Assembly (NCBI GenBank): GCA_002050235.1
Contig: MWST01000032.1
Location: forward strand, 600 to 64,599
From: Polyangiaceae bacterium UTPRO1
GTDB taxonomy: Bacteria > Desulfobacterota > Binatia > UTPRO1
Direction: 5' to 3'
Length of the DNA: 64,000 bases
Shown here: positions 1 through 64,000 of the stretch, piece after piece
Layout: every line of letters begins with the position of its first letter
Numbering within the stretch: the first letter of the stretch is position 1
The notes under the pieces: generated by a model
What the model saw: only the letters and a program-made list of their open reading frames with translations
Databases searched by the model: none
Told to the model about the DNA's origin: nothing
Made by a program: the position numbers and the translations under genes

Positions 1-197
1 TACCAAGCAATACCGGGATATTCAGTCGTTCCATATACGAAGGAGTATAGCAAAATGCGAGTCAGAGGGTGAGGAGCCTATGAAACCATTCCCGCGAATG
101 AATATATTGGCAAGGCCGCCCTCCTCTCCGGTCATACAGAGAGACGTGTTTGCAGGTTGGGTACGTAAAAGAGAGATGCGCAGTCGCTCCGAAATAT

Positions 198-227
198 ACA
201 CACGAGCGCATGTCGGCGCTCGTGTGT
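198..227 (-). terminator. Hairpin immediately 3' of the tRNA (putative intrinsic terminator)
   Basis: Perfect 12-bp inverted repeat ACACACGAGCGC / GCGCTCGTGTGT with a 6-nt loop. On the minus strand it directly follows the tRNA ACCA end and is followed by ATATTT. Confidence 0.6.
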
Positions 228-228
228 A

Positions 229-315
229 TGGTGGGCGAGGAGAGACTCGAACCCCCATGCCGACGAGCGGGCTAGATCCTAAGTCTAGTGCGTCTACCAG
301 TTCCGCCACTCTCGC
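229..315 (-). tRNA. tRNA-Leu (anticodon UAG), type II with long variable arm; 3' stems imperfect
   Basis: Minus-strand cloverleaf. It has a D stem GCG/CGC and a perfect anticodon stem CTAGA/TCTAG with loop CTTAGGA (anticodon TAG). It also has a ~15-nt variable arm, T-loop TTCGAGT and an encoded ACCA. The acceptor stem has 2 mismatches and the T stem has 2 G-T pairs. Confidence 0.8.
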
Positions 316-477
316 GCGCGGGATGCGAGGGCGCGCGGCGCGCGCGCCGTCACTGGTGCTACACCAAAGCACGGATGGCGCGCAAAGCGCCGCCGTTCCC
401 GCAGCGTCGCAACCCGTGTCCTACCGCAGCCGCGCGCAGCTTGCGGCCGGCAACCGCCGGCGGTACGAGCCCGTGCC

Positions 478-2136
478 GTGTCCCGACGCGGCGCTGCCAG
501 AGAGGACCTGCTAGCCCTCGGCCTGATCATCGCCGCCACCACGCTGGCGTACGCTCACAGCTTCGCCGGCACCTGGGTCTCGGACGACATCACGGCTATC
601 GCCGAGAACACGACGCTCCGTGCGCTCACCTTCGAGAATCTCCGCACTCTGTTCACCTCGCGTACCGACGGCACGAACTACATCCCGCTCAGCTTCCTGT
701 CGCTCGCCATCGACTATCGGCTCTGGGGTCCCGACCCTCGCGGCTTCCATCTGACGAACCTGATCTTCCACCTCGCCAACGCCGCCGCGATCTACTGGTT
801 CGTGGCACGGCTCCACGGCGCGCGCGGGCTGGCGACGGCAGCGGCCATCCTCTGGTCATTGCACCCGGTGCAGGTCGAGTCGGTCGCCTGGATCAGCGAG
901 CGCAAGAACGTCCTCTCGACGTTCTTCTTCCTCCTCGCGTTCCACATGCATCTCGACCTCGGCGATCGCCCCACCGCCGGACGCTACGCCGTACTCCTCG
1001 GGCTCTACGTCGCGGCTCTGCTCTCGAAGGTTAATACCATCGTCCTCCCCGCCGTGCTGCTCTGGTATGAGATCACGATGCGGCGCCGGCTGCGCGCGGG
1101 AGATCTCGGACGTGCGCTGCCGCTGCTCGCCTGCGGCGTCGTCATCGCGTGGGCCAACCTCCACGACAACCCGAGCCACGGCGCCGCCTACCACGGCGGC
1201 AGCCTCGCGGTGACCCTACGGACGAGCGCCACTACCATTCCGCGCTACCTCCTGAACATCGTCGCCCCCTTCGATCTCATGACCTACTACCCGGTGACGT
1301 TGCGCGCGTCATGGCTCGATCCGACCGTCGCCGCGTCCGTCGCGCTCATCGTCGCGCTCGCCGCACTCACCGTCTGGTGCGCGGTGCGCGGCCGGCCGGA
1401 AGGTTTCTGGCTCGGGTGGTTCGGCATCACCCTGGCTCCGATGCTGAACCTCGTGCCGTTTCCCGCGCTCATGAACGATCGCTACCTGTACGTTCCGCTC
1501 CTTGGAGCACTGGTGCCGCTCCTGGATCTCGGTGGACGCGCACTCGCCGCCGTCGGTGCGGCCAGTAGCGCTCCTCTCGTGGTCGGCGCCCTCAGCGTCG
1601 GCCTCACCGCCCTCACGGCTGCACGCGTGCCCGTCTTCCACGACCCGCTCGCGCTCTGGGCGGACATGGGACTTCGTGCTCCCTACATCACCGCCGATCA
1701 ACCTTACGGCCCCGGTCCGCGCACCGAGGAAAAGCGCCTCCTCGCCGCCGCCCTGCGGCAGCACCCGGATCGCGCCGTTCTCCACAACAACCTCGGCGGC
1801 CTCGCCTTCGAGGACGGCCGCCTGAACGACGCCCTGGCCTCCTTTGAACGCGCGCAAGCGCGTGCTCCGGACGACCCGGTGATCGCCCTGAACCTCGGCC
1901 GTACGTATCTCCGCCTCGGCCGCAGCGACGACGCCCTCCGCATGCTGCGGCGCGCGGTCGCACTCGAGCCGCCGTCCTTCTTCGCCCGCCTGAACCTGGC
2001 GCGCGCCCATCTCCTCGCCGGCGACGTCGCTGCTGCCCGGGCGGAGCTCGCGCGCGCCAAGGCCCTCAGGCCCGACCCGTACTTCTGGCAAGGACTCGAG
2101 CGGGCGTTGGCGCGCGCCGAGCAGCGCGGCTCCTGA
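478..2136 (+). CDS. Polytopic membrane protein with C-terminal TPR repeats (TMTC/DUF1736-like putative protein O-mannosyltransferase family)
   Basis: 552-aa ORF with a GTG start. The N-terminal ~400 aa are multi-TM, with HPVQVESVAWISERKNVL and FHLTNLIFHLAN type motifs seen in TMTC-like glycosyltransferases. The C-terminal ~130 aa are TPR-like (NNLGGLAFEDGRLNDALASFERA...). Confidence 0.7.
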   Translation: MSRRGAAREDLLALGLIIAATTLAYAHSFAGTWVSDDITAIAENTTLRALTFENLRTLFTSRTDGTNYIPLSFLSLAIDYRLWGPDPRGFHLTNLIFHLANAAAIYWFVARLHGARGLATAAAILWSLHPVQVESVAWISERKNVLSTFFFLLAFHMHLDLGDRPTAGRYAVLLGLYVAALLSKVNTIVLPAVLLWYEITMRRRLRAGDLGRALPLLACGVVIAWANLHDNPSHGAAYHGGSLAVTLRTSATTIPRYLLNIVAPFDLMTYYPVTLRASWLDPTVAASVALIVALAALTVWCAVRGRPEGFWLGWFGITLAPMLNLVPFPALMNDRYLYVPLLGALVPLLDLGGRALAAVGAASSAPLVVGALSVGLTALTAARVPVFHDPLALWADMGLRAPYITADQPYGPGPRTEEKRLLAAALRQHPDRAVLHNNLGGLAFEDGRLNDALASFERAQARAPDDPVIALNLGRTYLRLGRSDDALRMLRRAVALEPPSFFARLNLARAHLLAGDVAAARAELARAKALRPDPYFWQGLERALARAEQRGS

Positions 2137-2162
2137 GTCGGCCGGCGCCCCTGGCGCGCTCG

Positions 2163-3137
2163 CTATGCGCCTGCGAACAAACGCCGTGGATTGTCGACCA
2201 GGATCGTCGCGATGTCTTCCTCGCCGAGGCCGCCGGCGCGCAGCTCGGGCACGACCTTCCTGAAGATCATTGTCGGCCGCCAGTCAGGGAGCGCCGCCAG
2301 GATCTCCTCGTGTCGATTGGCGAAAGGCACGGGGCGGCCCTGCCAGCACACTATCGAATCGTGGGACAGCAGGATGTTTTGCGTGTAGCCGGCTCGCGCC
2401 AGCTTGAGGACGTTCTTGACCCGCACCTCGTCCGGCAAGATGAGGGCTATGCCGAAGCGATCGAAGCCGACGAAGGCGCCGCGCTCGGCGAGCCCGCGGT
2501 GGTAGTCATGGTCGTCGATCCCGTCCGAGTGGCCGACGACCAGCCGGTTGGCCGGGACGCCCTCCCCCGTGACCAGGTCGATCTGCTCGTGCCCGCAGGA
2601 AGCCTCCTGCGTGTGCGAGATCAGGGGAACCCCGGTCTCGCGCGCCGCCCGGGCTCCGGCCTGGACGAGCTTCCGCTCGTACTCGGACACCTGCTGCGCG
2701 CCGGTCGCGATCTTCACGGCCCCAGCCCGGATACCGGTGTCGCCGACGCCTTCGGTGATCTCCTTTATATAGATCGCGGTGATCTCCTCGATCGGAAGAT
2801 GGCGAAACGTATGGGTGATGCCCTCGGCTTCGAAATAGGCGCCGGTCGTACACACGATCTGCATCCCGCTCTTTAGCGCCAGCTCGGCCAGGAACTCGAC
2901 GTCGCGTCCGAGATCCATGGGACAGGGATCCACGAACGTGCGAACACCGAGATCACGCAGCTCCTGCATCTGGTCGACGGCGCGCGCCATCACCTCGGCG
3001 CGGACGAAGCGGGGCGCCAAGGCGTCGAGGTTCCAGCCCGGGTAGCCGACGAGGACGTGTTCGTGGATGAGCGTCCGGCCGAGCGCCTCCGGGGCGACGC
3101 TGCCGGTCACGGTCTGTACGCTGCGGGAAGCAGTCAT
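2163..3137 (-). CDS. Phosphotriesterase-related (PTE/PHP family) amidohydrolase-fold metal hydrolase
   Basis: 324-aa ORF. It has the N-terminal GRTLIHEHVLV metal-binding HxH motif plus later ISHT and GHSD motifs typical of the phosphotriesterase family. An AAAGGA sits upstream of the ATG. Confidence 0.8.
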   Translation of the reverse strand: MTASRSVQTVTGSVAPEALGRTLIHEHVLVGYPGWNLDALAPRFVRAEVMARAVDQMQELRDLGVRTFVDPCPMDLGRDVEFLAELALKSGMQIVCTTGAYFEAEGITHTFRHLPIEEITAIYIKEITEGVGDTGIRAGAVKIATGAQQVSEYERKLVQAGARAARETGVPLISHTQEASCGHEQIDLVTGEGVPANRLVVGHSDGIDDHDYHRGLAERGAFVGFDRFGIALILPDEVRVKNVLKLARAGYTQNILLSHDSIVCWQGRPVPFANRHEEILAALPDWRPTMIFRKVVPELRAGGLGEEDIATILVDNPRRLFAGA

Positions 3138-3233
3138 GGAGATTCCTTTCGCGGACGGGACGACTCCGCACTAGCAAGCGCCCCCGGACGGAACAAGGAC
3201 GCGTCCCCGGCGCCGGCACTGCAGCCGGCGGCT

Positions 3234-3902
3234 TCAGCCGGTTCCGATCGCCGCACCGAGCCGCTGCAGATACTCCGCACGCGGGATCTCGATCACGCCG
3301 AGCGAACGCAGGTGGTCGGTCGCAAGCTGCACGTCGAGAAGCTCGAACCCCTCGCGTGCGAGCCATTCCACGAGTGCCGCGAGCGCGAGCTTCGATGCGT
3401 TGGACGCCCGATGGAACTTCGATTCGGCCGCGAAGAACCGCCCGATCGCGACGCCATAGACGCCGCCGACGAGCCTGCCCGCGGCATCCCACGCCTCGAC
3501 GCTGTGCACCCACCCGAGCGCGTGCAGCCGTTCGTAGGCCCGCCGCATCGCCGGCGTGATCCACGTGCCCTCCGTCCGCTCCGCACAGCCGGCGATGACG
3601 CCGGCGCAATCACGGTCGCGCGTGATCCGGTAGCGCTCCTGGCGCCGCAATCGCGCCAGGCTGTGCGAGACGTGGAGTCCGTCGAGCGGCAGGATCGCCC
3701 GGGGGTCGGGGGACCACCAGAGGAGCCGCCCGTCGGGAGCCGGCCACGGGAATATTCCCTGACGATAGGCTGCGAGGATGGTGCCCGGCGCGAGATCGCC
3801 GCCGGCGGCAAGGCAACCGTGGCCGGGCGCCGAGGCGGCCGACGGCATGACGTAGCGGCTCGGTGCGGGCTCGACGGGCGGCGTTGCGCTCACCGCGCCC
3901 AC
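3234..3902 (-). CDS. aat: Leucyl/phenylalanyl-tRNA--protein transferase
   Basis: Strong resemblance to Aat: GGDLAPGTILAAYRQGIFPWP, LWWSPDPRAILPL, TWITPAMRRAYERLHALGWVHSVEAW, GGVYGVAIGRFFAAESKF. The stop is firm. The start is uncertain (GTG 3902 or 3893, ATG 3848, or the maximal ORF to 3980, which would overlap the upstream gene). Confidence 0.85.
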   Translation of the reverse strand: MGAVSATPPVEPAPSRYVMPSAASAPGHGCLAAGGDLAPGTILAAYRQGIFPWPAPDGRLLWWSPDPRAILPLDGLHVSHSLARLRRQERYRITRDRDCAGVIAGCAERTEGTWITPAMRRAYERLHALGWVHSVEAWDAAGRLVGGVYGVAIGRFFAAESKFHRASNASKLALAALVEWLAREGFELLDVQLATDHLRSLGVIEIPRAEYLQRLGAAIGTG

Positions 3903-3942
3903 GCCGTTTGCCGCCGCAGCCGCCTCCCGGAGCGATGCTCGA

Positions 3943-4944
3943 TCAACGCGCGTGTGCGGCGAAGTGCGTCCGCAGCTCATACATACCGCGAAACGTGGTC
4001 AGCACGTCGATGGGTGCGTCCAGCGGCAGCCCGCGAAACTCCCGGTATGCCCGCTCGACGTTGAAGATCAGACGCTCGGGCTCCGTCCACCCCGCGTAGG
4101 GCCCGAGGTCGATGCGCTTCGCAGCCTCGACCTCCGAGAGCCCGGCGTCGAAATGCCGTCGCGACTCCTCGCGTATGTACACCAGATAGGCGCGCATCTC
4201 GCGCGGACCTTCGAGGCCGGAGAGCGGCCCGTGTCCCGGCACGACGACCTCCGGCGCGAGGGCGATGATCGTGTCGAGCGCTGCTAGCCACTGGGCATAG
4301 GTCCCTTCCCAGCCGATCGGCGTGCAGAGCCGGAAGAGGACGTCACCGGCGAAAACCACCCGCTCGGCCGGCAGGTGCACGATCAGATCACCGATGGAGT
4401 GCGCCGGGCCGACGTAGAGCAGCTCGACGCGGAGGCCGTCGAGGTCGAGGTCGAGGCGTTCGTCGACCAGGGTCGTCGGCGGCGTCAGCTCGATGCCGGT
4501 GAAGTCCCAGTCCGCCAGCATCGCCGCGAACGCCGCCAGCGTCGGATCGGAACCGGCGCCGGCGCCGGCGCCGCGCAGCATCTCGAGCCCGGCCGGCGTC
4601 GGATCCTTGGTGAACGCCTCGGCGCAGCGACGGTGGCCGATGATCTCGGCGCCGTGGAACAGCTGGTTTCCCCAGCAGTGGTCACCGTTGTGGTGGGTAT
4701 TGACCACGCGCTGCGCCGGGGTAGGAAGCACGCGCCGGTAGAGGTCCATCAGCGCCCGCGTATGGGGAAGATCCCAGAAGGTGTCGACGACGAGCCCGCC
4801 GCCGCGCCGCACCAGGCCGGAGTTGCTCCAGCCGAGACCCCGATCCGGGGTCAGACACGCATACACGTCGTTGCCGATCTCACGGAGCTCCATGGACCCG
4901 GGCCATATCATCCCCCCGGTGCGCTGGCGATGCTCGGGGATCAC
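3943..4944 (-). CDS. MBL-fold metallo-hydrolase
   Basis: 333-aa ORF with the HHNGDHCWGN (HxHxDH) zinc motif and later GPAHSIGD and VPGHG motifs. The start could be GTG 4944 or ATG 4893. Confidence 0.8.
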   Translation of the reverse strand: MIPEHRQRTGGMIWPGSMELREIGNDVYACLTPDRGLGWSNSGLVRRGGGLVVDTFWDLPHTRALMDLYRRVLPTPAQRVVNTHHNGDHCWGNQLFHGAEIIGHRRCAEAFTKDPTPAGLEMLRGAGAGAGSDPTLAAFAAMLADWDFTGIELTPPTTLVDERLDLDLDGLRVELLYVGPAHSIGDLIVHLPAERVVFAGDVLFRLCTPIGWEGTYAQWLAALDTIIALAPEVVVPGHGPLSGLEGPREMRAYLVYIREESRRHFDAGLSEVEAAKRIDLGPYAGWTEPERLIFNVERAYREFRGLPLDAPIDVLTTFRGMYELRTHFAAHAR

Positions 4945-5070
4945 CCGACAGCCCCGTGCAAGGCGGCGTCGGCCGGCGTCACCGGGAGCTTCGCAGCGGA
5001 CGATCGCAAGCCGGCGGCGCAGAGCTTCCCGGTCCGCAGCGCGGCTGTTACAGTCCTCGGCGGCTCAGGC

Positions 5071-7074
5071 ATGGGAGCGACGGGGAGCGAGGAGGCTGCG
5101 ATCGGAGCGGACATCCAGCCGCTGCGATTCGTGATCGAGCACGTCGCACCGACGATCGACGGCGGGCGCTACCCGATCAAGCGCATCCTCGGCGAGCCCT
5201 GCCCCGTCGCCGTCGACATCTTGCGCGACGGGCATGCCGTCCTCGGCGGCCGCATCGCCTTCCGCGCCCCCGACGAAGCCGCCTGGCGCTACGCGACCCT
5301 CGCCTACGACTACGGCGACGATCGCTGGCACGGGAGTTTCCTTCCCGACCGGCTCGGTCGTTGGACCTATACCGTCGAAGCCTGGACGGACCGTTTCGCG
5401 ACCTGGCGGCAGGCGCTCGCAGCCCGGATCGACGCACAGCGCGACGTCGGTGCCGATCTCCTCGACGGCGCCGCACTCCTGCACGAAGCCGCGGCACATG
5501 CCCCGCACGACGCCGCCGCCAGGCTCGCGGCTGTCGCCGCCACGCTCGCCCGTACGGACGTTACGACCGCCGCGCGCGCCGCCGCGGCGCTGGACGCCGA
5601 GCTTCCGGCGCTCGTCGCCGCCCACCTCCCCGCACCAGACCGCACCCGCCACACGTCCGAGCTGGTGGTGATCGTCGATCGCGAGCGCGCCCGCTTCGCC
5701 GCCTGGTACGAGCTGTTCCCGCGCTCGTGCAGTCCCGTACCCGGCCGCCACGGCACGCTCCGCGACGCCGCCGAACGCCTCCCGGCGGTGGCCGCGCTGG
5801 GATTCGACGTCGTCTACCTACCGCCGGTACACCCGGTCGGACGCACGCACCGGAAAGGTCGCAACGGCGCTCCGAGCGCCGGGCCGGACGATCCGGGAAG
5901 CCCGTGGGCGATCGGCAGCGACGCCGGCGGCCATACCGCCATCGAGCCGGCGCTCGGCACGCTCGCCGATTTCGACCACTTCGTCGCCGTCGCCGCGGGC
6001 CTCGGATTGGAGATTGCGCTCGACTTCGCGCCGCACTGCTCGCCGGACCATCCGTGGATCCGCGAGCACCCGGATTGGTTCGACCGTCGCGCCGACGGCT
6101 CCGTCAGGTGCGCGGAGAATCCCCCGTACACCTTCGAAGACATCGTCCCGGTCGACTTCTGGTGCGCCGACCGCGCGGCGCTCTGGACGGCATGGCGGGA
6201 TGTATTGCTCTTCTGGATCGCCCGCGGTATCCGCACCTTCCGCGTCGACAACCCGCATACCAAGCCCTTCGCCTTCTGGGAGGGCCTGATCGCGGACGTC
6301 ACCCGGGCTCATCCCGACGTCATCTTCCTCGCCGAGGCGTTCACGCGCCCGAAGACGGTCCGCGCGCTTGCCGCGCTCGGTTTCAGCCAGTCGTACACCT
6401 ATTTCATATGGCGAACGACGGCGGCGGAGCTGCGCACCTACGTAACCGAGCTCACGCGCAGCGAGCTCGCCGAGATCCTGCGCCCGGCGTTCTTCCCGAC
6501 GACCCCCGACGTCCTGCACGCCTATCTCCAGAGCGGCGGCCGTGCCGCCTTTCGCATCCGCCTGCTCCTCGCCGCGACACTCTCCCCGCTCTACGGTATC
6601 TACAGCGGCTACGAGCTCTGCGAAGCGGCGGCGCTCAACGCCGGCAGCGAGGAGTACCTGGACTCCGAGAAGTTCCAGCTCCGCCAGCGCGACTACACCG
6701 CCCCCGACAACCTCAATGACGATCTGCGGGCGCTGAACGCGCTCCGGCGGCGCTACCGCGCGCTCCAGCTCGCTACCAACGTCGCTTTCCATGACGCCGG
6801 GAACGACCACCTGCTGTGGTATTCGAAGCGCGGGGACAGACCCGAAGACACCCTGCTCGTCGCCGTGAACCTCGACCCGCACCACGCCCGCGAAGCCATG
6901 GTCGAGGTGCCTTTGGAGATCCTCGGAATCGGAGAAGATGCCGCGTTCGAAGTCGAGGAGTGCCTCGACGGCGGGCGCTACGCGTGGCGCGGCCGGCGCA
7001 ACTACGTCCGACTCGATCCGACGGAGCGCGTGGGCCACGTCTTCCGCCTCCACCGTCCGGGCGGCCTCGGATGA
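5071..7074 (+). CDS. glgE: Alpha-1,4-glucan:maltose-1-phosphate maltosyltransferase
   Basis: 667 aa from ATG 5071, inside a longer shadow-extended ORF. The N-terminus FVIEHVAPTIDGGRYPIKR and the GH13 core (FRVDNPHTKPF, IFLAEAFTRP) match GlgE. Its stop overlaps the glgX ATG (ATGA). Confidence 0.85.
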   Translation: MGATGSEEAAIGADIQPLRFVIEHVAPTIDGGRYPIKRILGEPCPVAVDILRDGHAVLGGRIAFRAPDEAAWRYATLAYDYGDDRWHGSFLPDRLGRWTYTVEAWTDRFATWRQALAARIDAQRDVGADLLDGAALLHEAAAHAPHDAAARLAAVAATLARTDVTTAARAAAALDAELPALVAAHLPAPDRTRHTSELVVIVDRERARFAAWYELFPRSCSPVPGRHGTLRDAAERLPAVAALGFDVVYLPPVHPVGRTHRKGRNGAPSAGPDDPGSPWAIGSDAGGHTAIEPALGTLADFDHFVAVAAGLGLEIALDFAPHCSPDHPWIREHPDWFDRRADGSVRCAENPPYTFEDIVPVDFWCADRAALWTAWRDVLLFWIARGIRTFRVDNPHTKPFAFWEGLIADVTRAHPDVIFLAEAFTRPKTVRALAALGFSQSYTYFIWRTTAAELRTYVTELTRSELAEILRPAFFPTTPDVLHAYLQSGGRAAFRIRLLLAATLSPLYGIYSGYELCEAAALNAGSEEYLDSEKFQLRQRDYTAPDNLNDDLRALNALRRRYRALQLATNVAFHDAGNDHLLWYSKRGDRPEDTLLVAVNLDPHHAREAMVEVPLEILGIGEDAAFEVEECLDGGRYAWRGRRNYVRLDPTERVGHVFRLHRPGGLG

Positions 7075-9194
7075 GCGCCGGCGACGTGCGCGTATGGCCC
7101 GGCGCCCCGCGGCCGCTCGGCGCCACCTGGGACGGCGAAGGCGTGAACTTCGCGATCTTCTCCGCCCACGCGACCGCGATCGAGCTCTGCCTCTTCGGCG
7201 ACGACGGCCGCGAGAGCGCGCGCGTGCCGCTGGTCGAACGCGACCAGGGCGTCTGGCACGCATATCTGCCGGACGTCCGCCCCGGCCAGCGCTACGGCTA
7301 TCGGGTCCATGGTCCGTACGACCCCGAGCGCGGGCACCGCTTCAACCCGCGGAAGCTCCTGGTCGACCCCTATGCGCGCGCGCTCAGCGACGGCGGCCGC
7401 TTCGGGCCGTCGCTCTTCGGCTTCGCACCCGCCGAGCCCGAGGATGACCTCGTCGCGAGCGAGCTCGACAGCGCCGACGCGGCGCCGAAGGGCGTCGTCA
7501 TCGAGTCCGCATTCACGTGGGGCGACGATCGTCCGCCGCGCATCCCGTGGAGCCGCACCGTGATCTACGAGTGCCACGTGAAGGGCCTGACGGCGCGCCA
7601 CCCCGACGTCCCGGCGCACCTGCGCGGGACCTACCTCGGCCTCGCCACCGACCCCGTGATCCAGCACCTCCTCGGCCTCGGCGTCACCACCATCGAGCTC
7701 CTGCCGATCCACCAGGCCATGGTCGACCGCTACCTCTTCGCGCGCGGCCTCACGAACTACTGGGGCTACAACACGATCGCCTTCTTCGCGCCCGACGTAC
7801 GCTTCGCCACGGCGGGCGGCGGCGCCCAGGTCGCCGAGTTCAAGACCATGGTGAAGCGGCTGCACCGTGCCGGCCTCGAGGTGATCCTCGACGTCGTCTA
7901 CAACCACACCGCCGAAGGCGACCAGCGCGGACCGACGCTGTCGCTGCGCGGCATCGACAACGCCGTCTACTACCGCCTCGACCCCAGCCGGCCGCGCTAC
8001 TACGCCGACGTGACCGGATGCGGCAACACGCTGAATCTGCCGCATCCCCGCGTGACCCAGCTCGTACTCGACAGCCTGCGCTACTGGGTCGAGGAGATGC
8101 ACGTCGACGGCTTCCGCTTCGATCTCGCTCCGGTGCTCGGGCGCGGCGCCGCCATCGACAGGCGCAGCGACGCCTTCTTCGAGACCCTGCGGCAGGATCC
8201 CGTACTGTCGCGCGTGAAGCTCATCGCCGAGCCGTGGGACCTCGGAGCCGGCGGCGACTGGGGCGGGGCGTTCCCGGCCGGGTGGTCGGAGTGGAACGGC
8301 CGGTTCCGCGACGGCGTCCGCCGCTTCTGGCGCGGCGACTCCGGCCGCGTCGCCGACTTCGCATCGCGGCTCTCCGGATCCAGCGACCTCTTCGCGCCGA
8401 GCGGGCGCAACGCCGATGCCAGCATCAACTTCGTGACCTGCCACGACGGCTTCACGATGCGCGACCTCGTGAGCTACGAGCACAAGCACAACGAAGCGAA
8501 CGGCGAGGACAACCGCGACGGCAGCAACGAGAACTGGAGCCGCAACTGGGGCGTCGAGGGACCGACGGCGGCGGTCGAGGTCTTGCGCCTGCGCGGCAAC
8601 ACCGAGCGCAATCTCCTGGCGACGCTCGCTTTCTCGCAGGGCGTGCCGATGCTCTTGGCCGGCGACGAGATGCACCACTCGCAGCGCGGCAACAACAACG
8701 CCTACTGCCAGGATTCCGAGCTCAGCTGGATAGACTGGAATCTCGACCAGGCGGCGCGCGACCTCCTCGCCTTCACGCGTCGCGTATTCGCGATCCGCGC
8801 CGCCAATCCCGTGCTCCGGCGGCGGAGCTTCTTCCACGGCGGCGAAATCTCGGGCACCGGCCTGAAGGACGTCGCCTGGCTGCGCCCCGACGGCCGTGAG
8901 CTCGAGGAAGCCGACTGGCACGAGCGCGCGGGGCACGTCCTCGGCATGCTGATCCACGGCCGGGCGACCGACGAGAAGGACGATCGCGGCCGGCCGGTGG
9001 TCGGCCAAACGCTCCTGCTCCTCGCCAACGGCGGCAACCGACCACGCGCGTTCACGCTGCCGCGCCTCGGCCGGCCCGGCGATTGGCACGAGCTCGTGCA
9101 CACCGCCCGCAACACGACCAAGACCATCAAGGCCGATGTCGTCAACCTGGTCGGCCACTCGCTCGTGCTCCTGCGCTACGAGGATCGCGGGTGA
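7071..9194 (+). CDS. glgX: Glycogen debranching enzyme
   Basis: 707 aa. N-terminus [23 protein letters not shown], and GH13 motifs [31 protein letters not shown]. Confidence 0.9.
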
Positions 9195-11380
9195 GCGACG
9201 CGATCGCAGCGGCGGAGCGCCGCCTCGCCGCCGGGCGGCACGCGACCCCCCACGACATCCTCGGCGCCCACATCGCCGCGGTCGGCGGCGTCACGGGCAC
9301 GGTCGTGCGTGCGTTCCACCCCGATGCGATCGCGGTCGAGGTCGTCGACGACCGCAGACGAGCGACGGCGGCCGCAGCGAGCGGCAACGGCGTCTTCACC
9401 GCCTTCCTTGCCGGCGCCACGCCGCCGTTCCCCTACCGCCTGCGCTTCCGTTTCGCCGACGGCCGCACCTGGGAGCGCGACGACCCCTACCGCTTCCTGC
9501 CGACCCTCGGCGACCTCGACCTGCATCTCTTCGGCGAAGGCACGCATCGCCGCCTGTGGCGGCATCTCGGTGCGCATCCCCGCCGCGTCGACGACAGCGA
9601 CGGCGTCGCCTTCGCGGTCTGGGCACCGAACGCCCAGCGCGTGTCGGTGGTAGGAGACTTCTGCGGCTGGGACGGCCGCCTCTTCCCCATGCGCCAGCTC
9701 GGCGCCTCGGGCGTCTTCGAGCTGTTCGTCCCCGAGGTCCGCCCGGGAGCGCTCTACAAGTACGAGATCGTCACCCCCGAGGGCGAGCTACGTCTCAAGA
9801 CCGACCCGTACGCGGCGGCGATGGAGCGCGAGCCGGGCACCGCCTCGCTGGTGGTCGCCGCGAGCGCGTACGGGTGGGGCGACGGCGCCTGGATACAGGC
9901 GCGCCGCCTCCACGATCCGCTGCGGAGCCCGATGGCGGCCTACGAGGTCCACCTCGGCTCGTGGGCGCGCGCCGCCCACGAAGGCGACCGCGCGCTCGGC
10001 TACCGCGAGATCGCACCCCGCCTCGCCGCCCACGTCCGCGGGCTCGGCTTCACGCACGTCGAGCTGCTCCCGATCATGGAGCACCCGTTCGCGGGCTCGT
10101 GGGGATACCAGGTGACCGGCTACTACGCGCCGACGGCGCGCTGGGGCACGCCGGACGACTTCCGCTTCTTCGTCGACACCTGCCACCAGCACGGCCTCGG
10201 CGTCATCCTCGACTGGGTGCCGGCGCACTTCCCCCGCGACGACTACGCGCTCCGACGCTTCGACGGCACCGCCCTCTACGAGCACGACGATCCGCGGCTC
10301 GGCGAGCATCCCGACTGGGGCACTCTCATCTTCAACTACGGGCGGCGCGAGGTCGCCAATTTCCTGATCGCGAACGCGCTCTACTGGCTCGACGAGTTCC
10401 ACGTCGACGGCCTGCGCATCGACGCGGTCGCATCCATGCTCTACCTCGACTACAGCCGCCGCGACGGCGAGTGGCTGCCGAACCGATACGGCGGGCGCGA
10501 GAACCTCGAAGCCATCGCCTTCCTCCGCGACCTCAACGACACGATCGCCGCCGAGCATCCGGGCTGCTGCACGATCGCCGAGGAGTCGACGGCGTGGCCC
10601 GGCGTCACGCACCCGACCGCCGCGGGCGGGCTCGGCTTCACGTTCAAATGGAACATGGGTTGGATGCACGACACGCTCGGCTACTTCGCCCGCCAGCCGA
10701 TCCATCGCCGCTTCCATCACGACGAGCTCACCTTCGCGATGCTCTACGAGCACCGCGAGCGCTTCGTGAACCCGCTCTCGCACGACGAGGTCGTGCACGG
10801 GAAGCGCTCGCTGCTCGAGAAGATGCCGGGCGACGAGTGGCAGCAGCTCGCGAACCTGCGCCTCCTGCTTGCGTATCAGTACACGCGGCCCGGCAAGAAG
10901 CTGCTCTTCATGGGCACCGAGCTGGCTCCGCGCCAGGAATGGAATCACGACGCGAGCCTCGATTGGCGCCTCGGAGAGGAGCCCTCGCGCCGGAGCCTGG
11001 CGCGCTTCCTCGCAGCGCTCGGCGCGCTCTACCGGAACACCCCTTGCTTCTGGCGGGGGGACCCCGACGACGATTCCTTCGCCTGGATCGATTGCAGCGA
11101 CCGCGAGTCGTCGATCGTGAGCTACCAGCGCCGCTGCGGCGACGCCCACGCGGTCGTCATCTTGAACCTGACGCCGGTACCGCGGCCCGACTATCGCGTC
11201 GGCGTCCCGAGCGCGGGCCGCTACGCCCTCCGGCTCGACAGCGACGCCGTCTTCTTCGGCGGCTCCGGTCGGCTGCGAGCCGAAGCATTCGCGGCCGAGC
11301 CGCTGCCATGGCAGGGACAGCCGCAGTCGCTCGTACTCACGCTGCCGCCGCTGGCGGCGCTCGTGCTTTCCCCCGCATGA
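9191..11380 (+). CDS. glgB: 1,4-alpha-glucan branching enzyme
   Basis: 729 aa from a GTG that overlaps the glgX stop (GTGA). Motifs [40 protein letters not shown]. Confidence 0.9.
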
Positions 11381-13596
11381 GCGCCAAGGCCGTATCGCGC
11401 CCGGCGTTGCGGCGACTCGCTGCCCGGCTCGGCATCCTGCCGCGCTACGCAGACGCCGGCGGCACCGTGCGCGTCGCCTCGCACCGCACCATCGAAGCGC
11501 TCGCGGCGGCGCTCGGCTACGACGCCTCGACCGAGGCGGCGGCGGCGCGCGCCGCCCACCTCGTCGCCGCGGCCGATGCCGGCCCGATCGCGCCGACTCG
11601 GGTGGCGACTCCCGCGGCGGCGCGCCACGTCCCCATCGCTCTCCCTGCCGCGCACCGCAGCGGCGGCGAGTGGCTGATCGAGCTTCTCGACGAGCACGGC
11701 GAGCGCCGCACCGCCGCGGCGAGTCTGCGCGAACGCCGCCGCGAGCCGCAGATCACCCTGCCCTTCACACCGGATCGCGGCTACCACCGCCTGCGGCTCA
11801 CCCTGATCGCCCGCGGCGCTCCCGAGGTCACGGTCGACCAACGGCTGATCGTCGTGCCGGCGCGCTGCCCGACACCGCGCCGGCGCCTCGGGGCCCGCGG
11901 CGTCTTCGGACTGCTCGTGAACCTCTACGCCGTCGAGAGCGCGCGCAACTGGGGAGCCGGCGACTTCGGCGACCTCGGCACGATCGTGGACTTCGCAGGC
12001 GCCGCCGGCGCCGCATTCGTCGGCGTGAACCCGCTGCACGCCCTCCGCAACACGCGGCGCGAAATCAGTCCGTACAGCCCCGTGAGCCGGCTCTACCGCA
12101 ATCCTCTCTATCTCGACATCGAGGCGGTGCCGGAGAGCGCCGACTCCCCGACGATGGCTCGCCGGCTCCGCTGCCGCACGCTGGCCGCGGACCTCGAAGC
12201 ACTCCGCGCCGGTCCGCGGCTCGACTATGCCGGCGTCATGGCGCTCAAGACCCCGATCATTGCGGCCCTGCACCGCGCCTTCGTGCGCCGCCACGGCGAT
12301 GCGGACACGGCGCGCGGACGCGCCTACCGCCGCTACTGCCGCGAGGAAGGAACGGCGCTCCGCGACTTCGCGACCTACGTAGCGCTCGAAGAGCACCTGG
12401 CGCCGGCGGCGGGACGCGATTGGCGGCGCTGGCCGCGCGCTCTCCGCGATCCCGGCTCGGCGGCCGTCGCCGAGTTCCGTCGCCGCCATGCCCGGGACGT
12501 CGACCGCGCCCAGTGGGTGCAGTTCGAGCTCGACCGCCAGCTGGCAGGGATCGCCGCGCGCGCCCGCCGCGCTGGCCTCGCCATCGGCGTCTATCCGGAT
12601 CTGGCGCTCGGCTCGGCGGCGCGCGGAGCGGATGCCTGGGCGTTTCCCGGACAGTTCGTGCTCGACGGCACCAGCCTCGGCGCGCCGCCCGACGGCCTGG
12701 CGCCGGCCGGACAGAACTGGGGACTGCCGCCGCTCGATCCGCACGCGCTCCGCCGCGGCGGCTACGCATATTGGGCTCGCCTCCTGCGATCGGCTTTCCG
12801 CCACGCCGGAGCGCTCCGCATCGACCACGTACTCGGGCTCTTCCGGCAATTCTGGATCCCGCCCGGCCGCCCGGGCTGCGAGGGCGCGTACATCGAGTTC
12901 CCGACCGACGACCTCCTCGGCGTCCTCGCCCTGGAGAGCGAGCGCGCCGGCGCGCTCGTGATCGGCGAGGATCTCGGCACCGTCCCGCCCGGTCTCCCCG
13001 AGCGTCTGCGCGCCGCCGGAGTGCTCTCGACCCGGGTGCTGCTCTTCTCGCGCGATCGACGCGGCGCCTTCATGCCGGCGCCGAGCTATCCGCACCGGTC
13101 CCTGGTGAGCGCCAACACTCACGACATGGCGCCGCTCGCGGGCTGGACGGCGGGCCGCGATCTCGTGCTCCGGCGCACCCACGGCCAGCTGCCCGACGCC
13201 CGCGCGCTCGCCGCCGCGCGCCGGGAGCGCCATCGCGCCGTCGCCATGTTGCGGGCGCTGCTCGTCGACGCCGGACTGTGGCCCACGGACCGCCCCGCCG
13301 ACGGCGCCGACCCCGCCTTTCGCGGCGCCGTCCACGCCTTCCTCTGCCGCACGCCGAGCGCCCTCGTCGGCATCGCCTTCGACGACCTCGCCGGCGCCGT
13401 CGATCCCGTGAACCTCCCCGGCGTCGCCCTCGACCGGTACCCGAGTTGGAGCCGGCGACCCGGCTTGACGCTCGAACGCCTCGCGAACGACGCAGCCGTA
13501 GCTACAGCGCTGGCGGGTACCGCCCGGCGCCGAGCGCGGCCACCACGGCACGCGCGCGGTCCCGACTTGGCGGCGTACCGACCAGCGGCTAAGTAG
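11377..13596 (+). CDS. malQ: 4-alpha-glucanotransferase (long form, amylomaltase)
   Basis: 739 aa from an ATG that overlaps the glgB stop (ATGA). GH77 motifs [57 protein letters not shown]. Confidence 0.88.
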
Positions 13597-13604
13597 CGTC
13601 GACA

Positions 13605-14681
13605 ATGAGACTGCACCGCCATGCCGCGGCGGCGGTCTCGGGACTGTTGTTGGCGCTCGCGGGCTGTAGCCGTTCCGGCGAAACCGCTCCGACCGGGCCG
13701 CCGCCACCCGTCGTCGAGGTCGCCGCCGTCGTACCCCGGACGCTCGTCGACGAAGCCGCCCTCCTCGGCCAGTTGAACGCCGTCCAGCAGGTGGCAGTGC
13801 GCTCCGAGGTCCCCGGCATCATCGCGGCGATCGAGTTCGACGAGGGCCAGGCCGTCCGCCTGGGTCAGGTGCTCTTTCGCCTCCGCGACGACGAGCAGGT
13901 AGCGCGCTTGCACGAAGCCGAGACGGCCGTGCGTCTCGCCGCCGCCAACCACCGCCGCATCCAGGACCTCTCACGCGACGGCATCGTCGCTCCGTCGCAG
14001 CTCGACGATGCCACCGCGCAGTTCGAGGCGGCGCGGGCGCGGCTCGAGGTCGCACGCGTGGCGGTCGACCGCACGCGCATCACGGCGCCCTTCGACGGCT
14101 ACGTCGGACACCGCATGGTCTCCGTAGGCGCCCGTATCGAGCCGGAGAACGACCTCGTCACGGTGGAGTCGATCGCCGACCTCGAGCTCGCCTTCCAGCT
14201 CCCCGAGCTGGCGCTGCCGCTCGCCCGGGTCGGTGTGCCGGTCGACATTCGCGTCGCGCCCTATCCGGACCGCGTGTTCTCCGGCGCCATCTCCTTCGTG
14301 GCGCCGAGCTTGAACCCGCAGAACCGCCGCTTGCTGGTGAAGGCGCGGATCCCGAACGCCGACTTGACGCTCCGACCCGGCCTCTTCGCCACCGTCGAGG
14401 CCCGCCTCGGCGCCCGCGAGAACGTCCTGGCGGTGCCGGACAGCGCCGTCGTCTACGGCAGCAACGGCACCTTCGTCTGGAAAGTCGACGCGGCGCAGAA
14501 GGTGGCCCCGGCCGACGTCGCGCTCGGCGCCCGCCGCGACGGCATCGTCGAAGTGACGCGCGGCTTGCAGGCGGGCGACGTCGTCGTCGTCGCGGGAACC
14601 AACAAGCTCGCGCCGGGCATCGCCGTGGAGGCCGTGACCGCCGCCCCCGAGCCGACCGCGAGTCCGGGAGCGCGCTCCTGA
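13605..14681 (+). CDS. Efflux RND transporter periplasmic adaptor subunit (MFP), lipoprotein
   Basis: 358 aa. It has a signal peptide with a lipobox-like LALAGCS. The barrel-sandwich and coiled-coil pattern is typical of HlyD/AcrA-family adaptors (RITAPFDGYVG). It sits directly upstream of an RND permease. Confidence 0.85.
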   Translation: MRLHRHAAAAVSGLLLALAGCSRSGETAPTGPPPPVVEVAAVVPRTLVDEAALLGQLNAVQQVAVRSEVPGIIAAIEFDEGQAVRLGQVLFRLRDDEQVARLHEAETAVRLAAANHRRIQDLSRDGIVAPSQLDDATAQFEAARARLEVARVAVDRTRITAPFDGYVGHRMVSVGARIEPENDLVTVESIADLELAFQLPELALPLARVGVPVDIRVAPYPDRVFSGAISFVAPSLNPQNRRLLVKARIPNADLTLRPGLFATVEARLGARENVLAVPDSAVVYGSNGTFVWKVDAAQKVAPADVALGARRDGIVEVTRGLQAGDVVVVAGTNKLAPGIAVEAVTAAPEPTASPGARS

Positions 14682-14722
14682 GGATCTCCGACCACTGCAT
14701 CGAGCGCCCCGTCCTCGCGTCC

Positions 14723-17700
14723 GTGATGTCGCTGGTGATCGTGCTCGCCGGCGCGATCGCGCTGCCGCGGCTTTCGAACCGCGAGCTCCCCGACGTCGAT
14801 CCGCCGGTCGTCTCGGTGTCGACCATCTACACCGGCGCCGCTCCCGAGGTCGTGGAGACGTCGGTCACCCAGCCGCTCGAGGACGAGCTCATCGGCATCG
14901 ACGGCATCCGCCACCTCACCTCGCTCAGCCGCGAGCAGGTCTCGGAGATCACGATCGAGTTCGATCTCGACCGCAACGTCGACGAGGCCGCCAACGACGT
15001 GCGCGATCGCGTCGCTCGCGTCCGCGGCACCCTCCCCGACGAGGTCAAGGATCCGGTGGTCGCCAAGAGCGACGCCGACGCCAGCCCCATCATCTGGATG
15101 GCGCTGGCGAGCGACCGCTACGGGCAGCTCGAGCTCTCGACCATGGCCGAGACCCGCTTGAAGGACCGCCTCTCCAAGCTCCCCGGGGTCGCGACCATCA
15201 TCATCGCCGGCGAGCGGCGCCACGCGATGCGGGTCTGGGTCGACAACGTCCGCCTCACGGCCGCCAACCTCACCGTCGCCGAGATCGCCGAGGCGCTGGC
15301 GCGCGAGAACGTCGACCTGCCCTCCGGACGCGTCGAGGGTGCGCGCCGCGAATTCACGGTGCGCACTCTCGGGGAGGTCGCCAGCGCCGAGGATTTCCGC
15401 GCCCTCGTCGTTGCCGAGCGGGCCGGCGAGCCGATCCGCCTCGGCGACGTCGCGCGCGTCGAGGTCGGCCCCGAGGACGACCGCAACTACGTCCGCTTCG
15501 ACAAGAAGCCGTCGGTGGCCCTGGGCGTCGTCCGCCAGTCGAAGGCGAACACCGTCGCGGTCGCTGACGCAGTGCTACGGGAAGTCGCGATGCTCAGGCG
15601 GGAGCTTCCCGCCGGCGTCTCGCTCGACGTGGCCTACGACCAGTCCACCTTCATCCGTCGCTCGGTCGCCGATGTGACCCGCACCATCTTCGAAGCGGTG
15701 CTGCTGGTCGTCGGCGTCATCTATCTCTTCCTCCGCAGCCTGCGGGCGACCCTGGTGCCGGCGGTCGCGATCCCGGTGTCGGTAGTCGGCACCTTCGCGT
15801 TCCTCTACGCCCTCGGCTTCTCCATCAACACGCTGACCCTCATGGGCCTGACGCTCGCGATCGGCCTCGTCGTCGACGACGCCATCGTCGTGCTCGAGAA
15901 CGTCACGCGCTGGGTCGAAGCCGGCACGCCGCCGCGCGAGGCCGCCCATCGCGGCATGCGGGAGATCTCGTTCGCCGTGCTGGCGACGACGATCTCGGTG
16001 ATCGCCGTGTTCCTGCCCCTGGCCTTCCTCACCGACCAGACCGGCCGCCTCTTCCGCGAGTTCGGAGTGACGGTGGCGGCGGCGGTCGCGATCTCGGGCT
16101 TCGTGGCGCTGACGCTGGCGCCGATGATGTGCGCCCGACTGGTGCGACCCGCGACCGCCGCGCACGGTCTGAAGCGCCGGCTCGAGCGCGGCCTCGATCT
16201 CCTGATCGACGCCTACCGGCGCCTGCTCGGCATCGCCTTGGCGTGGCGGCGCGCTTGCGTCGCCGCCGGCGTCGCCTGGTTCGTGTTCGGGCTCTGGCTC
16301 CTGCAGACGGCGCCGCGCGAGTTCGTCCCGACCGCCGACCGCGGCAACATCCTCGTCATCACCGAGTCGCCCGAAGGCAGCACGATCGGCGATACCGACC
16401 ATTACCAGCGCCAGGTCGAGGACATCGTGCTCTCGGCGCCGAACGTCGCCAAGGGCTTCTCGGTGGTGGCGCTCGGCAACACCGGCCCGGGCAACGTCAA
16501 CCAGGGGGCCATGTTCGTGACCCTCGATCCCTGGGAAGAGCGCGCGCACTCGCAGCAGAGCATCATCACCGGGCTGTTCCCGCGGCTGCACCGCGTCGCC
16601 GGCATGCTGGCGTTCCCGATCAGCCCGCCGTCGCTGGGGACGAGCTTCGACGCCACGCCGGTATCGCTGGTCGTGCAGGGGCCGGACGTGCGCCAGCTCG
16701 CTGCCTTCGCCGACGAAGTGGTGCGCCGCACGAAGGCGCTGCCGGGATTCGTCAACGTGCGCAGCGATCTCGTCCTCAACAAACCGCAGATAGTCGTCGC
16801 CATCGACCGCAACCGCGCCGCCGACCTCGGGGTGTCGGTGCGCACCATCGCCTCGACGCTGCAGATCCTCCTCGGCGGCCTCGATCTCTCGACCTTCAAG
16901 CTCGAGGGCGAGACCTACAAGGTGATGGTGCAGCTCGAAGAGGCGTTCCGGCGCCGGCCGGGAGAGCTCCTCGAGCTCTACGTCCGCGGCAAGAACCAAG
17001 ATCTGATACCGCTGCAGTCGGTCGTGCGCATCCGCGAGTCGACCGCGCCGCGCGGCCTGCCGCACTTCGACCGCCTGCGCGCCGCGACGCTCTCGGCGAC
17101 GCTGCTTCCCGGCGTCCCCCTCGGCACCGCGCTCGATCGCATTCGCACGATCGCGGCCGACGTGATCGGTGACGCTCCCGGCTACCGTCTCGCCTTCTCC
17201 GGTGAGTCCGAGGACTTCTACGAATCCGGGAATGCCCTCGCCTTCGCCTATCTCCTCGCGGTCGTGATCATCTACCTGGTGCTTGCCGCGCAGTTCGAGA
17301 GCGTGTGGCATCCGGCCGTGCTCATGATCGCGGTGGCGCTGTCGTTCACCGGCGCACTGGCGACGCTCGCGCTCACCGGCAACACCCTCAATCTCTTCAG
17401 CCAGATCGGCCTCGTCATGTTGATCGGCCTGGTGACCAAGAACTCGATCCTGATCGTCGAGTTCGCCAACCAGCTCCGCGAGCAGGGCCGCGATCTCGCG
17501 TCCGCCATCTTCGAGGCGTCGGTGACCCGCTTCCGCCCGATCCTCATGACCGCGATCGCCACCGTCGTCGGCATCCTGCCGATCGCGGTCGGTTCGGGTG
17601 CCGGCGGCGAGCTGCGGGCACCTCTCGGCGTCGCCGTTGCCGGCGGCATGGTATTCGCGACGGTGCTGACGATCTTCGTCGTGCCCGCAGCGTATCTGGT

Positions 17701-17788
17701 GCTCGAAAACGCCCGCGGCCGGCTGCGCCGGGCGCCGCTGCGCACTGCGCCCGCACTCGACGGCTCGAGCGAGCCCGTTGCCGGATGA
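14723..17788 (+). CDS. Efflux RND transporter permease (AcrB/HAE family)
   Basis: 1021 aa from the first canonical start (GTG 14723). It is AcrB-like throughout. The conserved N-terminal IERPV segment lies upstream of this start, so the real start may be near 14678 (see findings). Confidence 0.9.
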   Translation: MMSLVIVLAGAIALPRLSNRELPDVDPPVVSVSTIYTGAAPEVVETSVTQPLEDELIGIDGIRHLTSLSREQVSEITIEFDLDRNVDEAANDVRDRVARVRGTLPDEVKDPVVAKSDADASPIIWMALASDRYGQLELSTMAETRLKDRLSKLPGVATIIIAGERRHAMRVWVDNVRLTAANLTVAEIAEALARENVDLPSGRVEGARREFTVRTLGEVASAEDFRALVVAERAGEPIRLGDVARVEVGPEDDRNYVRFDKKPSVALGVVRQSKANTVAVADAVLREVAMLRRELPAGVSLDVAYDQSTFIRRSVADVTRTIFEAVLLVVGVIYLFLRSLRATLVPAVAIPVSVVGTFAFLYALGFSINTLTLMGLTLAIGLVVDDAIVVLENVTRWVEAGTPPREAAHRGMREISFAVLATTISVIAVFLPLAFLTDQTGRLFREFGVTVAAAVAISGFVALTLAPMMCARLVRPATAAHGLKRRLERGLDLLIDAYRRLLGIALAWRRACVAAGVAWFVFGLWLLQTAPREFVPTADRGNILVITESPEGSTIGDTDHYQRQVEDIVLSAPNVAKGFSVVALGNTGPGNVNQGAMFVTLDPWEERAHSQQSIITGLFPRLHRVAGMLAFPISPPSLGTSFDATPVSLVVQGPDVRQLAAFADEVVRRTKALPGFVNVRSDLVLNKPQIVVAIDRNRAADLGVSVRTIASTLQILLGGLDLSTFKLEGETYKVMVQLEEAFRRRPGELLELYVRGKNQDLIPLQSVVRIRESTAPRGLPHFDRLRAATLSATLLPGVPLGTALDRIRTIAADVIGDAPGYRLAFSGESEDFYESGNALAFAYLLAVVIIYLVLAAQFESVWHPAVLMIAVALSFTGALATLALTGNTLNLFSQIGLVMLIGLVTKNSILIVEFANQLREQGRDLASAIFEASVTRFRPILMTAIATVVGILPIAVGSGAGGELRAPLGVAVAGGMVFATVLTIFVVPAAYLVLENARGRLRRAPLRTAPALDGSSEPVAG

Positions 17789-17813
17789 GCCGGGGCGGCA
17801 GCCCGCGCCCATG

Positions 17814-19199
17814 TCACGATATACGGCCGGACCGGCGCAGCCAGAGGTAGAACGGCCATCCAGCGAGCAGCACGCCGAGGCCGATCGCGCACTCGAGCGG
17901 GCGGCCGACGAGCATGGCCGCGGCGACGCCGGCATTGGCGATCAGATAGAGCCCCGGAATCCACGGATAGCCCCAGGCGCGATACGGACGATGGAGCTCG
18001 GGACGGCGCCGGCGCAGCCGATAGAGCACGGCGGTATCGGCCATGGTCGCGAGCACGATGGCGAAGGTCGTGTAGTCGAGGACGCTCGGGAAGCGGCGCA
18101 GTACGAGGAGCAGCGCCATCGCCGCCAGCGCCTGGGCGACGATCGCGCGGTGCGGCGTCCTGTACTCGGGGTGCACTGCGGAGGCGCCGCCGATGAAGAG
18201 CCCGTCGAGCGCCATCGCGTAGGCGATGCGCGGGCCGACGAGGATAGTGGCGTGCAGAGTGCCGAGGATGGACCCGATCACGAAGAAGCCCACGCAGCGG
18301 CCGGCCGCCGCGCCGAAGAGCGCGGTCGCGGCTGCCGTTCCGGCATCCGGCTCGACGGCGAGCGCGGACAGCGGCAGGGCGTAGAGATAGACGGCGTTCA
18401 GCGCCAGGTACGCCAGCATGCAGAGGCCGAGCCCGAGGAAGAGAGCGCGCGGCAGCGTCCGTTCCGGATCGCGGATCTCGCTGGCGACGTACACCGGCGC
18501 GTTCCATCCGAGATAGGTGAAGAGCACCGGCGAGAGCGCCAGACCGAACGCCGAGAGTGGTGCCGCCGCGGCGGCGCCGGCGACGAGCGGCCGCAGGCGC
18601 GCAGCGTCGCCGCCGCCCAGGACCAACGCGGCGCCGACGAAGAGCGCCGCGCCGACGAGCTTCAACCAGCCGCCGAGATTGTTGACCTGTACGCCGCGGC
18701 GGACGCCGACGTAGTTGATCGCCGAGGTCCCGACCGTCGCCGCCACTGCGAGGACGAGCACGCCCGGAGCCCCGAGCCCGAGGTGCGCCGCCACGGCCTC
18801 GCCGAACGCCACCGCGAGCGATGCCACCGTGCCCGCATAGATCACGAAGAAGCTGAGCCAGCCGACGAGGAAGCCGGCGGCAGGATGCCACCCTTCCCGC
18901 AGATACACGTAGTCGCCCCCGGCCCGCGGGAACATGGCGCCGAGCTCGGCGTTGGCTAGCGCGCCGGCCAGCGAGAGCAGGCCGCCGGCGATCCAGGCGG
19001 CGAGCACCAGCCCCGGATTCGGGAGCAGCCTGGCGATGGCGGCCGGGGTGAGGAAGATGCCCGAGCCGATCACCGACGACACCACCAGCATGGTGGTGTC
19101 GTACGTCCCGAACTCGCGCGCCAGCCGATCGCGCGGATCGCGACCGCGCTCGTCCGCCCCCGCGCTCGCCGTTGCCGCCACGTCCGCTCCGTAGCACAC
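17814..19199 (-). CDS. APC-family amino acid permease
   Basis: 461 aa and about 12 TM segments. It has the signature N-terminal VVSSVIGSGIFLTPAAIA motif of APC transporters. Confidence 0.85.
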   Translation of the reverse strand: MCYGADVAATASAGADERGRDPRDRLAREFGTYDTTMLVVSSVIGSGIFLTPAAIARLLPNPGLVLAAWIAGGLLSLAGALANAELGAMFPRAGGDYVYLREGWHPAAGFLVGWLSFFVIYAGTVASLAVAFGEAVAAHLGLGAPGVLVLAVAATVGTSAINYVGVRRGVQVNNLGGWLKLVGAALFVGAALVLGGGDAARLRPLVAGAAAAAPLSAFGLALSPVLFTYLGWNAPVYVASEIRDPERTLPRALFLGLGLCMLAYLALNAVYLYALPLSALAVEPDAGTAAATALFGAAAGRCVGFFVIGSILGTLHATILVGPRIAYAMALDGLFIGGASAVHPEYRTPHRAIVAQALAAMALLLVLRRFPSVLDYTTFAIVLATMADTAVLYRLRRRRPELHRPYRAWGYPWIPGLYLIANAGVAAAMLVGRPLECAIGLGVLLAGWPFYLWLRRSGRIS

Positions 19200-19282
19200 C
19201 CCGGCAGTGCGCGGGGATCCCGGAGCCCGGTTGCCCGGGCACGGCCACGGCGGCGGCTATGCAGGCGGATCGGCACCGTCTC

Positions 19283-19298
19283 CGGTCGGCGCCGACCG
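19283..19298 (-). terminator. Short GC palindrome downstream of pilT (weak terminator candidate)
   Basis: The 16-nt palindrome CGGTCGGCGCCGACCG lies 18 nt past the pilT stop on the minus strand. There is no clear U-tract. Confidence 0.25.
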
Positions 19299-19315
19299 CG
19301 CCCGAGCGCCGCGCC

Positions 19316-20356
19316 TCAGTGCGCGCCGCCCGCCGCCGCCGGCTTCAGCGTCGCCGCCGGGCGCTCGAGGAGCCCCTTCTTGGTCAGCTCCGCGATCGCC
19401 GCGTCCATGGTCTGCATGCCGTGCGACTGCCCGGTCTGCATCGCCGAGGGGATCTGGTGCAGCTTGGCCTCGCGGATGAGGTTGCGAACCGCGGGAATCC
19501 CGACCAGGATCTCGTGCGCAGCCACTCGCCCGCCCCCCATCTTCTTCAGGAGCTTCTGCGCGATCACCGCTTCGAGCGACTCAGAGAGCATGGTGCGGAT
19601 CTGGCCCTGCTGGCCCGCGGGGAAGACGTCGATGATGCGGTCGATCGTCTTCGCCGCGCTCGAGGTGTGCAGCGTGCCGAACACCAGGTGGCCGGTCTCG
19701 GCCGCCGTCAGGGCGAGCGAGATGGTCTCGAGGTCGCGCATCTCGCCGACCAGGATGACGTCGGGATCCTCGCGCAGAGCGCTCTTGAGCGCCGCCGAGA
19801 AGGAGCCCGTGTGCGGGCCGACTTCGCGCTGGTTCACGAGGCAGCGCTTCGACGGGTGCACGAACTCGATCGGATCCTCGACCGTCAGGATGTGCGCATC
19901 GCAGGTATCGTTGATGTAGTCGACCATGGCGGCGAGCGTCGTCGACTTGCCCGAGCCGGTCGGACCGGTCACGAGCACGAGGCCGCGATCCTTCTCGCAG
20001 AGCTGTTGAAAGATGGGCGGCAGGCCGAGTTGCTCCATCGTCGGGATCACCGTCGGGATACGGCGCAGCACCGCACCCGGGCCGCGGCTCTGCATGAAGA
20101 CGTTGACGCGGAAGCGGCCGACGCCCTCGAGGGCGTAAGCAAGATCGAGCTCGTGCTCGTGCTCGAAGCGCGCTTTCTGCTCCGGAGTGAGCGCCGTCTC
20201 GACGCACGCCATGACGTCCTCGGCGCTCTGGACCGGGTGGCCGAGCGGCGCCAGGTCGCCGTCGACGCGCAGGCGCGGCGGCTGTCCGGCGCTGAGATGC
20301 AGGTCGGAGGCGTTCTTCTCGACGGTTTCACGAAGCAGCTGTTCCATGGTCGGCAT
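19316..20356 (-). CDS. pilT: Type IV pilus twitching-motility ATPase PilT
   Basis: 346 aa. Motifs ASDLHLSAGQPPRLRVDG, Walker A GPTGSGKSTT, the Asp box, and GTLHTSSAAKTIDRI. Confidence 0.9.
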   Translation of the reverse strand: MPTMEQLLRETVEKNASDLHLSAGQPPRLRVDGDLAPLGHPVQSAEDVMACVETALTPEQKARFEHEHELDLAYALEGVGRFRVNVFMQSRGPGAVLRRIPTVIPTMEQLGLPPIFQQLCEKDRGLVLVTGPTGSGKSTTLAAMVDYINDTCDAHILTVEDPIEFVHPSKRCLVNQREVGPHTGSFSAALKSALREDPDVILVGEMRDLETISLALTAAETGHLVFGTLHTSSAAKTIDRIIDVFPAGQQGQIRTMLSESLEAVIAQKLLKKMGGGRVAAHEILVGIPAVRNLIREAKLHQIPSAMQTGQSHGMQTMDAAIAELTKKGLLERPAATLKPAAAGGAH

Positions 20357-20600
20357 TCGGAGATCCCCTTTCGTTCAACGCCGGCGTTCGCGGTCGGCAG
20401 ACGCTGCTGCAAGACACACGCCATCCGCCCGGGACGAAAAACGCCCGTGCTCCGACGCCGGCGCCCGCAAGGGAGCGGCACGTCACCGCCGCCACCGTCG
20501 AAGCCGTGGCGTGCGCGTGTCGGTCGATGCTAGGAGGACCGCCGATGCCGCATGCCATCTGCACTGCCGCTGCGGCGGCGCCCGGACTCGGAGTCGCGGC

Positions 20601-21431
20601 ATGAGCGCCAGGCGGCTGCGTATCGCCGTCGTCGGCCATGCCCAGCACGTCACGCTCGCCGCGGTGCCGGCGCTGCCGGCCCCGGGCGAGATCCTCCATC
20701 TCGAGCGGCCGACGGTCATCGCCGGCGGCGGTGGTGCGATCACGTTCTTTCAGCTGGTGCGCAGCCCGGCGGAGGTGCACTTCTTCACCGCTCTCGGCAC
20801 CGACGCCGCCGGCGTCGAGGTCGAGGGCGCGCTCCGCGTTGCCGGCGGAACCGTCCATGTCGCGCATCGCTCCCGCGCCCACCACCGCGACCTCGTCCTC
20901 GTCACTCCCGACGGCGAGCGCACGATCATCGTCATGCAGCCGCCGCTGCACCCGAAGATCGGCGACCCGCTGCCGTGGAACGTGTTCGCGGACTGCGACG
21001 CGGTCTTCTTCACCGGCGACGACTCGGCCCTCCTGCGGGCGGCGCGAGCCGCGCGTCTGCTGGTCGTGACGGCGCGGCGCGCCGCGGTACTGGCGGCAGC
21101 GGCCGTCGCGGCGGATGTCGTCGTCGGCAGCGTGAACGATCCGCGCGAATCGGCGAACGCCTATCCCGCACCGCCGCGCGCGGTCGTGCTTACCGACGGC
21201 CGGCGCGGGGGGCGGATCATGACCGCCGCCGGAAGCGAGGCCTTCGCTGCGCCACCCCCGCCGCCGCGCATCGTCGGCTCCTACGGCGCCGGCGACAGCT
21301 TCGCCGGCGCTCTCACCTGGTATCTGGTCGCGGGGCTACCGCTGAAAGACGCGTGCGAGCGCGCCGGCGTGCACGGCGCCGCGGTGCTAGCCGGCGTCGA
21401 TCCGCTGCAGCACCAGCTACCGCTCGGCTGA
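20601..21431 (+). CDS. PfkB-family carbohydrate kinase (ribokinase-like)
   Basis: 276 aa from ATG 20601. The N-terminus RIAVVGH and the C-terminal GAGDSFAGAL anion-hole motif are typical of PfkB kinases. Confidence 0.75.
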   Translation: MSARRLRIAVVGHAQHVTLAAVPALPAPGEILHLERPTVIAGGGGAITFFQLVRSPAEVHFFTALGTDAAGVEVEGALRVAGGTVHVAHRSRAHHRDLVLVTPDGERTIIVMQPPLHPKIGDPLPWNVFADCDAVFFTGDDSALLRAARAARLLVVTARRAAVLAAAAVAADVVVGSVNDPRESANAYPAPPRAVVLTDGRRGGRIMTAAGSEAFAAPPPPPRIVGSYGAGDSFAGALTWYLVAGLPLKDACERAGVHGAAVLAGVDPLQHQLPLG

Positions 21432-21523
21432 GAGTCCACGCCGCCGCCGGGCCATGCGGACCGCACTCTACTTCATGCGGGGCATCCGCCACGTGCGCCG
21501 TTTTGAACGGGCTGCCGGCGCCG

Positions 21524-24184
21524 CTACGTCCGCTTGGCGCCCCCGCGCGTGCTCGGGGGCGCCACCGGCAGATCCCAGAGCGCGGCGATCTCGGGGTCGT
21601 CCTCGTCCCAGACGCGCCGGTGCAGCTCGGCAACCAGGTCGGGGTGGCGCAGCAGCATCCGGCGATGTTCGGCATCGATCTCGGCCGGGCCCTTGTGCAC
21701 GACCTCGTCGAGCAGCGCCGCGTGCGCGGAGCGGATGCTGGCGCGCAGCTTCCGGCCCGGCCGCAGGAGCGCCTTGTGGAGCGCGTTCACGTACGGATCG
21801 ACCGCCGTCGCGACGAACACGTCGTCGCGTCCGGGTGGCGCTGCGGCCAGGCGCGCCGCCACGGCGCGGACCTCGGGCGGCGGGTCCGTCTCCTCGGGCG
21901 TGAGGAAGAAGCCGAGGTCGCGAGCCCGCGCCCCCGCCGCGACGCGGCTCGCCAGCACCGACACGGGGATCGCCAGCACCAGCGCCCCGATGATCGGCAG
22001 GACCCACCAGAAGTACTCGGGGTTCAGCCAATACAGGAGCGCGCCCCAGGCGCTCGCGAAGAGCGTGTCGAAGCCGTGGGCGCGGATCGCGTCGCCCCAC
22101 GAGGTCTCGGCATCTTCCCGAGTCTGCGAGCGCCACACCACGGTGCGCCCGATGAGGTTGGTGAAGACGAAGCGGCTGTGGAAGGCCATGCGGATCGGCG
22201 CCAGGAGGCTCGAGAGCAGCACGTCGAGGACGACGCTGGCGAGGAGCCGCAGGATGCCGCCGAAGGCGCGCGCCTGGCCTTGGACGGCGATGAGCAACAC
22301 GCTCAGGATCTTCGGCACGAAGAGGATCATGCCGGTGACGGCGAGGAGCGCGAGCGCCCAGTTGGGACGCCAGATCGGCCACTCGGGAAAGAGGCTCGGC
22401 CCCGACGGGAAGTAGTCGGGCTCGAAGAAGACGTTGGCGACGGCCTCCCAGGTGCTGAGCAGGAGGAACGTCGCCCACAGCAGCGCCGACACGTACGAGA
22501 GCGCACCGTTCAGGAAGAGCGTGCGGTGGGCGCCGAAGAGACCCTCGGTGAAGAGGAGGCGCAGGTGCTGGAGGTTGCCCTGGCACCAGCGGCGATCGCG
22601 GCTCATCTCCTCGAGCAGCGTCGACGGCACCTCCTCCCACGAGCCGCCGAGGTCGTAGGCGAGCCAGGTGGTCCAGCCGGCGCGCCCCATGAGCGCCGCC
22701 TCGACGAAATCGTGGCTCAGGATCTCGCCGCCGAGCGGCGGCTTCCCGGGCAGGCGCGGCAGCGCGCAGTGCTCGATGAACGGCGCCGTGCGGATGATGG
22801 CGTTGTGGCCCCAGTACTGGCCGTCGCCGAGCTGCCAGAAGTGCAGCCCCGCCGAGAACATCGGCCCGTAGGCGCGGCTGGAGAACTGCTGCACGCGCGC
22901 GAACAGCGAGCGCCGCTGTACCGCGATCGGCACTGTCTGGATGATACCGACGTCGGGGTGGCGGCGCATGAGCTCGACGAGCCGCACCAGGGTCGATCCC
23001 TGCATGACGCTGTCGGCGTCGAGCATCACCATGAACGGGTAGCGCGCCCCCCAGCGCCGACAGAAGTCGGCGACGTTGCCGCTCTTGCGGCGCAGCCGTA
23101 CGCGCCGGCGCCGATAGAAGATGCGGTCGAAGCCGTCGACGTCGCGCGCCCACGCCGCCCATGCCTCCTCCTCGCGGACGATGGTTTCGGCGTCGGCGGT
23201 GTCGCTCAGCACGAAGAAGTGGAACTGGTCGGCGGCGCCGATCCCCGCCAGCGACTCCTCGATCGCGCGCAGGCCGGCGAAGACGCGGTCGACCGGCTCG
23301 TTGCAGATCGGCATGACGATCGCGGTGGGACGCCCCGTGACGGCGGGATCGGGCGCGGCGCCCGGAAACGGCACGCTCGTACCGGGAGCGCGCGAGATCG
23401 CGAAACGATCGCCGCGCACCAGACACCAGAAGCCCATGAGCGCCGCCCAGAATCCGATCGAGATCCATCCGAAGAGCACCCCGAAGACGACGACGATCGC
23501 GACCTCGAGCCAAGTGCCGCCTCCCCGCGGCAGCACGCTGACCATGAAGCCGCTCGCGACGACGGTCGGCAGCAGCACGAGGACGGAGAGAAGGAGGCGG
23601 CGGCGGTGGGCGACGCGCGTCCACGCGAGCGCGCGCCGCCGACGGCGGAACGCCTTCCGCGCCGCCGCGCCCGAGACGCGGCCGCGCAACCGCCCGAACC
23701 AACGATACAGGAGGCGGCGCTCCATCGGCTCCGGCGCCATCGACGTGCGCTGGAGCGGCGGCATCGAGTCGAAGCGGCCGCCGCTCACCGGCGCCGTGCG
23801 CAGCGCTCCGGATGCGCCGACGACACCGGTCCCGAGCCGCCACGCGAGGAAAGGCTCGATGCCCCCGTCCCAGGGTCGCGGCGGCACGGGGCGCTGCCGC
23901 AAGAGGAGCGTGCGGAGCTGGGCCAAGGTCACGTCGACCGCGTCGTTGCCCTCCTCCCAGGGCTCGCTCATCGCCAGCCCCACGGCCTCGCGGGCGAGCC
24001 CGTCGCGCTCGGCGGCGGCGACGCCGAGCGCCGCCAGGTAGGCCACGGCCCGCACGTGGGCCAGCCGCCAATCCTGGAGCAGGCGGTGCCCCGGCCCGTC
24101 GAGGCGCAGGCGACCGGGATCGGTCGGGCCGTCGGCGGTCACGTGCAGGACCGGATCGGCCAGTGGCTCGAGACGTTTGTCCAT
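21524..24184 (-). CDS. opgH: Glucans biosynthesis glucosyltransferase H (OPG synthase, GT2)
   Basis: 886 aa. Motifs TAIVMPICNEPV, FHFFVLSDT, RKSGNVADFCRRWG, MVMLDADSVM and QGNLQH, with flanking TM segments as in MdoH/OpgH. Confidence 0.88.
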   Translation of the reverse strand: MDKRLEPLADPVLHVTADGPTDPGRLRLDGPGHRLLQDWRLAHVRAVAYLAALGVAAAERDGLAREAVGLAMSEPWEEGNDAVDVTLAQLRTLLLRQRPVPPRPWDGGIEPFLAWRLGTGVVGASGALRTAPVSGGRFDSMPPLQRTSMAPEPMERRLLYRWFGRLRGRVSGAAARKAFRRRRRALAWTRVAHRRRLLLSVLVLLPTVVASGFMVSVLPRGGGTWLEVAIVVVFGVLFGWISIGFWAALMGFWCLVRGDRFAISRAPGTSVPFPGAAPDPAVTGRPTAIVMPICNEPVDRVFAGLRAIEESLAGIGAADQFHFFVLSDTADAETIVREEEAWAAWARDVDGFDRIFYRRRRVRLRRKSGNVADFCRRWGARYPFMVMLDADSVMQGSTLVRLVELMRRHPDVGIIQTVPIAVQRRSLFARVQQFSSRAYGPMFSAGLHFWQLGDGQYWGHNAIIRTAPFIEHCALPRLPGKPPLGGEILSHDFVEAALMGRAGWTTWLAYDLGGSWEEVPSTLLEEMSRDRRWCQGNLQHLRLLFTEGLFGAHRTLFLNGALSYVSALLWATFLLLSTWEAVANVFFEPDYFPSGPSLFPEWPIWRPNWALALLAVTGMILFVPKILSVLLIAVQGQARAFGGILRLLASVVLDVLLSSLLAPIRMAFHSRFVFTNLIGRTVVWRSQTREDAETSWGDAIRAHGFDTLFASAWGALLYWLNPEYFWWVLPIIGALVLAIPVSVLASRVAAGARARDLGFFLTPEETDPPPEVRAVAARLAAAPPGRDDVFVATAVDPYVNALHKALLRPGRKLRASIRSAHAALLDEVVHKGPAEIDAEHRRMLLRHPDLVAELHRRVWDEDDPEIAALWDLPVAPPSTRGGAKRT

Positions 24185-24211
24185 CGGCTCAACGAGGGCA
24201 ACGGAGCGCCA

Positions 24212-25408
24212 TCATGGCACGGGGAGCAGTCGGTTGGCACGCGCCACGGCGCCCAGCCAATGGGCGCTAGGGCGCGGAGTCCGCCGCTGCGTGGCGCGGT
24301 CGACGGCGACGATGCCGAAGCGCGGAGCGTAGCCGAATGCCCACTCGAAGTTGTCGAGCAGGCTCCAGTAGAGGTAGCCGCCGACCGGAATTCCGTCGGC
24401 AAGGCAGGCGAGCACGCCGCGGAGCGCCCGCTCGACGTACTCGATGCGCTCGCGATCGTCGTCGACGGCGACGCCGTTCTCGGTGACGACGATCGGCGCA
24501 CCGGTGCGCGCCGCGGCGCGACGGATGCAAGCCTCCAGAGCCTCGGGATAGAACTCCCAGCCCATCTGGGTGCAGCGCGCCGACGGAGCCGGCCGCCGCG
24601 GTCCGTCCGGGCCGACGAGCGCGCGCGTGTAGACCTGGACGCCGAGGAAGTCGTCGCCGCGCGCGGCTTCGAGGAACACGTCTTCCATGTCGCGGCGCTC
24701 CTGGTCGCGGACGCTCTCGCCGCCGTCGACGGCCTGCCAGTCCTGCATGGCGAGCGTGAGGCCGATCGGCGCCCGGCCCGGGCCGCCGCGGATCGCTTCG
24801 ACGGCGCGGCGATGCGCCGTGATCAGGATGTCGTTGACGCGCCGGCGCAGCGCCGGATCGCGATGTCCGGGCGGAAAGAGCCCCCAGCGATAGCCGGCAT
24901 CGGCGACGATGTTCGGCTCGTTGATCGTGCACATCCGGGCGACGACGTCGCCGAGCCGGACCGCCGCGCGCGCCGCGAAGCGCGCGAAGAGGTCGGCCGT
25001 CGCCGGCTCCGCCCAGCCGCCGCGCGCGGCCACCCAACGCGGCGTCGTGAAGTGGTGGAAGGTGAGGATCGGCGTGAGTCCGCGCGCCAGGCAGGCCTCG
25101 CACATGCGGCGGTAATGATCGAGCGCCGCGGCCGAGAACTCGCCGTCTTCGGGCTCGATGCGGCTCCACTCGAGCGAGAAGCGATAGGCGCCGAAGCCGA
25201 GTCCGGCAAGCAGGTCGAGATCGTCGGGATAGCGGTGGTAGTGATCGCAGGCGTCGCCGCTCGGCTCGCGGCACGGAGTGTCGGCGCCGTGCTCCCAGGC
25301 CCACCAGTCGTTGTTCCAGTTGCCTCCCTCTACCTGGTGAGCAGCCGTGGCGGCGCCCCAAACGAAGCCGTCGGGAAAGGCATCGACGGAGGCCGGTCGC
25401 GGGGGCAC
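24212..25408 (-). CDS. GH1 beta-glucosidase
   Basis: 398 aa from GTG 25408, inside a 945-aa shadow-extended ORF. Motifs FPDGFVWGAATAAHQVEGG, the acid/base TINEPN, and the nucleophile VTENG. It ends 27 nt upstream of the opgH start on the same strand. Confidence 0.85.
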   Translation of the reverse strand: MPPRPASVDAFPDGFVWGAATAAHQVEGGNWNNDWWAWEHGADTPCREPSGDACDHYHRYPDDLDLLAGLGFGAYRFSLEWSRIEPEDGEFSAAALDHYRRMCEACLARGLTPILTFHHFTTPRWVAARGGWAEPATADLFARFAARAAVRLGDVVARMCTINEPNIVADAGYRWGLFPPGHRDPALRRRVNDILITAHRRAVEAIRGGPGRAPIGLTLAMQDWQAVDGGESVRDQERRDMEDVFLEAARGDDFLGVQVYTRALVGPDGPRRPAPSARCTQMGWEFYPEALEACIRRAAARTGAPIVVTENGVAVDDDRERIEYVERALRGVLACLADGIPVGGYLYWSLLDNFEWAFGYAPRFGIVAVDRATQRRTPRPSAHWLGAVARANRLLPVP

Positions 25409-25501
25409 CCGGCAGGTATGGGAGGCGCCGTGTCCGGCGTCAAGTGCCGACGCAGAGACCGAGCAGACGACCAGGCGCCCGTCTGGCACAATGGGGCGCA
25501 C

Positions 25502-27088
25502 ATGCACCGGCGGCGCGCGCGCACTTCGGTCCTCCCGTGGCTCGCGGCCGTCGCGGCGCTGCTGCTCGTGTCGGCCTGGCGTCCGCAAGCCCGCGCGGCC
25601 GACGCCGCGGCGGACGACGGGCTGCCGCGCCCCGTGTGCCCACTCGAATCCATCGTGCGCAACGACGGCGACATCCCCGTCTGGGAAGACGACCCGGTGC
25701 TGACGCCGAGGAAGACGGCGTGGGAAGACTCGCTCGGCGGTCGGGTCGCCGCCCGGCCGGCCGTGCGCGCCCGCTTGCAAGGCTGGCCAGCGCTCGCGCT
25801 CCGGGATCGCGCCGCACTGCCCGGCGACGACCGCGCCTTCCTCGAGCAGCTCGCGCGCGACACCTGGCGCGGACTCGACGCTTTCACCGACCGCGAGAAC
25901 GGTCTCCCGGTCGACCACGTCCGCCTCGAGCCCGATGGCGGCGGCGCGCCGGCGGGCGTCGTCGGCGACTACACCAACATCACCAATGTCGGCATGCACC
26001 TGATCGCGGCCGTCGCCGCACAGGCGCTCGGACTCGTCTCCGCAGCGGAGGTCGTAGCCTCTATCGAGCGCACGCTCGATACCCTCGATCGCCTCGAAAC
26101 GCACGCGGGCTTCTTCTTCAACTACTACGACACCACCTCGCTCGAGCGGACGAGCAACTTCATCTCGTTCGTCGACTCGTCGTGGCTGACCGCCGGCCTC
26201 ATGATCGCGCGCGCCGCGCTCCCGCCGCTCGCGGCGCGCACGACCGCACTCCTCGGCCGTATGGACTACCGCTTCTTCTACGACCAGAAGCTGGGCCTGC
26301 TCTCGCACGGCTACTTCGTCCATCGTCGCGCGCGCTCGCGCTACCATTATGCGGTGCTCTACACCGAGGCGCGCCTCGGAGCGCTGATTGCCATCGGCAA
26401 GGGCGATGTCCCCGAAGCGACCTGGTTCCGCATGGTGCGGACCTACCCCGCCGACTGCCTCGGCCAGAACCAGACGCCGGTCGCCGCCGTCCACAAGGTG
26501 GTGCGCGGCCACGGGGTGTGGGGCGGCTGGTACGAGTGGCAGGGCGAACGCTACGTGCCGTCGTGGGGCGGCAGCATGTTCGAAGCCCTGATGCCGACGC
26601 TCGTCATCGACGAACAGCGCGCCGCGCCGGCTAGCCTCGGAGCCAACGACGTCACCCACGCCGTCGTGCAGCGCCGCTACGCGCTCGAAACCCTCGGCTA
26701 CCCCGTCTGGGGCCTGTCGCCCGCCGCCATCCCCGGCGGCGGCTACCGGGAGTTCGGCGTGCGCCCGCTCGGCATGCGCGGCTACGGTGCCGGCATCGTG
26801 ACCCCGCACGCGAGCGCCCTCGCCCTCACCGTGACGCCCGCCGAGGCGACCGCCAACCTGCGCCGCCTCGCCGAGCGCTACGAGATCTACGGCGACTACG
26901 GCCTCTACGACGCCGTCGATCCGGCGACCGGCCAGGTCGCACGCACCTATCTCGCGCTCGACCAGGCGATGACGCTGGTGGCCATCGCCAACCATCTGCG
27001 GCCTGCCGTGATCCCGAACCTCCTGGCCACGGACGCGGCCGTCAGGCACGCCCTCGCGATCCTCGGCGACGAGCGTTTCTTCGAGTAG
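25502..27088 (+). CDS. Secreted DUF3131/'glucoamylase'-family protein (GH144-like putative endo-beta-1,2-glucanase)
   Basis: 528 aa from ATG 25502, the 3' end of a 2178-aa shadow ORF. It has a Sec signal (AVAALLLVSAWRPQARA). The motifs FFNYYDT, VDSSWLTAG and SWGGSMFEALMP recall the alpha/alpha-toroid family linked to beta-1,2-glucan metabolism. The family assignment is from memory. Confidence 0.65.
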   Translation: MHRRRARTSVLPWLAAVAALLLVSAWRPQARAADAAADDGLPRPVCPLESIVRNDGDIPVWEDDPVLTPRKTAWEDSLGGRVAARPAVRARLQGWPALALRDRAALPGDDRAFLEQLARDTWRGLDAFTDRENGLPVDHVRLEPDGGGAPAGVVGDYTNITNVGMHLIAAVAAQALGLVSAAEVVASIERTLDTLDRLETHAGFFFNYYDTTSLERTSNFISFVDSSWLTAGLMIARAALPPLAARTTALLGRMDYRFFYDQKLGLLSHGYFVHRRARSRYHYAVLYTEARLGALIAIGKGDVPEATWFRMVRTYPADCLGQNQTPVAAVHKVVRGHGVWGGWYEWQGERYVPSWGGSMFEALMPTLVIDEQRAAPASLGANDVTHAVVQRRYALETLGYPVWGLSPAAIPGGGYREFGVRPLGMRGYGAGIVTPHASALALTVTPAEATANLRRLAERYEIYGDYGLYDAVDPATGQVARTYLALDQAMTLVAIANHLRPAVIPNLLATDAAVRHALAILGDERFFE

Positions 27089-27099
27089 AAGACCCGGCG

Positions 27100-28200
27100 A
27101 TGGCTCGGGTCGCCCTCGTCCACTTAGGTAAAGTCTACGGCAACGACGTGCGGGCGCTCGACGACGTCACGCTCGAGGCCGCCGACGGCGAGCTCCTCGT
27201 GCTGGTCGGGCCGTCGGGGTGCGGCAAGTCGACGGTGCTGCGCCTGGTCGCCGGCCTCGAGGAGGCGACGAGCGGCGAGATCCGCATCGGCGGCGTCGTC
27301 GTCAACGACCTGCCGCCGCAGGAGCGCAACGTCGCCATGGTGTTCCAGGACTACGCGCTCTACCCGCACATGACGGTGCGGCGCAACCTCGAGTTCCCGT
27401 TGCGCATGCGCGGTGCCGCCCGCACCGAGATCGACCGCCGCGTCGCCGCGGTGGCGCGCCAGCTCGAGCTCGACGCCGTGCTCGACCGCCTCCCGAAACA
27501 GCTCTCCGGCGGCCAGCGCCAGCGCGTCGCCATGGGCCGCGCGCTCGTCCGCGAGCCGGCCGTGTCGCTCCTCGACGAGCCGCTCTCGAACCTCGACGCC
27601 AAGCTCCGGGTAGAGGTGCGCGCCGAGATCGCGGCGCTCCAGGAACGCACCCGGACCACGATGCTCTACGTGACCCACGACCAGGTCGAAGCGATGACGC
27701 TCGGCGAGCGCGTCGCCGTCCTGAACGCCGGCCGGCTCCAACAGGTCGCGTCGCCGCGCGAGCTCTACGAGCACCCGGCGAGCGCGTTCGTAGCCGGCTT
27801 CATCGGCAACCCGCCGATGAACCTGCTGCCGGGTCGGCTGGTGGCGGACGGCGGCGAGACCCGGGTCGCCGTCGCCGGCGGGACCCTGCGGCTGGCGCCC
27901 GCGGCGCTCGCGGGGCGCGAGCCGGCCGGAGGCGACGAAGTCACCGCCGGTATCCGCCCCGAAGCCCTGGTCCGCGTCGAGGACGGCGCGGCGAACGCGC
28001 TGCGCTTCGTCGTCGAGCACGTCGAGTGGCTCGGCCACGAGACCCTCGCGCACTTGCGGGCGGCGGCGGGAGCGGACGGCGCGCAGGTGGTGGCCCGCCT
28101 GCCCGGCATGCACCCGCTCGCCGCCGGCGCGCCGCTCGCGCTCGCCGTCGACCCCGGGCGCGTCTACGTCTTCGATCGCGACGGCCGGGCGCTCGCGTAG
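27100..28200 (+). CDS. Sugar ABC transporter ATP-binding protein (MalK/UgpC/MsiK-like)
   Basis: 366 aa. It has Walker A GPSGCGKST, the Q-loop, the signature LSGGQRQR, Walker B LLDEPLSNLD, and a MalK-type C-terminal regulatory domain. Confidence 0.9.
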   Translation: MARVALVHLGKVYGNDVRALDDVTLEAADGELLVLVGPSGCGKSTVLRLVAGLEEATSGEIRIGGVVVNDLPPQERNVAMVFQDYALYPHMTVRRNLEFPLRMRGAARTEIDRRVAAVARQLELDAVLDRLPKQLSGGQRQRVAMGRALVREPAVSLLDEPLSNLDAKLRVEVRAEIAALQERTRTTMLYVTHDQVEAMTLGERVAVLNAGRLQQVASPRELYEHPASAFVAGFIGNPPMNLLPGRLVADGGETRVAVAGGTLRLAPAALAGREPAGGDEVTAGIRPEALVRVEDGAANALRFVVEHVEWLGHETLAHLRAAAGADGAQVVARLPGMHPLAAGAPLALAVDPGRVYVFDRDGRALA

Positions 28201-28236
28201 CGGCGTGCGCCCGGCGAACAGCCGCATCCGCAGCTC

Positions 28237-31200
28237 TCAGAGCCCGAGGCGCACCTCGGCCGGAAAGGTCCGTATAGTCACCTCGTGCTCGCCGCTGCCG
28301 GCAGCGGGGGCGCCGTTCACGGTGACGCGCGCGACCGGTCCCGGAAGCGGCGGCTGCAGGACGATGCCGCCGGCCGGCACGGTGAGATCACCGTCGATGC
28401 GGAAGACGAGCGCGTGCTCGCCCTCGGCGGTGAGCGTGTAGGAGAGCACCCCCCAGTATGTGGGCAGGCGCTTCACCTCGACCCCCGGTGCCGCGAGCCA
28501 GCTCGCGGGCACGCCGGCGGCGAGGACGAGGGCCTGGTCGCTCTCGCGCTCGTACGCGAGCATCGTCCTGAAAGCGCGCACGAAGCTCGAGCCGACCCAG
28601 GTGTGCGGCATGTCGCCGATGAAGCGCGGCGCATTCGGATCGTGCCAGACGATCTCGGCCCACTGGTTCCACGCCGCCGGCCGCTGGTCGCGGAGCAGCG
28701 CCGCGAGGATGTCGTGGGCGCGTCCACGCTCGCCGAGGCGCACCATGGCTTCGACGTTGCGGAGCTCGTACGGGCTGTAGCCGCTGCTGGTCCCCCGTCC
28801 CTCGACGCGCTCCGCGACGGTGTCCCAGTAGCGCTCGAAGGTCCGGTCGATGGCGGCGCGCGGGAGATGCGGCGTCAGGTCGGCGATGGTGACCGCGATC
28901 GCGCTCGAGGTGGGGTCGAAGTCGGCGAGCTCGGCCGAGGCCGGGAGATAGTCGGTCGTCCGCGTCTCCATGACCCGGGCGATCGAGGCCACGATGTCGG
29001 CGCGGAACGCGTCGCGCAGCTCGACCCAGCCGGCGGCGCGCGCACCGTCGCCGACGGCCCGCGCCAGCTCGGCCGCATCGGCGACGCCGCGGAGGGCGAA
29101 GAAGTCGTCCCAGTACGAGTGCACCGGATGCGAGCTGTAGCCCTCGTGGCTGATCGACTCCGGGAGGAGGCCGAAGAAGATCTGCCGCCCGGGCTCGCGA
29201 TAGGCGTCGGTCGTGCGGGCGGCGCGGGCGTTGGCGATCCAGTCGACGGCGCGCGTGACTACCGGCCAGAGCGCGTGCACGAAGCCGACGTCGCGGGTGA
29301 AGCGGTAGTACTCGGCGATCGCGTAGAGCAGCTCGCCGTTGCTGTCGTGCTCGGGCACCGGGTCGGCGCCGCGCCGGTCGACGCAGCACGGCACCCGGCC
29401 GTCCGGCAGCTGAAACGGCGCATACCAGGCGAGGAAGTCCCGCACCGCCTCCACGTGGCCAGTCTTCAAGAGCACATCGGAGGTGAGCGCGCCGTCGCGA
29501 ATCCACGAGCGCGCGTAGGTGCGGGCACCGGGCTGGATCGCTGGACCGTCGCGGTTGACGAGGATGTAGGCGATCGTCGAGCGGAGCGTGTCGACGAGGC
29601 CGCGAGCGTCTTCCGGCAGCGTCACCTCGACGCGGCTCACCTGCTCGGTCCAATCGCGGACGACGCGGGCGCGCTCGGCCTCGACGTCGGCCATGCTCAT
29701 CGTCGGCGCGCGCGCGATCACCGGTCCCGGGTCGTGGAAGGGCACGGCCACCTGGACGGTGCCCGGCGCCCCTGGCGCCACCGTCAGCCGATACGCGAGC
29801 GCGCCCGACGCCCAGCCGAGCGCATCGGCGATGCCGGTCTCGGGCGGAACCTTGCCTTTCAATAGATAGGGGCCGACGAGCCCCTGCTCGAAAGTCGCCG
29901 CCCCGAAGCGGTCGGGCATCGTCAGCGACACCACGGCGCGATCGCCGTTCACCCACACCGTCCGGCCGTCGAGCGCCAGGGTGCGTATCGGCGTGACTCC
30001 ACCCACCATGTTCAGCGACTGCCACGGCGGCAGCACCTGGAAGGGCCGCAGCGCCAGAAAGAGGTCGACGTCGCGACCGCGGTCGCCGCGGTTCTCGAGA
30101 TCGTAGCGCACGTAGAGCACCGCCGACTCCGCGGGCCCGGCAGCGAAGGCCTCGATGCGCAGCCGCAGGTCCCCGTAGCGCCAGGTCACCGACGGGATCG
30201 GCAGCGCCCGGTCGGCGAGCGCCTGCGTCGGCTGCACGTCGCTCCAGGTCACGAGCGCGCCGTCGACGTAGAGGAACGGCTCGATCGTGAAGGCGCCCTT
30301 GTCGACCTCGACGATGCCCTCCTCGCTGACCAGAGCCTTGCGGTCGCCGCCCGGCACGCCGACGACGGTCCAGTACGATTGCCGACCGGTGAAGTACTTG
30401 GGGTACGTGCCGCGGAAGGCGCCCGCCGCAATCGCCTCGAAGAACTGGTTCGGCGAGGCGGAGAAGGCGATCGGTTGCACCGCCAGGCTGCGGATCTCGT
30501 AGCCCTTGCCCTGGCTGCTCTGCAGCAGCTCGAGGCGGATGTAGCGGGACTCGCCGTCGGGGAGGTAGACGTAGCTCCGCCCGCCGCTCCCGGCCGAGCT
30601 CGTGTAGGCCGGGGTCCACGTCTCGGCGTCGTCCGAGACCTCGACGCGATAGCTCGTCGCGTAGTGCTCGGGATCCCAATCGACGATGAGCCCGCCGTAC
30701 TCGCGCGGCCGCCCGAAATCGAGCTGCAGCCATTGCTCGGCGGCGAGCTCGCCGCTGCGCCAGCTCGTCTGCGGATCCTGGTCGAGGACGAGGCGGGGCT
30801 CGTGGCCGGGCGCGAACGTCGACGCCGTCACCAGCGGCGGCAGATCGGCGCGACTCGCCGCCGGCCGCTCCTCGAGCCGCAGGTCGTCGATCCACACCGA
30901 GCCCTTGCCGCCGGCGCCGGTCGTGATCGCGATCTCGATGAACGCGACCTTCCGCGGTGCGGCCGCGCGGCGCTGGCCCCAGGCGTATTCGAGGCGCGAC
31001 TTCTTGACGACGACGTGCTGCCACTCCTTCTGGAAGGCGTAGTCGCGGTACACTCGCCACCAGACGTTGTCGTTGGCGGGCTCGATGAGCTTGAACTCGA
31101 GCGTGTTCGGCGGCGCGTCGCCGCGGACGTCGAAGGTGAAGGCGAAGTTGCCGGGGAGCGTGAGCGGGAAGGCCTTGCGCGCGATGACGAACCCGCCGCC

Positions 31201-31422
31201 GCCCCGGAAGTCGAAGTCGAGGCGCATCGCGTTGCCGGTGCGGCCGGCGTCCTGCGCGATCTCCAGGCTCGCACCGGAGGACGCCTGGGCCGTCCAGCCC
31301 TGGACGCTCTCGAACTCGTCGAGCACCTGGGTGCCGGCCCGCGCCGCTTGCGCTCCGAGGCACAGGAGAACGAGCGCCGCTCGCAACAGCCGCCTCCGCA
31401 CGCCCGCTCCTCCCCCTTTCAT
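28237..31422 (-). CDS. Secreted multidomain glycoside-hydrolase-like protein (CIA30/CBM-like N-domain + F5/8 type C discoidin domain + alpha/alpha-barrel-like C-region)
   Basis: 1061 aa from an ATG that overlaps the upstream permease stop (ATGA). It has a Sec signal (LVLLCLGAQAARA). The discoidin-like segment is QTSWRSGELAAEQWLQLDFGRPREYGGLIVDW. The C-region has RSWIRDGALTS and EHDSNGELLYAIAEYY, reminiscent of GH15-like six-hairpin enzymes. Confidence 0.6.
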   Translation of the reverse strand: MKGGGAGVRRRLLRAALVLLCLGAQAARAGTQVLDEFESVQGWTAQASSGASLEIAQDAGRTGNAMRLDFDFRGGGGFVIARKAFPLTLPGNFAFTFDVRGDAPPNTLEFKLIEPANDNVWWRVYRDYAFQKEWQHVVVKKSRLEYAWGQRRAAAPRKVAFIEIAITTGAGGKGSVWIDDLRLEERPAASRADLPPLVTASTFAPGHEPRLVLDQDPQTSWRSGELAAEQWLQLDFGRPREYGGLIVDWDPEHYATSYRVEVSDDAETWTPAYTSSAGSGGRSYVYLPDGESRYIRLELLQSSQGKGYEIRSLAVQPIAFSASPNQFFEAIAAGAFRGTYPKYFTGRQSYWTVVGVPGGDRKALVSEEGIVEVDKGAFTIEPFLYVDGALVTWSDVQPTQALADRALPIPSVTWRYGDLRLRIEAFAAGPAESAVLYVRYDLENRGDRGRDVDLFLALRPFQVLPPWQSLNMVGGVTPIRTLALDGRTVWVNGDRAVVSLTMPDRFGAATFEQGLVGPYLLKGKVPPETGIADALGWASGALAYRLTVAPGAPGTVQVAVPFHDPGPVIARAPTMSMADVEAERARVVRDWTEQVSRVEVTLPEDARGLVDTLRSTIAYILVNRDGPAIQPGARTYARSWIRDGALTSDVLLKTGHVEAVRDFLAWYAPFQLPDGRVPCCVDRRGADPVPEHDSNGELLYAIAEYYRFTRDVGFVHALWPVVTRAVDWIANARAARTTDAYREPGRQIFFGLLPESISHEGYSSHPVHSYWDDFFALRGVADAAELARAVGDGARAAGWVELRDAFRADIVASIARVMETRTTDYLPASAELADFDPTSSAIAVTIADLTPHLPRAAIDRTFERYWDTVAERVEGRGTSSGYSPYELRNVEAMVRLGERGRAHDILAALLRDQRPAAWNQWAEIVWHDPNAPRFIGDMPHTWVGSSFVRAFRTMLAYERESDQALVLAAGVPASWLAAPGVEVKRLPTYWGVLSYTLTAEGEHALVFRIDGDLTVPAGGIVLQPPLPGPVARVTVNGAPAAGSGEHEVTIRTFPAEVRLGL

Positions 31423-32291
31423 TGCTTCACGCTGCCGCTGGCGATGCCTTCGATGTACGAGCGCTGCAGCGCCAGGAACACCACGACCACGGGTAGCACG
31501 GTGAGCACCGCTCCGGCCATCATCAATTCGGTGTCCTGGACGTGCTCGCCGAGGAGGTTCGCGAGCGCCACCGGCAGCGTCTGCAGGCGGCTGTCGCTCA
31601 GCACGACGAGCGGCCAGAGGAAGTCGTTCCACGTCCCCATGAAGGTGAAGAGCGCCAGGGTGACGAGGACGGGCCGGCAGAGCGGCACCACCACCGACCA
31701 GAAGATGCGGAGCTCCCCGGCGCCGTCGACGCGGGCTGCGTCGAGGAGGCTCTGCGGAATCCCGAGCGCGTACTGGCGGACGAGGAAGATGCCGAAGATG
31801 CTCGCCAGGCCGGGAACGACGACGCCGAGATAGGTGTTCACGAGCCCGAGCCCGCGCAGCATGAGGAAGAGCGGCAGCATGCCGAGCTGTCCGGGAATGA
31901 CCAGCGCCAGGAGCAGGATGGCGAAGATGCGGTCGCGGCCGGGGAAGCGGAAGCGCGCGAACGCATAGCCGGCGAGCCCGTTCAGCGTTACCGACACCAC
32001 CGTCGTGGCGACGGCGATGCCGAGGCTGTTGGCGAAGGCGCGCGCCAGGTCCAGGCGCGCGAAGAGCGCGCGGTAGTGCTCGAGGGTCGGTGCGCTCGGC
32101 AGCCAGCGCGGTGGCACCATGCTCGCCTCGCCCGCCGGCATCAGCGACGCCGACACCATCCAGAGGAGCGGCAGCAGCGTCAGGATCGTCGCGGCGACGA
32201 GGGCGGCGTGCACGAGCGCGATCGCGAGCCGGCGCCGCAGCGCCCGGACGCGGGGTGCAGCGGCGCCGGCGGCGGCGACCCCGGCTCTCAC
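31419..32291 (-). CDS. Carbohydrate ABC transporter permease (MalG-like)
   Basis: 290 aa from a GTG that overlaps the upstream stop (GTGA). The EAA loop is LLDAARVDGAGELRIFWSVVVP, and there are 6 TM segments. Confidence 0.88.
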   Translation of the reverse strand: MRAGVAAAGAAAPRVRALRRRLAIALVHAALVAATILTLLPLLWMVSASLMPAGEASMVPPRWLPSAPTLEHYRALFARLDLARAFANSLGIAVATTVVSVTLNGLAGYAFARFRFPGRDRIFAILLLALVIPGQLGMLPLFLMLRGLGLVNTYLGVVVPGLASIFGIFLVRQYALGIPQSLLDAARVDGAGELRIFWSVVVPLCRPVLVTLALFTFMGTWNDFLWPLVVLSDSRLQTLPVALANLLGEHVQDTELMMAGAVLTVLPVVVVFLALQRSYIEGIASGSVKQ

Positions 32292-33190
32292 GCGACCTCC
32301 CCGCGTGCGCCCATGGCGCGCACGACGAGACTCGGCACCAGCATGGCGAGGAAGAGCGCGAAGGCGATCGCCGCCGCGTAGCCCATGTTCCACCAGCGGA
32401 AGCCCTCGAGGTACATCAGCAGCACCACCGAGAGGGTCGCATGCGCCGGCCCGCCCTGGGTCATGACGTAGGGCTCGGCGAAGAGCTGGAGGTCGCCGAT
32501 CAGCGTCATCACGGTCACGAACACGAGCGTCGGCCGCAGCATCGGAAGCGTCACGTGAAGCAAGCGCGCGCGGGCGCGGGCGCCGTCGACGCGCGCCGCT
32601 TCGTAGAGGCGCTCCGGGATGCTCTGCAGCCCGGCGATCAGGATCACCATGTTGAAGCCGAAGTTCTTCCACACGGTCATGATGACGATCGCGGGCATCG
32701 CGAAGCGCGGCTCGCCGAGCCAGTCGATCGGGCCGATCCCCAGCGGCGCCAGCAACGCGTTCAGGAGCCCGATCCGGGGATGGAAGGCGTAGCGCCAGAC
32801 CACGGCCACGGCGACGAGCGTCGTCACCACCGGCAGGAAGAGCGCGGCGCGGAAGGCCGGCTTCCAGCGCGTCAGGGAAGCGCTCAGCAGCAGTGCGGCG
32901 CCGAGCGAGGCGGCGATCGAGAGCGGCGCCGCGACGACCACGAAATAGAGGGTGTTGCGGACGGCCGTCCGAAACAGCGGATCGCCGGCGAGGCGGTAGT
33001 AGTTGCCGAGTCCGACGCTGCGGAGATTGGCGCGGCTCGCGACCGCGTAGATGTCGAAGTCCGTGCCGCTGAGCGCGATCGCCGCCGCCACCGGCACGAA
33101 GAAGAAGAGCGCGATGGCAGCGAGCGCCGGCGCTGCGAAGAGGAGGCCCGGCGCCGCGCCGGCCGTCGCGAGGCGTCCGCCACGCCTCAC
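32288..33190 (-). CDS. Carbohydrate ABC transporter permease (MalF-like)
   Basis: 300 aa from a GTG that overlaps the SBP stop (GTGA). The EAA loop is LYEAARVDGARARARLLHVTLP. Confidence 0.88.
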   Translation of the reverse strand: MRRGGRLATAGAAPGLLFAAPALAAIALFFFVPVAAAIALSGTDFDIYAVASRANLRSVGLGNYYRLAGDPLFRTAVRNTLYFVVVAAPLSIAASLGAALLLSASLTRWKPAFRAALFLPVVTTLVAVAVVWRYAFHPRIGLLNALLAPLGIGPIDWLGEPRFAMPAIVIMTVWKNFGFNMVILIAGLQSIPERLYEAARVDGARARARLLHVTLPMLRPTLVFVTVMTLIGDLQLFAEPYVMTQGGPAHATLSVVLLMYLEGFRWWNMGYAAAIAFALFLAMLVPSLVVRAMGARGEVA

Positions 33191-34464
33191 GAGCGTCCGG
33201 CCTCCGCACGATCGAGCATCCAGCGCCGCTTCTCCAGGATCGAGTCGACGTCGCGGTCGAGCGCGGCGAGCCCGTCGTCGAGGGCGACGCCGCCGCGCAC
33301 CACGGCCTCGACGTGCTCCGTGATCTTGGCGGCGATGCGCTCCCACTCGGGAACCGTCGGCGGCGCTTGGACGCGGGCTAGTTGGCGCCAGAACGCGGCC
33401 GTACGCGGCGCCTCCGCGAGGCCGGCCGCATGCCAGGCGCTCGGCCGCGCCGGCAGGTCGCCCGTCAAGCGCCAGAACGCCAGCTGCTGCGCCGGCTCGG
33501 CGAGGAACGCGATCCAGCGCCACGCCAGATCGGCGCGCGGGGTGGTGCGGACGACCGCGAGGCTGGCGCCGCCGGCGAGCGACACGCCCGGACCGGCGCC
33601 CGTGAAGGTCGGCAGCGGCGTCGTCGTCCAGGCGTCGGCGAGCGCCGGCAGGCGGCGGCTCATCTCGCCGAGGTTCCATGGGCCGCTGAGGAACATGGCG
33701 AACCACCCCGACGCGAAGTCCTGGTAGACGTTCGCCGACTGCGCCGCGCCTGCGCCCGGCGCCAGCCCGCGCCGGAAGAGCGAGCGGTAGAAAGCGATCG
33801 CGGCGCCGAACGCCGGGCTCCGGAAGTCGCCGAAGCGGTCGCCGTCGCGCAGCAGCGCCGCGCCATGCTGCAGCGCCAGGATCACCGGCGTCTCCCACTC
33901 GGCCAGCGGCAGGAGCACGGCGTAGCGCTCGCCGCCGCGCACCAGCTGCTCCATGGCCGCCACCCAGCCGTCCCAGGTCGGCGGCGGCGCGTCGACGCCG
34001 ACAGCACGCAGCAGATCGCGGCGGTAGAAGAGGACGCGCGTGTCGACGTACCACGGCACTCCGAAGCGCTCGCCGTCGATCGCCGTCGCCGCGACCACAC
34101 CGGGGAACTCGTCGCTCGCCGCGGCGAGGTCGGCGGCGACCGGCGCCAGTGCGCCGAGCGCCACCAGCTCGGCGAGCCAGGTATTCCCGACCTGTACCAC
34201 GTCCGGCATCGCCTCCCCGACGTACGCCGTCAGCAGCTTCTCGTGCGCCGCGCCCCACGGGATCTGTTGCACGCGGACGCGGACCCCGGGATGGCGCCGC
34301 TCGAACTCCGGCACCAGCTGCTGCACGACCTCGCCCTCGCGGCCCATGGCCCAGAACTCGAGGACGTCGGCGTCGGAGGCGGCGCGGCAGCCTCCGGCGG
34401 CAGCCAGCGCCGCGCCGACCACCGCTACCAGCAGCCCCGAGCCGGAGCCTTGGCGCCATCGCAT
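33187..34464 (-). CDS. Extracellular solute-binding protein, sugar ABC transporter (family 1), lipoprotein
   Basis: 425 aa. It has a lipoprotein signal (AALAAAGGC). The segment EFWAMGREGEVVQQLVPEFERRHPGVRVRVQQIPW is typical of sugar-binding SBPs. Confidence 0.85.
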   Translation of the reverse strand: MRWRQGSGSGLLVAVVGAALAAAGGCRAASDADVLEFWAMGREGEVVQQLVPEFERRHPGVRVRVQQIPWGAAHEKLLTAYVGEAMPDVVQVGNTWLAELVALGALAPVAADLAAASDEFPGVVAATAIDGERFGVPWYVDTRVLFYRRDLLRAVGVDAPPPTWDGWVAAMEQLVRGGERYAVLLPLAEWETPVILALQHGAALLRDGDRFGDFRSPAFGAAIAFYRSLFRRGLAPGAGAAQSANVYQDFASGWFAMFLSGPWNLGEMSRRLPALADAWTTTPLPTFTGAGPGVSLAGGASLAVVRTTPRADLAWRWIAFLAEPAQQLAFWRLTGDLPARPSAWHAAGLAEAPRTAAFWRQLARVQAPPTVPEWERIAAKITEHVEAVVRGGVALDDGLAALDRDVDSILEKRRWMLDRAEAGRS

Positions 34465-34573
34465 GGGGCCTACACTCTAGCGGCGATCGCGGCGCCGTGC
34501 ACCGCCGGGAATGACGGGCGCAGCACGGCGCGCTTGACCGATTCGGCGCCCTGTACCAATAGGAGCGGCCAAC

Positions 34574-36148
34574 GTGCCAGCCGATCAGCATGCGACGGCC
34601 TCCCTCCGCGGGGGCTGTGCCGGCGCGACGACCGCGATCGCGCTCCTGACGCTCGCCGCAACGCTCGCGTCGGCCGCCCCGCCGCCGAAGCGATCCCCGC
34701 AACCGTCGCCGCCGCCGACCTTCGGCTTCGCCAACGTCGCCGCCAGGGCGAAACAGCTCGCGACCGAGCCCTTCAAGGCGCCGCCGCAGGTTCCCGAGTG
34801 GCTAACCAAGATCAATTACGATCAGTGGCGCGACATCCGCTTTCGCACCGACCAGACGCTCTGGCGCGATCCGATGCGGCCCTTCCAGGTGCAGTTCTTC
34901 CACCCCGGCCTCTTCTACGACCGCACCGTCGCGGTCAACGTCATCGACGGCAGCAAGGCGAAGCCGCTCACCTTTTCGCCGAGCCAGTTCGACTACGGCC
35001 GCAACGATTTCGCGAGCAAGGTGCCGCAGAGCCTCGGCTACGCCGGCCTCCGGCTGCATGCGCCGTTCAAGACGCCGAAGTACTACGACGAGGTGATCGT
35101 GTTCCTCGGCGCCTCCTATTTCCGCGCCGTCGGCCGCGACCAGGTCTTCGGTCTTTCCGCACGCGGCATCGCCATCGACACCGGGCTTTCGTCGGGCGAA
35201 GAGTTCCCCTACTTCCGCGAGTTCTGGCTGAAGACGCCGGCGGGCAAGGACAAGCACGCAGTCGTCTACGCTCTCCTCGACAGCCCGAGCCTGACCGGAG
35301 CCTACGAGTTCACGATCACGCCGGGCGAACAGACGGTCGTCGAGACGCGCGGCCGCCTCTACCTACGCAGAGCGCCGCAGAAGATCGGCTTCGCGCCCCT
35401 TACCTCCATGTTCTTTCACGGCAAGAACACGACGCGGTGCTTCGACGACTTCCGCCCCGAGGTGCACGACTCGGACGGCCTCCTCGTCGCCAGCGGCAAC
35501 GGCGAGTGGCTGTGGCGGCCGCTCGACAATCCCGAGAGGCTCGAGATCAGCTCCTTCCGCACTCCGGAGCTCCGCGGCTTCGGCTTGATCCAGCGCGACC
35601 GCGACTTCCGGAGCTACGAAGATCTCGAGACCCGTCCCGACCTGCGGCCGAGCGCGTGGATCGTGCCCGGCGGCGACTGGGGATCCGGCCACGTCGAGCT
35701 GATCGAGATCCCCACCAAGTCCGACGCCAACGACAACATCGTCGCCATGTGGGTGCCCGATCAGCAGCCGAAGGTCGGAGCCCCCTACGACTTCGGCTAC
35801 ACGCTCTCGTGGTACGGCGACGATCCCGGCCGGCCGCCCCTCGGCCGCGTCACGGCGACACGCCGGGACGACTTCGAGGGCACGAAGCGCTTCGTAGTCG
35901 ACTTCGCCGGCAAGGCGTTGGAGGACGTGCCCGGCGACCAGATCCTCCGCGGCGACGTCACCGTCGCGAGCGGCGAGGACACCGCCGAGATCGTCGACCA
36001 GCACGTCGCCAAGAATCCGGTGACCGGCGGCTGGCGACTCACCTTCCGGCTCCGCCCGAAGACGAGCGCGCCGATCGAGCTCCGCGCCTATCTCGACAAG
36101 GCCAGCGAGACCCTGACCGAGACCTGGTCGTACGCTTTCCGTCCGTAG
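34574..36148 (+). CDS. opgG: Periplasmic glucan biosynthesis protein, OpgG/OpgD (MdoG) family
   Basis: 524 aa, with AGGAG 8 nt upstream of the GTG. It is MdoG-family throughout (INYDQWRDIRFR, FFHPG, FPYFREFWL, NDNIVAMW). It has an N-terminal signal peptide with no obvious twin-arginine motif. The choice between G and D is uncertain. Confidence 0.85.
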   Translation: MPADQHATASLRGGCAGATTAIALLTLAATLASAAPPPKRSPQPSPPPTFGFANVAARAKQLATEPFKAPPQVPEWLTKINYDQWRDIRFRTDQTLWRDPMRPFQVQFFHPGLFYDRTVAVNVIDGSKAKPLTFSPSQFDYGRNDFASKVPQSLGYAGLRLHAPFKTPKYYDEVIVFLGASYFRAVGRDQVFGLSARGIAIDTGLSSGEEFPYFREFWLKTPAGKDKHAVVYALLDSPSLTGAYEFTITPGEQTVVETRGRLYLRRAPQKIGFAPLTSMFFHGKNTTRCFDDFRPEVHDSDGLLVASGNGEWLWRPLDNPERLEISSFRTPELRGFGLIQRDRDFRSYEDLETRPDLRPSAWIVPGGDWGSGHVELIEIPTKSDANDNIVAMWVPDQQPKVGAPYDFGYTLSWYGDDPGRPPLGRVTATRRDDFEGTKRFVVDFAGKALEDVPGDQILRGDVTVASGEDTAEIVDQHVAKNPVTGGWRLTFRLRPKTSAPIELRAYLDKASETLTETWSYAFRP

Positions 36149-36163
36149 GGCCGCGCGCTCTCC

Positions 36164-36961
36164 TCACGCGGCGGCGACACGGGCGTCGAGGAACGCCGCG
36201 ACCGCGGCATTGAACTCTGCCGGACGCGCCAGGTTCACCAGATGCCCGGCGTCCGCTATCTCGACGAGCTCGGCGCTCGGGATCGCACCGGCGAGGGCGC
36301 GGCTCGCGTCGAGCGAGAGCCGATCGCGCGCCCCCACGACGACGAGCGTCGGCGTTCGCAGACGCGCCGCGCGCGCCGCCAGCGTCGCCGCGTCCGGCTG
36401 CACCGCGATCACGCCGCGCAAGACGTGCGCCAGCGCGTACGGTCGATGTTCGAGGAAGCCGCAGCGCACGAGCGCCGCCCCCTCGGGTGCGAGGCCGGAC
36501 GACGGGCCCCACACGAACTCGGCGCCGGCGGCCTCGAGTCCGTCCCGCTCGATGCGAGCGGCGAAGCGCTCGGCGAGCGCCGTGTAGCTCCCGGGCCGAT
36601 CGCCGCCCGCCGGGAACGCCGCCAAGACGAGGGCGCGGGTCCGCTCCGGGTGAGCGAGCGCGAAGCGCAGAGCGATGCCTGCGCCCATCGACAGGCCGCC
36701 GACCACGGCAGCCGACACTCCGACCCGGTCGAGCACGCGCCCGACGTCGGCGACCAACGCTTCGGGCGTGTACGCAGCGGGATCGAGCGGCGCCTCGCTG
36801 CGCGCGTGGCCGCGGGCATCGAAGCGCACGACCCGGTAGCGAGCCGCGAGGGCGCGCGCCTGGCCGCGGAAGTTGCGAGCGCTGCCGCCGAAGCCGTGGC
36901 CGAGCACCACGACCGGACCCGCCCCCTCGGCCTCGACGTGCAACCGGGGTGCGTCAGCCAT
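36164..36961 (-). CDS. Alpha/beta-fold hydrolase
   Basis: 265 aa. It has HGFGGS, the nucleophile elbow GLSMG and a C-terminal GH. It resembles the 3-oxoadipate enol-lactonase/haloperoxidase-type family. Confidence 0.8.
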   Translation of the reverse strand: MADAPRLHVEAEGAGPVVVLGHGFGGSARNFRGQARALAARYRVVRFDARGHARSEAPLDPAAYTPEALVADVGRVLDRVGVSAAVVGGLSMGAGIALRFALAHPERTRALVLAAFPAGGDRPGSYTALAERFAARIERDGLEAAGAEFVWGPSSGLAPEGAALVRCGFLEHRPYALAHVLRGVIAVQPDAATLAARAARLRTPTLVVVGARDRLSLDASRALAGAIPSAELVEIADAGHLVNLARPAEFNAAVAAFLDARVAAA

Positions 36962-37097
36962 CCGTCACTCCGGCCTGCCGGCGAGCCGATCCGTTACCCC
37001 GGCGCCGCTCCGGCGGCACCTGCCGGCCGCGCCCCTGCCGGCCGCGACCGGCGATCACCGCAATGCAGACCGCAGTTGTCATGCGACTCATCCTGGT

Positions 37098-39083
37098 ATG
37101 CCGGTTGCTTGCGAAAACGACGTGGACGCGATCGGTAGCGCTGCGTTCCGACATCGCCTCGGCCTCGTACCGGCGGCGCGCCGGCTCGCGGTCATCGTGA
37201 CCGTATTCGCCGGCATCGTAGCCGTTCTCGTCGTGCTCGTGAACGCAGAGATGGCCATCATGGCGAGCGTCCGCGCCTACGCCGAGGGTGAGAGCTACTG
37301 GTCGAAGGGACAGAAGGACGCGGTCTTCCACCTCCGGAGCTACGCGGCCTCGCGCGACGCCGCCGACTGGAAGCGCTTCCGCGCCGCGATCGCGGTGCCG
37401 CTCGGCGACCACCGCGCCCGCGTTGAGCTCGCGAAGCGCGCGCCCGACCTCGACGCCGCCCGCGCCGGCCTGCGCGCCGGGCGCAATCATCCCGAAGACA
37501 TCGACGACATGATCATGCTCTACCGCCGCTTCGGCGGCGTGTCGTACATGGCGCACGCGATCGCGGCCTGGAGCGAGGCCGACCGCTACCTCTGGAAGCT
37601 CGTGCACGCCGGCGACAGAGTGCACGCCAAGGTCTTGGCCGGCGACACCGACTTCGCGCCCGAGCTCCGCCGCGTCGCCTCCCTGAATCGGAAGCTCACG
37701 CCCGTCGAGGAGGCCTTCTCGGCGACCCTCGGAACCGGCGCCCGCATGCTCCGCCGCCTCCTCCGGCTCGCCATCGACGGCATGGCGTTGGCGCTCGTGA
37801 CCGTCGGCATGACGATCTCGTGGTTGCTGCTTCGCCGCATGCAGCGCGGCGAGGAGCGCTACCACCATCTGCTCGAAACCGCGGGCGACGCGATCTTCGT
37901 CGTCGACGCCGCCAGCGGCCGGATCGTCGACGCCAACCGCCGCGCCGGCGACCTCATCGGCGTCCCGGTAGCCGACCTCATCGGGCGCGCCGCCGAGCGC
38001 TTCATGCGCTGCGAGGATCTCGCGGGCCAGCCGCCGAACGTCGTCGAGCAGCCCGCGCACGGTCACGCCGTGGTGAGCGGCATCGGCCTACGCCGCGCCG
38101 ACGGCCGCTCCGTCCCGGTCGAGGTGACGACCAGCGCCGCAGTCGTCGACGGTCGCCCGATCCTGCAGTGCATCGCCCGCGACGTCACCGAGCGCGAGCG
38201 CGCCGCCGCCGCGCAGCGCGCCGCGACCCGCACACTCGAACGGTCGTTCGCCGAGGTCCAGCGCGCCCGCCGCCAGTCCGAGGAGCGCGCCTTCGCCCTG
38301 GCGCGGCAAGCCGTCGAGCTCGACCTCGCCCGCACCGCGGCGCTCGAATCGGTGCGCGCGAAGTCGGAGTTCGTCGCCACCATGTCGCACGAGCTGCGGA
38401 CGCCGCTCAACATCGTTCTCGGCTACGTCGACATCCTGCACGACGCCGGCATGGGCCCGGTCAACGACGAGCAGCTCGACACGCTCGACCGGATCCGCGC
38501 CAGCGCCCTCCAGCTCCTCGAGCTGATCGACGGCACGCTCGCGATCGGCCGCCTCGACGCCGGGAGGGAGAACGAGCTCCGCGAGGCCGTCGACGTGCGC
38601 GCGCTCTGCGACGAGGTCAGCGCCGCGTTCGCGCCCCTCGTGCCGGCCGGCGTCACGCTGCGCACGCGCTGCGATCTCGGCAGCCGTCGACCCTGCCTCG
38701 ACCGCGTGAAGCTCAAGACGATCGTCCGCAACCTCGTCGGCAACGCCCTCAAGTTCACCGACACCGGCATCGTCGAGATCGGCGCCCGCAGCGAGGGCCA
38801 CGACGTGGTCCTCGAAGTGCGTGATACCGGGATCGGCATGCGGCCGGAGGAGTTGCCGCACATCTTCGACATGTTCCGCCAGTGCGACGGCTCGAGCACT
38901 CGTCGCTACGGCGGCGTCGGGCTCGGGCTGCACATCGTGAAGCGCTTCACCGATCTCCTCGGCGGCAGCGTCGACGTCACCAGCGAGCCCGGCGCCGGCA
39001 CCTCGTTCATCGTGCGCCTCCCGGACCGCAGTGCGGGAGCGCCGGCGGACTCGGAGGGCCGGCGCAGCGGCAGTGAGCTATGA
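37098..39083 (+). CDS. Membrane-anchored PAS sensor histidine kinase (no cognate response regulator adjacent)
   Basis: 661 aa from ATG 37098. It has one N-terminal TM segment, a ~190-aa unassigned sensor region, a second TM segment and a PAS domain (LLETAGDAIFVVD). The HisKA motif is MSHELRTPLN and the HATPase_c motif is DTGIGM...GGVGLGLHIV. The start is uncertain. Confidence 0.85.
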   Translation: MPVACENDVDAIGSAAFRHRLGLVPAARRLAVIVTVFAGIVAVLVVLVNAEMAIMASVRAYAEGESYWSKGQKDAVFHLRSYAASRDAADWKRFRAAIAVPLGDHRARVELAKRAPDLDAARAGLRAGRNHPEDIDDMIMLYRRFGGVSYMAHAIAAWSEADRYLWKLVHAGDRVHAKVLAGDTDFAPELRRVASLNRKLTPVEEAFSATLGTGARMLRRLLRLAIDGMALALVTVGMTISWLLLRRMQRGEERYHHLLETAGDAIFVVDAASGRIVDANRRAGDLIGVPVADLIGRAAERFMRCEDLAGQPPNVVEQPAHGHAVVSGIGLRRADGRSVPVEVTTSAAVVDGRPILQCIARDVTERERAAAAQRAATRTLERSFAEVQRARRQSEERAFALARQAVELDLARTAALESVRAKSEFVATMSHELRTPLNIVLGYVDILHDAGMGPVNDEQLDTLDRIRASALQLLELIDGTLAIGRLDAGRENELREAVDVRALCDEVSAAFAPLVPAGVTLRTRCDLGSRRPCLDRVKLKTIVRNLVGNALKFTDTGIVEIGARSEGHDVVLEVRDTGIGMRPEELPHIFDMFRQCDGSSTRRYGGVGLGLHIVKRFTDLLGGSVDVTSEPGAGTSFIVRLPDRSAGAPADSEGRRSGSEL

Positions 39084-39305
39084 CTCCTGCTTCTCTTCCT
39101 CGATCTCTTCCTCGGTGAGGAAGGGATGCGGCTGGGGGCCCGGCACGATGCCGGCAATGTCCGGATCCTCGCCCGCCACGCCCGGAGAACGCGTCTCCTT
39201 CTCGGCGGCCCGCTGCTCTCGGCGCATCTCCTTGTTCATGCGGCGCTGCTGCCGAGCTTGTTCTCTCTGGCGCTTGGTGACGGAGGTCCGTGACTTACCA
39301 CCCAT
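39078..39305 (-). CDS. Small highly charged hypothetical protein (75 aa)
   Basis: GAAGGAAGG lies 7 nt upstream of ATG 39305. The N-half is Lys/Arg/Gln-rich (KRQREQARQQRRMNKEMRREQR) and the C-tail is acidic (EEEIEEEKQES). Its 3' end overlaps the convergent kinase gene by 6 nt. Confidence 0.55.
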   Translation of the reverse strand: MGGKSRTSVTKRQREQARQQRRMNKEMRREQRAAEKETRSPGVAGEDPDIAGIVPGPQPHPFLTEEEIEEEKQES

Positions 39306-39512
39306 GGAGTTACCTTCCTTCGCGAAGCTCGCAGCGCTTGCCGCGGGGACGTCGGAGCTCGCAACCGCGACGACGACCGGCGCGCACGGTAGCACCGCGC
39401 TCCCGCGGTCACAACCGAACGCCGGCCCTTTGTCAGCACCGCGCCGCCGTCATAAGAGACCGCAGGAGCTGATCGGGGGAATCTCGGGCCGAGCGCGTCG
39501 AGCGGCCGCGCC

Positions 39513-40928
39513 GTGACGGGAGGTGGTGTGCACGCGGAACGACGATCACGGCTTTCGGCGCTCGAACGGGTGCTGCGCATCTTCACGGACATCCGCGCCG
39601 GCGAAGGGCCGACGAGCCTGGCGCTCTTCGCCAACGTCTTCCTGATCCTCTGCGCCTATTATTTCATCAAGCCGCTGCGCGAGAGCTGGATCGCCGTGTC
39701 GGACATACGCGGGCTCTCCAAGATGGAGGTCAAGGCCTACTCGAGCTTCGGACAGAGCCTGCTGCTCGCCGGGATCGTCTCGTACTACGGCCGCCTCTCG
39801 GCGCGGTGGCCGCGCCGGACGCTGATCACGCGCGCGACGCTGGCCTGCATGGCCTGCCTCGTCGTCTTCTGGATGCTCCAACCGGGGTTCATCCTCGCCA
39901 ACCTGCCGGGCTCGGGCATCGCCTTCTATCTCTGGGTCGGCATGTTCGGCGTCTTCATCGTCGCCCAGTTCTGGGCCTTCGCGGCGGACCTCTACGCCGA
40001 CGAGCGCGGCCAGCGGCTACTGCCGCTGATCGGCATCGGTGCGACCGCAGGCGCCGCGGCGGGCTCGTTCTTGACCGAGCAGCTCGTCCGCAGCCGCTGG
40101 GTCGATAGCGGCATGCTGCTGCTCCTCGCCAACGCTCCGCTCGCACTCTCGATCGCGCTCACCCGGATCGCCGATGCCCGCGGCCCGCTCGGCACGCCCA
40201 AGCACGAGCGCGTTCGGCCGACGGCCCCGGCCGCCGCCGACGGCCACGGAGCTCTGGTCTTCGTGCTGCGGCACCGCTACCTCTTCGCCGCCGCGCTGGT
40301 CGCCCTCCTCACCAGCTGGGTGAACACCAACGGCGAGAACCTCCTCTTCCGCGTCGTCCAGGAGGGCCTCGAGCAAGAGCGCCAGGCCAAAGGCATCACC
40401 GATCCGGCGGCGACGATCGGCTTCGTCCGCGCCGGCACCGCCGCTTTCTACGGCGACTATTACTTCTGGGTGAACGTGAGCGCCCTCGTGCTGCAGGCGA
40501 TCGTAGCGTCGCGCCTCCTCAAGTACGGCGGCTTCGGCGTGATCTTCCTCATGCTGCCCACGATCGCCCTCGTCTCCTACTCCTCCATGGCGATCATCCC
40601 GCTGCTATGGATGGTGCGGCTCATGAAGATCGCCGACAACAGCGTCGACTACTCCATCAACAACACCGCCCGACAGGTGCTCTGGCTACCGACGACCGCC
40701 GCCATGAAGTACAAGGCGAAGCCGGTGGTCGACTCGCTGTTCGTACGCTTGGGCGACGGCTGCGCCGCCCTCACGGTGCTGGTGGGCGTACAGGTCCTGC
40801 ACCTCTCGACGCGGCATTTCTTCTACGTGACCGTGGCGCTCGTGCTCCTGTGGTTGGTGATGGCGGCGGGCATCGTCCGCGAGCATCGGCGGCTGGTCGC
40901 GGCGCGCTCCGGCACCGCGGCTGCCTGA
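39513..40928 (+). CDS. TLC (ATP/ADP translocase, Npt1/Npt2)-like MFS-type membrane transporter
   Basis: 471 aa and about 11-12 TM segments. The N-terminal motif FLILCAYYFIKPLRESWIAV resembles the ILFNYxILRxxKDxLVV motif of TLC-family carriers. The family assignment is from memory. Confidence 0.65.
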   Translation: MTGGGVHAERRSRLSALERVLRIFTDIRAGEGPTSLALFANVFLILCAYYFIKPLRESWIAVSDIRGLSKMEVKAYSSFGQSLLLAGIVSYYGRLSARWPRRTLITRATLACMACLVVFWMLQPGFILANLPGSGIAFYLWVGMFGVFIVAQFWAFAADLYADERGQRLLPLIGIGATAGAAAGSFLTEQLVRSRWVDSGMLLLLANAPLALSIALTRIADARGPLGTPKHERVRPTAPAAADGHGALVFVLRHRYLFAAALVALLTSWVNTNGENLLFRVVQEGLEQERQAKGITDPAATIGFVRAGTAAFYGDYYFWVNVSALVLQAIVASRLLKYGGFGVIFLMLPTIALVSYSSMAIIPLLWMVRLMKIADNSVDYSINNTARQVLWLPTTAAMKYKAKPVVDSLFVRLGDGCAALTVLVGVQVLHLSTRHFFYVTVALVLLWLVMAAGIVREHRRLVAARSGTAAA

Positions 40929-40934
40929 CCGGTC

Positions 40935-43900
40935 GTGGCGCGCTCGGCCGCACCCGTCACCCGGCCGCTCTCGGTCGAGCCCGGCGAGGGGCGCGTCCTC
41001 GGCTGGAGCGCCCTGGTCCTCTTCGCCGTCTCGTGGGCCTCGATCTCGGTCGCCAACGTCGCCGACACGCTCTTCTTGAAACGCATCGGCGTCGATCGCC
41101 TGCCCTGGGTCTTCCTCGGGAACTCCGTGCTCCTCACCTTCACGACCTTCGCGGTCGGACGCCTCGCGGTCCGCTGGGAGTCGCGCACGCTGCTCGTGGC
41201 GACGCTCGCGGGACTCGGGCTGGCGCTGGTGCCGCTCTGGCTGCTGGTCGCCGCCGACGTCGGCAGCGCCTTCGTGCTGCTCGTGCTGGCGGCGAAGCAG
41301 CTCGACGCGATCGCGCTCGTCGTCTTCTGGACCGCCGTCGGAAGCCTGGTGAGCGCGCGCCAGGGCAAGCGGCTCTTCGCGCCGATCAGCGCCGGCGGCA
41401 CGTTCGGAGCTGTCGCCGGCAGCTTCGCCTCGGGCTGGCTCGGCCGAACGTTCGGCATCGCGACGCTCCTGCCGTTGGCGGGCATCACCATGGCGCTCGC
41501 CGCAGCAGCGGCTGCGCCGCTGCTGCGCCTGCGGCGCCCGCGCTACTACCGCCCCGCGCCCGTCCACGCGCTCGCCGACGTCGCCGGCCGGCGGTTCGGC
41601 CCGCTGTGGCGCACCAGCGCCCTCTTCCGCGTCCTCGCGCTGACCTCGCTCCTGGCCGGCATCCTCGGCCCGATGCTCTATTTCGAGCTCGCCTACGTCG
41701 CCGACCGGGCCACCTCCGGCCACGGCGGCGAGCAGCGCCTCCTCGACCTCTACGCGCTCTTCCGCGGCTGGCTGAACGTCGGCGTCATGGTGATCCAGGT
41801 GACCGGTACGTCCGCAGTCTTTCGCCGCCTCGGCGTGCCGCTGGCGGCGGCCCTCTCGCCCGTGATCTACCTCCTCGGACTCGTCGGGCTGAGCGTGCGG
41901 CTGAGCCTCGCCGCCGGCATCGCCGCGGTCGCCGGCGCCAACCTGCAGGACCACGCCGTCTACGATCCCGCGCAGCGCATCCTGGTGACCCTATTCCCCG
42001 AGCGCGTGCGCGCCGCCGTGACGACGCTGATCGACGGCCCCGTGAAGCGGGCCGGCGGCCTGATCGGAAACGTCGTCATCATCATTGCCCTGGCCGTCGG
42101 TACTCCCGCCTGGGTCGGCTACGCCGGCCTGCCGATCGCGGCGGCGTGGCTGGCGGCGGCGCTCGTCCTCTGGCGCCTCTACCCGGCCCTGCTCCTGCAG
42201 GTAGCGACCGCGCGGCGCAGCGACTTCGAGGAACCGCCGCCCCTCACCGAGTTGCTCGACGGCGGCACGGTGCGGCTCCTCGAGCAGAGCCTCGGCGGCA
42301 GCGACCTCGAGCGCTGCCGCGCCGCCTGCGACGTCGTCGTCGAGGCGGCTCCGCGCCGCGCCGTGCGCGCGCTCGCCCGCGCGCTCGGCGCCGCACCGGC
42401 AGCGCATCGGCCGCTCCTCGTCGCCGCCCTGCAGCGCGTGCTCGGCGAGGACTCTGCCGCGGCGCTCGTTCACGACGAGAGCGCGCGCCTGCTGGCGGCG
42501 CTCCTGGCCGCGCCCGCGGGCCTCGGCGCCCTCGATCGCGCCCACCTCGTGCAGGCCTACGGGCGCCTCCTCGGCGCCGCCGCCGCGCAGTCGCCGGCGC
42601 TGCGCACGGCGCTCGCCGACCCGCATCCCGCGGTCGCGCTCGCGGCGCAGGCGGCCCTCGCCCGGGCCGGCGCCGCCGCGAACACGGCGCTCGACGCCGC
42701 CCTCTCCGCTGCGTTCGCGCACCCTGACGCCGACGTGCGCCGGATCGCGGGCGAAGAGCTCGGCATCGAGCTCCGCCGGCCGGCAGCGGACGGCGCGGCG
42801 TGGGCGGTCCGGCTCGAGCAGTTGCTGGCCCGCCTCGAAGCGCCCGCGGACCGCGCCCACGCCGCCGCGACCCTGGCCGCGGCCGCAGCCGTCCACGGCG
42901 CGCGCCTCCGTCCGCACGCGGCGCGCATCCTCGTCCATCGCCGCGACGACGATCCCGCCGTCCGCATCGCCGTGCTCGACGTCATCGGCCGCGCCCGGCT
43001 CCTCGAAGCGGCGGAGAGCCTCGTCGATCATCTGACCGCCGCCGACCCGCGCGAAGCGGCGGCGGCGTGCGCGGCGCTGCGCGCCCTCGGTGCCGACGCC
43101 GTCGACGTCCTCCTGCACACGCTCCGCTGCGGCCGTTTCCGCGCCCGCGAAGCGGTGCGATCGATCCTCGTCGGCCTGCCGATCGATCCCGAGCGCCTGC
43201 GGGTGCTCCTCGACCGCGAGGTCGAGGTCATGCGCCGCCTGATCCTCCGCACCGAAGCGCTGCGCGTCGGCGGAGTCGCAGACGCGGTGCTGCAACGCCT
43301 CCACGAGCAGCTCGACGAGAGCTCCCACACGGCGGTAGTGCTGATCGCGACGGCGCAGGACGACGAGCGTCTGGCGCGCATCGGCCGCCTCCTCGGGCGA
43401 ACGCACGGCACGCGCGACCGCGCCCTCGTGCTCGAGGCCCTCGAAGCGCTCCTACCGCAGCGCGAGCGCGAGCGCCTGCTGCCGCTGCTCGATGACGCCA
43501 ATCCGGGAGCTCGCGCACGTCGCGCCATGGAGGCGCTCGGGCGGCCGCTGCCGACGTTCGCGGAGGCGGTTGCCGAGGTGCTCGCCTCCGGCGACGGGCT
43601 CGGTCGGGATCTCCTGCGCGGCACCCTGCCGGCGCCGACGCTGGCGGACCTCGGCGGCGACGTGACATACGAGCGGCCGGACCAGCGTATGACCCACGTC
43701 GACATGATCCTGGCGCTCCGCCGGCTCGACCTCTTCGCGGGGCTGACGACCCGGCAGCTCTCCGAGCTGGCGCGGGTCGTCGCCGAGTGCCGGGTCGCGG
43801 CGGGCGAGACGATCGTGCGCGAGGGCGAGCCGGCCACGCAGATGTACTTCATCGTCGCCGGCGCGGTGCGGGTCACCAGGGAGGGCGCGGCGGTATCGGC

Positions 43901-44147
43901 TCTCGGCCCGGGCGAGTTCTTCGGCGAGATCGCCGTGCTCGACGGCGAGCAACGCTCGGCGTCGGTGACCGCCGACGGCCCCGTGCACCTCCTCCGCCTC
44001 GATCGCCACGACCTCTTCGAGGTCATGGAGGAGCACCCGGCCATAGCGGTCGCCATCTGCCAGACGCTCGGCCGCCGCATTCGCGAGCTCCTCGACGAGC
44101 GCGCCGACGCGGCGGCGGCTCCGGGATCGCCGCAGAGCCGCTTCTAG
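40935..44147 (+). CDS. TLC-like membrane domain fused to HEAT-like repeats and a C-terminal cyclic-nucleotide-binding domain
   Basis: 1070 aa, with a GTG 6 nt after the upstream stop. The N-terminal ~420 aa are polytopic. The middle has Ala/Leu-rich HEAT-like repeats (DPHPAVALAAQAAL, HPDADVRRIAGEEL, DDDPAVRIAVLDVIG). The C-terminal cNMP fold is FFGEIAVLDGEQRSASV. Confidence 0.75.
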   Translation: MARSAAPVTRPLSVEPGEGRVLGWSALVLFAVSWASISVANVADTLFLKRIGVDRLPWVFLGNSVLLTFTTFAVGRLAVRWESRTLLVATLAGLGLALVPLWLLVAADVGSAFVLLVLAAKQLDAIALVVFWTAVGSLVSARQGKRLFAPISAGGTFGAVAGSFASGWLGRTFGIATLLPLAGITMALAAAAAAPLLRLRRPRYYRPAPVHALADVAGRRFGPLWRTSALFRVLALTSLLAGILGPMLYFELAYVADRATSGHGGEQRLLDLYALFRGWLNVGVMVIQVTGTSAVFRRLGVPLAAALSPVIYLLGLVGLSVRLSLAAGIAAVAGANLQDHAVYDPAQRILVTLFPERVRAAVTTLIDGPVKRAGGLIGNVVIIIALAVGTPAWVGYAGLPIAAAWLAAALVLWRLYPALLLQVATARRSDFEEPPPLTELLDGGTVRLLEQSLGGSDLERCRAACDVVVEAAPRRAVRALARALGAAPAAHRPLLVAALQRVLGEDSAAALVHDESARLLAALLAAPAGLGALDRAHLVQAYGRLLGAAAAQSPALRTALADPHPAVALAAQAALARAGAAANTALDAALSAAFAHPDADVRRIAGEELGIELRRPAADGAAWAVRLEQLLARLEAPADRAHAAATLAAAAAVHGARLRPHAARILVHRRDDDPAVRIAVLDVIGRARLLEAAESLVDHLTAADPREAAAACAALRALGADAVDVLLHTLRCGRFRAREAVRSILVGLPIDPERLRVLLDREVEVMRRLILRTEALRVGGVADAVLQRLHEQLDESSHTAVVLIATAQDDERLARIGRLLGRTHGTRDRALVLEALEALLPQRERERLLPLLDDANPGARARRAMEALGRPLPTFAEAVAEVLASGDGLGRDLLRGTLPAPTLADLGGDVTYERPDQRMTHVDMILALRRLDLFAGLTTRQLSELARVVAECRVAAGETIVREGEPATQMYFIVAGAVRVTREGAAVSALGPGEFFGEIAVLDGEQRSASVTADGPVHLLRLDRHDLFEVMEEHPAIAVAICQTLGRRIRELLDERADAAAAPGSPQSRF

Positions 44148-46081
44148 CGGACCCGGACTCTCCCGGCGTCGACGTCGGCGAGGAGCGCGGCGATGCGCTG
44201 CTGCAGCCGTCCGATCTCCCCGGCGGTGAGGCCGAGCTGGATCTTGCCGCGGGCGATACGAACCCCTTTGGCCGGATCCAGAGGAGCGGTGCGGCGCCCG
44301 AGCCGGAAGATGCCGGCCGCGTCGACGTCCATGTCGAAGAGCGTCGACAGGCGCTCGACCTCCTCCGGCGGCAGGGCGCGGAGCCGGGCTACGGGATCGG
44401 CGCGGAGCCAGGGGACGCGGAGCGTGTTCCAGTTGCGTACGAAGAAGTTCCACGGGAACCCTTCGAAGGCGATGCCGTTGTCGATCGAGAATACGCGCGG
44501 ATCCTCGGGGTCGGTGGAGATCAGGAAATTGCCGTCGCGGCCGTCGCGATGGTCGATGAGATAGGTGAGCAGGTTCATGTCCGCGAGGTGCGCGCCGTAG
44601 TGCGGATCGCGCTCGACGCGCTCGTCGATGTCGTCGTTCAGGTCGTCGGCGACCGCCACGTCCTCCATCCACGCGGCGAAGAGCCCGAGGACGCAGCGGC
44701 TGCCGGGGAGAGTCGGCTTCGCGTCCTTCAAGACGCGGTAGACGTCGACGGGGATGCAGCGCGGGACCGTCGTCGGCACGACGTAGTCGTCCTCGTCGAA
44801 GATCCAGCGTTGTATGGCGTAGGCGGCGACCTCTTTGCGCGGCGAGTTGTTCCAGCCGTCGAGCGTCGGCCTCGGGAACGGCTTCCACTTGACCTTCATG
44901 CTCCGGCCGTCGGCGAAGCGCACCGTGAACCGCGACGCCCCGGTGACGCCGGCGCCGGCGCGCTTCACCTCGCTGATCTCGAAGTCGTCGAGGGCGAGCT
45001 TCAGATCGAGCACCGACGGCGCCATCGGCCAGTTGCGCGGCAGCGCCTTGCCGGCCTGCCGCTGCGGTCCGAATAGATGCTCGGCGGCGCGATGGGCGAG
45101 CTGCGCGATCAGCTCGCCGCGGTAGGCCGGCGTCGCCTCGGTGAATACCGCGAGCGCGAACTGGTGGCCGTCGGGAGCGCGGACGATACCGGCGTCGGCG
45201 TAGTCGGGACCCCAGGTGCCGCTCTTCGCGTAGACCTCGAGGCCCGGAATGCGCGCCGCGCCGCCGGCGATCCGGCGCGCCAGGTGCGGCTGCTGCTTCG
45301 GATCACGCTTCATGCGGCGGCGGACGGCGGCGGAGTCCTCGGGCGTGAGCGCGCGATCGGTGGCGAGGAGCCCCAGCAACTTCGCCGTACCGATCGCCGT
45401 CATCGCCTGGCGGTTCGGATACTCGCCGTCGGCGCTGACGAGACCGCCGGCGACGCCATGGTCGCGGAGGAACTGCCGATCGCGACCGACGAGATCGCCG
45501 CCGCCGTCGTAGGTCGGATTGACGCAGTGGAGGTCGTCGATGCCGAGGCTCTGGAGCCAGCGCTTCACCACCTGCCGGCGCTCGCGGTAGCGCGCGTACT
45601 CGCCGGGCGGCAGCTCCGGACCCGGCGCGGTGTCGGTCAGCCGGGCGAAGACCTTCTGCGTCGCTCGATTGCTGCTCTCGCGGATCATCGCCTCGAGCTC
45701 GGCATCGAGCCCGGGATCGATGACCAGCCGCCCTTCCTCCTGCCAGCGATACGCCGCCATCAGGTAGACGAACTTGACGACGCTCGCCGGATAGATCGGC
45801 CGATCGCCGCCGGCGTGCGCGAGCCGTGGCGGCCCGTCGCTCGGAAGGTCGAGGAGTGCGACGCCGACTGCGGCGCGCCGCAGCGCCGGGTCGAAGTCGG
45901 CCAGCGTCGCCATCGTCCGCTCGAGGAAGGTCTGCAGCTCGGAGGCGGGCCGGATCGTCGCCAGCCATTGGCGTGCCGCCGCGGCCGGCGGCGGCGGCGC
46001 CGCCGCCGCGCCCCGCGCGCACCCGACGACCAGCAGCACCACCGCCATCCGCGACCAAGAGCGCATGCAGCTCCGCACCAT
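44144..46081 (-). CDS. Lipoprotein: class A beta-lactamase-fold serine hydrolase fused to a type II PI3/PI4-kinase-like domain
   Basis: 645 aa from ATG 46081, with the lipobox LLVVGC. The N-domain has SVVK (SxxK), SSN (the SDN position) and KSG (KTG). The C-domain has KVKWKPF, RKEVAAYAI, IDHRDGRDGNFLI (catalytic-loop-like) and IDNGIAF (DFG-like). Confidence 0.7.
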   Translation of the reverse strand: MVRSCMRSWSRMAVVLLVVGCARGAAAAPPPPAAAARQWLATIRPASELQTFLERTMATLADFDPALRRAAVGVALLDLPSDGPPRLAHAGGDRPIYPASVVKFVYLMAAYRWQEEGRLVIDPGLDAELEAMIRESSNRATQKVFARLTDTAPGPELPPGEYARYRERRQVVKRWLQSLGIDDLHCVNPTYDGGGDLVGRDRQFLRDHGVAGGLVSADGEYPNRQAMTAIGTAKLLGLLATDRALTPEDSAAVRRRMKRDPKQQPHLARRIAGGAARIPGLEVYAKSGTWGPDYADAGIVRAPDGHQFALAVFTEATPAYRGELIAQLAHRAAEHLFGPQRQAGKALPRNWPMAPSVLDLKLALDDFEISEVKRAGAGVTGASRFTVRFADGRSMKVKWKPFPRPTLDGWNNSPRKEVAAYAIQRWIFDEDDYVVPTTVPRCIPVDVYRVLKDAKPTLPGSRCVLGLFAAWMEDVAVADDLNDDIDERVERDPHYGAHLADMNLLTYLIDHRDGRDGNFLISTDPEDPRVFSIDNGIAFEGFPWNFFVRNWNTLRVPWLRADPVARLRALPPEEVERLSTLFDMDVDAAGIFRLGRRTAPLDPAKGVRIARGKIQLGLTAGEIGRLQQRIAALLADVDAGRVRVR

Positions 46082-46171
46082 AGCCGGAAGCGCACCGCAC
46101 GTCAGCGGCGCCAGCGGTATCTCGGGCCGGCGAATTCCGGTACAACCCGGCCGCTCATGGAGGGATTTGCG

Positions 46172-49100
46172 ATGGAGCGGCGGCGACGCGTGCTGGCGGT
46201 GGTCGTATTCTCGGGAATGCTCGCCGCGGGCGGCGCCGCGGCGGCATTCGAGGCGCCGGCGCTGTCGCCGGGACAGCAGAAGACCCTGAAGCAGAACTTC
46301 GCGCTCTGTCTCGGCAAGCTGAAAGGGCCCTATACCGAGAACTTCTGCCTCTGCCGCGACGGGCGCAAGCTCCCTGTCCAAGGGCCGAACGGCGCGGTGC
46401 GCATCCCCTGTCCGAACCCGCTGTTCTGCGCCGCCTACCGCGCTCCCTGGGCCGAGGCCCTCGCCCATGAGCGCATGTACATCGCCAACATCTTCTCTCG
46501 CGACGAGCATCTCTGGTCGACGTTCCCGAACCACCACGACCTCGTCCGCGGCTACGTGCTCGAGAAGTACTTCGTCGAGACGCACCCCACCCACAAGCTC
46601 GCGCAGATGAAGCAGTACCGCGGACTTTCCAGCGCCGAGGAAGAGCTTCCGGCAGCGCTCGCGTTCTTCGAGAAATATCTCGGCGGCGACGAATTCGACG
46701 GCGACCGCCACTTCCTCCTCGCCTACGAGCTGCAGCGCCGCTACTTCGCGCGCGACGACGTCGGCCAGGTGCAGAAGATCCGCGACCTGGCAGTACGGAT
46801 CGAGCGCGCCAAGGCCGACTTCAAGCCGCTGAAGGACGCCGTCCACAACCAGGTCTCGGCGGGCCTGATCCCGAGCCTCGTCGCCTACCGCGCCAAGCTG
46901 CCTGCCGGCGCGACCCGCGATCAGCTCGACGATCTCGTCGGCGAGATCCGCAAGCTCACGAGCCTCGACGAGAGCGCGCTCGCGCCGCAGGTCGGTGCGA
47001 TCGCCGATCCGGCCGTGCGCGCGGCGCTGACGAAGCTCCTGCCGAACCCGTCGACGCCGCCCGTCGAAGCGGCGACCGCGCTCGGGACGATGATGGCGAC
47101 GGCGCGGCGCGCCGTCGGCGAGAGCACGACCGCGCCCGCCGACAGACGCCGCCTCGTCGACCTCGACATCACCGCCGCGCAGGTGCTGCAGCAGCGCGGC
47201 AGCGCCGCTCTCGCCGGCCCCGGCACGACGGCGCAACAGCACGTCGCAGTGCTGGGGGCGCTCTCCGCGGCCGCCTACGGCGCCGGGCTCCTGAACGCGC
47301 GCGAGTACGAAGCGGCGAGCACGGCGATCCGCGAGCTCGGCGCCGACGCCGAGCCCGATCGCGCCGACTTCGCGCGCCGCCTGCGCGTGGCGAAGCGCGT
47401 CGTCGAGTGGGCCCAGGGCAACGCCGAGCTCGCCTTCGCCGAGGTGATGGCGCCCTGGACCTTCCTCCTCCCCGACGTCGCCGGCATCCGCGACGACGTG
47501 CTGCGCGGGTCGCCGCTCATCCTCTACGCCGAGGTCGTGAACCGGCTCGACGACTTCGCCGCCGGCGGCGAGCGGCCGAAGCATCGCTTCTTCGGCACCG
47601 CCGTCGAGGGCGACGTCCGGGCGCTGAATCCCGGCCTCGCCTACGGTCGACTGCGCGTCGGCCCCAAGGACCACGGCTACACGCGCGACGACATCGTGGC
47701 GCTCACGGAGACGCCCGCCGACCTCGAGCCGGCAGCGGGCATCCTGACGCAGGGCGAGGGCAACGTGCTCTCGCACGTCCAGCTCCTGGCTCGCGCCCTC
47801 GGCATCCCCAACGTCGTGCTCGGCTCGCGGGCGTTCGACGTCCTGCGCATGCACGACGGCAAGGCGGTGGTGCTGGTCGTGACCCCCGGCGGCCGGGTCG
47901 TCCTCGAGGAAGCTTCGCGCCTGTCGCCCGAGATCCGCGAGGCCTACGCCGAGTACACGCGCAACGAGACCCGCCGCACCGCCGGCGCGCTCGGCGGCGG
48001 CGCCGGACGCCTCCACATCGATCGCGCCAAGATCGACCTCGGCCCGAAGCTCCCCATCGACCTCAGAGACGTGCGCCGCAAGGACTCGGGCGTGTTCTGC
48101 GGCCCCAAAGCGGCATTCCTCGGCGAGCTGAAGTCGATCTTTCCCGACCACGTGGCGCGCGGGATCGTGGTGCCGTTCGGCGCCTACCACGCGCACTACT
48201 CGCGGGCGGCAGTGATCGTGCCCGCAGAGCTGCGCGGCGATAACGTCGCCGTTCCCGGTGAGCCTCTCTCGGCCTTCGTCGAGCGCACCTACCATACGTT
48301 CTTCGCCGAGCTCGTCCCGTCGGGAAAGAGCGAGCGCGAGCTCTCCGCCTGGATCGAGCCGCGCCTCGCCGTCGTCCGCCACACCATCCGCCAGACACCG
48401 CTCGATCCGGCCCTGCGCCAAGCGATCCGCGACGGACTGGCGAAGAACGGGCTCCTGCGCGGCGGCGACGACACCGCCGGCTGCTTCGTGCGCAGCGACA
48501 CCAACGTCGAGGATCTCGACAATTTCAACGGCGCCGGTCTGAATCTCACCCTCTTCAACCGCCGCACGCTCGACGACATCTATTCCGGCCTGGCCGAGGT
48601 GTGGGCCTCGCCTTTCCAGTTCCGCTCGTTCTCGTGGCGGCAGACGCTGATCGACGACCCGGTCTGGGTGCTGTCGTCGGTCGTGATCCTGGAGTCGGTG
48701 CCGTCGGAGAAGTCCGGCGTGCTGGTCACCGCCGACGTCAACGACGGCGCCCCCGGAAAGATGCTGGTCGCGACCTCGGAAGGCGTCGGCGGCGCCGTCG
48801 ACGGCACCTCGGCCGAGACCCTGCTCTGGTCGCCGCAGGGCGTCGAGCTGGTCACGCTCTTCAAGTCGCCGTGGCGGACCGCACTCGACGCCGAGGGCGG
48901 CAGCAAGATAGTTCCGTCGACCGGCCGCGACACCGTGCTCGAGCCGGCGGAGCTCACGCAACTGGTCGCCGCCGGCAAGAAGATCGGCGCCGAGCTGCAG
49001 CCGGTCCGCGACGCCGCGGGAAAACCGAAGCCCTGGGACATCGAGTTCGGCTTCACCGGCGGCAAGCTCTGGCTCTTCCAGTGCCGCCCGTTCCTCGGCA

Positions 49101-49198
49101 ACGACGAGCTCCGCAACATCCCGGCGCTGGCAGCACTGGACAGTACGCCGAGCGGGACGCGGGCGCAGCGACTCTCGCTCGCGCAGGTGCTGCGGTGA
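46172..49198 (+). CDS. Signal-peptide protein with PEP-utilizer phosphohistidine swivel domain followed by PPDK_N-type ATP-grasp domain (dikinase-like)
   Basis: 1008 aa, with GGAGGG 7 nt upstream of ATG 46172. The signal is VVVFSGMLAAGGAAAA, followed by a 6-Cys N-region. The swivel motif is GILTQGEGNVLSHVQLLARALGIPNVV (His codon 47774-47776). The ATP-grasp motifs are GPKAAFLGEL, VRSDTNVEDLDNFNGAGLNLT, SGVLVT and WDIEFGFTGGKLWLFQCRP. There is no PEP/pyruvate TIM-barrel domain. Confidence 0.75.
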   Translation: MERRRRVLAVVVFSGMLAAGGAAAAFEAPALSPGQQKTLKQNFALCLGKLKGPYTENFCLCRDGRKLPVQGPNGAVRIPCPNPLFCAAYRAPWAEALAHERMYIANIFSRDEHLWSTFPNHHDLVRGYVLEKYFVETHPTHKLAQMKQYRGLSSAEEELPAALAFFEKYLGGDEFDGDRHFLLAYELQRRYFARDDVGQVQKIRDLAVRIERAKADFKPLKDAVHNQVSAGLIPSLVAYRAKLPAGATRDQLDDLVGEIRKLTSLDESALAPQVGAIADPAVRAALTKLLPNPSTPPVEAATALGTMMATARRAVGESTTAPADRRRLVDLDITAAQVLQQRGSAALAGPGTTAQQHVAVLGALSAAAYGAGLLNAREYEAASTAIRELGADAEPDRADFARRLRVAKRVVEWAQGNAELAFAEVMAPWTFLLPDVAGIRDDVLRGSPLILYAEVVNRLDDFAAGGERPKHRFFGTAVEGDVRALNPGLAYGRLRVGPKDHGYTRDDIVALTETPADLEPAAGILTQGEGNVLSHVQLLARALGIPNVVLGSRAFDVLRMHDGKAVVLVVTPGGRVVLEEASRLSPEIREAYAEYTRNETRRTAGALGGGAGRLHIDRAKIDLGPKLPIDLRDVRRKDSGVFCGPKAAFLGELKSIFPDHVARGIVVPFGAYHAHYSRAAVIVPAELRGDNVAVPGEPLSAFVERTYHTFFAELVPSGKSERELSAWIEPRLAVVRHTIRQTPLDPALRQAIRDGLAKNGLLRGGDDTAGCFVRSDTNVEDLDNFNGAGLNLTLFNRRTLDDIYSGLAEVWASPFQFRSFSWRQTLIDDPVWVLSSVVILESVPSEKSGVLVTADVNDGAPGKMLVATSEGVGGAVDGTSAETLLWSPQGVELVTLFKSPWRTALDAEGGSKIVPSTGRDTVLEPAELTQLVAAGKKIGAELQPVRDAAGKPKPWDIEFGFTGGKLWLFQCRPFLGNDELRNIPALAALDSTPSGTRAQRLSLAQVLR

Positions 49199-50859
49199 CG
49201 GCGCACACCCGGCGCGGCGGCGGGCGGCTTTGGCGTCTGCTCGCCGCCGCCGCGGCCGCTCTCACGTTCGTCACGCTCCGCGTCGCGAGCGCGGCCCTCG
49301 ACGCCGGCGGCGACACCGCCTGGGACGGCAGCGAGCCGCCGCCCGGGGTCTACTTCCACTGGTACGAGCCGTCCTTCTACGCCGGCTTCGCGCCCCGCAC
49401 CCAGGATCCGAGTCGTCTCCACATCGAGCTCGGGCGCGGCAACCAGGTGCGGGTAACGGTCGTCCTCGGCGACGCCGAGCTCGACGCCTACCTGGGCGAC
49501 CTCCAGGCGCGACGCGCGGTCGTCCAGGAGCTCGTCGACAGCCGGATCATCACCCTCAGCACCAACCGCGCCTGGGAGCGCTTCACCAGCGCCCTCGACG
49601 ATGCCGGCGTCGCGGCGGCGCTGGCGGCGCGGGCGGAGACGAAGCCCGAGGCCTGGCGGGCGCGGAGCCTCGCGGTGATGACGGCGCTGAACCCCGGGCG
49701 CGTGTTCCGGATCGCTATGCCGCTCGCCGCGGTCGCCGCTCGCTGGCGGCCGCTGCTGGCACGCCTCGACGGCAGCGATCCGATAGAGCGCCTCGACGCC
49801 GCCAACGCCGCGCTGCCGGGTCGCATCGTGCTCGAAGAGCTGACACCGCCGCTCGGCGCCGCGCTCGATCGCTGCCTCGATCCGGCGCGCGGCCCAGAAA
49901 GCGCGAAGCCCGCTTACGAGCTCTGCGTCAAGGACTTCATCGAGACCGCGAGCGCGCGCCGCTACCGCGTCGTCGACGGCGCCGTCGTCGCCCACGAGTT
50001 TACCGCCATCTACCCCGCCGGCACGGTCGAGGGCTCGACGACCTACAGGGGCGAGAAGCTGCCGGACTTCGGGGTCACCGGCGTCTGGCCGCTCATCCGC
50101 CGCACCAATGGCCGCGGCATTCTCGGGATGGTCGACTACCTGTCGCCGAATCCCGGCTACGGCTTCATCCCCATGCTGCCCTACCAGTACGCCGGCGGCA
50201 TCACCTACAACGCCTTCCACAATGCCGGCGTGCGCTGCCAGTTGAACGGCACGCCGTTCCTGCCGAGCGCCTGGCGACAGGTCGCCGGCGAGCGCAGCGG
50301 CAAGCCGTACGAGAACCTCTGGATCGTCGGCCGCGGTCCGACGTCGCACGGCTGCACGCGGCTGCCGTCAGGCCACATGAGCGAGCTCCGCCAGATCGTG
50401 CCGTCGGAGTCGGACGCGCTCCTCCAGGTGAAGACCTATCGCGATCTGCCCGGCTGCTACGACGTCTTCGACATCGACGGCGACGGCGCCCCCGAAGTGA
50501 TGGGCGTCCAGTACTACCTCGCGTACCGCAGCAACGAGCACACGCCGGTGAAGGCCTGGGTGAGCAACCGGCGCGAACCCTTCTACCGCTGGCTCTACGG
50601 CAACAACGTCGTTCTCGGACCGGTCGGTGCGGCCCGCCTCCAAGAGGTGCCGGTCTGCCGCTTCGCCGGCAAGAAGGCGGCGGAGCGCGCGGTGCTCCGC
50701 GACCTGCCGCTCTACGAAGCCAAGTACCAGCCCGAGCAGATACAGTTCTTCCGTAGCAAGGCGGCTCCGGACAGCGCTGCCGGAGTCGAGCTCAACCGGG
50801 AGTTGCGCAAGGTCGGCGCCGGACACGTCCTCGAGCGCTCGCGCCTGCTGCTGCGCTGA
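49195..50859 (+). CDS. Exported protein with C-terminal L,D-transpeptidase (YkuD)-like catalytic motif, paralog 1
   Basis: 554 aa from a GTG that overlaps the upstream stop (GTGA). It has a hydrophobic N-terminal signal-like segment and a ~380-aa unassigned N-region. The catalytic motif is GRGPTSHGCTRLPSGHMSELRQIV (Cys codon 50353-50355). Confidence 0.7.
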   Translation: MTAHTRRGGGRLWRLLAAAAAALTFVTLRVASAALDAGGDTAWDGSEPPPGVYFHWYEPSFYAGFAPRTQDPSRLHIELGRGNQVRVTVVLGDAELDAYLGDLQARRAVVQELVDSRIITLSTNRAWERFTSALDDAGVAAALAARAETKPEAWRARSLAVMTALNPGRVFRIAMPLAAVAARWRPLLARLDGSDPIERLDAANAALPGRIVLEELTPPLGAALDRCLDPARGPESAKPAYELCVKDFIETASARRYRVVDGAVVAHEFTAIYPAGTVEGSTTYRGEKLPDFGVTGVWPLIRRTNGRGILGMVDYLSPNPGYGFIPMLPYQYAGGITYNAFHNAGVRCQLNGTPFLPSAWRQVAGERSGKPYENLWIVGRGPTSHGCTRLPSGHMSELRQIVPSESDALLQVKTYRDLPGCYDVFDIDGDGAPEVMGVQYYLAYRSNEHTPVKAWVSNRREPFYRWLYGNNVVLGPVGAARLQEVPVCRFAGKKAAERAVLRDLPLYEAKYQPEQIQFFRSKAAPDSAAGVELNRELRKVGAGHVLERSRLLLR

Positions 50860-50882
50860 CGACCTGCCGCCAAGGAGATCCC

Positions 50883-52616
50883 ATGCGCACGACGACCAGC
50901 ATCATCGCAGCACTGGCGCTGTTTTCCTGGATGCCCGGCACGGCGGCGGCCAAGGACTTCGCCGCCCCCCGGCTCGCCGGCGATCGCGCCGCGCCCGGGC
51001 TCATGGTCGAGGAGCCGCCGCGCTACGGCGTCTTCTACGACGCTCCGGAGCCGTCGTTCTACACCGGCTTCGCCCCGCGCACGCAGGACCCCGCCGCTCT
51101 CCACATCCATCTCGGGCGCGGCAACCAGCTGCGGGTGACCGAAGTGCTGTCGGACGCGGTCGTCGACGAGTACGCGCGCGACCTCGCCGAGCGCCGCCGC
51201 ACCTACCGCGCGCTCGTCGACTCCGGCCGGCTGCAGCTGACGCAGAACACCGCCTTCGAGGCGTTCGAACGCCGGCTCGACGCCCTCGGCCTCGACGACC
51301 TGGCGAGCGCGGAAGGAGCGCTGGCGCCCGACGCGCTCCGCGCCCGCAACCTCGACCTCATCGAGACGCTGAATCCCGGACGCGTCTTCCGGATCGCGAT
51401 CCCGGTGCGGAAGCTCGCCGCCCGCTGGATCGGCGAGCTCGACCGCATCACCGGCGGCGCCCGCGCGCGTCTCGACGCAGGCCGCAGGCTCGACCTCGCG
51501 AACGCGCTCCTGCCGACGCGCCTCTGGCTCGCCGACCTCCCGGCCGACGCCGCCGCCGCTCTCGACGATCTCGTCCGTCGCGCCCCCGCCGATGCCGGTG
51601 ATACGGCCGCTGTCGACGCCCTCGTACCCGCCTACGGCGCCCTCCTCGCGCGCGTCGGCGGCGGCCGCTATCCGGTCCGGGACGGCGTCGTGCGCTTCGC
51701 GGAGTTCACGGCGATCTACCCGGTCGGTACCGTCGCCGCGTACACGACGTGGCGGGGCCGGACGATCCCGCTGTATCCGACGCCGGGCCGGCGCGCCCTC
51801 ACCACCCATCAGCGCTCCCTGGTCGCCGACCACATCCCGGTCGAGGACTCGTACAGCTGGTCGCCGTGGCTGCCGTACATGCACGTGACGCCGACGATGC
51901 ACAACGCCATCCACACGCCGTGGTGGAAGATGGGTCCGGGCGACGCCGGGTTCCTTCCCGCGTCGTGGCGGCAGGTGGCCGACGGCAGCCGCGACGGCGC
52001 GCCGTTCACGAAGCTCTGGCTGCTCTCCCGCGGCCCCATGTCGCACGGCTGCACGCATCTGAACACCGGCCACATCGCCGAGCTCCGCCAGATCCTTCCC
52101 GCCGACGGCAACCGCCTGTACGACGTCGAGGTCTTCCTCACCCGCTCCGAGCATTACGACGTCTTCGACATCGACGGCGACCTCGTGCCCGAGGTGATGG
52201 GCGTACGCTACTTCATCGCCTACTCGCTGATCGCCGGGAAGCCGGATCGCCTGCGGGTGAAGAACGAGCGCCGGGCCTTCTACGACTGGCTCTACGGCGG
52301 CGATCTCCAGTGGCAAGGAGACCAGGGCGTCTTTCACGACGCCCACGAAGCCCGCTTCAGCGGCCGCGACGCGCGCGAGGGTCGAGGCTACGCGCGCATC
52401 CTGCTCCGCGAAGCGCCCTACCAGCCGGAGACCGTGCAGTTCTACCGCATGATCGACATCCCCTTCGCTCGCGCGCTCCGCCAGGTCGGGCTTCACCGGC
52501 GCGCGCTCGAAGTCCCCGATCGGCGGCAAGCCGCGAACGCGCCGATGATGCGCGGCGACGCCGGCGGCGCGGGCCGCTACGCGCAGCCGTTGTCCGCACC
52601 CCGGCGCAGCCGCTAG
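50883..52616 (+). CDS. Exported protein with C-terminal L,D-transpeptidase (YkuD)-like catalytic motif, paralog 2
   Basis: 577 aa, with AGGAG 5 nt upstream of the ATG. It has a clear Sec signal (IIAALALFSWMPGTAAA). It is colinear with paralog 1 (PSFYTGFAPRTQDP, LNPGRVFRIAIP). The catalytic motif is SRGPMSHGCTHLNTGHIAELRQIL (Cys codon 52050-52052). Confidence 0.75.
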   Translation: MRTTTSIIAALALFSWMPGTAAAKDFAAPRLAGDRAAPGLMVEEPPRYGVFYDAPEPSFYTGFAPRTQDPAALHIHLGRGNQLRVTEVLSDAVVDEYARDLAERRRTYRALVDSGRLQLTQNTAFEAFERRLDALGLDDLASAEGALAPDALRARNLDLIETLNPGRVFRIAIPVRKLAARWIGELDRITGGARARLDAGRRLDLANALLPTRLWLADLPADAAAALDDLVRRAPADAGDTAAVDALVPAYGALLARVGGGRYPVRDGVVRFAEFTAIYPVGTVAAYTTWRGRTIPLYPTPGRRALTTHQRSLVADHIPVEDSYSWSPWLPYMHVTPTMHNAIHTPWWKMGPGDAGFLPASWRQVADGSRDGAPFTKLWLLSRGPMSHGCTHLNTGHIAELRQILPADGNRLYDVEVFLTRSEHYDVFDIDGDLVPEVMGVRYFIAYSLIAGKPDRLRVKNERRAFYDWLYGGDLQWQGDQGVFHDAHEARFSGRDAREGRGYARILLREAPYQPETVQFYRMIDIPFARALRQVGLHRRALEVPDRRQAANAPMMRGDAGGAGRYAQPLSAPRRSR

Positions 52617-52627
52617 CAACGGCGGGC

Positions 52628-53818
52628 GTGACCGCCGCCGACCGCCGCCTAGTCGCCGTCCTCGGGCTCGCGATCTTCTTCGAGGGCTACGGGCGCATGC
52701 TCGTACCCGTGGCCCTCGCCTTCATCGGCACCGATCTCGGGGCAGCGCCCGACGCGCTCTCCTACGCGCTCGCCACGATCGCACTCGGCTCTTTCGGCGT
52801 GCTGGCGCTCGGTCCGGTCGCCGACCGCCTCGGGCGCCGCCGGCTACTGCTCGCGAGCATCATGCTCTTCGCGCTCTTCGGTGCCGGTACGGCTCTCGCG
52901 ACGTCGCTCGCCGGGCTCGTCGCCTGGCAGCTCACGGCGCGGGTCTTTCAGGAGAGCGCGCTCTTCACCGCCGCCGTGCTGGCCGCCGAGGAAGCGTCGC
53001 CGCCGAGCCGCGCCGCGGCGCAGGGCTGGCTCGGGACGGTGAACGCGCTCGGCGCCGCCTTCGCCGCGCTCCTCCTCGCCGCCATCGGCGTCGTGCCCGG
53101 CGGCTGGCGCGGGCTCGCCTGCGTCAGCCTGGCGCCGCTCGCGCTCGCTCCGCTGCTCCACCGCCACGTACCGGAAAGCCGCCACTGGCTCACACACAGC
53201 GGACCGCGCGTCGCCTTCCCGCCGCGGGCCTGGCGCGGGCGCGTCGCCGCGACGCTCGTCGTGGTCGCGCTGGCGATGAGCTACGACGTCGCCGCATTCG
53301 CGTTCGCGACCTACGTTCCCGTCGCCCGCCACGGTTGGAGCGCCGCCCAGGTGAGCGCGATGTTCATCGGCGCCGGCGCGTGCGGCCTGCCGGGATGGTC
53401 GGTGGGCGGCTTGCTCGCCGACCGCTACGGTCGCCGGCCGATCGCCGTGATCTTCCTGCTCGGGCTCACCGCCGCCGAGCTGCTGTTCTTCCTCGGCGGG
53501 CGGCGCGCGCTCTGGCCGGGCTTCGCGGCCATGGTCTTCTTCCAGGGCGGCAAGATGACGATCATCCGCGCCTGGGCCGCCGAGCTCTTCCCGACCAGCT
53601 TTCGCGGCGCCGCCGCGGGGTGGCTCACCGCCGCGGGCGCGGCCGGCGGCATGGGCGGGCTCGCGGCAGCGGGGGCCCTGGCTCGCGCCGCCGGCGGCAT
53701 CGACGTCGCACTCGCAATCGGATCGAGCGCCGGCGTGCTCGCGGCCGCCGCCGTCTTCGCCTGGCTGCCCGAGACGCGCGGCGTCCTCGCCGCGCCCCGG
53801 GTGCCGGAAGCCGGGTAG
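52628..53818 (+). CDS. MFS transporter
   Basis: 396 aa from GTG 52628 and about 12 TM segments. The loop 2-3 motif GPVADRLGRRRLL and the second-half motif LADRYGRRP are typical of MFS transporters. Confidence 0.8.
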   Translation: MTAADRRLVAVLGLAIFFEGYGRMLVPVALAFIGTDLGAAPDALSYALATIALGSFGVLALGPVADRLGRRRLLLASIMLFALFGAGTALATSLAGLVAWQLTARVFQESALFTAAVLAAEEASPPSRAAAQGWLGTVNALGAAFAALLLAAIGVVPGGWRGLACVSLAPLALAPLLHRHVPESRHWLTHSGPRVAFPPRAWRGRVAATLVVVALAMSYDVAAFAFATYVPVARHGWSAAQVSAMFIGAGACGLPGWSVGGLLADRYGRRPIAVIFLLGLTAAELLFFLGGRRALWPGFAAMVFFQGGKMTIIRAWAAELFPTSFRGAAAGWLTAAGAAGGMGGLAAAGALARAAGGIDVALAIGSSAGVLAAAAVFAWLPETRGVLAAPRVPEAG

Positions 53819-53866
53819 CATCCGACCCCGCGCTCTCGTAGTCTGCCGCGCCATAAGGAGGAACCG

Positions 53867-54274
53867 ATGCGATTCCCGAAGATGCTGATCGTCGTTCCCG
53901 TGCTCGCGCTCCTGGCGTTGGGATGCGCTCCGCGGCGTCCCGGAGGCCCCGGTGGATCTCAAGGCCGCCCGCACATCGCCATGGCGCAAAGCTGCAGCAC
54001 CGATGGGTGCGTCTACAAGGGCCGCTGTTTCTCGAACGGCGCCGTGAGCTCCAACGACGGCGTATGCCAGGCGTGCAGCAACGGCCGCTGGGTCGAAGCC
54101 AGCGGGTGCGTGGACCAGGGGCCCTGCGGAGCTCCCGGCTGCTGGGGTCATCACGGCTGGGGCGGTGGACCGGGGAGCTGTCCGTACTGCCCGTACGCAA
54201 AGGGCAAGGACGCCAAGGACGGCAAGGCTGCCCCGGCCGGGCGAGACGCCACCCCGCCCTGCCACAAACGCTGA
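53867..54274 (+). CDS. Small Cys/Gly/His-rich lipoprotein, function unknown
   Basis: 135 aa, with AAGGAGG 6 nt upstream of the ATG. It has the lipoprotein signal VLALLALGC. The mature part has 11 further Cys residues, including CPYCPY, plus a WGHHGWGGG stretch. Confidence 0.7.
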   Translation: MRFPKMLIVVPVLALLALGCAPRRPGGPGGSQGRPHIAMAQSCSTDGCVYKGRCFSNGAVSSNDGVCQACSNGRWVEASGCVDQGPCGAPGCWGHHGWGGGPGSCPYCPYAKGKDAKDGKAAPAGRDATPPCHKR

Positions 54275-54285
54275 AGGATCTCGAC

Positions 54286-54329
54286 GCGAGTGGCGGCCGG
54301 AGCGCAGCGGCGCTGCGGCCGCCACTCGC
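54286..54329. terminator. Long GC-rich hairpin between convergent genes (putative bidirectional terminator)
   Basis: A perfect 14-bp inverted repeat GCGAGTGGCGGCCG / CGGCCGCCACTCGC encloses a further AGCGC/GCGCT pair. It lies between the lipoprotein stop (54274) and the SDR stop (54342). Confidence 0.55.
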
Positions 54330-54341
54330 GGTTGCGGCGGT

Positions 54342-55121
54342 TCAGGCGTTGCGCGCCGTGACCCCGCCGTCGACGACGAGATGGGCGCCGGTGATGTACG
54401 CGGCGGCGGGCAGCACCAGGGCCAGCGTCGCGTGCGCCACTTCCTCCGGCTCGCCGTAGCGCCCGAGGACGGTGCGTCGGCGCGCGAACTCCCGCTTCGC
54501 CTCCTCCGGTATGGCCGCGGTGATGCCGGTGCGGATCGGACCGGGGCAGACCGCGTTCACGGTGATGCCCTCGCGGCCGAGTTCGACCGCGAGCGCCCGC
54601 GTGAGCCCGATGACGCCGTGCTTCGCGGCGGTGTAGGCGCTGGCGAAGCGCGTCGCGCCGAGCCCCTCGGTCGACGACACATTGACGATGCGGGCGGCAT
54701 TGGAGCGGCGGAGATGCGGTAGGGCGGCCCGCACGGTGCGTGTGTGCGCGGTCAGCAGCACGTCGATCGACGCCGTCCAGATCTGCTCGTAGTCGGGCGC
54801 GTCGATCGCTCCTACGAGCGCCAGCCCGGCGTTGTTGACCAGGATGTCGAGGCGTCCGAAGCGCGTCGCCACCTCGTCGACGACGGCGCCCACGCGCGCG
54901 CCGTCGCTGACGTCCATCGTCCATCCGTGGGCGCTGCCGCCGGCGGCGATGATCTCCCGCACGACGTCCGCAACCGCCGCCGCCGAGCGGTCGGTGACCG
55001 CGACGTGCGCGCCCTCGTCGGCGAAGAGCTGCGCCGTCGCGCGACCTATGCCGCTGGCAGCGCCGGTCACGAGCGCCGCACGGCCGGCGATCGAGCGGCT
55101 CAGCTTGGTCAGGCGGGACAT
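54342..55121 (-). CDS. SDR-family oxidoreductase
   Basis: 259 aa from ATG 55121, with GGAGGAG upstream. It has the cofactor motif TGAASGIGRA, NNAG and the catalytic YTAAK (YxxxK). Confidence 0.88.
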   Translation of the reverse strand: MSRLTKLSRSIAGRAALVTGAASGIGRATAQLFADEGAHVAVTDRSAAAVADVVREIIAAGGSAHGWTMDVSDGARVGAVVDEVATRFGRLDILVNNAGLALVGAIDAPDYEQIWTASIDVLLTAHTRTVRAALPHLRRSNAARIVNVSSTEGLGATRFASAYTAAKHGVIGLTRALAVELGREGITVNAVCPGPIRTGITAAIPEEAKREFARRRTVLGRYGEPEEVAHATLALVLPAAAYITGAHLVVDGGVTARNA

Positions 55122-55141
55122 CGGCTCTCCTCCCGGTGCGC

Positions 55142-55510
55142 TCAACGGATGGTGTGCGATCCGTGCGTGTAGCTGAAAGCCCAGGCCGCGACCGTCCGGC
55201 CTTCCGTCTCCACGTCGACGACGATCCGGCGGAAGAGGAACGGCACGTTCTCGTACTCGTCGACACGGTCGAGCGCGGCCCGGAAACGCGCCGGCGCCAG
55301 CCACACGATCTCGCCGTCGAGCCAGCCTTCGTCGGGCCCGAACACCGCCCCCGGATACGGCGCCTTGAGATCGAGCAGGCGCGCCCGCGCCCGCGCCGGC
55401 GCCCGCCGGACCACGTCCTTCGCCAGCACGTCCTCGCCGGATGCCCCTTTGCGCAGGGTTCCGTAGAGGAAGAGCGGCAGCTCGCGATCACGCTCGTCGG
55501 TATCGGTCAT
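55142..55510 (-). CDS. Gamma-glutamylcyclotransferase (AIG2/GGACT-like) family protein
   Basis: 122 aa from ATG 55510, with GGAGGGA upstream. The N-terminal LFLYGTLRKG motif and the later DEYE segment are typical of the family. Confidence 0.75.
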   Translation of the reverse strand: MTDTDERDRELPLFLYGTLRKGASGEDVLAKDVVRRAPARARARLLDLKAPYPGAVFGPDEGWLDGEIVWLAPARFRAALDRVDEYENVPFLFRRIVVDVETEGRTVAAWAFSYTHGSHTIR

Positions 55511-55553
55511 CGGCTCCCTCCGTGAGCAACGTACGAACGCCGGTGCGCCCGGC

Positions 55554-57194
55554 TCAGCCGAGCACCGCGGCCACGATCGTCCGGGCCTCGGCGACGATCG
55601 CCTCCAGATGGCGCTGGTCACGGAAGCTCTCGGCGTAGATCTTGTATATGTCTTCGGTCCCCGACGGGCGGGCGGCGAACCAGCCCTCGGCGGTGACGAC
55701 TTTGAGCCCGCCGATCGCGGCGCCGTTGCCCGGCGCCTGCGTCAGCTTGGCGACGATGGGCTCGCCGGCGAGGGTGGCGGCGGCGACGGCCGCGGGCTCG
55801 AGCTTGGCGAGGCGCGCCTTCTGCGCCGGCGTCGCCGGGGCATCGATGCGGGTGGAGCGCGGCATGCCGAGCTCGCGGGCGAGCGCGGCGAAATGCTCCC
55901 CGGGATCGCGGCCGGTGCGGGCCGTGATCTCGGCGGCGAGGAGGCTCGGGACGATGCCGTCCTTGTCGGTCGTCCAGACGCTCCCGTCCATGCGCAGGAA
56001 CGAGGCCCCGGCGCTCTCCTCGCCGCCGAAGCCGATGGCGCCGTCGACGAGGCCGTCGACGAACCACTTGAAGCCGACCGGCACCTCGACGAGCGTGCGT
56101 CCGAGCCGCGCGGCGACGCGATCGATCAGGCTGCTGCTGACCACGGTCTTGCCCACGGCGGCGGTCGCCGGCCATCGCGGCCGCTCGGCGAAGAGGTAGG
56201 CGACGGCGACGGCCAGGTACTGATTGGGCTCGAGGAGGCCGCGGCTGCGCGTCACGATGCCGTGGCGGTCGGCGTCGGCGTCGCAGGCGCAGGCGACGTC
56301 GAAGCGATCCTTCAAGCCGACCATCGGAGCCATGACGTAGGGCGACGACGGGTCCATGCGGATCTGGCCGTCCCAGTCGACCGCCATGAAGCGGAAGGTC
56401 GCGTCGATGACGTCGTTGACGATCTCGAGATCGAGTCCATGCCGTTCGCCGATCGCCTGCCAGAAGGCGAGGCTCGCGCCGCCGAGGGGATCGACGCCGA
56501 TGCGGACCTCGGCATCGCGGATCGCCGCGAGATCGACGACGGCGGGGAGGTCGGCAACGTAGGCGTCGAGATAGTCGTGGCGGTGGGTGGTCGCGGCGGC
56601 GCGCGCGCGCGGATAGGGCGTCCTCGGAACGCCGCCCGGGCCGTCGGCGATCAGAGCGTTCGCCCGGCGCTCGATCCAGGCAGTGGCCGCGCTGTCCGCC
56701 GGGCCGCCGTGCGGCGGGTTGTACTTGAAGCCGCCCGAGCGCGGCGGATTGTGGGACGGCGTCACCACGATGCCGTCGGCGCGGCCGCGCGTCCGGCCGC
56801 GGTTGTAGGTGAGGATGGCGTGCGAGACGACCGGGGTCGGGACGTAGCCGCCGCGCGCGTCGATCATCGTCTCGACGCCGTTCGCGGCCAGCACCTCGAG
56901 GGCGCTCGCGAAGGCCGGCTCCGAGAGCGCGTGGCTGTCGCTGCCGATGAAGAGCGGACCGTCGGTGCCCTGCTCCGTGCGGTATTCGCAGATGGCCTGG
57001 GTGATGGCGAGGATGTGTGCCTCGTTGAACGAGGCGTCGAGCGACGAGCCGCGATGACCGGAAGTGCCGAAGGCGACCCGCTGGCTCGCCACCGCCGGGT
57101 CGGGGCGCTCGGTGTAATATGCGGTCACCAGCTTCGGGAGGTCGGTGAGGATGGAGACGGGGGCCGGTTTTCCGGCGAGCGGGCTCACGGGCAT
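55554..57194 (-). CDS. pgm: Phosphoglucomutase, alpha-D-glucose phosphate-specific
   Basis: 546 aa. It has the active-site motif FGTSGHRG, the metal loop CDADADRHG, the sugar loop GGEESAG, and the C-terminal RPSGTED. Confidence 0.92.
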
Positions 57195-57323
57195 GGGATC
57201 CGTCTAGCGCAAGCCGGCGCCTTCGGCACGCCCCGCCGCCGCGGCGAGCCGCCCGGCCTGCATCCGCCCTCGACAGCCCGCAGCGAATGCCGTACTGCCC
57301 CTCTCGCGCAAGGAGGTTCGATT

Positions 57324-58385
57324 ATGGGTCGTCGTCCGATCGCCGCGATGCTGCTCGCCTTCGCTTTGCTCGTCGTCTCCACTCTCGACGCCTGGGCCGT
57401 CCCGCCCTGGGAAGCGGCGAACCCGATCAAGCCGCTGCCGGCGCCGCCGCTCGGCATCCATTCCAAGTTCGAGACGCTGCCGACGCCGCCGACGCCGGAG
57501 CGCGTTCGGCTCGGGCGCTGGCTCTTCTTCGACAAGCGCCTCTCCGCCGACAACACGCTCTCGTGCGCGTCGTGCCACCAGCCCGAGCACGCCTTCTCGG
57601 AGCTCACGCCGCACTCGACCGGCATCCGCGGGCAGCAAGGCGCGCGCAAGGCGCCGAGCTTCGTGAACCTCGCCTGGACGATCTTTCCGCACTTCTTCTG
57701 GGACGGCCGGGCAGCGTCGCTCGAGGAGCAGGCGCTCGGTCCGATCGCCAACCCGATCGAGATGGGCTCGACGCACGCGGCGATGGTGAAGACGTGCCAG
57801 ACACGAGGGTACGCGCCGTACTTCAAGGAAGCCTTCGGCGCGGATGAGATCACCCAGGAGCGCGTCGTCCACGCCATCGCCGACTACGAACGGACCCGTA
57901 TGAGCGGCAACAGCCCGGTCGACAGGTGGCAGATCGGCAAGGACGAGAGCGCCGTCTCGGCCGAGGTGAAGCAGGGCTGGCAGCTCTTCTTCGGCAAGGC
58001 CGAGTGCGGCCTCTGCCACATCGGCGAGAACTTCACCGACAGCCTCTTCCACAACCTCGGCATCGGCTGGGACCCGCAGAAGCAGGAGTTCAAGGACGTC
58101 GGACGCTATGCGATCAGCAAGAAGGACGAGGATCGCGGCGCCTTCAAGACGCCCGGCCTACGCGAGGTCGCGAAGCATCCGCCATACATGCACGACGGCT
58201 CGCTGGCGACGCTCGAGGCGGTGGTCGAGCACTACAACAAGGGCGGCAACCCGAACCCGCAGCTCTCGGCTCGCATCCACAAGCTCGGTCTCAGCCAGCC
58301 GGAAGTGCAGGCTTTGGTGAAGTTCATGGAGGCCCTTTCCGGCGAGGGCTACGCGGACACCGCACCGGCGGCGTTCCCGGAGTGA
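57324..58385 (+). CDS. Di-heme cytochrome c peroxidase (CCP/MauG family)
   Basis: 353 aa, with AGGAGG 7 nt upstream of the ATG and a signal peptide. It has two CxxCH heme motifs (CASCH and CGLCH) and the motifs FKTPGLREV and PYMHDGS. Confidence 0.9.
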   Translation: MGRRPIAAMLLAFALLVVSTLDAWAVPPWEAANPIKPLPAPPLGIHSKFETLPTPPTPERVRLGRWLFFDKRLSADNTLSCASCHQPEHAFSELTPHSTGIRGQQGARKAPSFVNLAWTIFPHFFWDGRAASLEEQALGPIANPIEMGSTHAAMVKTCQTRGYAPYFKEAFGADEITQERVVHAIADYERTRMSGNSPVDRWQIGKDESAVSAEVKQGWQLFFGKAECGLCHIGENFTDSLFHNLGIGWDPQKQEFKDVGRYAISKKDEDRGAFKTPGLREVAKHPPYMHDGSLATLEAVVEHYNKGGNPNPQLSARIHKLGLSQPEVQALVKFMEALSGEGYADTAPAAFPE

Positions 58386-58392
58386 AGCGGCG

Positions 58393-58424
58393 GCCGCGCC
58401 CGTCGCCGCGGCGACGGGCGCGGC
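58393..58424 (+). terminator. GC-rich hairpin downstream of the peroxidase gene (terminator candidate without U-tract)
   Basis: The near-perfect palindrome GCC GCGCCCGTCGCC GC GGCGACGGGCGC GGC starts 8 nt after the stop codon. Confidence 0.4.
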
Positions 58425-58552
58425 GTCGGCATGTGCCAGCGGCGGCACGCGGCAGCGCGGCCGTCGTCAGAGTTGGCGCGCGATGATGCCATAGGTGGCC
58501 GAGCGCGCGCGCCGCGACGCGATACGGCAAGCGCCATGAACTGGTCCATGGC

Positions 58553-60094
58553 TTGCTCGGTATGGCGCTGGTCATGCGCGCCGCCGCCGCTCCCCGCTCC
58601 TGCCGCCGCCCGGCATCCTTCGCTCTCCGCCCCGGCGAAGGTCGTACGGCGGCGCGCATGTTCGCCGCCGTGTTCTTCATCATGTGCGCCTACTACATGG
58701 TGAAGCCGCTACGCGAAGGCTGGATCGCCGTGTCGGCGATCGGCGGCCTGTCGCGCCTCGAGATCAAGGCCTACTCGAGCCTCGTGCAGAGCCTGCTCCT
58801 GCTCGCGCTCGTCGGCGCCTACGCGCGGCTCGCCGCCCGCTGCACGGCGCGCGCGCTCCTGCGCCGTTCGGCGTGCGCGTGCGCGGCGGCCCTGCTGGCG
58901 TTCTGGATCGCGCAGCCCGATTTCCTCTTCGTGGCGGTGCCCGGACTCGGCATCGTCTTCTACCTCTGGGTCGGCCTGTTCGGCGTCTTCGTCGTCGCAC
59001 AGTGCTGGACCATCGCCACCGATCTCTACGCCGACGACCACGGCCGCCGCCTGCTGCCGCTGGTCGCGGTCGGCGGAACGGCAGGTGCGGCGGTCGGATC
59101 CTGGCTCTACGGCGTGCTCGCCGGGCTCGGTCCCGGCAGTGCCCATGTCATCCTGCTCGGCGCCGTGGCGCCGCTCCTCGCCGCCGCCGGGTTGGCGCCG
59201 ACGGCCGCGCGCGGGCGCGTCGGGCGCCACTGCGGAGCGGGCCGCGGCAGCGCCGCGAGCCTCCGCCGCCTCGCCGGCGATCGCTTCGTGCTCGCAGCCG
59301 GCCTCCTCGCCCTCCTGCTCAGTTGGGCGGCGACGAACGGCGAAAACCTGCTCTTCCAGATCGTGCAGGACGGCATCGCCAGGACGATGAGCGCCGGCGG
59401 CGACGTTGCAGCCCTCGCCCGAGCGCGCGCCGCGACCACGGCCTTCTACGGCGACTTCTACCTGTGGACGAACCTCGGAGCGCTCGCCGCCCAGCTACTC
59501 GTCGCCTCGCGCCTCCTGAAGCGCGGCGGCCTCGCGGCGATCATCTTCGTGTTGCCGCTCCTCGCCCTCCTCGCCTCGGCGATCGCGGCGCTCGCCCCGG
59601 TGCTGGCGATCCTCAAGTGGGTGAAGATCGCCGAGCAGGCGGCCGACCATTCGCTGAACCACACCGCGCGCCAGGTGCTCTGGCTCCCCGCTGACGCCGA
59701 GACCAAGATCGTCGCCAAGCCCGCCGTCGACTCGCTGTGCGTGCGGCTCGGCGACGGCCTCGCGGCGCTCACCGTGCTCGCGAGCACCCATCTCGGCGGC
59801 CACGCGACCGCGGTGTTGATCGTCGTGAACGTGGTGCTGACCGTGCTCTGGCTCGCCGCTGCATACGTCGTCGTCCGCGAGCACGGCTGCTTGGTCGCTC
59901 GCCGCGCCGCGGCGGCGGCAGCGACCGCACGCTCGTTCGCCGCCGCCGCGCGCCGCGCCGCGGACACCGCGGCGCGCGGCGCCGGCGCCCTCTTGACGGC
60001 GCCCGCCAGGACCTGGGACCGCGTCGCCGCCTGGCGCCTCGATCTCTTGCCGATCGGGCGCGGCCACTCGCCGCCCAACGCCCTCGCGGCCTAG
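58553..60094 (+). CDS. TLC (ATP/ADP translocase)-like MFS-type membrane transporter, paralog of 39513-40928
   Basis: Up to 513 aa (TTG 58553, or ATG 58562/58574). It is colinear with the 39513 gene, with conserved blocks such as CAYYMVKPLREGWIAVS, EIKAYSS and FYLWVGLFGVFVVAQ. Confidence 0.65.
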   Translation: MLGMALVMRAAAAPRSCRRPASFALRPGEGRTAARMFAAVFFIMCAYYMVKPLREGWIAVSAIGGLSRLEIKAYSSLVQSLLLLALVGAYARLAARCTARALLRRSACACAAALLAFWIAQPDFLFVAVPGLGIVFYLWVGLFGVFVVAQCWTIATDLYADDHGRRLLPLVAVGGTAGAAVGSWLYGVLAGLGPGSAHVILLGAVAPLLAAAGLAPTAARGRVGRHCGAGRGSAASLRRLAGDRFVLAAGLLALLLSWAATNGENLLFQIVQDGIARTMSAGGDVAALARARAATTAFYGDFYLWTNLGALAAQLLVASRLLKRGGLAAIIFVLPLLALLASAIAALAPVLAILKWVKIAEQAADHSLNHTARQVLWLPADAETKIVAKPAVDSLCVRLGDGLAALTVLASTHLGGHATAVLIVVNVVLTVLWLAAAYVVVREHGCLVARRAAAAAATARSFAAAARRAADTAARGAGALLTAPARTWDRVAAWRLDLLPIGRGHSPPNALAA

Positions 60095-60176
60095 CGCCGC
60101 GACGACGGCGCATCGCTGCCGCTCCCGGACCACGCCATCGCTTGCGACCATGGCGGCGGATTGATAGCCGGCGCGC

Positions 60177-60968
60177 ATGCGCAAGCGACGATCTCTTCGC
60201 AGGCTCGTTCCGGCGATGCTCCTCATCGCCGCTGTCTCGATAACGGCAACGAGCTGCGGCGGCGGTGGCGGCGGCAGCTCGAACGGCAACCTCTGCGAGC
60301 AGTGCGGCGACTCCGACGGCCCCTGCAACGCCGCCGGCGCCGACATCCCCGCGGGCGCGCGGCAGCCGAGCTTCTGTCCGAACGGCGCCGACGGATGGTG
60401 CCACGCGGCGCTCGTCTGCACGCGCAAGGTCGACAGCGCACAGCGCCGCTGCTTCCCGGCGGACCCGGCAACGCAGGCGCTCGACATGCGCTTCGAGTGC
60501 GACGGCTCGCGGCCGGCCGGCACGCCTGCCGCCACCCCGACGCCGACGCCGACGTCGACCCCGACCGCTACCGGCACCGCGGCCACGCCGACCGCCACCG
60601 GTCCGACCGCATCCGTCGCCGAGCCCTCGCCGACGCCGACGCCGGCGCCGGAGGAGATCGCGGTCACCATCGACGTGTCGACCGAGGCCGACGGCTTCAC
60701 CGCCGACTTCACGGTCATCGTCACCTATCCGCCGCAGAAAGGCAGCTTCGGCGGCAGTGCCGTCGCCTGCGAAGGCGACAGCGTCGACCCGCAGGCCACG
60801 GACGACGGCAACGGCACCTTGACCCTCAGGTTCCAGGGAGATCCGGACGGCCTCGTCACCGACGGCGCGACGTGCACCTTCAGTCAGCTCGCGGGCGAAG
60901 AGCTCGTGGACGGGGATCTCGCCGCCTCGAGCCCGACTCCCGGCCTCGAGGTCGAGGTCTCGTTCTAG
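60177..60968 (+). CDS. Lipoprotein with Cys-rich N-domain, Pro/Thr-rich linker and unassigned C-domain
   Basis: 263 aa with a signal ending ITATSCGGGGGG. Eight Cys residues fall within ~75 aa. The linker is PTPTPTSTPTATGTAATPTATGPT, followed by a ~110-aa C-domain. Confidence 0.6.
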   Translation: MRKRRSLRRLVPAMLLIAAVSITATSCGGGGGGSSNGNLCEQCGDSDGPCNAAGADIPAGARQPSFCPNGADGWCHAALVCTRKVDSAQRRCFPADPATQALDMRFECDGSRPAGTPAATPTPTPTSTPTATGTAATPTATGPTASVAEPSPTPTPAPEEIAVTIDVSTEADGFTADFTVIVTYPPQKGSFGGSAVACEGDSVDPQATDDGNGTLTLRFQGDPDGLVTDGATCTFSQLAGEELVDGDLAASSPTPGLEVEVSF

Positions 60969-62281
60969 GGAATCTCCGGCGTGCTGCCGGAGGCTCGCGG
61001 CAGGTCGAAGCGCAGGGTCGGGACCATGAGCTGGACCGCCGCCCCGAAGACGCCGACGGCCATGATGATCGCGAACGCCGGCCCGACGCGCGCGGTCAGC
61101 CGCGGCTCGCGCGGGGTGCGAAACACCAGCGGCAGCGTCACCGCCACGCTCGTCAACGAGGCGATCACGGCGCCGATGCCGGCGGTGGTCGGCGAGATCG
61201 TCGCGTGCGTCGCCAGCATCGCCGCCGACGCCACCGTCGAAGCGCTCGACACCAGGCCCCCGAACGCGCTCACGGCGTAGAATCCGAGCTCGCCGAAGGC
61301 GCGCTGGGCGAGAGTGCCGGCAACCTGCAGGGCCAGGAACAAGACGCCGTAACGCAGCGTCGTGGCGAGCGAGAACGGCGAGTCCAACTGCAGGGGAGCC
61401 TGTGCCGCGGTCGCATAGCGCCGCCGCCCCGCCAAAGCGAGGCCGATGGTCGCGAGCAGCATGCCGCCGAGCGGCAGGATCGCGTGCGCCAGCGCCGCGG
61501 TCGCCAGGAGACCGAGCAGCAGGGCGTTGCGCACGACCATCGCCGCGGTCGCGAACAGCATGCCGCGATAGGCGGCTTCGGCGAGCTGGCCGTTGGTTTC
61601 GTGGGCGCGGTGCGCCAGGTCGGCGACGGTCACCGAGCTGTTCACGAGTCCTCCGAAGAACCCCGTAACCTCGAGTCCGCGCGCCCCGTAGATCTTGAGC
61701 AGGACATAGCTCGCGAAGCCGACACCGGCGATCAGGATGACCGTCGCCCACGCCGACTGGGGAGCGATCAGATCCCAGGGATCCACGGCCGCGCTCGGCA
61801 GTACGGGGTAGACGACGAAGGCCAGGATCGCGAGCAGGATCGCCGAACGCAGCTCCGCTTCCGTGAGCCCGAGGCTGAATCCGGCCAGCGGCTCCTTCCA
61901 CGCCAGCAGCGCCGCCGTCATCACCGCCACCGCGACGGGGGTGAAGGTATGGCCGAGCCCGCAGAACACCCCTCCGACCCCGGTCACGAGGAGCGCGATC
62001 GAGGTCGTCAGCTCGGCGCTCTGCTCGGCGCGCAGCGCCTGCAAGTTCAAGAAGATGATGAGGACACCGAGGAACGCCAGGCTCATCAGCGCGTAGGACT
62101 CGCCGAGGAGGCCGCCGAGGCTCCCGAGCAAGGCGGCGAACCCGAAGGTCCGCAACCCGGCCTCCTTGCCGCGGTGCTCGCGTTCCAGTCCGACGAACAG
62201 CCCTACCGCCAGCGCCAGCAACAGGCGCGACATCGTCGGCAAGGGCGGGAAGTGCCCGACCGGCGTCAGCGAGTCCATCAC
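60965..62281 (-). CDS. MgtC/SapB-family membrane protein with DUF4010-type C-terminal extension
   Basis: 438 aa. The N-terminal segment LALAVGLFVGLEREHRGKEAGLRTF is the MgtC-family signature. The remainder is polytopic, as in MgtC+DUF4010 proteins. Its ATG overlaps the stop of the upstream RND gene (ATGA). Confidence 0.75.
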   Translation of the reverse strand: MMDSLTPVGHFPPLPTMSRLLLALAVGLFVGLEREHRGKEAGLRTFGFAALLGSLGGLLGESYALMSLAFLGVLIIFLNLQALRAEQSAELTTSIALLVTGVGGVFCGLGHTFTPVAVAVMTAALLAWKEPLAGFSLGLTEAELRSAILLAILAFVVYPVLPSAAVDPWDLIAPQSAWATVILIAGVGFASYVLLKIYGARGLEVTGFFGGLVNSSVTVADLAHRAHETNGQLAEAAYRGMLFATAAMVVRNALLLGLLATAALAHAILPLGGMLLATIGLALAGRRRYATAAQAPLQLDSPFSLATTLRYGVLFLALQVAGTLAQRAFGELGFYAVSAFGGLVSSASTVASAAMLATHATISPTTAGIGAVIASLTSVAVTLPLVFRTPREPRLTARVGPAFAIIMAVGVFGAAVQLMVPTLRFDLPRASGSTPEIP

Positions 62282-64000
62282 GCTACTGTCGCCCGCGTCC
62301 GTCCGCGGCGCAACCGGCGAACGTGACGGAGCCCGGCCGCGACATCATGCCTCCACCACAGGCTCAGTCGATCGAGATACAGATAGATCACCGGCGTCGT
62401 GTAGAGCGTCAGCAACTGGCTCACGAGGAGGCCGCCGACGATCGTGATGCCGAGCGGGCGGCGGAGCTCCGAGCCCATGCCGCTGCCGAGCGCCAGCGGC
62501 AGCCCGCCGAGGAGCGCCGCCATCGTCGTCATCATGATCGGCCGGAAGCGCAGCAGACAGGCCTCGTAGATGGCCTCTTGCGGCGTCCTGCCGCCGCGGC
62601 GCTCCGCCTCGAGCGCGAAGTCGATCATCATGATGGCGTTCTTCTTGACGATGCCGATCAGCAGGATGATCCCGATCAACGCGATCACGTCGAGCTCGCC
62701 GCCCGTGAGCAGCAGGGCCAGGATCGCCCCCACCCCCGCCGACGGCAGCGTCGAGAGTATCGTCAACGGATGGACGTAGCTCTCGTAGAGAATGCCGAGC
62801 ACTATGTACACCGTCACCAGCGCCGCCAGGATCAGGAGCGGCTGGCTCGCGAGCGACGCCTGGAACGCCTGCGCCGTGCCGGCGAAGGTCGCCCGCACAC
62901 CCGGCGGCATGTCGAGATCGCGCACCGCCGCCGTGATCGCGTCGACCGCCTCGCCGAGCGCCACACCCGGCGCCAGGTTGAACGACAGCGTCACCGCCGG
63001 GAACTGCCCCTGGTGCGTCACCGCGAGCGCGGTCGTGCCGGGCTCGATGCGCGCGAAAGCGGCGAGCGGAACCTGAGCGCCGCTCGTCGAGCGCACGTAC
63101 AGGTCGTGGAGGGTCTCGGGGCGCTCCCAGAAGCTCGGCGCTACGCCCATGACGACGTGGTACTGGTTCAGCGCCGTGTAGATCGTCGACACCTGGCGCT
63201 GCCCGAAGGCGTCGTAGAGGGCGTCGTCGATCATCCGGGTCGTGACGCCGAGCCTGGCGGCGGTGTCACGGTCGATCGCGAGCGTGGTCTGGAGGCCGGC
63301 GTTCATCTGATCGCTGTTGACGTCGGTCAGCAGCGGCATGGCCCGCAGCCGGGCCAGCACCTTCGGCGCCGCGGCGTCGAGATCGCCGAGGTCGTCCCCC
63401 TGGAGCGTGAACTGGTAGAGCGCGCCGCTCGGCCGGCCGCCGATCCGGATGTCCTGCACCGGCTGCAGAAACAGGCTCGCGCCGGCAACGGCCGCGAGCC
63501 GCGGCCGCAAGCGCGCCGCGATCACGTCACCCTTCACCTTGCGCTCCGCGAGCGGCTTGAGCGCGACGAACATGCGCCCCGTGCTCGCGCCCTGCGAACC
63601 GCCGGTGAAGGCGACGACGGTCTCCACCGCCGGATCGCCGCGCACGATGTCGACGAGCTCGCCGAGCTTCCTCTCCATCGCCTGGAACGACGCCGCTTGA
63701 TCGGTCTGCACGTTGCCGACGAGCCGCCCGGTGTCCTGCTGCGGGAAGAAACCCTTGGGTACGATGCCGTAGAGATACACGTTGAGCGCGGCCGTGAGCG
63801 CGGCGACGAGGAGCGTGAAGCGCGGCCGCGCCAGCATCCACGCCAGGCTCCTCTCATAGGCGCGGTGCAGACCGGCGAAGGCCCGCTCGGCGCCGCCGGC
63901 CAGCCGCCCCGGCCGGGACGCGGCGGCGGCGCGGCGCAGGAGCTGCGCGCACATCATCGGCGTCGTCGTCAGCGACACCGCCAGCGACACCATGACCGCC
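62278..64000 (-). CDS. RND efflux permease (MdtB/MdtC/AcrB-like), 3' part only; gene continues beyond the window
   Basis: The reading frame is open to the window edge. The C-terminal half has an RND pattern (periplasmic porter domains, then TM8-12 with ILLIGIVKKNAIMMIDFA). Confidence 0.88.
   Translation of the reverse strand, partial: AVMVSLAVSLTTTPMMCAQLLRRAAAASRPGRLAGGAERAFAGLHRAYERSLAWMLARPRFTLLVAALTAALNVYLYGIVPKGFFPQQDTGRLVGNVQTDQAASFQAMERKLGELVDIVRGDPAVETVVAFTGGSQGASTGRMFVALKPLAERKVKGDVIAARLRPRLAAVAGASLFLQPVQDIRIGGRPSGALYQFTLQGDDLGDLDAAAPKVLARLRAMPLLTDVNSDQMNAGLQTTLAIDRDTAARLGVTTRMIDDALYDAFGQRQVSTIYTALNQYHVVMGVAPSFWERPETLHDLYVRSTSGAQVPLAAFARIEPGTTALAVTHQGQFPAVTLSFNLAPGVALGEAVDAITAAVRDLDMPPGVRATFAGTAQAFQASLASQPLLILAALVTVYIVLGILYESYVHPLTILSTLPSAGVGAILALLLTGGELDVIALIGIILLIGIVKKNAIMMIDFALEAERRGGRTPQEAIYEACLLRFRPIMMTTMAALLGGLPLALGSGMGSELRRPLGITIVGGLLVSQLLTLYTTPVIYLYLDRLSLWWRHDVAAGLRHVRRLRRGRTRATVA

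Follow-up and report, generated by a model that had tools for sequence, protein, structure and literature searches.

A predicted exported histidine-swivel dikinase linked to NTT-type nucleotide transporters across diderm bacteria

Within the 64,000-nucleotide stretch of Polyangiaceae bacterium UTPRO1 DNA analysed here (the window), the open reading frame at 46172-49198 (+) is confirmed, on sequence grounds, to encode an exported histidine-swivel dikinase-type protein, predicted to be three-part when mature, with all-alpha, phosphohistidine and ATP-grasp domains. Two NTT-type transporter genes lie 2-6 kb upstream, and this pairing is kept across phyla. The reading that we favour, with somewhat more confidence than doubt, is that an NTT-type transporter exports the ATP that powers a periplasmic dikinase acting on an envelope acceptor. 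The dikinase family is uncharacterised, appears in public records only as "PEP/pyruvate-binding domain-containing protein", and comprises at least 592 species representatives from many diderm phyla.

Results

The coordinates of the dikinase gene (1008 aa) are correct: its ATG start at 46172 has a GGAGG Shine-Dalgarno sequence 7 nt 5' of the codon, and its TGA stop (49196-49198) is overlapped by the GTG at 49195 of the downstream gene. From N to C terminus the product is ordered as a Sec-type signal peptide, a small cysteine block, an all-helical region of ~370 aa, a swivel phosphohistidine domain and a PpsA-type ATP-grasp. The first-pass annotation had proposed that the His domain precedes the ATP-grasp, and Pfam agrees, with PF00391 at residues 517-556 and PF01326 at residues 729-974, so that the ATP-grasp does not come first. 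Domain searches likewise uphold the permuted order claimed relative to PpsA, PPDK and rifampin phosphotransferase (RPH), as well as the claimed absence of a PEP/pyruvate domain, with no TIM-barrel match in Pfam at E<=1.

The predicted signal peptide (46172..46246, +; residues 1-25) consists of an n-region RRRR, the h-region VLAVVVFSGMLAA and a predicted cleavage site AAA|F, the call being made from n/h/c organisation and the small-x-small motif. Despite sequence drift it is retained in 26/26 close homologues, with position and n/h/c organisation kept, and a hydrophobic h-region followed by small-x-small occurs in 95/100 full-length family members from many phyla, in keeping with the Sec-type signal claimed at first. 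The h-region is short, spanning 12-15 residues. Sec is preferred over Tat because twin arginines are not conserved across the family. The cysteine segment that follows (46307..46429, +) falls in a conserved KGPY...C.C.DG...C motif; it had been described as a block of six cysteines, whereas we count five (C46, C59, C61, C80 and C86). Of these, C61 alone never varies across the wide family, relatives at ~30% identity included, and C80 shows at least 90% conservation, while 98/100 members have at least two cysteines in the segment.

The all-alpha N-domain, a putative acceptor-binding domain (46439..47566, +; residues ~90-465), has 20 predicted helices and is helical in the AF2 model, with pLDDT of 70-93 at residues 240-460. 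Residues 26-468 have no match in Pfam, NCBIfam, PDB-sequence or Foldseek searches, so the N-region of ~500 aa is as unassignable as had been stated, but G151, E156, E158, R204, H225, R312, W413 and S447 are invariant in the family.

The swivelling phosphohistidine domain (47579..47911, +; residues ~470-580) carries the predicted catalytic His535, encoded by CAC at 47774-47776. In the protein itself the PF00391 match is sub-threshold (20.2 bits; gathering threshold 23.1), but 21/24 family members match this model (best E 9e-7). Residues 486-560 of the family profile align with the His domain of PpsA 8a8e, and profile-profile comparison aligns the domain with that of glucan, water dikinase (GWD; E 1.1e-6). 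His535 is invariant in 26 close and 24 distant relatives, within the invariant motif EGNxLSHVQLLARxLGIPN, and the PEP-utilizer mobile domain first proposed around this residue is supported at the level of the family.

The C-terminal ATP-grasp of PPDK_N type (48089..49099, +) is supported by Pfam, a PpsA profile match and Foldseek. The PF01326 match (76.6 bits, E 2.8e-21) bears out the nucleotide-binding domain that had been recognised after the His domain, and Foldseek of the AF2 model returns RPH (5hv2/5hv6) and PpsA (2ols) at E ~1e-8. All catalytic motifs are intact, the invariant residues being G644-P-K646, R774-S-D-T-N (774-778), W811/S813/R818, S848-G-V, D956/E958 and Q970/R972, and their invariance extends to relatives at ~26% identity.

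By sequence, the closest relatives of this ATP-grasp are PpsA 8a8e (142 bits, E 1.5e-40 with the family profile) and E. coli PpsA (26% identity, hhalign E 1e-19). PpsA and PPDK share with the dikinase a PEP-utilizers-type His domain, but the order in PpsA is the opposite one (ATP-grasp 19-360, His domain 387-467), both enzymes carry a C-terminal PEP/pyruvate TIM barrel that the dikinase lacks, and they differ from it in location, the dikinase being exported by its predicted signal. All NCBIfam PpsA models score far under their cut-offs. RPH provides the best structural match (Foldseek E 1.3e-8) and is likewise a three-domain His-swivel dikinase without a TIM barrel, phosphorylating a hydroxyl of a non-metabolic acceptor. 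Its order, however, is ATP-grasp, RIF-binding domain and His domain, of which the dikinase order is a permutation; the RPH model NF041857, whose cut-off is 999, gives 44.7 bits; and RPH is cytoplasmic, whereas the dikinase has a predicted export signal.

The likeness to GWD noted in the first-pass annotation proves colinear in profile-profile alignment (Prob 99.5%, E 2.6e-23; E 9e-19 for the ATP-grasp when compared by parts). GWD has an all-alpha 'central' domain for the acceptor immediately ahead of its His domain, in a central-alpha, His, ATP order with a pivoting His domain (PMC13553574). The central domain and the dikinase N-domain occupy equal positions in the chain (PMC13553574), but homology between the two is not established (E 0.17 alone, and no 9HA9 match). 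The swivelling-His mechanism is presumably shared, although identity is only 19%, and Pfam finds in the dikinase none of the GWD-specific His-domain model PF22973 (GWD1_pHisD), CBM45, CBM20 or Ig_N_CWD1. GWD is stromal or cytoplasmic, in contrast to the predicted export of the dikinase, and its bacterial homologues, 45-49% identical to plant GWD1, are cytoplasmic, signal-less and flanked by glycogen genes. Where GWD has glycogen or starch genes as neighbours, the dikinase has NTT and beta-lactamase-fold genes. With no PF22973, no CBM and glucan genes in at most 2/163 related loci, we rejected an identification of the dikinase as GWD.

Upstream of the dikinase lie a single-domain transporter of 471 aa (39513..40928, +) and a protein of 1070 aa (40935..44147, +) in which an NTT-like MFS domain is joined to HEAT repeats and a cyclic-nucleotide-binding domain (Pfam cNMP_binding 78 bits; MFS_1 and HEAT_2 weak). 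The former scores just under the Pfam TLC gathering threshold (18.6 against 21 bits; TIGR00769 E 5.5e-5), but a profile of it and 19 cassette orthologues aligns over the full length with the ADP/ATP carrier 9j3n (E 3.5e-40) and chloroplast NTT1 9j3j (E 7e-33), and 17/20 members match PF03219, which by sequence places the cassette transporter in the NTT family. Fusions of the NTT-HEAT and NTT-HEAT-cNBD types have been described from free-living bacteria (Major, Embley & Williams 2017; PMC5381601), and the three-domain form of that study is present in the window beside the single-domain NTT. The latter architecture occurs near the dikinase in loci L001-L005, L008, L009, L017 and L052, and in 11/35 transporter-centred loci.

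Linkage was counted from both sides. Of the 43 loci with 5 kb or more on each side of the dikinase, 29 have a TLC gene no farther than 8 kb from it, while about a third of such full-flank loci have no transporter within 8 kb; in several fragmented genomes (DMKK01, JBGQHM01, CAYOIZ01, JAYGCV01) the transporter is on a separate contig. Reciprocally, of the 35 loci centred on the transporter and complete to 10 kb on each side, 30 contain the dikinase, at a median gap of 2.1 kb, and 29 a beta-lactamase-fold gene. The linkage is seen in Binatia, Myxococcota, Desulfobacterota, Gamma- and Alphaproteobacteria, Magnetococcales, Bacteroidota, Spirochaetales, Opitutales and Nitrospirota, with gene orders that differ among these lineages, and the cassette genes are adjacent or overlapping on the same strand in L025, L027, L031, L048, L060 and L083. 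Unbiased ORF clustering around the transporter returned as conserved partners the dikinase, two beta-lactamase-fold families and NTT-HEAT-cNBD, and no others; there was no nucleotidase or phosphatase among them.

Besides the dikinase and transporter, the cassette includes one or two exported beta-lactamase-fold proteins. In the window, the divergent gene at 44144..46081 (-) encodes a lipoprotein (lipobox LVVGC) with a beta-lactamase fold (Pfam Beta-lactamase2, 53.6 bits; SVVK, SSN and KSG motifs) and a C-terminal domain of ~300 aa that has a kinase-like HRDxxxxN...DNG motif and a faint PI3_PI4_kinase match only (E 0.15). A homologue of 310-640 aa adjoins the dikinase in most loci. On the other side, the GTG that overlaps the dikinase stop begins a translationally coupled gene (49195..50859, +) for an exported protein of 554 aa that shows an invariant SHGC(T)R motif and a weak YkuD signal (E 0.02-0.14); its AF2 model, which is poor near the motif, returns no fold match. 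A 577-aa paralogue with a signal peptide follows (50883..52616, +; 40-42% identity). A SHGC-motif gene lies directly 3' of the dikinase in 34/84 loci, which make up a closer subfamily in which such proteins stand in place of one beta-lactamase-fold gene. All cassette partners except the transporters have a signal peptide or lipobox.

Discussion

The first-pass annotation left a conflict between export of the dikinase and its need for ATP. The export signal on which that conflict was built holds, but the transporter genes upstream had been missed, and the pairing with an NTT most likely resolves the matter. That the dikinase acts in the periplasm, that the transporter exports ATP and what kind of acceptor is used are all inferred. 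In the scheme that we propose, the dikinase would reside in the periplasm, where its ATP-grasp would bind ATP and phosphorylate His535; the His domain would then swing to the helical N-domain and pass the phosphate to a bound acceptor, as in GWD, PpsA and RPH. One or more of the co-encoded NTT/TLC-type antiporters would run outward, exchanging cytoplasmic ATP for spent periplasmic nucleotide, and in some lineages the HEAT and cyclic-nucleotide-binding extension may place the transporter under cytoplasmic control. Because the constant partners are exported serine enzymes of beta-lactamase/PBP fold and, in this lineage, SHGC-motif proteins, an envelope molecule is favoured over a glucan, most plausibly one derived from the cell wall or from peptides. 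Such a scheme looks wasteful, since periplasmic ATP could escape through porins. The mechanistic precedent is GWD, with its pivoting His domain and like domain order (PMC13553574). Plant GWD also acts in a compartment, the plastid at night, into which an NTT imports ATP.

Several other readings deserve weighing. The dikinase might be a periplasmic xenobiotic or antibiotic phosphotransferase resembling RPH, phosphorylating and so inactivating a small molecule that enters, with beta-lactamase-fold partners hydrolysing the same or related compounds and ATP presumably arriving through the NTT, a proposal that differs from the favoured one in the acceptor alone. We regard this as unlikely: RPH structures (5hv2, 5hv6, 5hv1) are the best matches of the ATP-grasp, RPH too does without a TIM barrel, and the constant partners carry SxxK, SxN and KxG motifs, but the NCBIfam RPH score of 44.7 bits is far from 999, there is no RIF-binding domain, and SHGC-motif proteins replace one beta-lactamase-fold gene in the closer subfamily. 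Moreover, the family is widespread and vertically inherited among free-living bacteria of the environment, with gene order conserved per lineage, and no mobile-resistance features were noted in the locus gene tables. A further reading reverses the flow, the NTT importing nucleotides while the dikinase runs in a PPDK-like reverse direction or conditions external nucleotides or organophosphates, so that ATP or another nucleotide would form outside and then be taken up. PPDK-type chemistry is reversible, the linkage counts are silent on transport direction, and characterised NTTs are importers or exchangers; those of parasites and plastids were described as importers by Major et al. 2017 (PMC5381601). 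The cassette NTTs differ from these importers of intracellular parasites and plastids in coming from free-living diderms and in being linked to an exported dikinase. Salvage would need an extracellular source of high-energy phosphoryl groups, and no such donor is apparent; it leaves the beta-lactamase-fold and SHGC partners without an obvious function, and the conserved partners include no nucleotidase or phosphatase, all of which makes it quite unlikely. Against the favoured reading it counts that, to our knowledge, all NTTs characterised biochemically take nucleotides up into a bacterium or organelle, export being only thermodynamically permitted.

That the hydrophobic N-terminus is an uncleaved membrane anchor for catalytic domains turned towards an ATP-rich cytoplasm, with the transporter linkage reflecting some other shared function, seems to us improbable. 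The catalytic domains are indeed typical of cytoplasmic enzymes, but a small-x-small motif follows the h-region in 95/100 members, the h-region is only 12-15 residues long, conserved cysteines come immediately after the signal, and the co-encoded partners are exported too; because positive charges precede the h-region, the orientation should be N-in with the body of the protein outside. Distinctly improbable, too, is the suggestion of the first-pass annotation that a GWD-like dikinase has as its substrate a glucan of the periplasm or envelope, for example osmoregulated periplasmic glucans. The domain order and colinear alignment would fit, and the window holds OpgG/MdoG (34574-36148), GT2, GlgB, a GlgX-like gene and PGM, but MdoG occurs in 0/163, GlgB in 1/163 and the GlgX-like gene in 2/163 related loci, no CBM45, CBM20 or PF22973 is matched, real bacterial GWD homologues are signal-less and sit among glycogen genes, and identity to GWD is 19%. 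Finally, the exported protein could have ceased to use ATP, serving as a binding protein or using another donor, with the transporter linkage unrelated to energy supply. The textbook view of an ATP-free periplasm would favour this, yet we give it very little credence, as ATP-grasp and His motifs are unchanged in some 600 species-level relatives, the most distant at ~26% identity, a pattern not expected of a pseudoenzyme, and it would leave the specific association with a family of nucleotide transporters unexplained.

If the favoured reading of a transporter-fed periplasmic dikinase is true, it suggests that bacteria deliberately supply ATP outside the inner membrane, in a space that textbooks treat as ATP-free.

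Domain organization and conservation of the dikinase

The open reading frame at 46172-49198 (+) encodes a protein of 1008 residues; its ATG at 46172 has a Shine-Dalgarno sequence (GGAGG) 7 nt upstream, and its GC3 is 0.88 (measured over the enclosing stop-to-stop frame, 45077-49198) in a window of approximately 71% G+C. Pfam places a PEP-utilizers domain (PF00391) at residues 517-556, followed by a PPDK_N domain (PF01326) at residues 729-974, and detects no other domain in the protein at E ≤ 1, including the PEP/pyruvate TIM barrel (PEP-utilizers_C). When the family profile was compared with PDB sequences, residues 642-977 aligned with 19-360 of the PEP synthase 8a8e and residues 486-560 with 387-467 of the same protein, and therefore both common domains are reversed in order relative to PEP synthase (PpsA). 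Taking Pfam and the PDB-sequence profile together, we delimit the His domain to residues 470-580 and the ATP-grasp to residues 640-976, with the C-terminus lying about 30 residues beyond the latter. A first-pass annotation made from the sequence alone had proposed exactly this order, a mobile domain carrying His535, and the absence of a PEP/pyruvate domain. The order and the absence are borne out; the mobile domain stands as well, with the qualification that PF00391 scores 20.2 bits in the window copy, under the Pfam threshold of 23.1, and is matched by 21 of 24 relatives. The PF01326 match, at 76.6 bits, clears its threshold of 27.

A full-length AlphaFold2 model of the protein (pLDDT 70) contains 20 helices within residues 92-464, with the His domain directly after them. 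Foldseek searches of the PDB matched this model to rifampin phosphotransferase (RPH; 5hv2 and 5hv6, E ~1e-8) and PpsA (2ols) over the ATP-grasp only. For the N-region, the model gave only helical-repeat matches (chemoreceptor, Rap, 14-3-3), all at E > 0.1, and an HMM search of PDB sequences, including the central domain of glucan water dikinase (GWD) in 9HA9, returned nothing, in agreement with the earlier statement that this region has no assignable fold.

The protein carries the motif GNVLSHVQLLARALGIPNVV, and His535 is encoded by the CAC codon at 47774-47776. Judged over relatives down to approximately 26% identity, His535 is invariant, as are G523, T526, G530, S534, L539-A540, G544, and P546-N547 of the His domain. 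Invariant positions of the ATP-grasp are G644-P-K646, R774-S-D-T-N778, E780-D781, G787-A-G-L790, W811, S813, R818, S848-G-V850, G871, G874, D956, E958, Q970, and R972, and those of the N-region are G52, C61, G64, G151, E156, E158, R204, H225, R312, W413, and S447. This is the conservation pattern of an active enzyme and not of a relic. The features that define the PEP-utilising His-swivel dikinase superfamily (PpsA, PPDK, RPH, and GWD) are thus both found: an ATP-grasp, recognised by Pfam, by its Lys, Arg, and Mg-binding Glu/Gln motifs (K646, R774, D956/E958, and Q970/R972, all invariant) and by fold, and a mobile phosphohistidine domain, recognised by the PF00391 matches, the alignment with the PpsA His domain, and the invariance of His535.

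Plant GWD is subject to redox regulation through a disulfide near the catalytic His. In the window protein, C643, C771, and C971 adjoin the ATP-grasp motifs FCGPK, GCFVRSD, and FQCRP; every member of the close subfamily keeps the first two, which is not so across the wide family. A redox switch at these cysteines may, by analogy, be worth considering.

Distribution of the family

Full-length homologs (~1010 aa) form more than 120 clusters at ≥60% identity, mainly from 'Candidatus Binatia' and 'Deltaproteobacteria' MAGs, and named 'hypothetical'. A search with the N-region alone against 1.84 billion cluster representatives recovered 275 relatives, of which the distant ones (24-29% identity) are 950-1000 aa long and match at their own N-terminus; therefore, it is the whole architecture that is conserved. 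Scanning one genome per species, we found a relative in at least 592 species. Carriers include Binatia, Myxococcota, Desulfobacterota (strain NaphS2), Gammaproteobacteria (Parahaliea, Pseudomaricurvus), Bacteroidota (Pricia antarctica, Lacinutrix venerupis, Maribacter), Acidobacteriota, Nitrospirota, and Calditrichota, and no monoderm occurs among the 163 loci examined. Cultured carriers are P. antarctica, L. venerupis, Pseudomaricurvus alcaniphilus, Agaribacterium haliotis, Parahaliea aestuarii, and strain NaphS2. The public names of these relatives are limited to 'PEP/pyruvate-binding domain-containing protein' or 'phosphoenolpyruvate synthase'. One member from outside the window (P0254, 1305 aa) represents another variant of the architecture, with a signal peptide and an extra N-terminal region of ~500 aa ahead of the usual N-domain; we considered and rejected a transporter-dikinase fusion, as the extra region is exported and contains no transporter.

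Export of the dikinase and its neighbors

The dikinase has a predicted cleavable signal peptide with n-, h-, and c-regions and small residues at -3/-1. All 26 close homologs examined share a positive n-region, an h-region of 12-15 residues, and an A/V-x-A motif before a conserved Phe, and the mean Kyte-Doolittle hydropathy of the h-region is 2.0-3.4 except in an N-terminally truncated entry (P0071, 1.2). Within the signal, the residues themselves vary from one homolog to the next, as is typical for signal peptides. We compared 100 full-length members, spanning all phyla, whose GP[YF] motif could be located: such a signal lies upstream of it in 95, and at least two cysteines follow it within 60 residues in 98. 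The export signal proposed in the first-pass annotation is therefore a property of the family by these sequence features; the accompanying cysteine block is present as well, with five cysteines instead of the six described. Tat export was rejected because the twin arginines of the window copy are not kept in homologs, and Sec is therefore the likely route. The neighboring products appear to share this destination: the lipoprotein encoded upstream has a lipobox (LVVGC), both SHGC-motif proteins encoded downstream have signal peptides, and the beta-lactamase-fold partners in other phyla have signal peptides as well.

Relationship to PpsA, PPDK, RPH, and GWD

In sequence, the ATP-grasp is nearest to that of PpsA (8a8e, 142 bits with the wide family profile), and E. 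coli PpsA and the dikinase share 26% identity (hhalign E 1e-19). In PpsA and PPDK, however, the ATP-grasp is N-terminal to the His domain and a PEP/pyruvate TIM barrel occupies the C-terminus, whereas the dikinase has its His domain first and lacks the barrel. Matches to NCBIfam models are partial and far below threshold, and all are confined to the N-terminal ATP-grasp in the models for PpsA, RPH, and PigC/RedH. Assignment as an RPH was rejected, since only the ATP-grasp aligns (44.7 bits for NF041857, where the cut-off is 999, and 32.6 for NF000283, where it is 1700), and the central rifampin-binding domain of RPH is not matched.

The layout is closest to that of GWD. A 2026 study described GWD1 as two CBM45 modules, an all-alpha acceptor domain with 20 helices, called 'central' (9HA9, 9QVI), a pivoting His domain, and a C-terminal ATP-binding domain (PMC13553574). 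The dikinase likewise runs from a helical domain through the His domain to a C-terminal ATP-grasp, and its modeled helical domain has the same helix count as the central domain of GWD1. Comparison of the family profile with one built from 15 aligned database GWD sequences gave a probability of 99.5% and an E of 2.6e-23 at 19% identity (hhalign), with family columns 325-851 colinear with GWD columns 75-549, in support of the GWD-like order proposed at first. Taken separately, the His domain aligns at E 1.1e-6 and the ATP-grasp at E 9e-19, while residues 300-468 are in register with the end of the GWD central domain at E 0.17, which is not significant alone. The GWD structures 9HA9 and 9QVI did not match the dikinase at E ≤ 10 in the profile search of PDB sequences, 9HA9 was not among the top Foldseek matches, and BLASTP against the C-termini of Arabidopsis GWD1 (a query 100% identical to a database GWD) and of a provisional sequence for the phosphoglucan water dikinase PWD returned motif-level matches only. 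We conclude that the family has the architecture of GWD, and that the two probably descend from a common permuted ancestor of the His-ATP unit.

The dikinase is not itself a GWD: it gives no hit to the GWD-type His domain PF22973 (GWD1_pHisD) or to any carbohydrate-binding module (CBM), shares only 19% identity, and has different neighbors. PF22973 was found in all full-length GWD homologs that we retrieved, but is absent from the window protein at E ≤ 1 and from 24 family members at E ≤ 0.01; CBM45, CBM20, and Ig_N_CWD1 had no match in the dikinase or family members. Bacterial GWD homologs share 45-49% identity with plant GWD1, carry no signal peptide, and have GT5, GH57, GlgB, and amylase genes around them, whereas the dikinase is exported and its loci seldom have such company: glycogen and OPG genes occur in at most 2 of 163 dikinase-related loci, in contrast to the bacterial GWD loci L165 and L166. 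The glucan substrate suggested in the first-pass annotation thus fails both on CBMs and on gene neighborhood. The window is indeed rich in glucan-related genes, as had been noted (GlgX-like, GlgB, GT2, OpgG/MdoG at 632 bits, and phosphoglucomutase, together at 6816-11380, 21524-24184, 34574-36148, and 55554-57194), but none of them is a conserved dikinase neighbor.

The bacterial GWD homologs (PF22973 with PF01326) at 8001-9902 of L165 and 8001-13485 of L166 are preceded by a gene for an Ig_N_CWD1 protein, and L166 has a second copy of 1149 aa fused to an AP_endonuc_2 (xylose isomerase-like) domain. Starch-type glucan phosphorylation may thus occur in Planctomycetes or Nitrospirales-like bacteria.

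Conserved linkage to an NTT-family transporter

Upstream of the dikinase, a membrane protein of 471 aa is encoded at 39513-40928 (+) with weak matches to TLC and TIGR00769. On its own the window copy scores 18.6 bits on PF03219 against a threshold of 21; its orthologs score 42-77 bits on Pfam TLC, with 17 of 20 matching PF03219, and their profile matches, over its full length, two carriers of solved structure, the ADP/ATP carrier 9j3n (E 3.5e-40) and the chloroplast NTT1 9j3j (E 7e-33). On this full-length homology, we assign the window transporter to the NTT/TLC family. A PAS histidine kinase gene lies just upstream (36873-39083, +) and homologs of it recur at 6 of the 163 related loci. The single-domain NTT is immediately followed by a 1070-aa protein (40935-44147, +) in which Pfam detects MFS-like, HEAT, and cNMP-binding domains (NTT-HEAT-cNBD). 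Binatia have this form in addition, and in Bacteroidota the transporter is a 940-aa NTT-HEAT form.

The gene tables of four dikinase homologs show the same gene set as the window. Across 84 dikinase-centered loci, 44 contain a homolog of the 471-aa NTT (29 of the 43 whose flanks extend 5 kb or more in both directions), 65 a beta-lactamase-fold gene, and 34 SHGC proteins, which are confined to the closer subfamily. We also started from the transporter, which a species-genome scan found in at least 577 species. Of the 35 top-ranking loci whose 10-kb flanks are complete, 30 contain the dikinase (median gap 2.1 kb), 29 a beta-lactamase-fold gene, and 11 NTT-HEAT-cNBD, and the groups gained with these loci are Spirochaetales, Opitutales, Magnetococcales, Eisenbacteria, and Hellea. 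When all ORFs near the transporter were clustered without bias, no other conserved partner emerged. In NaphS2 and related Desulfobacterota, the order is dikinase, NTT, and SHGC protein, all on the same strand and separated by 2-150 bp, and several beta- and gammaproteobacteria have the start of the dikinase gene overlapping the stop of the NTT gene. Several fragmented MAGs have a dikinase contig without the transporter, which lies on another contig of the assembly. TLC genes are generally few per genome, and linkage of this degree across phyla and gene orders would therefore be far beyond chance.

The divergent gene at 44144-46081 (-) encodes a lipoprotein with a class A beta-lactamase/PBP-like fold (PF13354, 53.6 bits) and readable SxxK, SxN, and KxG motifs (SVVK, SSN, and KSG); as a bona fide beta-lactamase it was rejected (NCBIfam class A, 18.5 bits against a cut-off of 200). 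Its C-terminal ~300 residues contain a catalytic-loop motif like that of protein and lipid kinases, LIDHRDGRDGNFLIS...SIDNGIAF, with a faint match to PI3_PI4_kinase (E 0.15) and none in the PDB, and may constitute a second ATP-using domain outside the membrane. This long form is found in the closest relatives only (L001, L017, and L085).

Downstream, two paralogs of ~550 aa (49195-50859, the first, overlapping the dikinase stop, and 50883-52616, both +) carry an invariant R-G-P-x-S-H-G-C-T-R motif resembling the active site of L,D-transpeptidases. Matches to YkuD (PF03734) are weak (E 0.02-0.14, in 4 of 18 members); no Pfam family was found, and a PDB profile search was empty. The AlphaFold2 model is confident over residues 90-270 (the N-terminal domain, pLDDT ~90) and disordered around the motif (pLDDT < 50 over residues 275-394), and Foldseek returned no match, including for the N-terminal domain. 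These paralogs have more than 600 relatives, every one of them named 'hypothetical'. At 43 loci of the distant subfamily, the gene after the dikinase encodes a beta-lactamase-fold protein of 430 aa and overlaps the dikinase by 0-4 bp. Two MAGs, JAJDAM01 (L034/L147) and VGTG01 (L029/L158), carry one cassette of the SHGC-protein type and one of the 430-aa beta-lactamase-fold type, which suggests that the subfamilies are functionally distinct paralogs rather than lineage variants.

Proposed mechanism and alternatives

The dikinase unites an ATP-grasp that is intact, a mobile domain whose catalytic His is invariant, and a conserved helical domain in the acceptor position with a conserved export signal, and its gene shows conserved linkage to those of an NTT-family transporter and exported proteins of serine-enzyme fold. 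We propose, tentatively and at somewhat less than an even chance, that in many free-living diderms ATP exported by an NTT drives a GWD-like dikinase that phosphorylates a cell-wall component, or activates it as an acyl- or enol-phosphate, and that the beta-lactamase/PBP-fold and SHGC-motif enzymes process the product. In the mechanism that we judge most likely, at slightly better than even odds, the dikinase would fold in the periplasm, where C61 and C80, at the least, would form an oxidized pair, and the NTT would act as an exchanger that carries ATP outward. The HEAT and cyclic nucleotide-binding extension would place this supply under cytoplasmic control, gating the NTT in some lineages. 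The ATP-grasp would then pyrophosphorylate or phosphorylate His535, and the His domain would swing to the N-domain, where E156, E158, R204, H225, and R312 are candidate acceptor- or phosphate-binding residues. By analogy with GWD and PpsA, the net chemistry would be ATP + acceptor + H2O -> AMP + acceptor-P + Pi. Because of the partner proteins, the evidence points to a peptide- or cell-wall-related acceptor rather than a glucan. The first-pass annotation had seen a conflict between export and the need for ATP; we infer that an exporting NTT would settle it.

Other explanations deserve consideration. A periplasmic RPH-like phosphotransferase that detoxifies incoming molecules would be compatible with all else that we found, but is unlikely given the distribution of the family and the very low scores of the RPH models. 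The NTT might instead import nucleotides for salvage, a direction against which its sequence does not speak; this reading provides no external high-energy donor, and we regard it as distinctly unlikely. An anchored dikinase whose catalytic domains face the cytoplasm is very unlikely, as it conflicts with the positive-inside rule, the signal cleavage motif, the conserved cysteines, and the exported partners. Phosphorylation of a periplasmic or envelope glucan is most unlikely for an enzyme that has no CBM and near which glucan genes are not kept, and a pseudoenzyme, contradicted by the invariant catalytic residues, is barely credible.

Significance

The dikinase is a new, exported member of a known superfamily, and our literature search returned no account of an exported dikinase, of a dikinase-NTT cassette, or of an NTT that exports ATP. 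At the system level, the proposal that the periplasm has an ATP pool with a supply of its own is drawn from comparative genomics and would be categorically new, if true. Envelope biology takes the periplasm to be ATP-free, an assumption that accounts for the use of energy from elsewhere by transpeptidation, lipoprotein sorting, outer-membrane protein assembly, and Tol-Pal/TonB. If the proposal holds, the dikinase family would be a direct exception with its own supply line, and ATP-dependent envelope chemistry would take place outside the cytoplasmic membrane. In plastids, an NTT is paired with a GWD-type dikinase, and the cassette would provide a bacterial precedent for this pairing. The role of NTT, NTT-HEAT, and NTT-HEAT-cNBD proteins in free-living bacteria was posed as a question by Major et al. 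(2017; PMC5381601), for which the cassette offers a hypothesis testable in cultured carriers and, if true, a first function. As a third lineage with GWD-type architecture, the family also bears on the origin of starch dikinases, and it hints at a phosphorylated envelope or extracellular molecule in the bacteria that carry it.
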